A DNA stretch of 64,000 bases from Phaeosaccion multiseriatum (GCA_965112735.1 OZ218950.1:310001-374000); one strand, 5' to 3'; shown: positions 1-64,000, counted from the first letter of the stretch. Notes: a model not told the origin generated them from the sequence alone. Numbers and translations are program-made.

Positions 1-3000
1 ACCAACTGCTGCAGCTGGAGACAAGCTCTTGCCCCCTACTAGATATGAACCCTCCACACATCCACCCATCCACCCATCTATCCACACGCACACACACATG
101 CACACACCTGCATCCTCTACGTGGTCCCACAGCTCCGGACGCAGCCTGGGCATCCCCGGTGGGCCCCCTGGGGTCCCCCCTGGGAAAAGGCCACTCCCTC
201 CAGGGGAAAGGCTGAAAGACGAAGTGGCCCGGATCGAAGCCGCGGAGGACATTGAGCCCGTCCCGCGCCTATACGGATTAAGTTTGAGTTTCAGTTGTTA
301 GGTTGGTTCGCCATTCAGTTTCTAAGATTCAAGTGCGATGAAAGGAAGGCGGTCAGTCACCATTTCAGATTGAGACAACGAGCAGGAAGAAGCCTTCGAA
401 CCTCTCCCTCCCTACCTCCCTCCCTCCCTCCCTCCCCTCCTTCCCCCCATCCACTGCCATCCCTCCCTCACCGATGGCCTTGTCTGGGCCTCTCGTACAG
501 CGGCTCCGGCGTCCGCTCCCCCCACTGCAGCCGGTCCACCCTTATCGTCCCCAGCACCTCCTCGGGTAGCTCCTCCTCAGAAGCGGCCTCCAAGAGGAAA
601 CCTTCGCGGGGGATGGCAGTGGATGAGATTGAGGGAGGAGGGAGAGAGAGAAGGAGGGAGGAAGGAGGGAGGGAGGGAGGGAGGGAGGGAGGGAGGGAGG
701 GAGGGGGGTGGGTGGGAGAGAGCAAATAAACTGACTGAAAATGGGGGGGTGGCAGTAGATGGGACAACTTCATCGATACATATCGTACCTTCGACATGAT
801 ACATCGACATCGATACATCGATAAATAATTCCTTCGACTTATCACCCTCCCCCGAACCATGACGTAGCACAGCAGCATACGGAACATTACGTAGGCACGT
901 ACCTAAGTCCAACACCATGTCCTCTGTGTGTGGAAGCACCTTGCCCACCACTGCCTCGGCCCACACCGAGGCCGTCAGGTCCACACACGTCTCCATGTAG
1001 CACAAGCCTCGGAAGTGTCGCAGAGGGATGTGCTGCCCGACACGCTTGGGGCCTCCGCTGTCTGCGGCGGTGCGTGCCGCCCAGTGGCCTTGAGCTACCT
1101 TGGAGATGACCTTTGGGATGGGATTGAGAGAGATATTGAAAGGGGGGGGAGGGAGGGAGGGAGGAAGAGAGAGAGCGAGAGCGAGAGAAAGAGGGAGAGA
1201 TATGAGATACATGTATACAATACGAGAGAGGTATGAGAGAGAGAAGGGAGAGAGAACATGCGAGAAAGAGAAACAGAGAGAGAAGAGAGAGAGAAAGAGA
1301 GAGAAGAGAGAAGGGAGAGACCGAGGGAGAGAAGTGATAGAGGAACGAAGCGAGAGAGAGGCAATCCACAGAGACGGCAGCAGAGAGGGTTAGTCAGCTG
1401 CATGGCAAAGGAGTCACGCCATGCACGTCCTGAATGAACTGAAACGGACATGCAAACGAAAATGAAAACTGGCGACACCGACCTTGAGTCGCTGATTGCG
1501 AAAGTCCGTCTTCCCGAGGGGGGCATCCCCCGACCACCATGCGACCCCCTCGGGAAGGGCTGAGTGGACAGGGAGGCTGCAGTAGCGCAGCAGGAGAGAG
1601 ACGAACTTGTCGCTACCGCTCTCATGCTCTCTGTCCGTCTCTCTGTCTGTCTGTCGCTGTCTCTGTCTGTGGCTGGAGCTGTGGTTCCTAACGCTAGTGC
1701 TGTCCAAGCCGCTGGTCTGGACACCTCTGTCTCCTGCGCCTGCACCTGTGGGGGGGTGGTGGTTCGGGGGGCCTGCTGAAGCGGATGCTGCTGTATCACC
1801 AACTGCTGGTGCTGCTGCTGCTGCTGCTGCTGCTGCCTCATGGCTTGAATCTGAGGCCTCCTCTCTTGTCATGGGGGTCTGCGGAGGAGGAGGAGTGAGT
1901 GAGAGAGTGAGTGAGAGAGTGAGTGAGTGAGTGAGTGAGAAGAGAGAGTGAGGGAGAAGAGAGGAGTGAGGGGGAGGGAGGGAGAGAATGTTCAGCCCCT
2001 TCGTATATCTCCCATCACTGCCCACTCAGCCAACCCCCATCACCAACAACTCCGTCACATCCAACCACCACCCCAATCCACCCCAATCCACTCCAATCCA
2101 CTCCAATCCAATCCACTGCTTTCAACCAACCACCACCCCAATCCACCCCAATCCACCCCAATCCAATCCAATGCTTTCAACCAACCACTAACCCAATCCA
2201 CTCCAATCCAATCCAATCCAATCCAATGCTTTCAACCAACCACCACCCCAATCCACTCCAATCCACTCCAAACCAATCCAATGCTTTCAACCAACCACCA
2301 CCCCAATCCACTCCAATCCACCCCAATCCACTCCAATCCAATCCAATGCTTTCAACCAACCACCACCCCAATCCACTCCAATCCAATCCACTGCTTTCAA
2401 CCAACCACCACTCCAATCCACTCCAATCCAATCCAATCCAATGCTTTCAACCAACCACCACCCCAATCCAGTCCAATCCAATCCAATGCTTTCAACCAAC
2501 CACCACCCCAATCCACCCCAATCCACTCCAATCCAATCCACTGCTTTCAACCAACCACCACTCCAATCCACTCCAATCCAATCCAATCCAATCCAATGCT
2601 TTCAACCAACCACCACCCCAATCCACTCCAATCCACCCCAATCCACTCCAATCCAATCCAATGCTTTCAACCAACCACCACCCCAATCCACTCCAATCCA
2701 CTCCAATCCACTCCAATCCAATCCAATCCAATCCAATGCTTTCAACCAACCACCACCCCAATCCACTCCAATCCACCCCAATCCACTCCAATCCAATCCA
2801 ATGCTTTCAACCAACCACCACCCCAATCCACTCCAATCCACTCCAATCCAATCCAATCCAATGCTTTCAACCAACCACCACCCCAATCCACCCCAATCCA
2901 CTCCAATCCAATCCACTGCTTTCAACCAACCACCACTCCAATCCACTCCAATCCAATCCAATCCAATCCACTGCTTTCAACCAACCACCACTCCAATCCA

Positions 3001-6000
3001 CTCCAATCCACTCCAATCCACTCCAATCCAATCCAATGCTTTCAACCAACCACCACCCCAATCCACCCCAATCCACTCCAATCCAATCCACTGCTTTCAA
3101 CCAACCACCACCCCAATCCACTCCAATCCACCCCAATCCACTCCAATCCAATCCAATGCTTTCAACCAACCACCACTCCAATCCACCCCAATCCACTCCA
3201 ATCCAATCCAATGCTTTCAACCAACCACCACTACAATCCACCCCAATCCACTCCAATCCAATCCAATCCAATCCAATGCTTTCAACCAACCACCACCCCA
3301 GTCCACCCCAATCCACTCCAATCCAATCCAATGCTTTCAACCAACCACCACCCCAATCCAGTCCAATCCAATCCAATGCTTTCAACCAACCACCACCCCA
3401 ATCCACCCCAATCCACTCCAATCCAATCCAATGCTTTCAACCAACCACCACCCCAATCCACCCCAATCCACTCCAATCCAATCCAATGCTTTCAACCAAC
3501 CACCACCCCAATCCACTCCAATCCACTCCAATCCAATCCACTGCTTTCAAGCAAGGACGGGCACCAGTCTTTATAGCCACTCCGGTCTGACAAATAAACA
3601 AAGCGTGAAGACTCTTGCTGTTAACAACCCACCTCAAAGTAGCACACCACGCTGCAGGCAGGGCTCTGTGCCGACTTGGGCAGCTGAAGGTTGAGAACGA
3701 ACATGAACGGCGTCTGCGAGAGGCCCCTGCTCCGACTGAGAAACGCCATCTTCTCCAGCCGGGCGCACGCCTTACCCTTGGACGCGATATGGTCGATCCT
3801 CCCGCTGTTGCCACCACCACCACCACTACCACCGCCACTGCCACCACCACCACCACCACCACCACCACTGCTGCCAGTGGCATCGACACCGCCATTGCTA
3901 CTAACATCGTAAGGGTTACCGTTGCTACTGCTGCTGCTGCTCGTCTGCCTGCGGTGGTGCAGGGGCCCGAAGAGGTGATGGTGATGGTGGTGCTTCCTCT
4001 TGCCCGCTAAGCCGCCTAAGCCGCCCGCTGTGCTTCCCTCTACTTGAAAGATGTCGACATGCACGAGAGGGCACCTCGCTGCCTTGGAGGGGCACTTGAC
4101 CTTGTCAACGAGATACGTAGGGCCTCGAACCTGTTGGACAGGAGGGAAGGAGGGAGGGAGGGAGGGAGGGAGGGAGGGAGGGAGGGAGGGAGGGAGGGAG
4201 GGAGGGAGGGAGGGAGGGAGGGAGGGAGGGAGGGAGGGAGGGAGGGAGGGAGGGAGGGAGGGAGGGAGGGAGGAAGGGAGGGAAAGAGGGAGGGAAGGGG
4301 GGAGGGAGGGAGGGAGGGAGGGAGGGAGGGAGGGAGGGAGGGAGGGAGGGAGGTAGGGAAGGAGGGAGGGAGGGAGGGAGGGAGGGAGGGAAGGAGGGAG
4401 GGAGGGAGGGAGGGAGGAAGGGAGGGAAAGAGGGAGGGAAGGAGGGAGGGAGGGAGGGAGGGTCTTATACTCCAGTCTCAGCATTGGGTGGATGGGACCC
4501 CCCCCGACCCCCTTCGTCACATACTCTCCGTCTGTCTATCTGTCCGTCTGTCTATCCGTCTCTGTCTCTCCCTCTCCCTCTGCCCATATGCCCCTCCCTC
4601 CCTCCCCTCCCCTCCCCTCCCCTCCCCTCCCCTCCCTCCTTCCCTCCCTCCCCCGCCTGTAAGTGACTTGCATTACCTTGAAGAGGTTCCCAGCCGCCGG
4701 TCCCGAGTCTCGAAAGGAATCCCGCAGCTCCGGCCTCAGGGAGGCTAATGGAGGCAGCGCCCGCTCGCTGACATACCCCCCCTCCGCTCCCATCCCGCCT
4801 AACTCACTTGGCTCGTTCGCCTCCTGTATCACCAATTGCTCCTGCTGCTGGTGCTGCGTCGCCAGCCTTGCTGCTGTATGTGTCTTTCCACTCCTGCCAC
4901 CACCACCAGAGGAGAGGGGCGGTAGGTCGCTGCTCTTCCCCCCCGTGAACAGAGGCCCGAACTCCACCTCCTCCAGCACCTCTCCCCCCTCCTCCTCCTC
5001 CTCCTCCTCCGCTCCTCCCTCCTCCTCCTTCCCTCCGCCCGTCCCCCTCTTGACCGACCCCACCGCCCTCACCGCCCTCACCCAATTGCCGAGGAAGGCC
5101 TGCACATCCGGTTCGTTCACTACTTGCTGCTGGGCACAGATGGCGTCCATAAGCCTCTGGACGGCACCCTGGACCTTGGAGGGCTCCATGGGGCCATCAC
5201 CATCATCCTTGCCCTTCTCTTCCTTTTCTACCATGTGGTTATACGACAACGCGTCGTCGCCGGCTGCAGAAGAAGGAGGGGGAGAGGGCGCCCGGTCGGA
5301 CGTGAGAGGCGAAGGGGGAGCAGTGGTTGCAGCTCGGGTAGAAGTGGGGCTCCTCCTGGGAGTGGGAATTGGGCTACTCCGGGAAGGGCTTGGGCTGCTC
5401 CTGGAAGTGGGACTCGGGCTACTTCGTGCCCTTGTCATCCCTGCCCCTGAGAGCTTCCGCTTGAACCCTGTCAATGTATCACCAACTGCTGTCCCCCTCA
5501 GAGCATCGGAGGACCTTCTCCTCCCGGTGCTCAGAACACGCTCCAGGCTTTTCCACATGTTGCCATCCCACTGGTGATGATGATGGTGATGGTGCTCCCG
5601 ACCGGGAACAAGTCCATCTCCTCCTCCATCTCCTCCTCCTCCTCCCTCTCCTCCCCCTCCTTCTCCCAACTTCGATGAGTGATGACCGTGCCCCTCCAGC
5701 AGCCCTCTCTCCACGAGCCGTGTCCGCAGAACAATGGTCTCCCCCATAGTCCGGCGAGTGACCCACGACCTCTCTCCCTCCCCTTCCACCCCACCTGCCA
5801 TTCGAACGCTCATACAGACTTGAAGGTCTCCCTCCACCCCTCCCGTACTACTGGTGCTGATGCTGCTGCAAGTGCTGCCCGACCCCAACCCCGACCCGGA
5901 GCCCGAGCCCAAGCCCAATGGCGGCGGCTGAAGGCCGAGAACAGTTACCTTGCAGCCCACCAGCGACGCTGCTCGCTTCCTCACCCCCGGCAAAGGTCCC

Positions 6001-6652
6001 GCCATGATAGACACACGAGTTGGTGATACAGTAGCAGTAGAAACGCCTCGGTCTCTCTCGCTCCTGCCAACTGTAGTCGCCCCGCCCCCCCGAATTCTCC
6101 CACCAGTACCATCACCATCTCCTGTACCACCAACACCACCGGACGTTTCGGAACAGCCGAAACGGCCGATGCTCAGTGGCCCATCTACTGCCACCTTCCT
6201 CCCCGTCGCCGCCTTCACCACCCTTCGCATGGCCCCATGCATCTTATCTCTGTGCAGCAGCGGCACGACTCGGCTGAACAGCTCACAGAGTTCTTCGTCG
6301 CGTCGCTGCTCGCGCTCGCGTCTCTCTACCTCGCGCAGATGGTGAAGCACTCCACTGCCATCTCCTCCTCCTCCTCCTCCTCCTCCTCCTCGGATCGCTC
6401 GATGCTCCCTCCCCACCACAGTCGTGACTGTTGCGACTTGGAAGCGTATTTGCTTGGACAGCGCTCCAAAGGGGTCGGGCAGGAAGGAAAGGAGCCATGC
6501 CAGGAGCTTCCCTCCCTTTACTCCTCCTCCCCCTCCTCGTCCCTGTTCTCTGGCTCTCTGCTCTGCAAAGATGTCACAGATGGCGGGAGCCTTTCCGCCA
6601 TAGTCTACAGGCAAAACGGACGCCTCCACAGAGCGGTGCATCCTGTTGTGAT

Positions 6653-6711
<59 letters not shown>

Positions 6712-7238
6712 GGGACAGAAAAGACGATAGAGAGGGGGGGGGAGAGGGGGGAAGAGAGGAGAGGGATGGGAGAGAGAAGGAGAAAGAGAATAAGAAGGGA
6801 GCGGGAGAGAGAGGGGGGGGGGGGGGGAGAGAGAAGCGAGAGAGTTTCCGATTGAGATTCAATCGCGGCCACAGAGGGCGAAGAAGAGCACCAACCCACC
6901 CAACCAACACGCGCTACAAACACATCGTGTGGCGTACTTGTGCCGCCAGAGCTCCTGCGCCGTAGACTGTCGGAGGACGACGGAGACTCTTGCTGCAGTG
7001 CCCTCCGGCAGCAGAGGCCGCAAGCTCGCCCAGATAAAGGGGAAGGTGGAGGGGGCGTTGACCACATCCAGACTGTGCAGAATGCCTGTGGGCAAAGGAA
7101 AGGGGCAACGGCAGGTATGTCGTCCGTGTAGATGTGGTAGATACTCATTCTTCACGGCCAGGTGTGAGGGGAGTAGGGGATTTGGTCCGTACGCTGTTGA
7201 TGCTTAAGAAGGACGGACAGGTACCTCTCCTGGGCCTG

Positions 7239-7308
<70 letters not shown>

Positions 7309-7898
7309 GGATAGTACTCTGTGGTGATGGACATGAGCTCCTTCAGCACCGCCACTGTGCTCCCGTCCACCGCCCGAGAGAGCTGCGCCCCTGCCAGGTC
7401 CACTACCACCCTCAGGCCCTTGGGGTTGCCCGTGAGGCTGCTCGCCGAGCCGATGGCATGGATTGCCATCTCCAGCCGCCGCACGAACCAGCGCAGCAGC
7501 CGCTCCAGCGTCGTGTGGGTGCGTAGCAAAGTGGCCAGCCCTCCAGCAAAGCCGCTCCACAGCCACACGGGCTGCCCCACCCCGTCCTTGCCCAACACCG
7601 TCGCCTGCAGGGCGTGGCGGAGGAGGCCCACGTCGCAGCCCAGGATCTCGCTCTCGAGAGCGCCGTCCCCCACGCTGGTGCTGCTGGTGCTGGCGGTGGT
7701 GCTGCTTGTGCTGGAAGGTGTCCTGGCTCGGAGCGAGTCGGCGCCAAAATCCGCCCGCCATTGCAAGATGTTCTCGAGGCGGTGGAGACCCTCCAGACTG
7801 CGCATGCCACTGACGCGCAGCAGACGGAGGAGCTTGAAGTCCTCTGCCTCCTGCGAGGGCACGAGGAGCGTGCAGTCAAGGCCCCTTTCGGCGGCCAT
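1..7898 (-). CDS. Multi-exon CRAL-TRIO/Sec14 + PX-like + DUF1336 (EDR2 C-terminal) lipid-binding protein; 3' end runs off the window
   Basis: Exon 7898-7307 has Sec14 motifs (LLRLLR..LQWR, GKDGVGQPV, VVDLAG, EYYPG). It is spliced to 7085-6938 (ILHSLDVVNAPSTFPFIWASLRPLL) and to 6642 onward (VLPVDYGG). PX-like: WVTRRTMGETIVLRTRL...VQAFLG. DUF1336 motifs: VRGPTYLVDKVKCPS, DHIA, PFMFVLNLQLP..SVVCYFE, DFRNQRLK, RGLCYMETCVD, FLLEAASEEELPEEVLGTIR. GT-AG boundaries of the first introns are in phase. Confidence 0.8.
2060..3550. repeat. Intronic compound satellite, ~45-60 bp units TTCAACCAACCACCAC(C/T)CCAATCCA(CYCCAATCCA)n(ATCCA)n(A/C)TGCT
   Basis: Roughly 29 tandem units directly visible. The array lies inside an intron of the Sec14-PX-DUF1336 gene. 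Confidence 0.95.
4140..4460. repeat. (GGGA)n microsatellite, intronic
   Basis: Directly visible. Similar tracts occur at ~630-710 and 61443-61538. Confidence 0.95.
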
Positions 7899-8811
7899 TC
7901 TCGCCAGGGTCGACACTGCGTGTTCATCCTGCGATGATTGCAGCACGTTTGTTTAATTGACGCGATTCGGAAGAGCAGAGATGAGACTGATGCTACAGGC
8001 TAGGAGATAGCGTATCGTATCAACGTGTCATTGAAGAGGATACAGCGGGTAGACGAACCCTTCCGCCTTGCGTTTCGTTCGCCTTTACACCTCTTCGTCC
8101 ACCCTTTTCAAGCCCGAACTGCCAGCGCGACCCCCAGATATGAAGATACGTCACCTCAGCCATTCACTCCTTGAGTCGGGCAGGATTTACTCTCTTGCTC
8201 CCGTCTCACCTTCGGCGTGAGCTGCATCGTCCTTTCTCGCCAAACTATGGACGGAAGGACCTCTTCTCGCCTCCCGTCCTACGCAACACTATAACCACCT
8301 CCCCTAGACATGTCCGGGCACAATTAGATCGTAACACGTGTGTAGATAGAGGGAGTGGAGAGGAGGGAAGGGGGAGGACGATAATACGATTGAGAATTTG
8401 CGTTTCAGTGCTGTTGAACAGCCTTTCCTTGGGTACCAACGCCAAGAAAAGCCCAATCTCCCTTGGCAGTTACGGTTTCAGTTTGAGCTGCATGGCCTGT
8501 TTCCTGTCGTCGCACCCACGCGAAGATCACCGGGAGGATACAGAGGACGTGAAGCCTGCTTCAGAGAGGAGAAGGGGGAGATGGGATTCTTTTCGATTCG
8601 GCCGAGGAGAGGATAGGAAGTGAGGGCCTGGTTCATAAAGAAAGAGGAGAGGTGGGTCGCTTTCCGCATTCTGCCGACGAGGTGGCTGGGCTTGCGTTGC
8701 TTATCGGCTTTACTCGTTGGGGGGGGGGGGGGGCACTCAGGAATGGGGGGCAGTGGATCCTGAAGAAGGAGAAAATCATCACTGTCAACGAAAGGGAGGG
8801 CTCAGTCACCG

Positions 8812-11247
8812 ATGGGGAGGAGCGCAGCGCCCTGCTCCGGCAGAACCAGCAGCGGGCACCTGCCCCACACAGCAGCCATTCTCGCCACTAAAATTGATGC
8901 CCCGGCTTTCGCGAGAGGTGTCCAGCAACGACGGCGCCAAATCCTGGGGCTGGAGTCGGGTGTCCTGCGCAAAAGAGATGCGGTTGCTTCGTGCCGCGAC
9001 GCCCACATGCAAAAGAAGCAGCTCTTCATGTCGCGGAACAAACTCGAGGCGTGGAGGTCCACGTACGACAGAGTGCACGCCCCGGACGTTATCAGCAGAC
9101 CATCAGACCGCGCCTTCCCCACCCGGGTCTACACGCTTCAAGACGTGGCGATGTGGAGCTCAGACGACATGCGGCGGTGGTATGATAAGAACGCCGATCC
9201 GAAGCCTCCCTCCACGGCTGCGATTCGGGCGCAGGGCTTCGACCCCTTCTTATCTTCGTACCTTCTTCCTATGTCTTCTTCGGCGGGAGTGGCGAAGCCT
9301 GGCCGCGCTCCTTTCACCGCAGCGTCTGGAAGTGGAAGAAGAAGGCCACAGCAGAGCGCATCGGGCCATCTACAGTCAGAGTCCGGCTCAGGGCAGTCAC
9401 CGTCTAGGTCAGGACAGCTTACATCAGGGTCTTCAAAACCTCGATCGCGACAAGGACGGGCGTCAACAGCAGCCCTACAGTCCAGCAGCAGCCACGCCAG
9501 CTTCTTTCCACAGAAAGAAGCGCAAGCTGGGGTTGCGGTCGCAGAAGCAGCCGCCGCCGGAGGGACACGTCGCGCGTCCACGCCGGGGTGCCACTGGCTT
9601 GACTTTTCCGGTGAGTAATAAGATGGCAGTGAATGGTCACCGAGGCTGGGTGGTCGTATGGCGCTTATCAAGTTCCCTCCTGCTGACAAAACACGCGCAA
9701 CACTGTGCCCTCTTCCATGTCTGCCATCGACTGCTATCGACCGCCACGCCCTCCTCCTCCCTCCCTCCTCGCTCCTCCCTCCCCATCCAGGAAGCATCAG
9801 AGCTGCCCAGGAGAAGGGCGAGACCTTCGCCTCCACCTTTGCCCCCCCTACGCCCAAGGAGTGGGGACACAACAAGGTGAGAATGGTATATACATGCAGT
9901 GGGTGGGTTGTAACGATAATAGTACGTAACAGTACGTAGTGCGTGGAGCGTGGTGCTTGGGCCGTATTGTGTGCCATCAGATGCCATCTCCGCCGCTGTC
10001 GCTCGTGCTCTCCTCGTCCTCCTCTTGTGCTTTCTCCCGCGAGCCCTCCCTCCCTCTGTCCTTACCCATATGCCCCTGACTCTCTCCCTCCCCATACGCC
10101 TCCAACACGACGCGCAAGGTGCGTGGTATGGCACCTGCCCCCTGGAGTGACCGTCTCAATGACGATGAAGGTTTGGTCGGCTCTCCTCGCCGCTCCCCTC
10201 CCACCCCACTGGTGCAGAGGGAGCGCTACCTCATGCAAGGAGGAGGGCTGGAGGGCTACACGCGAGACCGACAAGAGACGGTGAGAGACGGTGATGAAGT
10301 GGCGATGTTTACCTACCTACCTACCTGCCCACCTACCTACCTACCTACGTACCTACCTACGTACCTACCTCCCTGTCTCCCTTCCTACCTCCCCTTCCTA
10401 GTGCTAGTCTCCTTCTTTCCTTCCTTCCCCGCTCCGCTAACAGGCTATCCGAGCACCCCTCGCTACCCCGTCGCTCATCCCTTCCACTCCCTTCCCATAT
10501 GCCTCCAATCCACTCCCCACATACGTCTGCCTTCCACACCGGGGGCAGGTGCGTCGGAGGCTTGCCTTCCAGCAGGGGACCCTTGAAATGGAGTAAGAGC
10601 GCAAGTGGCAGCCAGGGGGGGGGACAGTTACGGAATACAGTCTTAGGACATCTTCAGGATGCAGTCAGGATACAGCCAGGAGGCAGGCAGGATGCTCCGT
10701 GTCTCTCCTTCTCTGTGCCGGTCACATAATTGCCTCCTTGGCCCTTGGGCCTGCCGCACCACTTCTACAGTTCGGCTAAGCTGTGAGGTAAATCGAAATC
10801 GGCATCAATGTCAGCAAGAAGCGCTGGTCTGCGGTGCTCCGCGGGAGCGGAACCATCCATTGCCATCCACCTCGAGTGGAGCGATGATCGCCGTCATTGG
10901 ACCGAGCATTGATTGGGGTCAGGACACACAGACAAGCACCCTCAGCCAGGTAGGAGGAGCCGGAGGAGCAGTTGGTGATACAACAGCAGACGCCGTCGGC
11001 CTCGTTAGCCTCCTCCAGAGAGGAGTTGGCCAAAGTCCTTCCCGCCAACAAGACAGCACAAAGAGGTCAACAAGTCTGCCATCAGCTGCCATCAGCAGAA
11101 GAAGGTAGACTCCCGCAGACGAGCAGGAGAGTCGGAGAGAGGAGAGAAGCAGAAAGGAGGATGGGAGAAGAAGAGAGAGGACGCGACCAGTCGATCAACC
11201 GACCATGGCAAGACCTTGATGCGTTGAGTGATGGAGCGAACCAATGA
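8812..11247 (+). CDS. Hypothetical multi-exon protein
   Basis: ATG-started 268-aa ORF ending at a GTGAGT donor (~9611). Further GT-AG-flanked open segments at ~9791-9876, ~10119-10280 and ~10550-11247. No recognisable domain and the exon chain is uncertain. Confidence 0.4.
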
Positions 11248-11469
11248 ACACACCCTTTTTTACCCTTTGGAATCTTGGAGAGAGGGAGGGAGAGCGGCCA
11301 TTCATTCATCACCTAAGTCTGATGGAGGGAATGGCGCACCAGAGTGCTCTTGTGACTCCCAACGCGAGTCCTCTCACTACTACTGCCCTCGCTCGTAGGG
11401 ATCAGAAACTGGAACTGAAACTGAACTCCCCCTACGATACTCAACCAAAACTGAACAACTCCCCCGAAT

Positions 11470-12561
11470 TTACAACGAAAAGCTCCGCCCCGGGCACGCC
11501 TGTGCCTCTGCCACCCCGTCCAATTCCAGCATCTCCAGCGCATATACCGCTGCCTCCTCCGCCAGTTGGAGCTCGCTCGCCATCTGTGATTCAGTCAGCA
11601 CCTTCATTTTGACTGATGAGGCAGGGGACCCGAGCTTTGCATTCCACTTCGCAATTCCTTTTGGTGTGGCATTTTGTGGTGGTTCCAGCTCTGCTGCTGC
11701 AGCTGCTGCTCCATTTCCTACAACTGATACTTTTGCTGCTCCTGCTGCTGCGGCCGCTGAATCACCAACTGCTCCTTCTGCTACGGCGACTGCGGCTGCT
11801 GCTATCTTGCTAGCAGCTGCTACTGCTGCTTCTGCTACTGCGAGCTCCGCTAGTGCCTCTGCTGCTGCCGCATCGATTACTTCCAACGCCAGTGAAGTCG
11901 TATCGTTGTAGAAATTGAGGTGGAAGGGAACGTCCCCTCCCTCTCCACTCTCATGAGTATGGTCCCACCCCACGAAGGCGTCGAGCTGCTCTAACGCGCC
12001 CTCCTTGGAGGCGTCGACGATGAGGAGGTCTTGGGGGTGGTGGATGAAGTAAGAGAGCACGTCGTCGTGATAGGCAGACCTCAGGCTAATGAGCTCGCGC
12101 ATGGCAATTGTGGGGCCATTCTCTCGAAACATTCTGCGGAGGGAGGGAGGGAGGGGTTAATGGGAGGGAGGAGGAGGAGGAGGAGGAGGAGGAGGAGGAG
12201 GAGGAGGAGGAGGAGGAGGAGGGCGAGTCATAAAAAGTGCATGTGCGCGTTCTCGACTTTTCCCTGTATGGCAGCAGTCCAGGCATCTGGGTTTATTCAT
12301 TCGCTTTTCAGTCGGGAAGAGAGAACTACCGACAACCTTCCTCCTTCCCCCCACAGCCAGCACCGGCCCCCAAGCCACCATTCACCACCATCCTCCCACC
12401 ACCGCCTCTACCTCGTCGTGTCGATTCGGCCCGGCACATTTCTGTGCATAAAGACGCTCTTCACCCATTCCTTCAAGTCTCGTGTGTTCAACACAAACTT
12501 GCTCCCTACGAAGCGCTTGTGGACAGTCCTTTTGGTAGTGGCAACATTCGGGGGAGCAGGT

Positions 12562-12593
<32 letters not shown>

Positions 12594-13235
12594 TGGTGGT
12601 ACGACACAAAGCACAGTCGGCCCGTACCTTGGGGCCTCTTCTATCCTGCCCACTCCTACCCACCTGAAGTTGGCCTGCGCCGGGCCCTCGATTCCAGCGA
12701 AGCACCTTGTGTGCTTCCCTTCCTGTATGATGTCATTTACTTTCCACAGCTTCATTCGAATCTCCTTCAGCTGCAGCTGTCTTCTTCCCCCCTCGTGCAG
12801 CTCCTCCCCGAGCGCGCGGCGCAGAGCCGGTTGGTCACTCTGAGTGAAGGCTTTGCACCACTCCATCAGAGTCCTTGAATGGGCGCCCTGAAGCCCCAAA
12901 AAGAAAATCTTCCTCCACCTCTTCGTCGGTCGTCGTCCGCCACGGCCTACGACAACGCCTGCGCCAGCCCCCCCGCTGACGCCAACCTCGGGCACGGCCA
13001 CGCATCTCGCCAGCTCATGCTCGCACTTGCACTTGGTCGTGTAGGCCTGGCCGTCTGTGCAGCAATGTTGCCACCACGGCCGCCCCCCGATGCCTGTTCC
13101 CTCCTCAAACTCCTCTCCGCCCAAAGGCACGCCATGGGCCCCGGCCCTTGTACCAAGACGCCCCCCGCTCTTGCTGTATACAGCCAACAAGCACACCAGC
13201 GCGACTGGGAGCCTTCTCTTCCGTCTCGCGTGCAT
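11470..13235 (-). CDS. Sulfotransferase-family (P-loop, Sulfotransfer_4-like) protein with N-terminal hydrophobic segment; 2 exons
   Basis: KIFFLGLQGAHSRTL (degenerate 5'PSB loop), GSKFVLNTRDLKEWVKS, YHDDVLSYFIHHPQDLLIVD...LDAFVG...PFHLN. Intron ~12134-12410. Confidence 0.6.
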
Positions 13236-13664
13236 CCGAAGACTTTACTTCTGAAGGAAAAATTGAGGAGGGGGTGAGGAGATGTGGCAAAGAACCACTT
13301 CTTAAAAACAGAGCTCAGCCTAAGACTACCCCAGTTGTAGGAGGAGTGTTAGAGAGTGAAGGGAGGAAGGTGGTGCGGAGATGATATATCAGCGTCGCAC
13401 CTCCTTGTCTCTCCTATTGTAGCGCTGCAATGCGGAGGCTTCAGTCCGGCGGCGGCCCGGAACGTTACAGAATTTTTTCACAAAAACTAAAGCTTTCTCC
13501 TCCTTGCTCGGCCCATTCGCCTTTAGGTGCGTTCGTCCTGACGCAACTCGTGGGGAGAGAGGTTATTGTAGCATAGGCGTGCGAAGGAAGGGTGTCTAGA
13601 GCAAGGAGCGACAGAGCCACCACCGGGCCCTGCATCTTGGGAGCAGCAGCAGCCCTAAAGAAGG

Positions 13665-15290
13665 ATGGGGGGTGGCGCAAGCGTACCTGATCAGGACTCG
13701 GAGGAGCTGACCGAGAAGCAGAAGGCTGGCCTACTTAATCACTTAGAGGAGCAGGCGAAGAAGGTGAAGGATGAGGTGACTCGACGGGCGAGCTTAGACG
13801 ACAACCAGCGGGCAGCCCACGTATTCGAGCACCTCAAGAGGTCAGTTGGTGCATTCAGGTTCAGGGTAGACGGGTGGGATAGGGGAAGGGAGAGGGGGGG
13901 TCAGGACGGAGAGAGGAAGGAGGGCGGTACTTGGGGAGATGGCGAAAGGACGGCCTTGTCTGAGGGTTATTCTTATACCGTGACAGATGTGACACATCTC
14001 CCCACCAGCCAGTGCAACAGTCAGGTCCCCAAACCCTCGGACGCAGCCGCCCCTTTGCTTTCTCGCTCCAGTGTCTTCTTCGCAAACTCACCTTCGGTCG
14101 GTTCCGGTTTGACGCTCACGGTACATCAATGCTCGATTGCTTCGATTGCTCGCAGCATACCAACGCTCGATCGCTTCCAGCCCCTGCCAATCTCACTCGC
14201 TGCTCCACCTGCTCCCATGCCGTCTCCCTCTGCAGCGAGTATGTGAAGCAAGTGGCCCCACTGAAGCAGGCACTAGGGAAAGGTAGTGCGGAGGCGGAGG
14301 TGGACGCACAAAATGGAGCAGCAGTAGTAGCACCAGGCGACGGCTTTCACCCCACCGTCTCTCCGAAAAGTCAGCACGAGTTCAGGAGACGCAGGCTGAC
14401 GTTTGCGTCGCAAAAGGCCATGAGTAGTAATAAGCTGCCTGTCAGTGGGAACAACTTTGGCTTCTACAAGTTCTTCCAGAGCGGCGAGATCGGCGAGCTC
14501 CGCGAGCAAGGCGCGCCCCTGCCGAAGGAAGTATTGGGCACCTTCTCCTGCCACGGGATGGAGCCATCCTGGGACGAGGGTAACAGCGATGGCAAGAGCG
14601 AAGTGAGCGCCAAAATTAACCAAGACAGAGGATGTGTTGTGTGTCCCTTCTTGGGCAGCCCCACGTCTATGCTCTGTTGCGTGTTCGACGGACACGGGGA
14701 GAAGGTGGGTGGCAAGGTGCACAAGTTGGTGGTGTGCGGCACGCGATTGGCAACACAGAGTGCGGACAGGGAGACAGAGAGAGAGGGAGAGAGAGAGTCA
14801 AGAGAGGAGCAAACACAGCCCTGCCGCTCTGGGGTCCTAGGGCGGAGGGAAAGCCGGAGAGGGGGCTCTTATTCCTCGAGTACCGACAAGGATGTGGCCC
14901 TACCCTCAGCAATGCCTTTTCCAGGGGGTTGCTGACTGCTACCGTGCGAACACACGTCTACTCCCCCTCGGTCAACTCACTCTCCGCCCGCTCCCACCCC
15001 CTCCCTCTCCTCCCCCTCTCTTGCTCTCCTCACTCTCCGCCCGCTCCCACCCCCTCCCTCTCCTCCCCCTCTCTTGCTCTCCTCACTCTCCGCCCCCTCC
15101 CACCCCCTCCCTCTCCTCTCTCTCTCTCTTGTTCTCCTCACTCTCCGCCCGCTCCCACCCCCTCCCTCTCCTCCCCCTCTCTTGCTCTCCTCACTCTCCG
15201 CCCGCTCCCACCCCTTCCCTCTCCTCTCTCTCTCTCTTTCGCTCTGCTCGCCCTCCGCCCACTCCCACTCTCCCCCCCCCCCCCCGCACG

Positions 15291-15344
<54 letters not shown>

Positions 15345-16843
15345 CAAACACACAGGGTGACGTCGTGAGCAACTTTGTGATGGAGCAAATGGCCCCACGA
15401 CTCTGTACGCACGCAGCCATCGCCAGCGACCCGGCACAGGCGCTTAGGGAAACCTTTATGGGCATAAACAAGGACCTGGAAACCCTCGCAGACGCAGACG
15501 TGCTCTACAGCGGCACCACCGGGGTGGTTACGTTGGTTATTGACAGCCGAATGTACGTCGCCAATGCAGGAGACAGCAGAGCGATCATGGCCACCAAAAC
15601 GTCCGACCCCCATGCCCCCCTGGCGATCACACCCTTGTCCAACGACCACAACCCTGACCGCCCGACGGAGATGAAACGCATCATCAAGGCCGGGGGTTTC
15701 ATCAGTCCTCCGCCCGAGCCCGGCCTGAGTGCACGCGTGTGGCTGGACAAGGAGATGACGCAGGTATGTGTGGGTTTTCACTGGGGTGTTCTTTCATTCA
15801 GTATCGAAGCTTCCGTGGCGTGGGTGTGAGTTTGTTGGACCGCAAGTCACTGATTTGTATGTTGGTGAAGATGACTTTGTGGGCAAAGTCTGGGTGCTGT
15901 GTGGCCTGCGGTGGGCTCACGTAATCACCAACGACCTGACTCTGAGCGTGACTCTGAGCCCTCACACGCTTTGTGGGCCAACCCGCTCTCGCACTGCTGA
16001 GTCTGTTCAGAGATCGGCCTACCGGGCTGTCCTTCATAGTCAACTCGCGCTGAGCGGCTGGTTGTTCTGGGGTGTGGGTATAGCTATGTGGGTATCCAAT
16101 GCCCACTAACCCATTCATTGACCTACTTACTCACTTGCAACAGGTGGGATTAGCCATGGCGAGGTCCATCGGGGACCATGCCGTCAAGGACGTGGGCGTT
16201 GTTGCCGAGCCAGAGGTCAGTCAGGGAGGAAGAGAGGGAGGGAACGAGAGAGTGACTGGGTGGATGAGTGGATGGGTGGGTGAGGGAAAGGGTGGGTGGG
16301 TGAGTGAGTGAGGGGGTGAGTGGGTGAGCGAGTGGGTGGATGGGGGAGTGAGGGAGTAAGGCAGTGGGTAGGTGGGTGGGTGGATGGGGTAGTGAGGGAG
16401 TGGGTAGGTGAGTGGGTGGGTGCGTGAATGACTGACTGACCGACGGACTGGTGGACTGGCTGACTGACACTAAAACTGAAACTTTGCAGGTGACGGTGCG
16501 GGACGTGAGTGCGAGAGACGCGTTCTTCGTCATGGCCTCTGACGGGGTGTTTGAGTTCTTGCAAAACGATGAAGTGGTCAAGCTCGTGGATGACGCCATC
16601 AGTACCAACGGAGGGAACGTGGAGGGGGCATGCGAGCTTCTTATCGGGGAGGCAGCGAGGCGCTGGAGGGAGAATGAGGGCACCTATCGAGACGATATCA
16701 CTGCGGTCATTGTGAAGTTCCCTTGCTTTCATCTGGAGGAGCTAGGAGAAAGGGAAGGGGCGGAGGGGGCGGGAGGAGGAGTAGGAGGAGGAGAAGGAGG
16801 AGGGGGGGGAGGAGACGGAGGCAAAGGCAAGGAGGCGGGGTGA
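13665..16843 (+). CDS. PP2C/PPM protein phosphatase with N-terminal MG (possible myristoylation); 5 exons
   Basis: Motifs KINQDRG, VFDGHG, SGTT, YVANAGDSRA, DHNPD, GLAMARSIGD, MASDGVFEFL, DDITAV. Exons 13665-13840, 14236-14704, 15356-15763, 16144-16215, 16490-16843. Confidence 0.95.
14976..15270. repeat. ~52-bp pyrimidine-rich minisatellite in a PP2C intron
   Basis: Repeated TCACTCTCCGCCCGCTCCCACCCCTCCCTCTCCTCCCCCTCTCTTGCTCTCC, about 5-6 copies. Confidence 0.85.
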
Positions 16844-17286
16844 TGGACTCATTCATTCGTGGCTGCTTTACCACTCATCACGGGAGCTAAGGAGCTCTGC
16901 TGTGCTGGGCCCGGCGGGTTCCGCTCTTCGTATTCACATAATGTAATTTCACTTTAGAAGGGGAGGGTAAGATCTTAGCCACTCTTTAGGTTCGACACAG
17001 AAACGAAAAAGTACCCGAGGCGATTCCTCGGTCTCACACTCGACGGCCACAAAAGTTACTGTGAGAAAATACACATTATTGAGTTACAACGAAACAAGCT
17101 CTGGCTTTCGAGCTTTCGAGCTGTACGGAGGGAGAAATGGAGAAGTCGCTACTGCTGAGGGGGCACAAGTCGGCTGCGCCTAAACCCCCCCCCCCCCCTC
17201 CTCCTCTCTCTCTTGCTCTTTCATTATACTACCCCGCCTTCTACCGCCGGGCCGTCCACTGCCATTCGCTGTCGTCCTTCACTCGC

Positions 17287-17321
<35 letters not shown>

Positions 17322-17798
17322 CGACAGCCTTTACTATGTATATGGGAGACAAGAGAGGATGGATATAACCTATAACCACCCGCTGACCCACCCACCCACC
17401 CACCCACGCTCACCATGGCAGGCGAGCAGGCCGGCCCTTCCATCGTGTCTGTCTCGTGTCTGGCATTCGGCCTCGTTTTATCCCTTTTCCTCCTTCCGTG
17501 CTTTTGGTTCCCTTATGTTGGCCCCGACAAGAGGGTGTGTGGGCATAGGCCCCTCCTCTTCGCGTGTCCTTGTATCACCAACTTCCCAAGTCTTCTTGAG
17601 ACAGATAAGCAGATAAGCACCGGCCATCCACTGCCTTCCCCACGTGGCGATGGTGCCATCACTCGCAACTCGCAAAGCAACGCCCCCCCCCCCCCCTCCC
17701 GGGGAGACCGCCCCAATAAGCCAAATCAACGGCCGTATACCGTGATGTATACTGTGATGTATACCGTGCCGTGCTCACCCATCACTGCTCCACTCTTT

Positions 17799-19694
17799 CT
17801 ACATCTTCTCTCCTGCACCCATGGTGTTGATAGACTGCTCAATGTCATCTAATCCGATCTCGTCCTCCCCCTCCTCACCGTCCGTGTTGCCGTCGGACTT
17901 CATTACCACCGAACTACCATCGTCCCAGACCCAGGTGGTACCCGCTGGTCTGTCCGGTGGGGCCACCTTGGGCACCTTGGGCTCGCCGTTGGCCGCTGCC
18001 ATCTCCCCTCCATCCGCTGCCGTTCCATTCACACCACCACCACCCGTGCCATCTCCGGCTCCTGCTCCTCCTCCTCCTCCCTCAGCCCTCTCCGCGGCCA
18101 CTCTTCGAGCAGCCATACCGTCTGCCGCCCTCGCCTCCGCCGAGCCCCGCAACAGCGTTTGGTTGCTGCCGTCGTCGCCAGCTGCAGACGAAGACATCTC
18201 CTTGCCCGAAGCAGACCCGTGCCTTGACTTACTGAGCTGATCAGCCACGTTTGGTTGCTCCTGCAGCAGCTGCTTGACCAGGGCGTCCTTGGTGACGTTC
18301 TTAAAGATCTTATGGCCCAGCAGGGTGGTGGTGGTGGGCCTCTTCTTGGGATCTTTCTGCAGGCAGAGGCGCAAGAACTCCTTAAAAGGACGACTGAATG
18401 GCTCCCCGTTGCACTGCTTGTCGTCCTGGTACGTGGACAGGCTGGGGGGGTCCTCCTCGATGGTCATGAGCAGCACCTGCATACGGCATACGCGACACGA
18501 GCACATACACACATACACACACACATGGGGACGAAGAGTCAGTGAGGCTGTCGGGGAGTGAGACAGGGAGAGAGGGAGGGAGTGAGCCAGTCAGTGGGTC
18601 AGGCAGAGAGGGAGAGAGTGGGTGAGTGCGGCAGCAGGCAACAAGACACGCGCTCACACGCACTCACGCACCCACTCACTCCCTCACTCACCTTCATAGG
18701 CAACTGCTTGGCGTAGGGGGCGAATCCCTTGGCCAGCTCCAGGGCCGTGATGCCCAGGCTCCAAATGTCTGCCTTTTGGTTGTAACCGTCCACTTGCTCC
18801 ATCACCTCTGGTGCCATCCAGCAGGGCGTGCCCACAAACGTCTTAGCCGTTGTGCGGCGGGCTCCATAGCCCACGAGCCAGCCTGCCACGCCAAAGTCCG
18901 CCAGCTGCAGAGGGGAGAGGGGAGGGGGGGGGGAGAAGCACGAGGGTCCGAGGGGCGCAGGTCAACAAGGGGAAGGTGAGGACGAGTGGGCGCACCAAGG
19001 TCGGTCAGAGGGTCAATCATGGATGGGCCACTTTGAATAGTACGCTTGTGCTCCTCCTCCTTTTTCTCCTCCTCCTCCTTCGCTTCTCTCTCCAGGTCTG
19101 TCAACTCCCGCCCACCCTCCCTCCCTCCCTCCCTCCCGGTGTCTGCCACGTCATCCCGCCTATTCCCATGACCTCAGGCAAGTGCACCAGCACGTCACGC
19201 ACGCACCCACACGTGCCCCCACGCACCTCCACGTGTCCCTCTCCGTTGAGGAGGATGTTTCCCGCCTTGATGTCCCTGTGGATCTGCCCATTGTCGTGGA
19301 AGTACTTAAGGCCCTGGAGGGTTTCCCGTAGGATGTAAACCACCCACTCCTCCCGCATGCCCCCACCCTGTCCCCTCTTGCGCGCCGTCTCCATAACGTG
19401 CAGGCAGGAGCCCTTGTTCATGTAGTCCATAATGAGCCACAGCTCATTCTTGTTAACGAAGCTGCAGTGACACCTCACCACGTTGGGGTGGTCGCACAGC
19501 CGCATGACGTTGACTTCTTGTCGAATGTCGTCAAATCCCTGCTGCACGTTTTCTAAGTTCATCACCTTGATGGCAACGTCCACCTTTCGGACGGAGCAGT
19601 GGGCCTTCCATACTTTAGCGAAGGCACCGCTTCCGATGCTCTTCTGCAGCTCGTAGCCATCTGCAGAGGCGGGCCATGGGGCTAGCTCGGCCAT
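17799..19694 (-). CDS. STE20-family Ser/Thr kinase, OSR1/SPAK/Fray (GCK-VI)-like; 3 exons
   Basis: [86 protein letters not shown]. Exons 19694-19227, 18904-18692, 18476-17799. Confidence 0.93.
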
Positions 19695-20703
19695 TGTGTG
19701 GCGAGCTGGGTGGGTGTAGACCCGGGGGGGGGGGGGGGGGGGGGTTGGCGCAGCAGCTGGCTGCTGCTGCTGCTGCCTCTACTGCGACAAGCCGATGGAA
19801 GAGGGGATGGTGCTACTGATGGGCCTTCATTCGTCTCGCCATCCTGGCCCCCAGCCCCCGCCTATCGCCTTTGGCTCCTATCTCTCTCAATACACGCGCT
19901 CTCTCTCTCTAAAAGGAAACCTGTGCGGCCAAAAGAGGACAACAACGGAGCAGGAGAGAGGAGGTGCGGGGGCTGGTTGGGTCAGCATGTTGTACAGGAT
20001 AGAAGGGGGCACGTCCGCAGCCCACCTCCTGGCTTGGCGGCTTGTGGTTGGTATTAGAAAGAAAGGCCTCAGCAGAAAAAAACAGATTCTCTTCCTTTTA
20101 TTCTTCGTGCTGCTGCTCTTCCAACGCGTACACTGGCAGAGGAGCACAATCCCCCGTAAGTAATGCAAAGAAACAGAAAACTCGCAGCGAAGGGGGCTCG
20201 GCTGGCAACTCTCGGCACACAAGACTATTCTGGAGGGAAGCGCAGCTCCTAAAAAAAAAGCCCTACTGTAGTTTTAGGCGACGCTCAGATTCACCCCCCC
20301 AACGCAGGGAGCCGTCCCTCCACCCGTCGGACCCAGCACATTCTCCTCGATTCCTCATCCCGGCCCTTCCCCCCAGTGCGCGCTCTGTTCCACTCACCTC
20401 CTCTCCCCTTCCTCCTTGCCCCCCTGCCCTCCAAGGACGAACCGCGCCCCCCAAAAAGGTTGAATGTCCGTCGACTACAGCATATCCGGCGACTCCCCGT
20501 GGCCCACAGTGTAGCCAGGAGCAGCGTGGGGTCCTTGTACGCTCTACACGCCCTATCCTTAAGTCTGCTGCCCTCGCCTTGCCTCCCAAAAAGCGCGCTG
20601 TACTTGGTAAGTGCCGAGCACGATCAACCCCCTCGGGGTAGGCACTTCAGAAAGCGCAAACTCATACGGGCTCGTCTGAACCTGAAATCCTCTTGGGGCG
20701 ATA

Positions 20704-23091
20704 ATGAAGGGGGTCATGAATCTACTGCTTGGGCTGCTGTTGGCCGCCGTGCTTTGCGTTGGAGATGCCTTTGTCGGCTTGCCGTTGGGCGCTTCGCTCG
20801 TGCGAGGAGGAGGCCCTCTTCGCCAGTCTGACGGAGTCGCGTCATTGAAGTGCGGCCTGCTCGACGGCCTCTTTGGAGGCAAGACCGACGTTTCCACGGC
20901 AGCGTCCATCTTCGACTTCACCGTGAAGGACGCGGAGGGCGGCGACGTGCCTCTCAGCAGCTACCAAGGCAAAGCGAAGGTGGGGAAGTGGTAAATGTGG
21001 GCTTTTTTTGTTGCTTGCTCCTGAGCAAGACGCAGGCTGAAAGGGGGGGGGGGGGGCTACCTTGCCAAGGGCGTTCTCCCGCGCTCTTACTCCTTCCTGC
21101 CTCTGCGCTGGTGACTAGGATGGTGTGAGATGGCGTCGCTTCAACTCTCCCTACCGTACACCGAACGCATCAAAATGTGTCCAGCGCTGATGCTTGACCG
21201 AATGCCCCTCCCCTCACCTCCCCACGCAGGCTTTCATCATTGTGAACGTCGCGTCCGAATGAGGTAAGTCCGTCGTACGAATGACAATGTAGCCCGTATG
21301 CAAAGGCAAAGTGGTGGGGTTTGTCTGTGCGGGCCCCCTTGCTCGTCAATGTCCTTCGCCTCCCTGTGCCCTACCCAACCCCACCCCACCCCCCTGCGCG
21401 TGTGGTCTCTGCCACAGGTTTGACCGCCCAAAATTACAAGGAGTTTGCCGAGCTGTACAGCAAGTACAGCAGCAAGGGCCTTGAAATTTTGGCTTTCCCC
21501 TGCAATCAGGTACGACGCATGAACAGGGGCTGTTGACCTCCTTTCGATACAAGTTACTTGGACACACTTTTCCCCAATGTTTGGCTTGCCTCATACTCAT
21601 GCACGACACGAGATTCTTTCTCTTGGCCGCGTGCCGCTGGGGCCCCTCGACATCACCATCATCGCTTGTTCTCTCTCTCTCTGTCTGTCTGTCTCTCTCT
21701 CCCTCTCGTCCTCGAAGCTCTCCTCGATTCCCCCTGTACTGCCCCACTCGAACTTTCGCCCCGTCACCGCTCCGCCACCAACCCACCCCCCCCTCTGTCT
21801 CCTCTGCTCTGCTATCCTACCTGCCGGCCTGCTTCTCTTTCCCGTTTCTCCTGTGCTGCTCGCAGTTCGGGGGACAGGAGCCTGGCTCCAACGCTGACAT
21901 TCAGCGGTTCGGTAAGTCCCACCGGGTCGCACTGAAGAGGCTCCGTGAAGTGAACTGAAGAGGCTTTGCGTGTGTGTGTGTGTGTGTGAGTGTTTGTGAG
22001 TGAGTGTGTGTGTGTGTGTGTGTGTGTGTTTGTGTTTGTGTTTGTGTTGTACTCAAACAGGTGAGCTCCACACCTCTCCTCCCCCCCTGTCATACGAGAG
22101 CACAGGGACAGACAGGAACAATACGCTACCCTCAACACCTGTCCTGCCTGTCTTGCCCTTCCCAAACCTCTCCCCCCATACACTCACTCTCTCCTCCTTG
22201 TCCTCCTCCTCCTCCTCCTCCTCCTCCTCCTCCTCCTCCTCCCATTCCTCCTCCTCCATCCCCCTTCCTCCTCCGCTCATCAGCGAAAAGTCGCGGAGCG
22301 GAATATCCTGTGTTCGGCAAACTCGAGGTACGTTACGGCACTGGTACTGTACGGATGGAACAACTGTCTGAAGATATATAAGATTCCCTTCTTTTTTTTG
22401 CGTGTCCTTTGTTGATATGCATGCAATGTCTGAACATACCTGCTTTCAATCAATCTTGCCTATCGAAGGTGAATGGGGACGGCGCAGATCCCCTGTTCAA
22501 GTACCTCAAGGCCAAGCAGGGGGGCGCCTTGGGAGATGCCATCAAGGTGGGTGGGTACGTGGGTGCGTGCGTGGGGACGTGGGTGCGTGCGTGGGGACGT
22601 GGGTGCGTGCGGGGCGTGAGGGGCGAGACGGCAAGGCGCGTACGTGCTATCTGATACACGACGGTTATACACGGTGATAGGCCTCCAAGGCGCAGATAGA
22701 CAAGAGACAAGGTGATACACGGTTATACACGGTGATAAGGCCCCCAAGGCGCGGATAGACAAGAGGGGGACATGCAGACACGCTCGGGCGAGGAGTGCAG
22801 TACAATGCAGCGCAGTCTTCAGTCTTTCATCCAAACGCTTTTCTCTCTCCTTATTGAGGAGGGGGAGGAGGAGTATGAGTCGTACAGACCTTCCCAGGCC
22901 TGGCATGTCAGTCCAACCCCCCCCACCCTCTCTATCGCTTACAATCAACCTTCGTCGCCACCCCTCCCTGTCCCGCCCTTCAGTGGAACTTTGGCAAGTT
23001 CCTCATCGATGGAGAGGGGCGACCCGTCAAGCGTTTCGCCCCTACGGACAGCCCTCTCTCTATGGAGAAGGACGTGGCTGCCTTGCTCTAG
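20704..23091 (+). CDS. Selenocysteine glutathione peroxidase (GPx4/PHGPx-like) with bipartite plastid-targeting presequence; 7 exons
   Basis: Splices to ...IVNVASE(TGA=U)[31 protein letters not shown]. In-frame TGA at 21260-21262 sits at the catalytic position. Exons 20704-20979, 21230-21263, 21418-21509, 21866-21911, 22284-22327, 22469-22546, 22984-23091. Signal peptide followed by DA-F motif. Confidence 0.93.
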
Positions 23092-23318
23092 AAAGCTCAA
23101 CTAGGTAGGCCTGATTGGGCGTCAGCTTCTGTGCCCAATCAAGACTGGAGCTCCGCCAGCGACAGCCAGGCCAGGTCAGCCCTGCAAACCTTGGAGTACA
23201 TCTATATACATATGCATCGCGGGAAACCAAGCGTTGTGGCGTCTCCTCCCCGCGCCCGCCCTCGTCCCTCGTCCCTCTCCTCTTCCTTTGCCCGCTCGAT
23301 CGCCGGCCATTCAAGGCG

Positions 23319-23399
23319 GCCTGCTGTGAACGACGAATGCAAATGCCACAAAGGGCGGTTTCAAGAAACCGCCGTGGATGCTTCTGACCAACAGTAGGC
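23319..23399 (+). promoter_or_regulatory. Candidate SECIS element in the GPx 3' UTR
   Basis: Helix GCCTGCTGT/ACAGTAGGC, tandem GA core (CGAC/TGAC), imperfect helix 2, unpaired AAA, then apical mini-stem GGCGGTTT/AAACCGCC. Located ~230 nt after the stop of a Sec-containing gene. Confidence 0.55.
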
Positions 23400-23668
23400 G
23401 CCCTTGGGTGTCGCGATAGACGGGAGGAAGGGAAGGGCTGGGCAGGAGGGAGGGGCCGGGGTGATGCCCAACGCAGCGACTCGACGCGACGGGAAGGGCT
23501 TCTGTGGGCAAGGAAGGAAGGAAAGAAGGAAGGAAGAGGGGCTTACACCACGCTTCTTTCAAGTATAGGATGCCTTCTTTTGCCTCTAGTGAAGTTTGAA
23601 TAGTATCGGTTCCAATGAAGGAAGGTTTTATTCAATACGGCACCCTTCGGACCGATCAGGTGCAGTTA

Positions 23669-24089
23669 TTAGGAGAGGAACGGCAGCAGGCTTCGGCGAA
23701 TGTACTGAAGGGCAGCGGCTCGGCTTCCTCTACCCCCTCCTCCTCCTCCTCCTCCTCCTCCTCCTGCCTCGCTGCTATCGAACCTGTCCAGTAAAGCCCC
23801 CAGCGAGAGCAAGTGCACCGTGGAGCCCTGCGCCAAGGCCAACATCCGCTGATCAGTGCTCACTGCGACGCGTCTCCGAGTGCCCGGGAGCCCGTCCCCT
23901 GCGTGCAGCCTCAGCACCACCTCCGCGTAGGAGGAAATCGCCGCGCCTCCTGAGGCAGCGCTGCTGCTGCTGTTGCTGCTGTTGCTGCTGCTGTTGCTGT
24001 TGTTGTTGCTGTTGCTTTGGTTTGCTGTGCTGCTACTTCTACTACTTATACGACTGCTACGACTGCTATGAGTACTACTGCTTCTACTC

Positions 24090-24122
<33 letters not shown>

Positions 24123-25865
24123 TTGCTACCGCTTGGTGCCCTCTGTCTCACTTGCCAAATGTCCCAAAACGTGATGCCCCCCTCATTGTCCGTGGTGAGG
24201 ATCCATTGACTCCCCTTGACGAACACCGCAGAGCAGATGGGCTGTCCCCACACCACGCACACGCACTCCCACCGCTCCGTGTCCCACACCATCGCTCTGT
24301 CGTCGTAGGAACAGGTCACCATCTGCTGCTGCCATCCGCTGCCATCCTGTATCACCAACTGCTGCTGCCGCTGGTGCTGCGCGGCCTCTCCAGTCCGCCT
24401 ACTGTCATGTCCCTCCCTGCTACTCCTTCTACTGCTTCTACTGCTACTGCTACTACTACTACTACTATTACTACTACTACTACTACTCCTACTACTACTA
24501 CTACCACTACCACTACCGCTTGGGCAGTTGCTAAACACCAAGGCTCGGAGCCTCTTGGCGTGGTGTCCGTCGATGATGCGACATCTCCCCTTGCTGCCCT
24601 CGAGCCCTTGCCGCAGGGTCAGATCCCACACAGAGAACATTCCCTTCCCCTCTTTCTCACCACCCGTCACCAAGAACTTTCCACACGGGGAGAAGGCCGC
24701 GCAGCAGCAGCTTTTGGGTTCCCCTGTGGTGGGTGTCAGTCGAACGGGTGGGCGAACGGGCGGGCGTCAAATATGTTGAAGGGATTAGGGTAGCACAGCC
24801 AAGGACAATGGGATGAGAGAGGAGGAAGACACGTCAACAAGAGTCGGTCCAGCAGGGGGGGGGGGGGGGAGGATTCCTACCACGGGAAAGGGCAGCAAAA
24901 GACTCTTCTTTCTCGCTCTCCCTCCCTCTGTCCCTCTCTCCACTCCCTCTCTCCACTCTCTCTCTGCCTCTCTCTCTCGTAGGCGGCCTCTCACACCCAC
25001 CCACCTCCGTCCCACTGCGCAATGGTGCTGCCAGTGTCAAAGTCCCACAGTAGTATGCACACAACCCCTTTTGTTTCCCCCTTCGAATTGACGAACGGGT
25101 CCGAAATGCTCGCAACGAGCCGTCCGTTCGGAGAGACAGCGATGGTATGCACGTCAAAACCCCAGCCATGACTACGCGCCGTCCTGTGCTTCTTTCTCTT
25201 GAGGTCCCATGTGTTGATGGAGCCGTTGGGCGTACCCGACACCAGGCCCTTGGCTGAGCACACCGCGGCGTTGGCCATGCTGGTGGTGGTGGAGGTTTTA
25301 TATCCGTTGTCGCCTTTGATGGATATGCACGAGCCAGTGAAGACGGATGGGGGTGAATCATCGAGTAGAGCAGAGGGGGGGGGGAGGCCAAAGTTAAGGA
25401 CGTGTGCGTGCTACAGTTCCGTCAGTCACCAGATGAGTACTTCCACTCAGTGCTTACCCAAGAGGGAAGGAAGTCTCATCAGCACCTTGCGCGAGGCAAT
25501 GTCCCAGAGAGAGACGGTCTTGTCCATGTGGCCGCACACGAGACTTTTGGGACCGACGAGCGAGAAGACAGCGAGAGGAGGGAGGGGAGGGTGTCCGTCC
25601 GGTTAGAGACGGGACACGAGCCATTGCACGCTGTACATGTTGTCTTGTTGTATTCCTCGTTCCTTTCTTTCTTTTCTCCCTCTCTTCCTTCTCTCTCACA
25701 AACCTACCTCGAACCATCTGCGGCGAAGCTCATATAGGACACGACCCCTTTGGGCTTCTTCTTGCCGCTAAGGGTGCCCAGCTTCACGGGGTTCTTGCTG
25801 ACCAATCCCACAGAAAAGTCATTCGTGAAATCCCTGCCCACTCGCTCGTCCTCCTGGCGTTTCAT
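23669..25865 (-). CDS. WD40-repeat protein with poly-Ser insertions; multi-exon
   Basis: Repeated WD motifs: INTWDLK, LLWDFDT, FSVWDLT, VTCSYDDRAMVWDT, ITFWDIW. ATG at 25865 with a donor at ~25707. (TAC)n tracts encode poly-Ser. Confidence 0.75.
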
Positions 25866-26103
25866 ACTGTATCTCTTCACCCTCTTCTTGCCAGACCTTC
25901 ACAGACTATCCATCACCACAACAGCATACTGGGTTGGTAGCTACGTGTACTGATGTCGTCAGCAGTGCTCCAGTAGTCGCGCAATGTGGAATGAAAAGGA
26001 AAAGGAAAATTGATTTAGCCGAGCCCACCGCCGTCGGATTTCATTGCCTTCTTTCCTTCTCCTTCTTTCTCCCTCTTTCGTTGCTTCACATCTCAACACA
26101 CGG

Positions 26104-26408
26104 ATGGCCATGGCCGAGGGCACTGGAGGGAAGGGTGAAGGTAGTACAGTTGCTCGCGATAGTGGTGGGGTTGAGGGCCAGCTGCCCAAGCAAGGGCTTA
26201 GAAAGGTCCCTATTTTGCACAGGTGCTGCCAGGCCTGGTTCGGCGTGTGTTGCCTGTTCGGGATGACAGTGTGCTATGCCCTCATCATGAGCAGTGAAAT
26301 AATATTTAGAAGACAGGAGAAGCTGCGTAAGGAGGAGAGAGCCTGCGTGATCTGCCACTTCTGCTTCAGGTTCGTGAGGGTTAGCTGCTGCGCTGCTGGT
26401 GTTGCTTG

Positions 26409-26457
<49 letters not shown>

Positions 26458-27737
26458 GCTGCTGCTCTTTTCAAGTCTTTGCTTGTGCGCTCCCTTGCTG
26501 TCCCCTCCCTAAGGTACTTGATCTTGCTCCCGTGCCCCTGGATACGGCTTCGACAGCTTCCGTCGGAGGAGGAGTGGGCCTCTCTGGCGGACCGAGACCG
26601 AGTGCTCCTGTGCATCAACCACCGCAGCTTCCTCGACAGCATCCTAGTGGTGGCTCTCTGTCCGCCGAGGTGGGCTCGTAGGTGCATCCCTGCCCGCCGT
26701 CAGTTTCTGCTCTCCTCTGCTCTCCTCTGCTCTGCTCCCCTCTCCTCTCCTCTCCCCTCCCCCGTTACTTCTATCATGCTCCATTGACCACCCGGGCTCA
26801 TCCCTCCGACCATGTCGCTCTGTGCTGCTGGCCTTGTGCCCCCTATCCACTGGCTTTGTCTCCCTGTCCCCTCGCGTCTCTCTCAAGGATCTTGAGGCGA
26901 TACCGTACGCTGATGAAGGCCAGCCTGTTCAAAGTGCCCCTTTTGGGGTCCATTAGCAAGGCCGTCGGCCACTTCCCTGTGCACTTCATCACTGAAGAAT
27001 ACGTAAGTTCATACTAAAGAAGTGGTGGGGGGGACGGTATGGACCTGCGCCTTCATTCCTTGGCTTTCGAGTTTCTTCGTTTTGCGACGGACTGCTTGAT
27101 CCACCCCTTCGTCCACATCCATCCACTGCCATCGCCTCTCAATACATTCAGCACATGTAGCTGCTCTGTCTCACCCGCCCCGCCACGGCCAACCCACACT
27201 CACGCACACACACAGGACGAGTTCAAGGTACAAAAGGACGTGATGGAGGAAGTCATGCGTGGCGTGGGGGAACACGTGTCCCGAGGGGGCGGGCTCAGCG
27301 TGTACCCGGAGGGGCGCATCAACATTGACCCCGGGGTGGATGTGCTTCCCTTCCGCAGAGGCATCTTCGGCCTCGCCCTCAAGAAACAGATGCACGTCGT
27401 GTGTCTCACGCTGGGAGGCAGCAGGGAGGCTTGGCCTAGAGAGGAGGCGGTGGGAGGACTCCCCTCCGACGTGTCGCTGAGGCTGGACAGCGTCAAGGAT
27501 GCGGGTGTGGATGGTTCGGAGGGTTCGAACGGCGGCAGCACGGGGGGCGGGGCGAGCGATGGTAGGAATGGTCATGGCGATGGCAGTACCGCGGAGCAGC
27601 AGCAGCAGTTGGTGATACAGCAGCAAGAGCTATCAGACAGGACCTTTGCCGTCATGAGTGCGGCTTTCAAGCGTGGCCTAACTGCTGTATCACCAACTGC
27701 TCAATCGGCGGCGAGGGCGGGCCGCAAGGAGGACTAG
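26104..27737 (+). CDS. PlsC/LPAAT-like glycerolipid acyltransferase; about 3 exons
   Basis: Motif I LCINHRSFLD, motif KASLFKVPLLG, motif III VYPEGR, motif IV LPFRRGIF. Confidence 0.88.
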
Positions 27738-29078
27738 AGAGGATGCTTCCCTCACATACATGGGCAAATGCTTGACAAAACTTCATGTATGCACTACTGA
27801 ATGGCCAGGGAGGTGTGTGCCAAGTGAGCTTGGGTAGCAGCGTCCGAGGGTGCCCACTTAGCAAGCTCTCTCAAACCCCTGTGGGAGCTGGTCCATCTGC
27901 TTGACTCTCCCACTACCCTCTCTACCCGCCATGGAGGGTAACCGTAAAGTTAAGCCATGGAGTGAAGGCAGCCATTGAGTGAAGTCGGTACCCTTGTACG
28001 GGGGGTCAGGACGCCTAGCAAGAGTGAGCCCACTCATCCTCATCTATCGTCAAAGATAATTATTTGTACAGTACGCAGGAGAAGGGGTGCCAATCGGGCC
28101 TTCCGTGAACACCCCTCCTCACCTGGGCCCTCTCTCTCTCTCTCTCTCCTCGCTCTCGCTCTCCGTGTCCCGGGCTGTGGTTCTCTGTCGTTCTTGCCTG
28201 ACCTCAACGTCCACCCTCTGATCTCCTTCTCCTTCTCTTTGTAACGACATCCTTCCTCTTTGTTACGACCTCCTTCTCTCTTTCGAGCCCCATAGGCCCG
28301 TAGCCTACAGCCAAAGGAGGGCTGCTGCACACCGTGAAGACGACCTCTCCCTCCCCCTTCTCCCCCTACTTGCCCCCCGTGGAAGGTGCTATACAAACGA
28401 ATGCCTTTTCCTAACACACACCTCCACTCCACTTCATCTCTTGTAATGCCTTTTCGTGGCACACACCTCCACTCCACTTCATGTCTTGTTGTAGTGGGTG
28501 CCTTGCGGTGTGTGCACTGCCGCGGACAACAAAAAACGACGGGTGTAAAAAAAACGAAGGAAGGCCTGTACCCTTTCTCTTCGTGGGGATTACACCCATC
28601 TTCTGCCCCTGTGTGGACTACTGATGAAACGCATGAAACGCATGAAACGCACAAGACCGTACAGCCCTGTGCATCTATCTACCTATGTATGATGATCGCC
28701 GGAGCACGTGTTCTTCTTCTCTCCATCTCCCCATCTGCCTAGTCGTGGTGGGAGAAGGCAAAGGCCGCCCCTGCTGGCGAGTCCGAGTCGGGGCTGTGAT
28801 CAAGGGGCGCTCCTCCCGTAGAAAACAAGGCGCGACGCTCTTCTCGCCTGAAGTAAGCAAGCAAGCAGCAAGGAAGGGGAGGGGAGGGGAGGGGAGGGGA
28901 GGGCTTGCGCACTCAGTTTCAGGATATAGACCTCGACCTCGACCTCGATCAAAATATCCGATGATATATACAATGTATCGGTATCGATTCGCGGCACAGT
29001 CGGAAAGTCGACATGCCAGGTGCAAGTGCATACGTACAGTATGTATGTGACTTTCAACTGGAACTGAAACGGGCTGAC

Positions 29079-29942
29079 TTACATCCGGAGGTCTTTGATG
29101 ATCTTTTTGCTCACTTCAAGCTCCTGCTGCAAGACGAGCACCTAAGCGGGGCAGTGAAAGTCATGTCATTATCGCAAGGAAGTAGAATGCTAGTCTTTGC
29201 TTGGGTCAAGGGCGGCCGCTAGGTTCTGAGCACCTCTCTCTCTCCCACCCCACTCCATTCTCTCCTCTCCGTCTGCTACCTTCTCTCCTCTCCCTCTCTC
29301 CCTCTCTTCTCTCTCTTCTCTCATCTCTCCTCTACTATCTCTCGCGTCACTCCTCCCTCTCCTCTCTTCTCCAGAGGGTCTCTTCTCTCCTCTCCCTCTT
29401 CTCCCTTGGCGCGAGTCCCACCCTCACCACAACACACCACCCCACCCCACCCCACCACTTCACCAGTTGGTTATCCACCATACCTGCTTGGAGAGCGCAT
29501 TGGTCCTTTCCCTGGTGGCGCGGGATGTGGAGCCGTGCTCTTCCGCCTCCTTCTTTGGCACCTGTCTCTCCCCGCCCCAGAACATGCGGCTCTGTCTCAG
29601 GGAAGGAGGGAGGGACAGAGAGACGGAAGGAGGGAGTGAGTAAGAGCGAAGCAGCAAAGGCAAGCCAACCGCAATATTCCTTTGAAGTGCCTTCTCCACC
29701 CCCACCCCCTCCCATGCACCCACCCACACACGCACACACACACAGACAGACTCGCACCATGCTCTTGCCCGTCTGACCCAGGCGCACGGGAGTGGAGGCC
29801 CCGGGGGACAGCGGAGGGCTGCTAGGCTCCTGGGGGGTGAGCGTGCCCGCGGCGGCGGACTTTGGATGTGACCCTGAGTACCAGCCTGCAGATGGCGGGC
29901 GGCTGCTTGACTGCCTTCGCGGGGGGGGCAGTCGGAAGAGAC

Positions 29943-30029
<87 letters not shown>

Positions 30030-33000
30030 ATGAGCAGGAGCGATAGCGCACCGACTTACTCATCGCCTCGATGGCTTGGAACACCACCTGAGCTGCTTTG
30101 ATCCCTCCCACCCATCCACTGCCATCCCCCCTCACTGACATACGCAACTCACCATTTCGATGGCCTGGAACTGCCTGAGCTGATCTCCGGTGAAGCTCTG
30201 AGAGATGCGCATGTACGCTTGCACCACATACCCCAGCATCACCTAAAGAAGAGGGGATGGGGTTGGAGTTGGAGTTTCAGTTGGAGAGGGACTCGGAGTT
30301 TGAGTTTGACTTGGACTTTGCCCACATGCCTGCCCACATGCCTGCCCACATGCCTCCAACTCCAAACTCATCTGCGCCTTCTGTTAATGACTCTACCCCT
30401 CTACCCCATATGCCTCCAACCCGCAGCCATTGCTCGCCACCCCCACCCCTACCCATATCTCTTTTCTCACCGGCAGGAGGGCATAACACACAGTGAGTCT
30501 GTATGCGTAAAAGAAGGTCCCTGCCAAGTGCTTGCCCGTGATCTCGGCCATTGCATCCATGAAGATGGGCCAGTTGGAGAGCAGCATCACATCGAGCATG
30601 GACAGGAGGGCAGTGGGGAAGTCTTCGAAGCCGATCACGTCGTGGTAGACGGACCAGCGCTTCAGCCCACTGGGGGAGGAGGGAGAGGTACAGAGGAGTG
30701 GGCATTGGAGCGTATCGATACAGTGAGGTGTAGGGAGGGGTCTGTCGGGCCTCCCAGAGGGCCTCTACGATAGATGGCAGTACATGGCAATACGATCGAC
30801 CGCCACTTGCTCTCGCTTGCCACTGAACAGAGTAAGTAAGCAGGCAAGCAAGTAGGCAAGCAGGCCAGCAGGAAGCAAGCAAGCAGTGCCAGCGGGGGTG
30901 GGTGGACTTGACTCACGGACTGGCTGCAACAGTACGCCCATCCAGTGCCTGCCATCCTTCTCTTTCCGTGACTTACTCGTGTCCTTCGAGCTTTGCATCT
31001 TCCCCGAAGCCGATGCTTGTACCGCAGAGGATGCCGTAGGCCAGCACAGAGCAGCTGTACACCAGTGCCAGCAGCACCAACGAGGACTGGACCAGAGCGG
31101 GGAAGGTCCGGGCCAGCCTGTGGGTGTGTGCGTGCGTGTGTGTGCGTGCACGCGCATATGTGGAGGCCGAATTAAAAGTAAAAAACACTCTGTCAGGTAC
31201 GTTTGTATAAAGTATGTATGTGTGTATGTATGTATGTATGTACGTATGTATGTATGTATGTATGCATGTATGTATGTATGTATGTATGTATGTGTACTCG
31301 CACGCACCTGTTGGCGACGAGGGAGAGGTTGCTGCCAAAGTCGTGAATGATGCCCCACAGAGTGACTGCGGAGGAGGAGGCCAGGGAGAGGGAGAGAGGG
31401 GAAGAGAGGAGGGGGAGGGGCAGAGAGATCCACATACACATAAAGAGAGAGAGCATGGAGAGAGACGGCGGGGAGGAGAATGAGGGATCGAGGGAGAGGT
31501 GAGAGAGAGGTAGAGAGAGGAGAGAGAGAAACAGAAGCAGAGTCACGGAGAGGGAGTACAGAGAGGCGCAGGATAAATACATGTCATCGGTCCCATAGTG
31601 CGCCCCTTCAACTTCAAGACAATTTCAAGAGTTCCCACAGCCCACTGCTAGCTCCTCCTGCTGCTGCTTGCAAGCGTGAGCCCCAGCCAACAGGCACATT
31701 CCTGGGTCAAGAGCCCGTCCACCCGCACGCACACATACACACATACACACGCACACACACACGCACACACACACGCACGCACACACGCATGCACACACGC
31801 ACGCACACACGCACACACTTCGTTACGTACCGAGCCTGAGACAGAGACAGAGCTCCAAGATGCGGAGGGCGGTCCTTCCTGGGGGCCACCACACAAGGTG
31901 CACAGAGCTCACCTGTTGGTGATACAGCAGGTGTTGATACAGCAGAGCGGGGAGAGGGGAGCATGGGAGAGGGGAGGGGGGAGGGGGGAGGGGGGAGAGG
32001 GGAGGGGGGAGAGGGTAGAGCACAAGGCAGAGCGAGAGGTAGGGCGAGGTACAGAGCAGAGAGCACTTCAGAATGGGAGGGTGGTAAGGAGGGCAGCGGA
32101 TGGCAGTGGATGGCAGTGGGGGGCAGGGAGGGTAGAGAGAGAAATGTGTGTGTGTGCCGGTGCAGGGCGCAAGGGACGGACTGGACCATCCATCGTTCCT
32201 ATTCATTCGCATCGTCGACATTTGTATTGGGGCTAAGGGTCCATAGTTAGGCACGAGACGGTGAGAAGGGGCACCACCAAAGGCAAAAACCGAAAGCCCA
32301 AACACTCGAAGACGAAGCTGAAACTGTACTCTTGAGCGTGTGAGTGACGAAGGACAATCGGCAAGTGTGAATGGAATGTAGAGACTCACCACGTTGACGA
32401 AGAGGTGGATGACGCACTGATAGCGCGTGAGGGTGTAACGGTTTCCGAAGGCGGCCCAGGTGATGAGCGAGTGCACCCAGAAGGCAAGCAGGACCACCAG
32501 TTGCTCCCTGCAGGGGCGGCGGTGTGGGTATGTGGGTGTGGGGGGGGGTGGGTGTGTGGGTGCGGGTGTGGGTGTGGGTGTGGGTGTGGGTGAGTGTTGC
32601 GTTTGAGAGAGAAAGACACGCTCAGCCATCCCTTCCTCTCTCCCTCTCTCTCTCTCCCTCCCTCCCTGCCTCACTCACCACGTCGGTTCGGAGTCCTTGC
32701 CGTATTTGCCTGTCTTGAGCACGAAGCTTTGGCCAATCACAAGCAAATACATGCCCACGCGGTAGGGCCGTACCACCAACTGCCCCTTACCCTGGGCCAA
32801 TCTCTTCTCCTCAGTCTCGCAGCAGAGGCAGTCTGGGCAGGGCAATTCCCACAGCCAGAGGGCCTTAGCCGAGCGGCTGGCCACCCTGCTCACCGTGTCC
32901 CACGCGGTCTCCACCCAGTACTCGTCATCGTCATCATCGTCGTCGTCCTCCTCCTTCTGGCCCTTCCCTCCTCCTCCTCCTCCTCCTCCTCCTCCTCCTC

Positions 33001-36000
33001 CTCCTCCTTCTCCTCTCTCCCCTCCAAGAAGGCAGATGCGCTCCCCTGCCTCTCCCGCAAGTCCCCCCCTGCCAGCACATTGATCCACACGTGCCTTCTC
33101 TGCCCGCTGAGCTTTCGTCAGACCGGCGTGACGAGGGTGAGCGGGCTCGACACTTGCATCGGCCAATGCGCAGGCCTGGAAGAAGGCTGGGCGAGTGAGG
33201 GAGAGTTCAGACCCCGAGGCCCCCGAGTCCGCTGGAGAGTGCAGCTGCTGTCCTCCTCCTCTCCAACCTGACCCCATTGGCGAGTGAAAATGATGCCCTC
33301 CTCCTCCTCCTCCTCCTCCTCCCCATCCTCCTCCTCCTCCTCTGCTAGAGGTGGGGGCGGAGGAAGGGCTCGTGGCGTCTACAGTGCCTCTGCGAGAAGG
33401 AGGAGGTCCGTCGGCACACATCTTTAGCAGCGCCGTGGCCACTTTGACGCTGATGTTGGGCTTGAGCTTCTCTATCAACGCCAACCACTGACTCAGCGAC
33501 ACCCCGCCCTCCTCACCCTCCCTTTCCTCCTCCTCCTCCGCCACCTCCACCTCGCGGCGGTGGTGCTGCTGCTCGGGAAGAAGACTCCATCCCTTCGCGT
33601 TGACGTCGAAGGAGTCACTGACTTCGTCGTCCACTTCATCGCTGTCGTTCGTCTTGTTGTTGCTGTTGTCGTCTTCTGCTTGGCTGTTGAGCCAACGCAC
33701 CCCCTTGGACAGCATGGCTTCTCCTCCTCCTCCCCCCCCTCGAATGCCCTCCTTACCACCACCACCACCACCACCTCCGGCCATGTTGGACGAGCTCGAC
33801 CGACTAGAAGAGGAGCCGAGGCCATAATAACCGTAGCCATTTCTGCTGCTCCTGCTCAAGAGGTGGAAGGCCTGATTCAAGGCCTTTGCACGGAACTTGG
33901 AGATCATCAGGTAGGCTTCCGTGTGCCTCATTTGAAACGACTTGTTGGCGACGGCGGTGACGAGGGCGGAGAGGAGAACCACATTGACCAGGGCGTAGGA
34001 TACGCAGAAGAATCGGATGCCCTTGGCGTCGTGGTAGAGCTCCTCAAGGTCGAGCATGAAGGGGATGCTCGCAAACCTTTCGCGTGAGGAGGGGGGGGGG
34101 GGGTGGAGAGTGAGTGGGTGATCTTGTGAGTGTGAGTGTGAGTGACGTCATACTTAACACGGGATAGTGAGTGGACAGTGCGTGCGTGTGTGAGCTTCTC
34201 AAAGGGTGGACAGCGAGTGGGCAGCAAGTGATGGTATGGTGGGGAGCATTTTCTTGACTTGTAGGAATCAACTCAAGAAGAAGGGGGGGGTTGCACAGTG
34301 AGTGGGGTAGACAATGAGTGAGCGGTATTGTTGGGTGGGAAATGGGGTGGTAGTTAGCGAGGGGCTACCGGGTGGCCTCTTCCACTTGGGTGACCTCTTG
34401 CACTTGGGTGACCTCTTGCACTTACATCCTCAGCATGGCGAGCACGGAGGAGGGCAGAGTGGTGAAGAGCCTGAGTTCAGTGAGGTAGGGGGCTTCCCTG
34501 GGAGATTGGGCATACAGGATGTGTCCCAAGAAGCCCCAGAAGAACATGAGGCAGGACACGAGCACAATGACCGGGGTGAGGCGGGGGAGGGTGGAGAGGA
34601 AGCCGCGCAGGATGTGCTTCAAGTACGTCTTCTTGGTGCTGTGGGAGTGGGGAAGGAAGGAAGGAAGGAAGGGAGGGAAGGACGGCAGCAGATGGGGAGG
34701 GGGGGGGGGTGAGAGACATACACTGCACATACACGTACACACTCACATACACACACGCTCACTCACACACACTCTCACACGCACGCTCATTCACACACAC
34801 ATACTCACATACACACACGCTCACTCACTCACACACACGCTCACTCACACACACACATGCACACACACTCACACACACACACACACATGTTGGTGATACA
34901 CACCAGATGATGAAGGGCGTGACGATGCGTCCCCAGCGGTAGTAGCGCTGACCCCACAGCCACCGCAGCACGAAGAAGGCCGACGTGTCTGCAAAGACGA
35001 CCGCCACCATGAGGACACGGGCGAGGTTCCAAGCCTCGTGCGATGTGAAGTGACTCGAGAAGATGGCCGAGGGGCGAAGGTGAAGCACGCAGCGGGGGCG
35101 TGTGTGCCACACCAGAGCAAGCTCGAAGAGGTATATGGGTAGGACGATGAGCAGCTCCATAAGGGAGGTGTAGAAGATGGAGGGGCGGTGTAAGAGGAAG
35201 CCTACGCGAGGAAGAGGGGGAGGGAGGAGGAGGAGGAGGAGGAGGAGGAGGAGGAGGAGGGAGAGAGGGAGAGAGGTGGATAATGCATGAGTGGTGGATA
35301 AAATTGAACAGGGGGCAGGGAGGGAAAGGAGGGGAGGGATGAGGGGAGGAGGAGGAGGGGGAGGAGAGAGTGAAACGTGTTCGTATGTGTACACCCACGC
35401 GGAAGCCCGGAAGCCTCTACCCGTATGCCTCTACCTGTATGCCTCTACCTGTATGCCTCTACCTGTATGCCTCTACCTGTATGCCTCTACCTGTATGCCT
35501 CCACCTGTATGCCTCTACCTGTATGCCTCTACCCGTATGCCTCTACCTGTATGCCTCTACCTGTATGCCTCTACCTGTGTGCCTCTACCCGTATGCCTCT
35601 ACCTGTATGCCTCTACCCGTATGCCTCTACCTGTATGCCTCTACCCGTATGCCTCTACCCGTATGCCTCTACCTGTATGCCTCTACCCGTATGCCTCTAC
35701 CTGTATGCCTCTACCTGTATGCCTCTACCTGTATGCCTCTACCTGTATGCCTCTACCTGTATGCCTCCACCTGTATGCCTCTACCTGTATGCCTCTACCC
35801 GTATGCCTCTACCTGTATGCCTCTACCCGTATGCCTCTATACCTGTATGCCTCTACCCGTATGCCTCTACCCGTATGCCTCTAACCGTATGCCTCTAACC
35901 GGAAGCCGCGTCGCACCTGTGACTGACTCGCTGACGATGCCCTCGTCGGGCCCCCAGTTCCTTCCGCATGAAGGCTCCTGTACGAAGGGCAGTAGGAGGT

Positions 36001-37330
36001 GCAGGAACCACACCCAGTAGAAGATCGTGTTGAAGCGCTTCGACCGCAGCACATCGTAGGCCTAAGGTAAGGGAGGGAAGGGTGGAGGAGAGAGGAGAAG
36101 AGGGCAGACGGGTGGTCGGGTGGTCGGATGCATTGGAAGTGCTGTGGAGTGGGGGGATGTTGACTCTGAGCACCTTCTCTCTCTCTCTCCATCTCTTACT
36201 CTCTTTCTCTCTACTCTTTCTCTCTCTCTTTCTCTCTCCCCCACTCTCTCTCTCTTTCTCCCTCTTCCCTCTCTCCCCCTCTCTCCCCCCCCCCCTCTCT
36301 CCCTCTTGTATATATACTATTATATTAGCACCACACGTCTTTCGCTGCCCTACCTTGAGCTGTCCCGCAGTGTGTATGCACGGCGGTGCCCGACGGCCGA
36401 TAACAGCGTCTCGGATACAGTGAGCGGCCAACGCCACCACGTCAAGGTCAGGGGAGTTCGGAGCGTGCTTGACCTCTTCCTCCTCACACGAGGGCCAAGC
36501 TTCGGCCTGGGGAGGGAGGGAGGGAGGGAGGAAGGGAGGGAGGGAAGGGAGCAAGCTCCACAGAGTGAGGGCTGAGCACGCTGACGAGACTGGAGTAGGT
36601 GCAACGGCGCGGGCGAGGGGGGAGGAGGAGGGGCAGTGGCAACAGGGCAACAAGGAAGATCGCGCTCCTTCACTGGCGACGCCCCTGGCAGCATCCACAT
36701 GAGTGGGTGCGAGGGCGGCGAATCAGGCCACGGACGTCTTTCATGCAACCAAAAGCCTTCTTCCCTGCTTACATACCTACTCTCCCTCAAGGTCACGTCT
36801 CCAATCATCTAATCAAAAGCCTTCCCTCTCCTTCTGCCTAAGATCTATCCTCGACGCCTCGATATGCAATCAAAAGCCTTCCCTCTCTGTCTGTCGAACA
36901 TCTATCCTCGACGTCTCGATATAGAACCAAAAGCCTTAATCTACCCTTTATTTTCTTGTGGGGTACGTCGTTCTATACCTACATCTCTCCATCCTCCCTC
37001 CCTCACCTCGTGTGCGAGCAGCCTCCACCGATAGCTCCTCTCCAGCAAGTCTTCAGAGACGATGGGCTTTGGAGGGTGGCGTCTCCTGAAGGTGGCTGTG
37101 GCAGGGGCGGTTCTGAGCACACCGGCTGCGCGGAAGGCGCTCTGGACGCCCCTCTGCAGTCGCCCCCACCCCCTGCTCTTGCTCGCCCCCGCCTTCTCCC
37201 CTCCCCAATCTCGGGCCGGTTCTGCTCGCGCAACAGCGGGCGCGGCCACATGAGCAACTGGCGCCCGTGGCTCTGCTTGTTCTAACTCTGGCTCTGGAAT
37301 GGTCAGTTCAGTAGGAACGAGTGAAGCCAT
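29079..37330 (-). CDS. Two-pore channel (TPC)-like cation channel; many exons
   Basis: AAHCIRDAV N-terminal motif, LLPFVQEPS after S1, S4-like RYYRWGRIVTPF, S5 FWGFLGHILY, S6 FFCVSYALVNVVLLSALVTAV, EF-like linker VSLSQWLALI, second pore GFEDFPTALLSMLDVMLLSNWPIFMD. Last exon VLVLQQELEVSKKIIKDLRM*. Confidence 0.75.
35413..35900. repeat. 14-bp minisatellite (GCCTCTACC(T/C)GTAT)n, about 34 copies, intronic
   Basis: Directly visible. The array abuts a 5' splice donor of the TPC gene. Confidence 0.95.
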
Positions 37331-38086
37331 CTAGGAGGGCGAATGTGGCGAGAAGGAGAGAGTGGAAGCAGAAAGGGAGGAGAGAGAGGGGAGGGGGGGC
37401 AAAGAGGGGGGGTAGGAGAGTAAGATATCTTCGTCTGACCAGCACAAAAGATGTTTTCCCTCTTGCGGCGGGGACGTTTTTGAAGTAGGCAGATAAGGCC
37501 ATTGAAGAGGGGGAGAAAGATTGTCGTGGAGAGATCAAGAGAGAGAGACAAATAATGATGATGAAAAAGGGAAAAGCTGATCAGAGAGTGATTACCTTCA
37601 GGCAGGCCTTGCTCGCTCCCTCGCTCACCCACCCTGTGGTACAGCGCGGAAAGAAAACCCTGTGGGGGGCTCAGTGCGTTGAGAGCCCCTGGACAGACCG
37701 CCGCTTCAGGTCAACCAAATCCTTGCCTTCTAATCGTCTTCGCCCCTCTCTTTCCCCCCGCCCTTTTCTCTTTATTTTTATTCTTGCTCCCTTCTCTCCT
37801 TCCTTTTTTCTTGCTTGGCTTTCCGAAGCCCCGAACCCTCGAAGGGCAAATAGCAAAATTAAATTTTAGTTTCAGTTCTCCTTGGATTCTTCATTTCCGT
37901 GATTATCTTTCCGTACATACAACCAAACCCCCCCCCTTCCCTACTCCCCTCTCCCCTCCCAAAACGTCCGTCACAACGCGGAAACACGGCGGCTCCCTCC
38001 CCTCTCCCGTTCCTCCTCGTGGGAAGCAACAAGCAACCCACCCTCATCCCCTCCCCCCCACCCCCTCTCGACTCGGAAACAATCCA

Positions 38087-38353
38087 TCGGCCCCCCGCGG
38101 GGCTTCTCGGGCTCCGGGCTTCGGGCTCCGGGCTTCTAGGCCATAGCCCCCTCCAGGCTTCGGGCTTCTGGCCGCAGGCCAGACGTCTGGGCTTCGGGCT
38201 TCTCAGGCGGGGAAAAAAAATGGGAGACTTGGGCTTCTCGCTACTTTCCTGCAGGCTTCTGGCCGCAGGCCAGCCCCGGGCTTCTTGCTTTCGGCCGCAG
38301 GCCGTCTCAGGCTTCTGCGTATCGGGGGCCCGAGAAGCCCCGCGGGGGGCCGA
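38087..38353. mobile_element. 267-bp MITE with ~29-bp TIRs and 6-bp TSD
   Basis: TIR TCGGCCCCCCGCGGGGCTTCTCGGGC and its reverse complement. AATCCA direct repeat at 38081-38086 and 38354-38359. Internal GGGCTTC repeats. Confidence 0.85.
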
Positions 38354-38364
38354 AATCCACCCAA

Positions 38365-38680
38365 TCATGCCTGCGCCATGAGGGGCACATAGCCCTCCTG
38401 CGCCTTTGCGAGCTCCTCCAGTACGAAGGCAAGGAGGTCCGGGTCTCTCCTCTCCATGCTCAGGCTGAGCTTGGGCACACCCTCGGCATCCGTTACCTTC
38501 TCAAAACCTGCGGCCTTGAGAAGCGTCACGCCCCCCACGCAGTTCGCCACCCGAGTCCTTGAAGAGAGGAAAGGCGGGCAGATGGCAATTGATGGTGGGG
38601 GAGGGGGGCGTTAAGTTGTGTGTGACACTGGTGAAAGGGGAGTAAGAGAGACAGAGAATTTGGAAAGGGGAGAGAGCGAA

Positions 38681-38713
<33 letters not shown>

Positions 38714-41700
38714 GAGAGGCGAAGGGGAGGTGCACCCGTCCAGACACAAACACGCACCCGTCCCACACCAACAGAGAGATGCACGCACCTCTCAAACAGA
38801 TACACACATATAGACATACACACATACAGACATACACGCACACGCACGCACACACACACATCCCTCGACACGTACTTGAAGGCCTTGTTCTCCATGTTGA
38901 CGTTCCTGAACTTGTCGTCGTCCGCGCCCTTCTCCAACGCGTTCTTCACATAAGCCGCACACGTCTTCATGGCCACCCCGCCCTCTCCCCCTACCCGCTG
39001 CTTGGCTAGCACAGACACGGCCTTGGTGATGGCTGCCCTGGGGTCGGCAGGGGGCGTGGCTGCGACAGAGGCAGCGGCTGACGACGAGGAGGAGTTTGCA
39101 GCTGCTGCTGCTCCTCCTCCTCCTCCTCCTTCAGCCACCGCCGTCGGATCCCCGGCCGCTGCTTGCAGGCCGGTGGGGGCGTAACCGTCTACGCTGAGCT
39201 TGCCGGCAAGCTTCCCCCCCCGGGCTCTGCGCTCGGCCTTGTCCTGTTCGTATTGTTAGGGGGAGGGGAGGTGATGAATTGTTGATTCTCATTCGAGTTG
39301 ATTCGATGCATGGCATTCCATAGTAACCTCCCTCCTCCCCTCTTCTGCTGCCCTTACGCTGCCCTTACGCTGCCCTGCCCGTATGCCCGCCTGAACCCTC
39401 CCACCCCACCTCATCCCAGCCTACCTTGGCAATCTCTGCGCGCAGACGCTCCCTCTCCCTCTCGGACGCCTTCTTCTCCCTCTGCTGTGCTTCCCTGAGC
39501 CTCTTCCTGTCCTGCTTCTCGAGCTCCTCTCGTGTCTTGGCCATCTCTTTGCCGGTGAATCTCCTCGTCTTCTCCCTCGCAACATGGTCCACCTTCTCCT
39601 CCTCCTCCCGGGTCGCCCTTCGCGACGCGATTCGCTCCTTCAGAGCGGCGATTTTGGCAGCCTGTAGGTGTAGGTAGCAGCAGCACACCACAGCAGTTGG
39701 TGATACCGCACAGCACAGATGGCAAAAGCACAGCCGTGGGTGAGCAACAACAACGAAAAGAGGGGGAAGTCCACCCAGCCAAGAAGCAGTTAAGGACGCG
39801 TGTTTTCCGGCTTGCCTGAGCCCTTTCCTCCCTCCCTCCCTCCGTTCTCTACCTTCGCCCGCTTCGCCTTCTTCATGTCTCTTTCCCTCACTCCCTCCCT
39901 CTCCCCACCTCTCCCTCCTCCCTCGCTCCACCCCTCACCCCGCATCCCCCCCTCCCTCGTTCGCTCCACCCCCTCTGCTCACTCCACACACCTTCTCCTC
40001 CGGGGTGAGCGGTTTGATGGCCTCAACACTCTCACTGAAGTTACCGTGCTGCGTCTTGTGCGCGTGCATCTCCGCCGCCACGACATCCTTCAGCAACTTT
40101 CCGCAATCATCACACTTCAGACTGTTCGCCTCCCCCCCTCCCCCCCCTCCTCCTCCTCCCCCACCAGCAGCAGCGGCGGTAGCAGCAGCAGCAGCAGCCT
40201 CCTCCACCCCCTCTGGAATGGGATCGTCGATGTCTGCATCCTCCTGGTGCTCCATGATCCAGTTCACCGCACTTTCCAAGTCTCCCCCGCTGCCAAAGAG
40301 CAGAGCCTTCTTGGCCCTAACAGTGAGGAAGCCCATGTCCTCCAATTGAGATTGCACCGAGGGATCAATCGCCCTCTTCGGCACCTGTCCTCCGCAGCAG
40401 GCTGCTGCTGATGCCCCTCCTCCCGCCGCTCCTGCTACTCCTGCTGCTCCATCGTCCTTGTCCACCTCCATGGGCGCCACAGACACGTCTTCCCCGGCGT
40501 CGGCCGCGAGAAGCTTCGCATTCAGCTTGGCCTTGTCCGCGTCTGGAGGCGGCGGCGGAGTGCCTCCTGACGATGCCGACCCAGAGCCCCCCCCCCCCCC
40601 TCCTCCTCCTCCTCCTCCTGCTGCTGCTGCTCCTCCGAAGCGAGCAAGCCGGGCCGCACGCGGATCCAGAGGTACTTCTCCCCCTCCTCCTCCCAGACTG
40701 GCGCCTGCCCCCTCGAAGGAGGGCCGGACCTTGGCCTTGTGCTCGTCAACCTTGGCACGCACTTCGGCCATGTTCGCGCCTTTCGTTTGTTTGTTTGTTT
40801 GTTGAGGGAAGGCATAGGTACAGGCGCAGACGGGACGAAAAACGAGTGAAGTCAGGGAGTGAGGCTGATGAGAGGCAAAGGGAATATCAATAGAAGAAAA
40901 CATGGCAGCCTCCCCCGTCGCCCCGGCTTGGCTTTTGGCTCTGTCGCTTTGTTTGACATTGTTTGGCCACAGATCATTCGTTCGTTCGTTCGTTCGCTTC
41001 GAGTGCTCCCTGCCTGCCTGTCCTTCCTGTATGTCCTTCTCCATTGCACAAATCGTAACGTCGCTGAGTTATGGTAGGGGCTTAACAGAGAAGGCACCAT
41101 GAGCAGCACCATGCCTCTATCGCTCCTTCCTGAGCACAACACTCGCTCACTGGATCGCTCATTCATCGCTCACCTTGCACCTCGTCCACTTGCTGCCCCT
41201 CGATGTAGAAGCGGAAGGTGGGGAACGCCCTGACCGACAGACTCATGATGAGGTCCTGGCAGTCCGACTCCAGCACCGTACAGAACAGCACGTCCGGTGT
41301 GGAGGAGGCCAGCGCGTGGTACTCCGGCTCGATGCGCTTACAAGGGCCGCACCACGTGGCGCTGTGCGAGGGGGGTCAGGGAGAGGGCGGTCACGGTCAG
41401 CAGCACGGAAACGTGTGTTGTGTGCGTGTTTGTGTGTTGGGGTGGGGATGGGTAGGTGGCCTGGCTTCGGCTTTCCTCCGTTCACAATGCTATCTCTTGC
41501 CATCTCTCACTCGGAAGGGAAGGCGGCAATCGAGTCGCGTATTCCAGCACGTGATGAAGAGGACCACACGAGAGGATTAATAGGGTTGGACGAAGGTCCG
41601 CAGACGAGACCAAAGCGATGATATCGAGAAGCGCACCCCCGCCTTGTCCTTCTCCCTCCCCCCGCTTTCCTCTCCCCCCTTTCTCCCTATACTGACCTGA

Positions 41701-41776
41701 AGTCGACCACGACGAGCTTGCCCTTCGTCCGAAGCGCATCCTGAAACTCCGCCGTGCTAGTGATGGACTTCACCAT
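38365..41776 (-). CDS. Thioredoxin (WCGPC)-UBA-C2H2 finger-coiled coil-PUB domain fusion protein; multi-exon
   Basis: MVKSITS..LVVVDF|SATWCGPCK..AFPTFRFY..EVQG spliced in phase to GANMAEVRAKV. UBA SQLEDMGF..AKKALL..LESAVNWI. CDDC..H..H finger. PUB-like KTCAAYVKNA..KFRNVNMENKAF..LLKAAGF. Confidence 0.85.
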
Positions 41777-42019
41777 GGGGACCCCTCCTCCTCTCACAAT
41801 ACAAGGACTGCACTCTGCACTGGGAACAAACGTCTTCCCAAGAACAGCCCGGCCATCCCGCGGAAACTGGAAACTGAAAAGTCCACCGGGTGAGCCGCGA
41901 GGGAAACTTATACAGAGACGAGAGAAGAGAAAACACGTGTTCTATTATTCGTCCTTCTTTGTCTTGAGTCTGGATTGGTGGTGCGCGCGTAGCTGTGGAA
42001 GGGGTAGCGGCAGGCGACC
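41777..42019. promoter_or_regulatory. Putative bidirectional promoter (243 bp) between the Trx-UBA-PUB gene and PSMA5
   Basis: Head-to-head ATGs at 41776 (-) and 42020 (+). Confidence 0.6.
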
Positions 42020-43516
42020 ATGTTTATGACCAGGTGAGAGGGACGGTGGGTGAAGAACATCCACGAAGGGAGGACGAGCTTAGGCCTGTTGCCGCTGACC
42101 CTCGCCTCCAACGAGCATTACGTTGGCGCTGCTTGATAGATGCTGCCTGCAGCGTCTGCCGGCATTGCTTGCCGCGGAACGAGCAGCCAGAGGCGGCGAT
42201 TTGGCAAATGGATCACCCCCCCCCCCTTGGTCCGCTGTTGCGTAATCCCTTCCCCTTCGAGCGCCTATGCCTTGATCTAAGAGAGAGGATGGCATGTCCA
42301 CTGAGGCGCCCTCGTGCTGCTGGGCTTAAGTCATGCCTTTGCCACGATTCTAGAACTCCATGTGGCTTGCCAGTGCTTAGAGGGGGGAACGCAGCCAAGT
42401 CGCAACTGACAAAGCACTCGGCCAAGGCAAAGCAATGACTGGAATGACTCATACGCACCGACGGCTGTTATTCCTGCTGCTTATGCTGCTATTTCTCCGT
42501 CTTCTCTCCTACCCACCTGCTCATCCTTCCCTTCCCCTCCCCCCCTGTGACTCCCATACTCGCTCCTCCTCTTCCACCCTTTCTCCTCACATACATCCAA
42601 CAACAACTCTATTTGCCACCACCTCAGGAGTGAGTACGATCGGGGAGTCAACACCTTCTCCCCAGAGGGCCGACTGTTCCAGGTAGAGTATGCCATCGAG
42701 GCCATCAAGCTAGGCTCTACGGCGGTGGGCATCCAAACCAAGGAGGGAGTGGTGCTGGCCGTCGAGAAGCGCCTTAACAGCCCCCTTCTGGAGCCTTCGA
42801 GCGTGCAGAAGATCATGGAGGTGGACACACATATAGGCGCCGCCATGTCTGGACTCATTGCCGATGCCCGGACCTTGATCGACCACGCCAGGTAAGGGCG
42901 GGAGGAGCAGCATGGGGGATGCGTGTGTGTGTGTGTGTGTGTGTGTATGAGCCGGTAAAGTAAAGCGCCCTCTCTCTCCCGTCAAATCGAATCAGCGCTT
43001 GGTGTGCCTGGCTCTGATCGTCTCCGTCTCTTGTGCGTCGCCGCCGCCCCTGCTGCTGCCCTCGACTTACACAATGCTACTGCTGTACCACCAACTGCTA
43101 CTTGCTGCCCTTCACCCATGCAATACTGCTGCCCCCCCCTCTCAGAGTGGAGGCTCAGAACCACACGTTTACCTACGACGAGCCAATGCGAGTGGAGGCC
43201 CTGACACAAGCAATCTGCGACTTGGCCTTGAGCTTCGGAGAGGGAGGTGGTTCGAAGAAGATGAGCAGACCCTTCGGAGTGGCGCTGCTGCTTGCGGGAT
43301 ACGACGATAAGGGCCCACAGGTGGGTGTGGGTGGGTGGGGAGGTATGGGGTGGTTGGTTCACGTATATCCATGCCACGCGCACGCTCTCACAGCATACGG
43401 ATGGAGAGAGGGAGATAGATAAATAGGGAGAAATGGGTCGTGGGAGGGCGGGGGGGGGGGGGAGAGAACGAGGGAGTGCGGGCGGGTGTACGAGAGAGTG
43501 AGAGGGAGCGACTGAA

Positions 43517-43551
<35 letters not shown>

Positions 43552-43597
43552 ACGAGGGAGTGCGGGCGGGTGTACGAGAGAGTGAGAGGGAGCGACT

Positions 43598-43679
<82 letters not shown>

Positions 43680-44429
43680 GAGAGAGAGCGACGGAGGGCC
43701 GGGATTGCTCGTCGCTGAGTTGAGCTTCCCCCCTGAAGGGTCCTAAAGGGTGAAGGGAGACTGGATCTCCTCACGGAGGAGGAATAAGTGAGAGGAAGGA
43801 GGTCCTGAAGGCTGGAGTAGTTCAGTCATAGAGCAGCGCTGTGTGTATCAGCTCATCCCAGTCGTGGGAGACCCAAGGGGGTGTAACATACTACCCTAAC
43901 ATTCCTGACACACTCAGTCACTGACTCACTGACTCACTCACTCTTTCACCCACTCGCCTGCCTTTCGCTCTCTTCCCCTCTCCCTGCCGCCCTCACTGCG
44001 TCTCCTTTTTTCCTTTCGTGTCTCTCTTTCTCTCCTCTGTGCGTGTGTTTCTTTCTCGTGAGTGCAGCTGTACTTTAGCGATCCTTCAGGCATGTTTGTG
44101 CAGTACAAGGCAAAGGCAATTGGCTCCGGCAGTGAGGGGGCCCAAGGGACGCTCCTGGAGAGCTACAGCGACTCACTCACCCTCGAGGAGGCGGAAACCC
44201 TCGCAGTGCAGGTAGGATCGCCAGGACCGGTCGTTGTTGTGGTGTAGGGGTATGGGGGCATATGGAGGCCTCCTCGCCGCGCTCTCAAGCTTGTTCGGTG
44301 TTTTAGTTTCAGTGCCACTTCGAGTGCGGTGGCGGAGTGGATCAAATCAGTGTAGCTCACTTCGCCATCTCCTCCGCCCTCCCCTCCGTCCCTATCCAAC
44401 ACACACACACGCACACACACACACACGCG

Positions 44430-44475
<46 letters not shown>

Positions 44476-44630
44476 CACACACATACACACACAATCATAC
44501 TCACAGGTCCTGAAGCAAGTGATGGAGGAGAAGATCAATCACGAGAACGTCGAGGTAGCAAGTGTCACCAAGGTGAGTGCGCGTGTGGTGTGGTGTGGTG
44601 TGGTGTGGTGCGGTGCTTTCATTCGTTCGG

Positions 44631-44666
<36 letters not shown>

Positions 44667-45017
44667 TTCGCTGGCCTGAGACGGCGTGAAAGGCGAAGGG
44701 TGGAAGGGTGTTAAGCGCTTAGCTAGGATTGCTCCACCTCACGGGTATTAGGACTGAGACAAGCGGTGGCAGTGGATGGGGAGGGACACGCAGGTGGATG
44801 GATTGAGAAAGGGGATGGCAGTGGATACAGCAGCAAGAGCATAAGTCGTATATTGTCTCATGTTCACCCTTCTTTGGAACTGGAACTCCATGTAATCAAG
44901 CTCTCGTGTATCCTCTTCCGCCTCCCTTGGGCCCATCCACTACCATCCCCTCGGTAGGCGGCGGGCTATAAAGTGTACGACGAGGAGCAGCTGAACGCCA
45001 TCATCACTCGGTTGTAA
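42020..45017 (+). CDS. PSMA5: 20S proteasome subunit alpha type-5; 6 exons
   Basis: [36 protein letters not shown]..., [34 protein letters not shown]. Last exon 44958-45017. Confidence 0.96.
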
Positions 45018-46286
45018 GTCAGTGAAGGTGTTCTGCAACAGGGACCACGAGAGAGTAGAACATAAAGGGATGTATCTATGGATGTAGGCCGACGCCATCC
45101 ACCCGTCACACCGATGGGCAGCAACAGGGTCGAGTCGGAGAGGAGAGGACAGCCGTGGGCTCAGCGTAGTAGGAGGGGCGAGCGAGTCAGAGAAAGCGAA
45201 GGAAGGGAGAGGTGGGCGTGGAGCGGAGCTGAGAAGACGCGTTGGAACGATGTCAGATTAGGCTCCCGCAGGGGGTCAAGAAGGGGTGAGCATCCTCCGT
45301 TGGGTGTAGGCAATCGTCTTCAGGGAAGAAGCTGGAATAGAAGATGAGGGAGGATGGAGGGTGCAAGGGGCGGCGAGCGGGGCGACTGAATCCACTGGAG
45401 TAGCAGCACGAGCAGCGGTAAGACCAATCGCAGCAGCAGCGAGCAACAACCGCAGATGCAGCAGCAGTAGCTGGTGGGGGATTAGAAAGCAGCAAGTGCT
45501 TTGTTTTTGGCGCTTGTCGTCAGCAGCGCGTTGTAGCTGGTGCGGTGCGGCAGGGGGGAGGGGGAGGGGCATCAGCCAGCACCGGTGCTGGCAATGGCAA
45601 GCCTTCCATGAGGTGCAGGCTCGTCAGACTGGGCAGATGGAAGGGAGCATCGCAGAGGTAGAGCTTGGCTTAAGAATTGCTCGTATGCTCCTTGATGGTG
45701 ATGGACCTTTCACTCCTCTTTCCTCCCCCCCTCTCAGGTGGCACATAAGCTGTTAAGCATTTAATTTCGATAATTCACTCTCACCTCACTGCTATCGTAT
45801 GTGTTTTGCACAAACTGTCCCTTCCACTCCCGGTGTCACAGACGGGGATTAGCAAAGGGGGCAACAAGGCTCGGGGGGCCAATGAACGGAAACTGAAACT
45901 AAATCGCATGTTCCTGGGCTCCTCCCTTCTTCCCATCTCCCCATCTTCCCCCCTCCCTGACTTCAGACGGCGGCGCGGACTTGTTGGAAGCGTTCGAGTT
46001 GGCGTAACAAGCATTCGTTTGGTTCTCGAGTACCCTGGTGTCGTTACCACTTGGGCCAGGCGCTTGGGGACCTCCTTTGTCTTCAGACTGAAGCATTCAA
46101 ATGCAATTGTCACTCCTCGTCAGGATTAATAAGACCCTGTTTCTCAGGTGGATCGAGAGAGACAGTGAAAGAGCAGACGCAGTGGATGGACTTGAAGCCC
46201 CTTATGCCCTAAGTTGGATTTGGACCTGTTGAAGAAACGCAAAGGAGGTGCAAGGAGGATTGTTTGAAGGGCGCGGAGTTGTGAAA

Positions 46287-48263
46287 ATGCGGAAGAGGTG
46301 TACTGTTGAGGGGTGCGACAAGCATCGGCTGCAAGGAGGACTTTGCGTTGGGCACGGAGCTGTGCTGAAGAGATGTAGTGTTGAGGGGTGCGAGAAGCAG
46401 CGGGTCCAAGGGGGACTTTGCCAGGCCCATGGAGCTGTGCGGAAGAAGTGTACTGTGGAGGGGTGCGACAAGCATCGGGTCCAAGGAGGACTTTGCGAGG
46501 CCCATGGAGCTGTGGTGAAGAGGTGTACTGTTGAGGGGTGTAACAAGCATCGGGTCCAAGGAGGACTTTGCCAGGGCCATGGGGCTGTGGTGAAAAAAAA
46601 AAAGAGGTGTACTGTTGAGGGGTGCGAAAAGCAGTCGCAACGGGGGGGACTTTGCATTGGGCACGGGGCTGTGGTGAAGAGGTGTACTGTTGAGGGGTGC
46701 GAGATGTATATTAGAGCTTATGGGCTCAGTATTGGAGCGCTCGAGGTAAGTTGTAACCATGTGTAGATGCGTGTATGTGTGGTATTGATGGAGCGTGATG
46801 TGGAGGGGAAGAGGATGGTAAGGGTGGTAGAGTAGAGTAGAGGATAATGGGGAATGGGAAGGGAGTGAGGGGGGGAGGAGGAGATGAAGGGGTGTGGGAA
46901 GGAGTGAGGTGGTGGAGGTGATATGTGAACTATCCTACTGTGGGTGGTGCGGGTGACAAGGCGTGACTAACTGTGGTTGCTATGCTGTGTGCTGATGGTC
47001 TCGCTGTCTGCTGGCTGGTGTACTCCTGCTCCTCAGGCGGCCGCTCCGTCGATGGCTCCCATGAGCCCCCAGTCGAGGGTTTCTGCTGCTTCGTGCTGCG
47101 TCATGGTGGCTCGAAGGAGGGTGCCATACCTGATCTCCCGCTGTGAGAGGGCGCGTTGAAGGGCGAGGGACAGTTGTTGGCGCAGGAGGCCCTTGATGGG
47201 GCCCGTGGCTGCCGCCGCTGCGGGGCCGAGCCCTCTTGATGCCTTGTGGATGGCCATCGCCTCGATGAGCTCGTCCGTTTGGTGGCCCAGTCTGCCGTAC
47301 GTCTCGATTGCAATGCACTTCAGGGTTGAAGTCCCGGGCAGAAAACTGCCCAGGTAGTGAATGCGCTTGCGCTCTTCGGCGGCGGCTGCTGCGTGGCCTG
47401 GCGTGGTGGAGGCCCGTCCCACGTGGGTGGGGGCGGTGGGGTTGGTGACGGTGATGTGCGAGAAGCATTCGAAACAGGGAGGACTTTGCCTGGCCCATGG
47501 AGCTGTGCGGAAGATGTGTACTGTTGAGGGGTGCGATAAGCAGTCGCAACAGGGAGGACTTTGCCTGGCCCACGGAGCTGTGACCAAGAGGTGTACTGTT
47601 GAGGGGTGTGATAAGTATCCGAAGCAAGGTGGGATGTGCCAGAGGCATGCACGAGTGAAGAGGGAGGGGGCGGAGCAGAAGGAGGAGATTGGCCCGTGTA
47701 CGCCTGTGCCCAAGCGAGGAGCTGCGGAGGACATCAATGGGAGAGGAAGAAAGAGGGCAAAATGCGCCCCTTCAATGCCTGGGGGAGGGGAGGAGAGGAA
47801 GGAGGCACTGGAGGATGGGAATGGGGTGGGTTTGCTTGTGGGGCTGGGGCTTCATGTCGGGGACGAGATTCAGCTGCCCTGTGGCCTGTGGAGAGGGCTG
47901 GAAGATGGCGGGGCTGATGCTGCCACGGCCTTCTGCGGCCGTCGGGACAGGGAGCTATCCAATGGCGTGGTGGTGGCTGTGGGCCCGAGTAAAGTGTTGC
48001 TGCTGCCCCACCTCGCTGTGCGCACAAAGAGGAAGGGGGCGAGCCTGGAGAGCACGATCCGAGGCTTTGTGTCTGCCTACCACCGCTATCGCTCAGGAGA
48101 AGTAGGGGAGGATGATGATGACGACAAGCTAAAGGAGGAGTGGGCGGTGCTGGAGGAGAGCATGGTGACGGCGAGTGAGAAGAAGATACGCGGACGGAAG
48201 GCGCTGCGAGCGTGCGTGCGTGTGGAGGGCCCTGCTGCTGATACCTCGGGACTTGGGATTTAG
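46287..48263 (+). CDS. WRKY19-like Cys3His zinc-finger array gene A (8 fingers CxVEGCxK-x4-GGLCxxHG + ~190-aa C-terminal domain), interrupted by a retrotransposon in finger 6
   Basis: ORFs 46248-46766 and 47361-48263 join in frame once 46705-47463 (element plus one TSD copy) is removed. ~69-bp coding repeats. Confidence 0.85.
46705..47457 (-). mobile_element. 5'-truncated copy 1 (~750 bp) of a CRE-like RLE non-LTR retrotransposon
   Basis: Matches the 3' end of the 50831-57554 element (ITVTNP...ETYG). TSD GTGCGAGA at 46697-46704 and 47456-47463, with GT microhomology at the 5' junction. Confidence 0.92.
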
Positions 48264-49238
48264 TGACCCGATGGCCTTAATCCGCAGTGAAGCTTGGCAG
48301 GTGCAATGGGCGAACCGTAGAGATGTCAATTAAAGTGAATTACCCCACTCGCCGCACACTGTGCTTCACTGCGGGGGGGGGGGGGCGAACGAATGGTTTT
48401 AACATTCACAATGGACTTGGCAGCCTACGGGCACGCTGTGTGTGTCACTTGGCGCTGGAGCTGCAGAGATGACTTGGCACGACATCGGTTACAGGTATAG
48501 AAGGACGGCCTGATGGTAGATGGATGGCACACAGAATCCGAGGAGGGGGCTTGGAAGTGACTTGAAGATCGGGGGTGGGGGGAGAGGATCAGTGTATGGA
48601 TTGATTGATTGATTGATTGATTGATTGCACTCCCACTCGTGTCGACTGCAGCCCTGCCCCGTGTGTGTGTGTGTGTGTGTGTGTGTGAAGAGAGGAGTCA
48701 AGTCCAGGCATGGCCGCAAAGTCAGGCGTGGACTCGTCTCCTCTCTGCACATCACCCCACTTTACCCCCCTCCTCTCCAACTCACTCAACTCCACCTCTC
48801 CACTCCAATAGAGCCTCCAAGCCTCCACTCCACTGCACGAGCCGAACTAGTCAAGAGGGTGGATGCCTCTCCTCTCTTCACACCACTCACTCCACCACCT
48901 CTGGGATCTCTGTTGACCCCCCTGACCCCCCTCCCTCAACACCAGTCGGGTGCTCTTGCCATCCTTATACCTGTCCATGCACGCCTTCCTCTCTCTCTCT
49001 CCACTGTGTATTCGTGTATTTATGTCTTTGCTCTCCGCCCTCAAGGGGTGGCAGTGGATGGGGAGGGGCACGCAGGGGGGTGGATTGAGACAGGGGATGG
49101 CAGTGGATATGCAGCAAGAGCGTGAGTCGTATATTGTCTCATGTTCACCCTTCTTTGGAACTGGAACTCTAAGTAATCACTCTCTCGTGCATCCTCTTCC
49201 CCCTCCCCTCGGCCCATCCGCTGCCATCCCCTTGGTAG

Positions 49239-49298
49239 GCGGCGGGCTATAAAGTGTACGACGAGGAGCAGCTGAACGCCATCATCACTCGGTTGTAA
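49239..49298 (+). pseudogene. Orphan duplicate of the PSMA5 terminal exon with intact TAG acceptor
   Basis: 60 nt identical to 44958-45017. Confidence 0.85.
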
Positions 49299-50571
49299 GT
49301 CAGTGAAGGTGCAACACGGACCACGAGAGAGGAGAACAAAAAGGGATGTATCTATGGATGTAGGCCGACGCCATCCACCCGTCACACCGATGGGCAGTAA
49401 AAGGGTCGAGTCGGAGAGGAGAGGACAGCCGTGGGCTCAACGTAGTAGGAGGGGCGAGCGAGCCAGAGAAAGCGAAGGAAGGGAGAGGGGGGCGTGGAGC
49501 GGAGCTGAGAAGACGCGTTGGAACGATGTCAGATTAGGCTCCCGCAGGGGGTCAAGGGGTGAGCATCCTCCGATGGGTGTAGGCAATCGCCTTCAGGGAA
49601 GAAGCTGGAATAGAAGATGAGGGAGGATGGAGGGTGCAAGGGGCGGCGAGCGGGGCGACTGAATCCACTGGAGTAGCAGCACGAGCAGCGGTAAGACCAA
49701 TCGCAGCAGCAGCGAGCAACAACTGCAGACGCAGCAGCAGTAGCTGGTGGGGGATTAGAAAGCAGCAAGTGCTTTGTTTTTGGCGCTTGTCGTCAGCAGC
49801 GCGTTGTAGCTGGTGCGGTGCGGCAGGGGGGAGGGGAGGGGCATCAGCACCGGTGCTGGCAATGGCAAGCCTTCCATGAGGTGCCGGCTCGTCAGACTGG
49901 GCAGATAGAAGGGAGCATCGCAGAGGTAGAGCTTGGCTTAAGAATCGCTCGTATGCTCCTTGATGGTGATGGGCCTTTCACTCCTCTTTCCTCCCCCCCT
50001 CTCAGGTAGCACATAAGCCGTTAAAGCCTTTAATTTCGATAATTCACTCTCGCCTCACTGCTATCGTACGTGTTTTGCACAAACAGTCCCTTCCACTCCC
50101 GGTGCCACAGACGGGGGGGGTCGGATTATATAATTAGACCTTGATTAGACAAAGGGGGCAAGGCTCGGGCCAATGAACGGAAACTGAAACTAAATCGCAT
50201 GTTCCTGGGCTCATCCCTTCTTCCCATCTCCCCATCTTCCCCCCTCCCTGACTTCAGACGGCGGCGCGGACTTGTTGGAAGCGTTCGAGTTGGCGTAACA
50301 AGCATTCCTTTGGTTCTCGAGTACCCTGGTGTCGTTACCACTTGGGCCAGGCGCTTGGGAACCTCCTTATGTCTTCAGACTGAAGCATTCAATTTTCACT
50401 CCTCGTCAGGATTAATAAGACCCTATTTCTCAGGTGGATCGAGAGAGACAGTGAAAGAGCAGACCCAGTGGATGGACTTGAACCCCCCATGCCCCAAGTT
50501 GGATTTGGACCTTTTGAAGAAACGCAAAGGAGGTGCAAGGAGGATTGTTTGAAGGGCGCGGAGTTGTGAAA

Positions 50572-53500
50572 ATGCGGAAGAGGTGTACTGTGGAGGGGTG
50601 CGACAAGCATCGGCAGCAAGGAGGACTTTGCGTTGGGCACGGGGCTGTGGTGAAGAGGTGTACTGTTGAGGGGTGCGAGAAGCAGTCGCTACAGGGAGGA
50701 CTTTGCGTGGCCCACGGGGCTGTGGTGAAGAGGTGTACTGTTGAGGGGTGCGAGAAGCAGTCGAAACAGGGAGGACTTTGCCTGGCCCACGGGGCTGTGG
50801 TGAAGAGGTGTACTGTTGAGGGGTGCGAGATGTATATTAGAGCTTATGGGCTCAGTATTGGAGCGCTCGAGGTAAGTTGTAACCATGTGTAGATGCGTGT
50901 ATGTGTGGTATTGATGGAGCGTGAGGTGGAGGGGAAGAGGATGGTAAGGGTGGTAGAGTAGAGGATAATGGGGAATGGGAAGGGAGTGAAGGGGGGAGGA
51001 GGAGATGAAGGGGTGTGGGAAGGAGTGAGGTGGTGGAGGTGATATGTGAACTAGCCTACTGTGGGTGGTGCGGGTGACAAGGCGTGACTAACTGTGGTTG
51101 CTATGCTGTGTGCTGATGGTCTCGCTGTCTGCTGGCTGGTGTACTCCTGCTCCTCAGGCGGCCGCTCCGTCGATGGCTCCCATGAGCCCCCAGTCGAGGG
51201 TTTCTGCTGCTTCGTGCTGCGTCATGGTGGCTCGAAGGAGGGTGCCATACCTGATCTCCCGCTGTGAGAGGGCGCGTTGAAGGGCGAGGGACAGTTGTTG
51301 GCGCAGGAGGCCCTTGATGGGGCCCGTGGCTGCCGCCGCTGCGGGGCCGAGCCCTCTTGATGCCTTGTGGATGGCCATCGCCTCGATGAGCTCGTCCGTT
51401 TGGTGGCCCAGTCTGCCGTACGTCTCGATTGCAATGCACTTCAGGGTTGAAGTCCCGGGCAGAAAACTGCCCAGGTAGTGGGTGCGCTTGCGTTCTTCGG
51501 CGGCGGCTGCTGCGTGGCCTGGCGTGGTGGAGGCCCGTCCCACGTGAGTGGGGGCGGTGGGGTTGGTGACGGTGATGTCGCAGAGGAGGTTTCTCCGCAG
51601 GGGTGCGTCCGCTCCCGGGAAGCTACCTGCGGGATAGGTCAGGTCCATGCGTAGGTCTCGGCCTGCTCGGGTGCCCGTGGGGCCGTCGAAGCAGGTCTGG
51701 TCCTCTACACGTGCTCCTCCAATGCCCACGCTGTGCATCATCCTCCCGAAGGCCTTGACGAGGAGGTGGTGTGTGTGGTTGTGGAGGCCGGTGCGGGGGC
51801 AGATGGTGGCGTGGGTAGTGCTTGCCGTGCGGGCGCAGCCTGTGCCAAGGCAGGGTGGGGGCGGGTCCGCGTATGGCGTGTTGACACCGAGGTTGCGACG
51901 AAGGGCCATGGTCCATTCTGCGGGGGCCATGGTGTTGTGGCCGTGGGGGAGCGCTCCGAGGAAGGCCATGGCGCCCCTTCCTCGCTGTGAGTGGAGTCGG
52001 GCTGTTGCCATTTCCTGTGTCTCCTCTCCCCTCTGTGCCTCTGCCGGTGTGACGTCGATGGTGGCGATGCTCTGCGTCAGCTCCTCATGGCGGCGTTTGT
52101 GGATGAAGGTGGTGAGGGCCTTCTGGACGCCGTGGGTCGGTTGACGGCCTGCCTGATGGCTCCTGCGCACGTTGCGTCGCGCTGTGTCCTGGGCTTGGTG
52201 GTCAGGCGGCTCGAGTACGCGTGAGCGGGCCTCGTCGAACTGTGCCTGACCCACTGCTTGGATGAGGGGGGCCTCAGGGACCCCCTCCTCGTGCAGGAGG
52301 TTGACGCTGTCGGCGACGCTCTTGAGGGCTCCGTTGGTGAACAGCTGGTCCGGTAGGGCGCTCTCTTGGGAGCCTTCCCGGCGTGCGGTGCGGCTGAGCA
52401 GGGGGGGAGGGTGAGCATCTTGTTGCCAAGGTATGCTGCTGGGGCGATGTCGTGGAGGCTGGTGAGGCCGAGGCCGCCGAAGCGCCGTGCCGTATGCATT
52501 TGTAGGCGCTGTGTCTCCGTCCATGGCTCCTCTTGTGCATCTGCGGCCTGCTCCAGAGGGGGGCATCGGGGAGTCGCATGATGTGGGCCATTGTCGCTCT
52601 GTTGGTGCGGTCTGCCCTGCTGCCGAGGGCGCGTCGGAAGATGGAGGGGTCAATGGCTCTCGCCAGGTGTGTGAGCCTGGCTGGGAGGCATTGGAGGAGG
52701 ACGAGGGTGGCCGCCTGGGTGTTGTCCCACTCGCTGCAGTGTTTGGCGAGTTGGAGGTAGCCCCTGGGGTCTTCTTGGCCGAGGATGTTGCGGAGGTACT
52801 CTTCGATGTACTCCTCCGTGCCGACGGGGATGCCGGCTACCACGGTACCCTCGGTGGCAAGTGTGGCGCCCTGCCGTTGGGCGTGGTCCCTGTCAGCCTG
52901 TGTTGGCTGCTTGCCTTTGCCCATGAGGTAAACCGTTTTCCTCTCGTTGAACTCGAGGCCCAAGCCTCGGAATTGGGCTTGGAGATGGGCATGGCGTGGG
53001 GCGTAGGTCTGTAGGGGTGCGTCGGGTTCCAGCTGGTCCATGAGGTCGTCTGCGTAGGCGGAGATGGTGGGGCGGTTCGCTGCGGTGTCGGCTGTGTTCT
53101 GAACTTTCAGCACTGGGTGGATGGCGGCTGCGAACATGAGAGGCCCTTCTGGTGCTCCTTGGTTGACTCCGGAGCTCTGGTGGATGGTCTGGGTGCCGTC
53201 TGGTGTGAGGGCGTTGTGGGCGGAGGCGTGGGAGAGGCTGGCGATGGCGTAGTTGATGCCTGCTGGGTCGATGGTAGGGAGTGCTCCTGAGGCTAGGACG
53301 CCTCTGGCACGCGACACGCGGGTGTAGGCCTTGGTGATGTCATGCAGCACGACGGTTTTGCCGGCATCGTGCGCTAGCTGGGCTGCTGCGGCGTGTGTTT
53401 CCCCTCCGCCTCTGACCGCTACCGCTAGCTGTCCTGCGCTTCTGAGCTCTGGGCCCACCCTGTCCGCGATGAGCTTCATGTGACAGCTCTCCACGAGGCT

Positions 53501-56500
53501 GCGGTAGAGGTTGGGGGATGTCACAGGACGCGCTTTCTCGCCGAGGGCTGCGGCGCTGGTGCTGAACCACCGTTTGGCGAGCTGTGGAGGCAGTGGAGTG
53601 TCCCCCGTTCGGAGCAGCTCGTAGGTGTCAGTCAGAGCCTCCACGATTGCGTACTCCTGGGGGCTGTCCGGGGGGTACTTGACGTGGCTCGCCCTGCGCC
53701 CGTCTGCTCCTTGGCCCTTCCAGAAGTTGACCCTCCGGTAGGTCAGCAGCATGGCTGTGCTGATCTCCTCTCTGGTGACGTCGTTGCCATTCTCGGGGTG
53801 CTCCTGCACCTGGGTTCTGGCGTACTCCCTGGCTGCTGCTGCTGCTGTGTTGATCTCTTCGAGGCTCTCGTCGACGTGCGCTTGCTGGAGGCGTCTAAAG
53901 GTCTCGTGTGTGGGAGGGAGGTGGCCGTCTCTGCTCTTTGTGCTGAGCCTCGCCGCGGCCTTGTGCAGGCCTCCGGGTTTGGTGAGCAGGTGGGCGCAGG
54001 TTTCTCTCCGTCGCTCCTCTGTCTGTGCCTGTGCTGGGGGTGGTGGGCGGCGTGCGTGTGCTGTGGCTATCGCTGCTTGTGCGAGTGGGGCGATGTCGAG
54101 GTCGAGGACCATCTGTATCCGCTGCTGGCGGCTGTAGGCTCCGTCTTTAGAGAAGAGCATGGCAGGGAGGAGGTGGTGGAAGACATCCCATGCCAGAAGG
54201 GTGTGGAGGGTGGCGTCGGTGGGGCCGTTCTTGTGGGCCCTCAGCGCCCTGTTCCAGTTGTTGAGCGCTCTTTGCTGTAAGCTGATAATCGAGCTGACGT
54301 GGCGGGGGTTGCACTGCGCTACTGTCTCAAACACGAGTGTTGAGAGGATGGTACCCTGCGGGTCCAGGGCCCCTAGGCGGAGGACGTTTGGGTGCTGCAT
54401 GGGCCATCCTTCCTCGGGTGTATCGTCGTTGGCTGGCCCTTCTCCGTCCCCTCCGTCCCCGCCGCTACCTCCTTGGCCTCTGCTCCGTCCTCCTCCCCCT
54501 CGTCTCGCTGCTGCTGCTGTGGTTCCTTGCGTGCGTGTGCTATCTCCCCCTGCCCTTTCTCTCTGAGGTCCCCTCTCTGCTGCTGCTCCTTGTCCGTTTC
54601 CTTCCCCCCTCCCTCGTCCTCCTCTTCCTCCTTCTACTCCACTTGGCGCTGCTGCGATTGCTCCTCCTCCTCCTCCTCCTCCTCCTCCTTCCGCGTGCCC
54701 TCGCCCTCCTCCTCTGCCCGTGGGGGTGGTGGGTTGGTACGGGTTGAGCCTGGCCGTTGCTGTCGTGTGCTGGGGCGTTGCCGTACGCGACGGGTCCTCG
54801 TTTGGGTCTGGGCCTAGATAGGCGTTCTCGAGGTCGTTGAGGGGGCCTTGGTAGGCCGATGCTGCGTTGCCTTGGGTGAGGATGGTCCTGAGGGCGGGGA
54901 TGGCTCGTTGAGCTTGGTAGCCAGCCATGCAGCCTTGCGCGGGGCAGGGGAGGTTGCCTGGTGGTATGACGGGCTGCTGGTTGGCTCTCCTCAGTGTGGC
55001 TTGGTCGTTCAGGTGGTGAAGGAGGCACGCGGGGTGAACGGTGTGTTGGCAGCGTCGGGTGCGTACTGGCCACTCCGTGGTTGGTGCGATGAAAGGGGGG
55101 TCCGCGTCTGACATGCATATGCAGCATATCGGGGCTGGGGGGGCGGTAGGTTGGGGTGGGGGTGTGTGTCGGGTGGTGGGGGGTGGCTGGGACTGGCGGC
55201 GTCGCCCTTGGCTGGCCTGCGCGTGCTGCTGATGCGACTCTCTGCGCTCCCTCGCTAGGCGATCCCTTGCGCGGCCCATAGCTCTCCCTCCTTGTGCTGT
55301 GATGGCCTGCTCGATCGTGTGCCGGTAGCAGGGGTTGCGGCAGTAGGGGCAGAGGTGGTCGTTGCGGTTGGGGTACCTGCTCATGACTCCCAATGCGCAG
55401 TGGTTGTGCACGTGATGTTCGCCTTCGTGCATGGCGACTTGTGCTTGGCCAGTGAGCGGTTCCATACACACCGGGCAGTTGGGTAGCTCCTCGTTGTTGG
55501 TGGGGTCGCCTCCTCCTTCTCCTTCGTCACCTCCTCCCGCTGCTTGCCCTTCCCCTCCTTCTGCCGCTGCTTCCCGTGCCAGTGCTGGGCGCTCTCCTCC
55601 GCCTCTGCTGTTTTCGCCCTCTTCCCCCCTGCTACTACTCTTCCTTCGCGGTCTCCTCGTCCCCCTCCCCTGTGTCCCGCTCGCTCTCCTCTCCCTCCTC
55701 CCTCCTGGTCGTGCTCTCGTGTAGTGTCTGTCCCACCTGCTCTTGTCGGTGGGGGCATGCTTCGAGCTCGTTGGATGGTTGGCGGTGCTGGTAGGCTTGC
55801 GGCTTCGTGTGCTCGTATGCAGGCGTTGCATAGGGGTTGTCGTAGGCCTGATTGCGGGAAGCGGGTAAGGAAGGATCTGCCGGAGTTTCGGTGGGCCAGG
55901 TTGCCGCATCCACTTGTGCAGTCCCGGAGCTGGTACGTATTATTCTGTGGTCCGCTCTGTGGGCCGTTGGCGCGGTACCACAGGATTGACGCGGCCTGGG
56001 GGTGGTGTTCGCGCATCCATCGGTCCCACTCTCTGCCGCGGTTCGGGTGGTGGCTCGACTGGTGCCTGATGAGGCGGTCTCTTGTGTTGCCTACCGTGAC
56101 GAAGGTGTCGTGGCATTCGCCAAAGTTGCAGAGGATGCCCCCTTGAATGTTTCCATTGTCGGGGTGTCTTCGGTACACTCGGGCGTTGTTGGGGTTGTCC
56201 TCCGGTGTTGGTGGGCTGGGTGTGGTTGCGTCGCTTTGGGCGGGGGGTGGTGGCGGTCCTGGTGCGGTTCCCCGGGGGGCCTGTCTCGTGCGTAGGGCGA
56301 GGGCTTGCCCCGGCGCCCACCACGGTGTGGCCATGGTGTTGGCGAAGGGGGAGGTGGTGGTGTTGTTGGTGTGGTCGCGTAGGGCGTGGCCGTAGCGCTC
56401 AACGATGGCTTGGACGTCGGGTAATACCGCGATGAGTTCCTCCTGTCGTGAGGCGGTGATGTAGTCGTTGACCAACTCGTTGGAGGTGATCTCTTGGCCT

Positions 56501-59500
56501 GCGAGCGTGTGGGCATAGGCCTCCACGATCTGTTGCCATCCAAGGGGGTAATCTCCTCCCCCATGTGGTCTTCCGGGGGTGGTGGGGGGGCCTCCGCTCC
56601 TTAGAGCTTGTCTGAGGAGGGGCATATAGAAGTGCGAGTTGGTAGGCGGGAGCGCCGCGTCGCGCTGGTGGCGTATGGTGTTGCTCCATGTCGTTGGTGC
56701 GTGTCCATGCGTGTCTGTTTCGAGTGATGCTGTCTCTTCCTCGTGCGTCGTGGGGGGTGGTCGTACGAGGTCGGCGATGGCCTCGGCCGTGTTGTGGTGG
56801 GTCAGTTCCGTCGCGGTGAGGTTTAGGCTTGCGAACTCAGCGCTGATGCGTCGGCTGGCGGATGCTGGCGCTTGTTCGTTGAAGAAGAGGTTCGGGTGTT
56901 GCCGTATGGGGGTCGTGGCTGTGAGGTGGGTGTCTTCGTATTCGTCTTGGAGGATGGAGACGATTTGCTCTGTGATCCCGTGTGCGTTTCTGTGAGTTGA
57001 CGCGTTGGTGGTTTGGGCTGGATCTGAGGCTCGGAAAGTGGCGGTTGGCCTTTCCGGGCTGCGTGCTCGGGGGGTCCTGCTTCGTCCCCTTGGCCTCGTG
57101 GTTGGCTGCATGGGTGCTGGGCTGGTCGCTGTGGGGGGTGGTGCTGTTGTAGGGCCTGTTGTCTCGCTGGCGGGCGTGGTAGATCTCCTGGCGGCTGGTG
57201 CTGTTTGTTGCCGTGTCGTTGAGATCGGTTGTGGTTGCTGCTGCTGGGGGTGGGCTTCCGCTGCTGTTGCTGGTGGGAGCTGTGGGTCCTGCGGGAGGGT
57301 GTTGCGGGGTGCTGCGGCCGCTGGTGGAGCCGTGATGGGGGTGGGCACGCCTTCCCGTGCTGGTGTTTGGCGAATTGCTGCTGCCGCTGCCCGTCTCTCC
57401 CTTCTTTCGAGCCGCTGCTGATCGCGGCTCATAGGTGGCTCCTGCTGGGTTGCTGTGAGGTTTGCTGGTGTCTCCTGGGCTCCGGGGGGCCGCGTGGCCC
57501 CCCTGTCGTCCCCTTCCATGGTGGCCCTGTCTTAAGCAGAAAAAAAAGAAGGGTGTGCGAGAAGCAGTCGAAACAGGGAGGACTTTGCCTGGCCCACGGG
57601 GCTGTCATGAAGGGGTGTACTGTTGAGGGGTGCGACAAGCATCGGATCCAAGGAGGTCTTTGCCTGGCCCATGGAGCTGTGGTGAAGAGGTGTACTGTTG
57701 AGGGCTGCGACAAGCAACGGATCCAAGGAGGACTTTGCGTGGCCCACGGAGCTGTGAGGGTACGGAAGAGGTGTAGTGTGGAGGGGTGCGAGATGTATAT
57801 TAGAGCTTATGGGCTCAGTATTGGAGCGCTCGAGGTAAGTTGTAACCATGTGTTGATGCGTGTATGTGTGGTATTGATGGAGCGTGATGTGGAGGGGAAG
57901 AGGATGGTAAGGGTGGTAGAGTAGAGGATAATGGGGAATGGGAAGGGAGTGAGGGGGGAGGAGGAGATGAAGGGGTGTGGGAAGGAGTGAGGTGGTGGAG
58001 GTGATATGTGAACTATCCTACTGTGGGTGGTGCGGGTGACAAGGCGTGACTAACTGTGGTTGCTATGCTGTGTGCTGATGGTCTCGCTGTCTGCTGGCTG
58101 GTGTACTCCTGCTCCTCAGGCGGCCGCTCCGTCGATGGCTCCCATGAGCCCCCAGTCGAGGGTTTCTGCTGCTTCGTGCTGCGTCATGGTGGCTCGAAGG
58201 AGGGTGCCATACCTGATCTCCCGCTGTGAGAGGGCGCGTTGAAGGGCGAGGGACAGTTGTTGGCGCAGGAGGCCCTTGATGGGGCCCGTGGCTGCCGCCG
58301 CTGCGGGGCCGAGCCCTCTTGATGCCTTGTGGATGGCCATCGCCTCGATGAGCTCGTCCGTTTGGTGGCCCAGTCTGCCGTACGTCTCGATCGCAATGCA
58401 CTTGAGGGTTGAAGTCCCGGGCAGAAAACTGCCCAGGTAGTGCGTGCGCTTGCGCTCTTCGGCGGCGGCTGCTGCGTGGCCTGGCGTGGTGGAGGCCCGT
58501 CCCACGTGGGTGGGGGCGGTGGGGTTGGTGACGGTGATGTCGCAGAGGAGGTTTCTCCGCAGGGGTGCGTCCGCTCCCGGGAAGCTACCTGCGGGATAGG
58601 TCAGATCCATGCGTAGGTCTCGGCCTGCTCGGGTGCCCGTGGGGCCGTCGAAGCAGGTCTGGTCCTCTACGCGTGCTCCTCCAATGCCCACGCTGTGCAT
58701 CATCCTCCCGAAGGCCTTGACGAGGAGGTGGTGTGTGTGGTTGTGGAGGCCGGTGCGGGGGCAGATGGTGGCGTGGGTGGTGCTTGCCGTGCGGGCGCAG
58801 CCTGTGCCGAGGCAGGGTGGGGGCGGGTCCGCGTATGGCGTGTTGACACCGAGGTTGCGACGAAGGGCCATGGTCCATTCTGCGGGGGCCATGGTGTTGT
58901 GGCCGTGGGGGAGCGCTCCGAGGAAGGCCATGGCGCCCCTTCCTCGCTGTGAGTGGAGTCGGGCTGTTGCCATTTCCTGTGTCTCCTCTCCCCTCTGTGC
59001 CTCTGCCGGTGTGACGTCGATGGTGGCGATGCTCTGCGTCAGCTCCTCATGGCGGCGTTTGTGGATGAAGGTGGTGAGGGCCTTCTGGACGCCGTGGGTC
59101 GGTTGACGGCCTGCCTGATGGCTCCTGCGCACGTTGCGTCGCGCTGTGTCTTGGGCTTGGTGGTCAGGCGGCTCGAGTACGCGTGAGCGGGCCTCGTCGA
59201 ACTGTGCCTGACCCACTGCTTGGATGAGGGGGGCCTCAGGGACCCCCTCCTCGTGCAGGAGATTGACGCTGTCGGCGACGCTCTTGAGGGCTCCGTTGGT
59301 GAACAGCTGGTCCGGTAGGGCGCTCTCTTGGGAGCCTTCCCGGCGTGCGGTGCGGCTGAGCAGGGGGGGGAGGGTGAGCATCTTGTTGCCAAGGTATGCT
59401 GCTGGGGCGATGTCATAGGGGTGCGAGAAGCATTCGCAACAGGGAGGACTTTGCGTGGCTCACGGAGTTGTGAGAATACGGAAGAGGTGTACTGTTGAGG

Positions 59501-60234
59501 GGTGCGAGAAGTATCCGCAACAAGGAGGACTTTGCAAGGGCCACGGGGCTGTGGTGAAGAGGTGTACTGTTGAGGGGTGTGATAAGTATCCGAAGCAAGA
59601 TGGGATGTGCCAGAGGCATGCACGAGTGAAGAGGGAGGGAGCGGAGCAGAAGGAGGAGTTTGCCCGGTGTACGCCTGTGCCCAAGCGAGGAGCTGCGGAG
59701 GACATCAATGGGAGAGGAAGCAAGAGGGCGAAATGCGCCCCTTCAATGCCTGGGGGAGAGGAGGAGAGGAAGGAGGCACTGGAGGATGGGAATGGGGTGG
59801 GTTTGCTTGTGGGGCTGGGGCTTCATGTCGGGGACGAGATTCAGCTGCCCTGTGGCCTGTGGAGAGGGCTGGAAGATGGCTGGGCTGATGCTGCCACGGC
59901 CTTCTGCGGCCGTCGGGACAGGGAGCTATCGAATGGCGTGGTGGTGGCTGTGGGCCGGAGTAAAGTGTTGCTGCTGCCCCACCTCGCTGTGCGCACAAAG
60001 AGGAAGGGGGCGAGCCTGGAGAGCACGATCCGAGGCTTTGTGTCTGCCTACCACCGCTATCGCTCAGGAGGAGCAGGGGAGGATGATGATGGCGACAAGC
60101 TGAAGGAGGAGTGGGCGGTGCTGGAGGAGAGCATGGTGACGGCGAATGAGAAGAAGAGGCGCGGGCGGAAGGCGCTGCGAGCGTGCGTGCGTGTGGAGGG
60201 CCCTGCTGCTGATACCTCGGGGCTTGGGATTTAG
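50572..60234 (+). CDS. WRKY19-like zinc-finger array gene B (9 fingers + C-terminal domain), interrupted twice (fingers 4 and 7)
   Basis: Segments 50572-50830, 57563-57793 and 59429-60234 rejoin in frame. The C-terminal domain is nearly identical to gene A. Confidence 0.85.
50831..57554 (-). mobile_element. Apparently full-length (6.7 kb) CRE-like site-specific non-LTR retrotransposon, copy 2
   Basis: TSD GTGCGAGA at 50823-50830 and 57555-57562. 35-nt 5' UTR with GCCACCATGG, ~320-nt 3' UTR ending ...CTAATATACA with no poly(A). Confidence 0.93.
51154..57519 (-). CDS. Retrotransposon polyprotein (~2,122 aa if three 1-bp homopolymer frameshifts are corrected): C2H2, C4, 2x RING, RT, CCHC, restriction-like endonuclease
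   Basis: RT: KGQGADG, KARPVT, QLAVAVRGG, HDITKAY, GVNQGAPEGPLMF, AYADD (~53045-53059), GLEFNERKT, AGIPVG, GGLGL. CCHC: CLGTGC..H..C. RLE: RMDL..CDITVTNP..AAEERKRTHY..IAIETYG, a CRE-type signature. Frameshifts at ~55624-55629, 52558-52563 and 52401-52407. Confidence 0.92.
57794..59414 (-). mobile_element. 5'-truncated copy 3 (~1.6 kb) of the same retrotransposon
   Basis: ORF 58116-59381 matches the C-terminus of copy 2. 12-bp TSD AGGGGTGCGAGA at 57782-57793 and 59417-59428, with 2 non-matching nt (AT) at the 5' junction. Confidence 0.93.
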
Positions 60235-60435
60235 TGACCCGATGGCCTTCCGTCCGCCGCATCGCCTTCGCCGTGGTGAAGCTTGAAGCGTGGTTCGTGG
60301 AACGGGTGAAAAAAAAGTAGAGTGAGTAAGGCCTCTGCCGAAGAGCAACCATCGGCTATCGCAGTGCATCGCCTTTCAGGGCAGGGCAGCAGCCCAAGCA
60401 CCGAGAGAGAGAGAGAGACACATCGATGTCGACAT

Positions 60436-62402
60436 TCACCTTCTGACAGACATGTCGAGGGTGCCGAGAGACTTGTCGGCATGTGGGCCCCACTGGGACA
60501 CTGTGGGCTGCTCCTGGGGCTGCTGTATCACCATTTGCTGCTGTTTCTGTGGCTGGGGCTGCTGTATCACCAACTGCTGCTGTTTCTGTGGCTGGGGCTG
60601 CTGCCCAGTGTCACGTCTTTCTGTGAACGCTTTTGCGATGCATTCATTGCGGTGCAGTGTGCGGCTGTGGAGGGACGAAGAGAAAGAAGAAGGGTTTCTC
60701 CTTACTGATTTAGAGTACTGTGCTGGAAAACGTAACTGACACTTGGAGAAGACCCTCAAGTCTACGATTTCCCTCTCTGGTTCCGTCAGTGCTGTAAACA
60801 AAAGGCTTGCTACTCACCCCCTCGCATACGTCCTTCCTCTCCTCTCCTCTCCTCTCCTCTCCCCCCCTCTATCTACTATCACTACACAGCCGCTCACTTC
60901 TGTAGTGCCCGAGAAGGCGCTTCCTTCACCTTCTCTCCTGCCTGCTCTCTCCCCTCCTAATTGCAGTGTCCCTCCCTCACGACGCCTGTCCCCTGTCCCC
61001 TATCCGTCGGTCTGTCGGTCTGTCTGTCGGGCGGTCCCCTTCCGCCGCTGCCTTGTGAGCGAGCCCACAAGTAAAGCAAACATGCACGCACGCACGCATC
61101 CATACATACATACACCATTGTTCACCTCACGTGCTGCTCTCGAATGAGACACGCAAGGCAAAGCAAGAGGGGCCATCGACTACCTTCTATGGCCCCTCCT
61201 CTCGACACGTACCCATACACGCACGCACCTACGCCCCCACGCACCCACACACGCGAACAGTACCGTCGGTTACCATTCACTTGACTTGATCAACCTTCGC
61301 CCAACCATTCACTCCCTCCCTCCCTCACTCTCTGACTCACTCACTCACTCACCCATCCTTGGCTTCTCAGCAGACAGAGCTTGAGCGAAGCAAGTGACAA
61401 ATCTTCATAAAGTCCTTGTCGTCTGTGGAGAGAGAGGAAGTAAGGGAGGGAGGGAGGGAGGGAGGGAGGGAGGGAGGGAGGGAGGGAGGGAGGGAGGGAG
61501 GGAGGGAGGGAGGGAGGGAGGGAGGGAGGGAGGGAGGGAGAGAGCACGCGGCCCAGCCACCTTAGTAAGTAAGCCTGAGTCGTTGACTTGGTTCCGTTGA
61601 TTTAGCAGCTCGTCAACAGCCTGTTCGTTGACTTGGTTTCCTTTGCTTACCCGGGTCGAGGTACCCGTGGCGGACGGCAAAGTCGATAACCACGAGGGCG
61701 GAGTTTGGCTTCCAATCAGGGAGGGAGTGCGTGAGGGAGTCAAGCACGTGTTCGAAGGACAACAGAGAGAAACCGTCCACTTCGCCGTCGCCGTTGAAGG
61801 GTACGAACTGAAGGGGGTGGTGGTGGTGGGGGGGTGATTCGTTGGTTGATTGATTGGTCGATTGATTGATTGATTGCAGGGAGGAGGGGGAGAGTAAGAG
61901 GCAGTTGTGATATGAAGGGCAGTTCAGTGTAGAGGTCAGTTTCAGTTCCAGATTATTCTATCCGCCCTCCACCCCGCCCCAACACCAGCCACGATTGTTA
62001 ACAATCAAGAGGTCGATACTGACATCGATATCACAAGTATGGTACCTTTCGATTCTTCAATCCACGGTAGCGTCTCACCACATCGGCTGCCATCTGTCAT
62101 CAGTCTTCCTGCCCGCGCCCCCACAGCCGTCATGAGGCTAGTTTTTCTATTTTTGACACCAACCGCTGTACCACCAACCGCCTCACCTCTGGGTCCAGCT
62201 TGAGGTCGTAAGTCATGAGAATCTTGGTGCTGAGGCCCTTGCGAGTGGCATAACGGTAGGACACCAATCCTGCCATATGGAGCATGTTGTCGAGGAGAAG
62301 CGGCAAGGAAAGGGGGCGGGCAAGCGAGGCAGCAAGCTCATCAAGCCGCCAAAGCCCAAATGCTGGTGCTTTGGTCTTGCTTGTGGAGAGAGAGACCAAC
62401 AT
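60436..62402 (-). other. Possible multi-exon hypothetical gene or decayed gene fragments
   Basis: Protein-like open segments (62130-62402, ~61560-61810, ~61350-61420, 60436-60801) separated by microsatellite-containing intron-like tracts. No consistent splice path established. Confidence 0.3.
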
Positions 62403-62539
62403 CGGCGCTGCCCCTCCTGATGGTGTGACTTCAGGTACAGGGTTGAATTTACGATTTACCTCCGAAAGTCAGTTTCCAGGCCTTGTATGGGGATGGAGTT
62501 CGATTCGATAATGCCATTGGGGGCGCAACGAGTACAACG

Positions 62540-62994
62540 ATGGAGGGCTTTAGCATTTCGCAGGAGCAGTACGACGACTGCCGCACCCTCGTCAACGCAG
62601 CGGAGAAGGAGCGGATTCAAGGGGAAGCGCTTCTTCAAGTAGGGGCGGATGGTGGATAGCAGCGAGGACGAGAGCAGCGAAGAGGATAGCAGCGAAGAGG
62701 AGAGCAGAGAGGAAGGAGAGAACTTGGGAAGGAAGAATAGCTCAGAGGTCGGAGGCGAGGGAAGCAGAACTACAACCAGCCGGTGAGGGCGACGGTGGTG
62801 CATGAGGCGAAGCAAAAGCTTCTGAACAAAGACGGCAAGGAAACCTTCTGTGCTGTATGCAACGACAATGACAAGCCCGGGACCATCATCCTCTGCCGCA
62901 ATGAGGACACGTGCGGAAAAGAGTACCACGTTCGTTGCTTAGGGTTGGAAAAAGACCGAGAGAGAGGTCATGGACATGTCCCGAGTGCGCGTAG
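62540..62994 (+). pseudogene. Disrupted acidic-tract + PHD-finger ORF
   Basis: CAVC..IILC..C..YHVRC then, after a frameshift in an (AG)n run, SWTCPECA*, giving a C4HC3 PHD. Upstream stops and frameshifts are present. Confidence 0.6.
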
Positions 62995-63255
62995 GAGGGC
63001 ACAGCTCGGTAGTAGTAGTATCTATTTTTTCTTGCCTTGCTTGTCCTGCGAGTTAGCCCAATGGACCCCCCACCTTCTGAGCATACCCCAGCGTCAGGTG
63101 ACCCAGGGGGGGGTGAGGGGGGATTGTTACGGCCTAGCCTAGAACCGCCGGCCTAGGGAGAAACAATGGCCGGCATAAAGCGGCCAACGGTTTAGTTTAT
63201 GGTCTTCAGTCTGGAGCCGAGAAGTGAGAAAAGGGGGAAAAGGCTCGGCCCTATA

Positions 63256-63649
63256 CCCTAACCCCAAATTTATGGTCATAGAAATGGGACATTATTTTTT
63301 CGAAGGGCCAAAATCGAGGTTTCCGACCGTCATTTTTTTGCGTCCTTGGAGTGAGCATTAGAGCTCATTCTTGACTACACCTCCACGTGCGGATGATGCA
63401 ATCACTGGTCGCGTCGTCATTTGAGGGCGATGCAAAAAACAGGCTAATGTCATATTCTCGTCGGCGCCTCACGCGACGAAGGCATCAGTGGATTGCATCA
63501 TCCACACGTGGAGACGTAGTTGAGAGTGAGCTCAAACTCCAATTCTAAGGACGAAAAAAAATGACCGTCGGAAACCTCGATTCCGGCCCTTCGAAAAAAT
63601 AATGTCCCATTTCTATGACCTTAACTGTATGACATTATCGGGGTTAGGG
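63256..63649. mobile_element. 394-bp palindromic MITE, termini CCCTAACCCC/GGGGTTAGGG, 3-bp TSD ATA
   Basis: ~150-bp imperfect internal inverted arms. ATA at 63253-63255 and 63650-63652. The empty site aligns gap-free with the paralogous site at ~50162-50184. Confidence 0.88.
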
Positions 63650-63652
63650 ATA

Positions 63653-64000
63653 AACGGAAACGGAAACTAAATCGCATGTTCCTGGGCTCCTCCCTTCTTC
63701 CCATCCCTAACTTCAGACGGTGGCGCGGACTTGTTGGAAGCGTTCGAGTTGGCGTAACAAGCATTCGTTTGGTTCTCGAGTACCCTGGTGTCGTTACCAC
63801 TTGGGCCAGGCGCTTGGGAACCCCCTTATGTCTTCAGACTGAAGCATTCAATTTTCACTCCTCGTCAGGATTAGTAAGACCCTGTTTCTCAGGTGGATCG
63901 AGAGAGACAGTGAAAGAGCAGACGCAGTGGATGGACTTGAAGCCCCTTATGCCCTAAGTTGGATTTGGACCTGTTGAAGAAACGCAAAGGAGGTGCAAGG
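63653..64000 (+). repeat. Third copy of the zinc-finger-gene upstream region; a further array gene probably begins just past the window
   Basis: Near-identical to ~45885-46255 and ~50175-50540. Confidence 0.88.

Follow-up and report, generated by a model that had tools for sequence, protein, structure and literature searches.

A young non-LTR retrotransposon with a restriction-like endonuclease occurs almost only at one fixed base of a protein-coding zinc-finger repeat in Phaeosaccion multiseriatum

The window, which is the whole stretch of 64,000 nucleotides analysed, contained two copies of a finger gene on the plus strand, interrupted by three insertions of one element on the minus strand. 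The features were as follows (window coordinates).

46287 to 46704, plus strand: 5' part of host finger gene copy 1, with a start codon and six Zf_WRKY19 fingers, the sixth broken off after ...C-E (translation, Pfam)
46697-46704 and 47456-47463: target duplication of insertion 1, 8 bp, 2 of them ambiguous with the element
46705 to 47457, minus strand: insertion 1, a 5'-truncated element copy of 753-755 bp (~0.75 kb; element positions ~5968-6715; 98.4% to a full-length copy by blastn)
47456 to 48264, plus strand: rest of host gene copy 1, with the right-hand target duplication (47456-47463), three fingers, a C-terminal domain of ~200 aa and a stop codon at 48262-48264 (Pfam)
50572 to 50830, plus strand: 5' part of host finger gene copy 2, containing the empty target sites 50668 and 50743
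50823-50830 and 57555-57562: target duplication of insertion 2, 8 bp, plus 2-3 extra bases
50831 to 57552, minus strand: insertion 2, a full-length element of ~6.72 kb, without poly(A) and without terminal repeats
50831 to 51156, minus strand: element 3' UTR, ~326 nt, C/A/U-rich
50872 to 51156, plus strand: GT..AG intron of 285 nt in the host sense, spanning almost the entire element 3' UTR
51470 to 51855, minus strand: CCHC zinc knuckle and PD-(D/E)xK restriction-like endonuclease (H..E..D..D..K..Y; alignment, AF2 model, Foldseek)
52922 to 53440, minus strand: reverse transcriptase core with YADD motif (Pfam RVT_1, 30.4 bits against a cut-off of 29.6)
55337 to 55480, minus strand: first RING-like zinc finger of the ORF2 frame (Pfam zf-RING_2, E 3e-5, under the curated cut-off)
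55381 to 57519, minus strand: ORF1-like frame of 712 aa, with C2H2-like and C4-like cysteine motifs close to its end
57555 to 57793, plus strand: middle part of host gene copy 2, with three fingers between the right-hand duplication of insertion 2 (57555-57562) and the left one of insertion 3 (57782-57793)
57782-57793 and 59417-59428: target duplication of insertion 3, 12 bp, plus 2 extra bases
57794 to 59416, minus strand: insertion 3, a 5'-truncated element copy of 1.62 kb (element positions ~5095-6715; 5' end at 59414-59416; 2 extra bases at the 5' junction)
59417 to 60234, plus strand: 3' part of host gene copy 2, starting with the right-hand 12-bp duplication (59417-59428) and ending with a stop codon at 60232-60234

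The 3' junctions of the three insertions (46704/5, 50830/1 and 57793/4), read directly from the sequence, fell at the same base inside the Zf_WRKY19 finger repeat, as the first-pass annotation had claimed. Host and element were joined identically in all three (GAGGGGTGCGAGA^TGTATATT, the caret marking the junction; ...GAGGGGTGCGAGA^TGTATATTAGAGC as read at each site). All three elements were antisense to the finger gene, also as first described. Matching target sites were still empty at 46383, 50668 and 50743, where the annotation had recorded one, near 50750. The flank AGCA(G/T)TCG(A/C)AACAGGGAGG, which it had taken to be common to the insertions, was not shared by other insertions and was not required.

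The host finger repeat, with a unit of ~24-25 aa (75 bp), was identified as Zf_WRKY19 (Pfam PF24906, E 9e-32; 109 bits against a cut-off of 27; 5 stretches within 139 aa) and carried the pattern C-x4-C-x9-C-x2-H in tandem units, as in that family. The reading frame of host gene copy 1 ran on across the target duplication (translation). Nine uninserted finger genes had a start codon, complete open frames, 5-10 fingers each and a conserved C-terminal domain, and the dN/dS of that domain (~0.6) indicated only weak constraint. By its domain, open frames and dN/dS, the target is a protein-coding family, in agreement with the earlier description of a protein-coding tandem repeat. Finger units were present in hundreds of copies in tandem gene arrays, and had been amplified in tandem along with their 5' regions. 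Interrupted genes made up about half of the 22 finger genes sampled, with a maximum of four insertions in a single gene. Probable RNA contigs covered the fingers and the C-terminus at high depth.

The full-length element began with 5' CCTTC(T)8CTGCTTAAG... and ended with ...CTCTAATATACA 3'. The ORF1-like frame had no Pfam match, and in some copies was in frame with the part that follows; a second RING-like finger lay ~100 residues downstream of the first in the ORF2 frame (sequence). The reverse transcriptase had 366 homologues (best E 3e-57), the full-length ones among them matching RVT_1 with up to 56.7 bits. At their C-termini these proteins were also homologous to the C-terminal piece of the element (E values as low as 1e-35), with invariant columns C, C, H, C and then H, E, D, D, K, Y in an alignment of 17 sequences. 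The AF2 model of the C-terminal domain (pLDDT 87.5) had R2 retrotransposon proteins as all of its top 7 PDB matches in Foldseek (prob 1.0), followed by Prp8. An APE/Exo_endo_phos domain was not matched by Pfam in the element. In the full-length copy of the window the endonuclease was in a different frame from the reverse transcriptase, and the frame changes fell at C/G runs. None of seven sampled full-length copies had a single uninterrupted frame through the upstream part, reverse transcriptase and endonuclease; their frame differences were all of 1-2 bases, gained or lost, in C/G runs, and may be assembly error or real damage. No promoter, 5' processing ribozyme or Rfam match was found in the element. 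A structured 3' UTR was rejected, its fold not being significant (z -0.71).

With its YADD reverse transcriptase, constant 3' end, variable 5' truncation, variable duplications and lack of terminal repeats, the element is a non-LTR (LINE-type) retrotransposon with a reverse transcriptase and a restriction-like endonuclease (RLE), and the first-pass assignment was upheld. The C-terminal CCHC and PD-(D/E)xK motifs, without an N-terminal APE, and the sequence-specific insertion into a repeated target agreed with the early-branching RLE group (CRE, NeSL, R2, R4, Hero, Genie).

The 285-nt host-sense intron was present in the other two insertions as well (46746-47030 and 57835-58119). A spliced joint from 57832 to 58118 (cut +2) occurred in runs X5 and X6, and the joined form was absent from the genome. 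Removal of the whole element by splicing (donor 41 nt inside the 3' end, CAG acceptor at the element 5' end) was rejected as a candidate; it leaves 64 extra bases, a number not divisible by three. Rescue of the host protein was rejected likewise, the observed 285-nt splice meeting a stop after 56 codons.

Insertion sites were surveyed across the genome (67 Mb) through matches to the element 3' end, the 25-mer of which had 116 genomic copies. About 82 of 96 exact 3' ends (16-mer) were preceded by the 11-nt core GGGGTG[C/T]GA[N]A, for which the chance per random insertion was ~2.8e-6 (about 3e-6), and eight further ends retained the core over 5-8 nt. In a sister variant, the core preceded 7 of 12 ends. 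Ends outside a full target numbered about 6-14 of 108, and about 85-90% of the element copies were in the target; off-target loci and a large cluster on contig 8 were known through 35-nt pattern matches only. Nearly all copies lay at the same finger base, and the first-pass observation held across the genome.

The target was the most conserved DNA stretch of the finger unit, GAGGGGTG(C/T)GA(N)A^AG, which encodes E-G-C-(E/D/N)-K. Target sites were on at least 4 contigs and included both the TGC and the TGT version of the cysteine codon, and fingers of the E, D, N and K-type were occupied. The annotation had stated that CDK and CNK fingers are never hit; this held within the 64,000-nt window, where none was occupied, but not genome-wide, as CDK (GAC/GAT) and CNK (AAC) fingers were occupied elsewhere, and GAG is therefore at most preferred. 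The bias toward CEK was ~4-fold when judged by the left flank, and non-significant with the right-hand duplicate as the true target. Head-to-tail tandems of the element at the regenerated site were found, also in independent read sets.

The 5' ends and duplications were tabulated for 16 young copies in 284 kb of contig 1. These shared one 3' end and had at least 10 different 5' ends, each directly adjoining a duplicate of the target, 5-12 bp long; 1-6 extra bases were present at some of them. The differing truncations and the duplications show that the insertions were independent, as had been proposed for the three in the window. The left and right duplicates differed by one base in 4 of the 16 insertions; to explain this one must assume in addition that copies recombined or that read-through RNA acted as template. 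The 5' end was kept in about 30 copies in the genome, and seven sampled full-length copies were 98.1-99.99% identical. The family is young and probably still active.

It is very likely that the element belongs to an autonomous early-branching RLE non-LTR family that uses target-primed reverse transcription to enter a protein-coding repeat at a single fixed phosphodiester bond. The endonuclease would nick the coding strand after ...GA(N)A, and the freed 3'-OH would prime cDNA from the 3' end of the element RNA, which would fix the antisense orientation. A cut in the second strand 5-12 bp upstream would produce the target duplication, and incomplete cDNA would produce the many 5'-truncated copies. 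We infer the nicking chemistry, the strand order and the part of the protein that would read the DNA; short read-through of the RNA into the flanking target may aid priming. With its hundreds of fingers in tandem gene arrays, the finger family serves the element as a landing pad of many copies, much as R2 uses rDNA.

A sequence-specific enzyme would not be needed for the shared junction if a single ancestral insertion, or a small number of them, had spread through the arrays by segmental duplication or, between the 75-bp repeats, by gene conversion or unequal crossing-over. Some copies were clearly duplicates (a 608-bp element with the same right flank at C1:179371 and 196917, and a set with a 4.1-kb period at C1:680-690 kb), and non-matching duplicates in 4 of 16 copies are expected from recombination between copies. 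However, the variety of truncation points and extra bases among the 16 copies spoke against such spread; because each 5' end adjoins its own target duplicate, conversion or duplication is unable to create such ends. With insertions in different finger subfamilies (TGC and TGT; E, D, N and K-type) on at least 4 contigs, and with the catalytic residues of the endonuclease conserved, spread by duplication was extremely improbable. Specificity that arises mainly by base-pairing, with the target-like 3' tail of read-through element RNA annealing to nicked or broken finger DNA and a weakly specific endonuclease, was very unlikely: more than 80 copies had the nick at exactly the same base, the second-strand cut was confined to a narrow 5-12 bp window, and tandem insertions re-used the site keeping only ~11 nt of upstream target. 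These three features fit positioning on the DNA by the protein itself, as R2 does it; orientation and position among 75-bp repeats would not be set so precisely by annealing alone. It would nevertheless account for off-target copies that keep 2-8 nt of target-like sequence by the 3' end (...GCGAGA, ...CGACA, ...GTGTGAGA), which fit 3' transduction, for 3 of 4 mismatched duplications with GAGA at the left and GAC or GAT at the right, as though the left base had been copied from donor RNA, and for GGTGTG-like extra bases at the 5' junction of full-length copies in TGC-type fingers, which resemble TGT-type donor flanks.

There was likewise little probability that the target is a selfish or decaying repeat (a gene of another mobile or viral element, or a pseudogene array) and not a functional host family, in which case the insertions reduce to known repeat insertion. 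The low constraint on the C-terminal domain, the tandem amplification of units with their 5' regions, the share of sampled finger copies already broken and a weak Pfam resemblance of the host protein to a cysteine cluster found with KDZ transposases are compatible with such a repeat. The strong match, however, was to Zf_WRKY19 and not to the transposase-associated cluster, the finger copies formed clustered arrays and were not dispersed with terminal repeats, and the nine complete uninserted genes and the probable RNA contigs also argued for a functional family.

R2 was among the closest known systems. The element and R2 were alike in the order of reverse transcriptase, CCHC knuckle and PD-(D/E)xK endonuclease, in the use of a single fixed bond of a multicopy target, in many 5'-truncated copies, in the lack of poly(A) and in occasional tandems. 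R2 targets 28S rDNA of animals, whereas the target here is protein-coding; R2 is co-transcribed with rRNA, which is impossible for the present element because it is antisense to its target gene. Unlike R2, no HDV-like ribozyme was found in the element and its 3' UTR was unstructured; RING-like fingers stood in place of a detectable Myb domain, and duplications of 5-12 bp were a further difference. The finger-coding target, the lack of Myb in Pfam and an E value of only 0.11 against R2 chains in phmmer place it outside the R2 clade.

SLACS and CZAR also have two reading frames. Together with CRE1/CRE2 and NeSL-1/Utopia they resemble the present element in being early-branching RLE elements, of protists and others, that use one site in a tandem or multicopy gene. 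Their targets are spliced-leader or U2 snRNA genes (PMC4640811), that is, small RNA genes, whereas the target here is not a spliced-leader gene. The nearest relatives of the element were unnamed proteins of metagenome and genome contigs (~30% identity), and a word-indexed search, run with the protein and again with a profile of 12 sequences, matched unnamed proteins only; cluster look-up likewise yielded no names, and ESM Atlas matches were generic reverse transcriptase clusters (Fornicata, diatoms, arthropods). On contigs that encode four of the nearest relatives (L051-L054), the flanks had no finger-like motif, and the finger target may therefore be no older than this element family. L051 had a head-to-tail tandem in a different sequence.

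To our knowledge, the described targets of site-specific RLE retrotransposons are RNA genes, telomeres, microsatellites and other transposons. No paper was found in the literature that describes the finger-repeat target; the earlier claim of a completely new target class was weakened by the RHS genes of trypanosomes, the nearest precedent (PMC7563717, citing Bringaud et al. 2002). There, this protein-coding multigene family has a fixed hot spot in the coding sequence for non-LTR insertion by ingi/RIME and L1Tc; more than half of its members are pseudogenes, with the element between two gene halves. Ingi and L1Tc are APE-type, with only a relative site preference and most copies elsewhere, whereas the present element is RLE-type with ~85-90% of copies in the target. 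Unlike in RHS, the target is an intragenic tandem repeat, so that a single finger gene can take several insertions (up to 4). Tx1L/Tx2L, Dada and other repeat-in-repeat transposons target other transposons or small RNA genes (PMC3706591, PMC8869645); they too land safely by choosing a sequence that is conserved and multicopy, but with different enzymes (APE, or a DNA transposase). The observation is real, and the target is a new class within a known kind.

Target-primed reverse transcription has its models in the site-specific RLE retrotransposons, which also underlie the new R2-derived gene-insertion tools. The present family shows that RLE machinery can adopt a conserved codon stretch in a tandem protein repeat, with 85-90% fidelity and tolerance of at least two degenerate positions, and is a natural case for the study of target-specificity change. 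It also provides a new protein-DNA recognition pair (core ~13 bp), a candidate for RNA-templated insertion outside rDNA. As a young high-copy system with 99.9% identical copies and with filled and empty sites adjacent, it would allow the cost to the host family and the role of array turnover to be measured.

It is very improbable that the finger family consists of sequence-reading nuclear proteins that act against the element, so that the element disrupts the genes of its own would-be repressors, and that host-sense transcripts spliced at the antisense intron feed antisense or small-RNA control. If true, a site-specific retrotransposon and a family of zinc-finger genes would be engaged in an arms race directly in the genome. 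The finger layout cited for it was a fixed scaffold with hypervariable positions directly after the insertion codon.

On the plus strand, all three inserts in the window opened with TGTATATTAGAGCTTATGGGCTCAG immediately 3' of GAGGGGTGCGAGA, and their far ends were differing internal points of one 6.7-kb sequence. Direct reading of the junctions bore out the claim of the first-pass annotation that the three insertions fall at one base of the finger repeat (host/insert joints 46704/5, 50830/1 and 57793/4):

Insertion at 46704/5: element positions ~5968-6715, 8-base target repeat after the insert
Insertion at 50830/1: element positions 1-6715, 8-base target repeat after the insert
Insertion at 57793/4: element positions ~5095-6715, 12-base target repeat after the insert

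In the assembly (67.1 Mb, 22 contigs), the 3'-terminal 25-mer of the element occurred 116 times with at most 2 mismatches, and its reversed control 0 times. The 19 bases upstream of each exact 16-mer end (n = 96) were listed and the classes counted by hand. By this count, ~82 of the 96 ends were preceded by the finger core GGGGTG(C/T)GA(N)A, exactly or with one mismatch, which upholds the proposed specificity for the finger repeat, the flanks not being mostly unrelated. A further 8 ends retained 5-8 nt of the core, several of them being second in a head-to-tail pair, and 6 had no core; 3 of these 6 lacked the usual preceding A and may not be real element ends. The chance of a random insertion behind the 11-mer core in the correct orientation was ~2.8e-6. 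The core was present at 7 of 12 ends of a sister variant starting TTTATATT. Targets clustered on contig 1 (0.09-0.78 Mb), contig 8 (1.43-2.26 Mb) and contigs 13, 2 and 5, and spanned fingers with TGC and TGT cysteine codons and differing upstream codons. The sole sequence common to them was GT-N-GAGGGGTG-Y-GA-N-A.

Head-to-tail pairs, in which 7-11 nt of target separated the 5' end of one element from the 3' end of the next, were frequent (~10 of 96 ends); an independent public run also had one such joint in its contigs. The closest NCBI-derived relative, encoded on contig L051 (GCA_040384045.1), lay head-to-tail with its own copy in unrelated, AT-richer sequence (evidence at 1-62 and 4365-4410 of L051). 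This tandem suggests that relatives are also site-specific, for other targets.

The junctions were analysed in 284 kb of contig 1 (C1), made up of the window (310-374 kb of C1) and 20 further stretches, where mapping of the element gave 16 young copies and a single cluster of old fragments. Each young copy was followed by its own 5-12 bp target duplicate, 7 of the 16 were full length, and 5' junctions frequently had 1-6 extra bases or a short microhomology of a few bases. That the window insertions are independent events, as first proposed, agrees with these 16 copies: the presence of at least 10 distinct 5' ends, together with the separate duplicates, rules out gene conversion or segmental duplication as a general source. 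Duplicated copies do exist: C1:179371 and 196917 share one 608-bp copy, and C1:680-690 kb has a set with 4.1-kb periodicity. Copy counts therefore exceed event counts. The seven full-length copies were 98.1-99.99% identical, three at separate sites being just 1-2 substitutions apart over 6.7 kb. The 5' terminus was kept at 30 places, so that about one copy in four is full length. The old fragments are evidence that an older subfamily also occupied this array, and show that the lineage has been resident in finger arrays for some time; their nest lies directly upstream of a young 6.4-kb copy:

C1:451440-454518: old element fragments, 80-91% identity, one inverted

Fingers with CDK or CNK codons had been described as never hit; this was true within the window, but elsewhere GAC, GAT and AAC fingers were occupied. 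Genome-wide, 153 GAGGGGTGYGAGAAG and 131 GAY sites were empty, and ~50 GAG and 9 GAY sites were occupied (odds ratio 4.8, p 8e-6; duplicated units inflate this result). Occupancy in the 284-kb sample was 12/64 for GAG, 3/61 for GAC, 1/23 for GAT and 1/16 for AAC (p 0.007). Left and right duplicates differed at the variable base of this codon in 4 of 16 insertions, 3 of which had GAGA on the left and GAC or GAT on the right. With the right copy taken as the original target, the GAG preference was ~2-fold and non-significant (p 0.11). A shared downstream flank did not hold up as a requirement, since right flanks varied downstream of the lysine-codon AG, in step with the hypervariable finger residues.

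C1:190017, 196917, 613154 and 88173: mismatched duplicates (GAGA vs GACA/GATA)

Two tandem copies of the host gene were read at 45.5-60.5 kb of the window:

46287-48264, plus strand: host gene copy 1, interrupted once
50572-60234, plus strand: host gene copy 2, interrupted twice

Each started with M-R-K-R-C-T-V-E-G-C in translation, continued in finger units of 25 aa (R/K-C-x-V-E-G-C-(E/D/N)-K-x4-G-G-L-C-x2-H-G-A-V-x-K) and closed with a C-terminal domain of ~200 aa. The finger units matched Pfam Zf_WRKY19 (PF24906; 109 bits, E 9e-32; cut-off 27), and both host frames were unbroken once insert and target duplicate were subtracted. Nine uninserted genes in the 284-kb sample were open throughout, with a start codon, 5-10 fingers and the C-terminal domain, and finger-gene units were grouped in tandem arrays without dispersal. 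Contigs of the public run X5 covered fingers and C-terminus at a depth far above that of the element, and show neither strand nor expression level; X5 is probably RNA, because it held a GT..AG-spliced form without counterpart in the genome. Open frames, domain match, clustering and X5 contigs are evidence for a host protein-coding family as the target. Across the host C-terminal domain dN/dS was ~0.6, a weak selective constraint. About 10-11 of 22 sampled finger genes were interrupted, one carrying four insertions, an overestimate of damage because the sample was picked around insertions. A run of 11 A in one finger linker (46590-46603) gives three extra in-frame lysine codons, so that it reads VVKKKKRC, the usual form being VVKRC. 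Duplicated units of ~4.2 kb comprised a finger gene and the ~1.5 kb upstream of it, and the right end of the window is the start of one more unit:

44830-45570 vs 49110-49840: duplicated upstream pair
50241-50487 vs 63700-63946: duplicated upstream pair

The full-length copy had long frames on the minus strand. Its reverse transcriptase (RT) matched Pfam RVT_1 at 30.4 bits, barely over the 29.6-bit cut-off, with a YADD motif; the C-terminal piece had no Pfam match. Searched exhaustively with HMMER, the RT piece had 366 relatives (best E 3e-57; ~30% identity), every one an unnamed protein encoded on a contig of a metagenome or draft genome. The C-terminal piece, in another frame of the window copy, matched the C-termini of RT-matching proteins (E down to 1e-35), and RT and C-terminus are thus parts of one protein. 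Alignment of 17 sequences showed invariant or nearly invariant columns C, C, H, C, followed by H, E, D, D, K and Y. These form the CCHC knuckle and PD-(D/E)xK signature that characterises the restriction-like endonuclease (RLE) in early-branching non-LTR elements. With this alignment as input, the AlphaFold model of the piece was confident (pLDDT 87.5, pTM 0.86) and had R2 retrotransposon proteins as its seven best PDB matches (probability 1.0), followed by Prp8; direct sequence similarity to R2 was marginal (E 0.11). Given the RLE signature and model, a fixed 3' end with varying 5' truncation, duplications that differ in length and the lack of terminal repeats, the element is an RLE-class non-LTR retrotransposon. 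Upstream of the RT were two RING-like Cys/His clusters (zf-RING_2 E 3e-5, below cut-off), which with C2H2-like and C4-like motifs are candidate DNA-reading parts. A RING-type finger is unusual for a non-LTR element. The 5' leader was short (~33 nt), Rfam gave no ribozyme or other family in the element, and the 3' UTR had no significant fold (z -0.7).

54920-56140, minus strand: two RING-like clusters, C2H2-like and C4-like motifs, upstream of RT

Junction anatomy and the R2 precedent allow the steps of insertion to be inferred. The RLE would nick the coding strand of the finger 3' of GA(N)A, and the nicked 3'-OH would prime reverse transcription of element RNA ending ...CUCUAAUAUACA; priming from this strand would fix the antisense orientation. 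A cut of the second strand 5-12 bp upstream would yield the target duplication, and an early stop of reverse transcription the 5' truncation. At the 3' end of off-target copies, 2-8 bases still resembled the target. Sequence that looks donor-derived was seen in the left duplicates of mismatched pairs and in the GGTGTG-like bases added at the 5' junctions of full-length copies. Both observations suggest that element RNA reaches a few bases into the target on either side, and that pairing with the nicked target aids priming. Recombination between copies is an alternative source of the mismatched duplicates. Full-length ends read ...CAG(A)7-8GAAGG, then variable GGTGTG-like bases, then the duplication (57540-57557 of the window and six C1 copies); in TGC-type fingers these bases are similar to the TGT-type target. 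They may represent donor flank carried along by 5' transduction, or else the element's true 5' terminus.

Reading frames varied among full-length copies. All frame-changing differences among the seven were of ±1-2 bases in C or G runs, a pattern typical of homopolymer errors in long-read assemblies, although they could be genuine. Depending on run state, the coding part would be two overlapping frames (two ORFs) or one of ~2,100 codons (one ORF).

Element ~956, 1299, 1916, 2937, 4982, 5138, 5273: frame-changing runs
Window ~56590, 56247, 55630, 54609, 52564, 52408, 52273: frame-changing runs

Targets of RLE elements in reviews and primary papers are rRNA, spliced-leader and U2 genes, microsatellites and telomeric repeats (PMC4640811, PMC5035012, PMC13580325), and a full-text literature search found no element targeting a zinc-finger or other coding repeat. 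The supposition of an undescribed target class stands to that extent, but is qualified by the trypanosome RHS multigene family, the nearest precedent. PMC7563717 (citing Bringaud et al. 2002) gives it a fixed ingi/RIME hot spot in coding sequence, with more than half of its members being element-bearing pseudogenes. Ingi/RIME are APE-type with a relative site preference only, whereas the present element is RLE-type. R2 rides on the pre-rRNA transcript; the finger-gene element cannot ride on a host transcript because it is antisense to its target gene. The system was rated as ordinary machinery with a new class of target.

Read in the host sense, the element had, 41 nt in from its 3' end, a textbook intron of 285 nt (GAG/GTAAGT ... 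CTAAC ... pyrimidine tract ... CAG/G), which spanned nearly the whole 3' UTR and whose AG overlapped the complement of the element stop codon:

46746-47030, plus strand: 285-nt GT..AG intron
50872-51156, plus strand: 285-nt GT..AG intron
57835-58119, plus strand: 285-nt GT..AG intron

Its exact deletion was present in contigs of runs X5 and X6 and the joined form was missing from the genome, so host-sense read-through transcripts are spliced. The splice did not restore the host frame, a stop following 56 codons past the junction. In X6, labelled as another organism of the same study, element pieces had 0-1 differences at a depth of ~3, for which library carry-over is more likely than an element common to both organisms.
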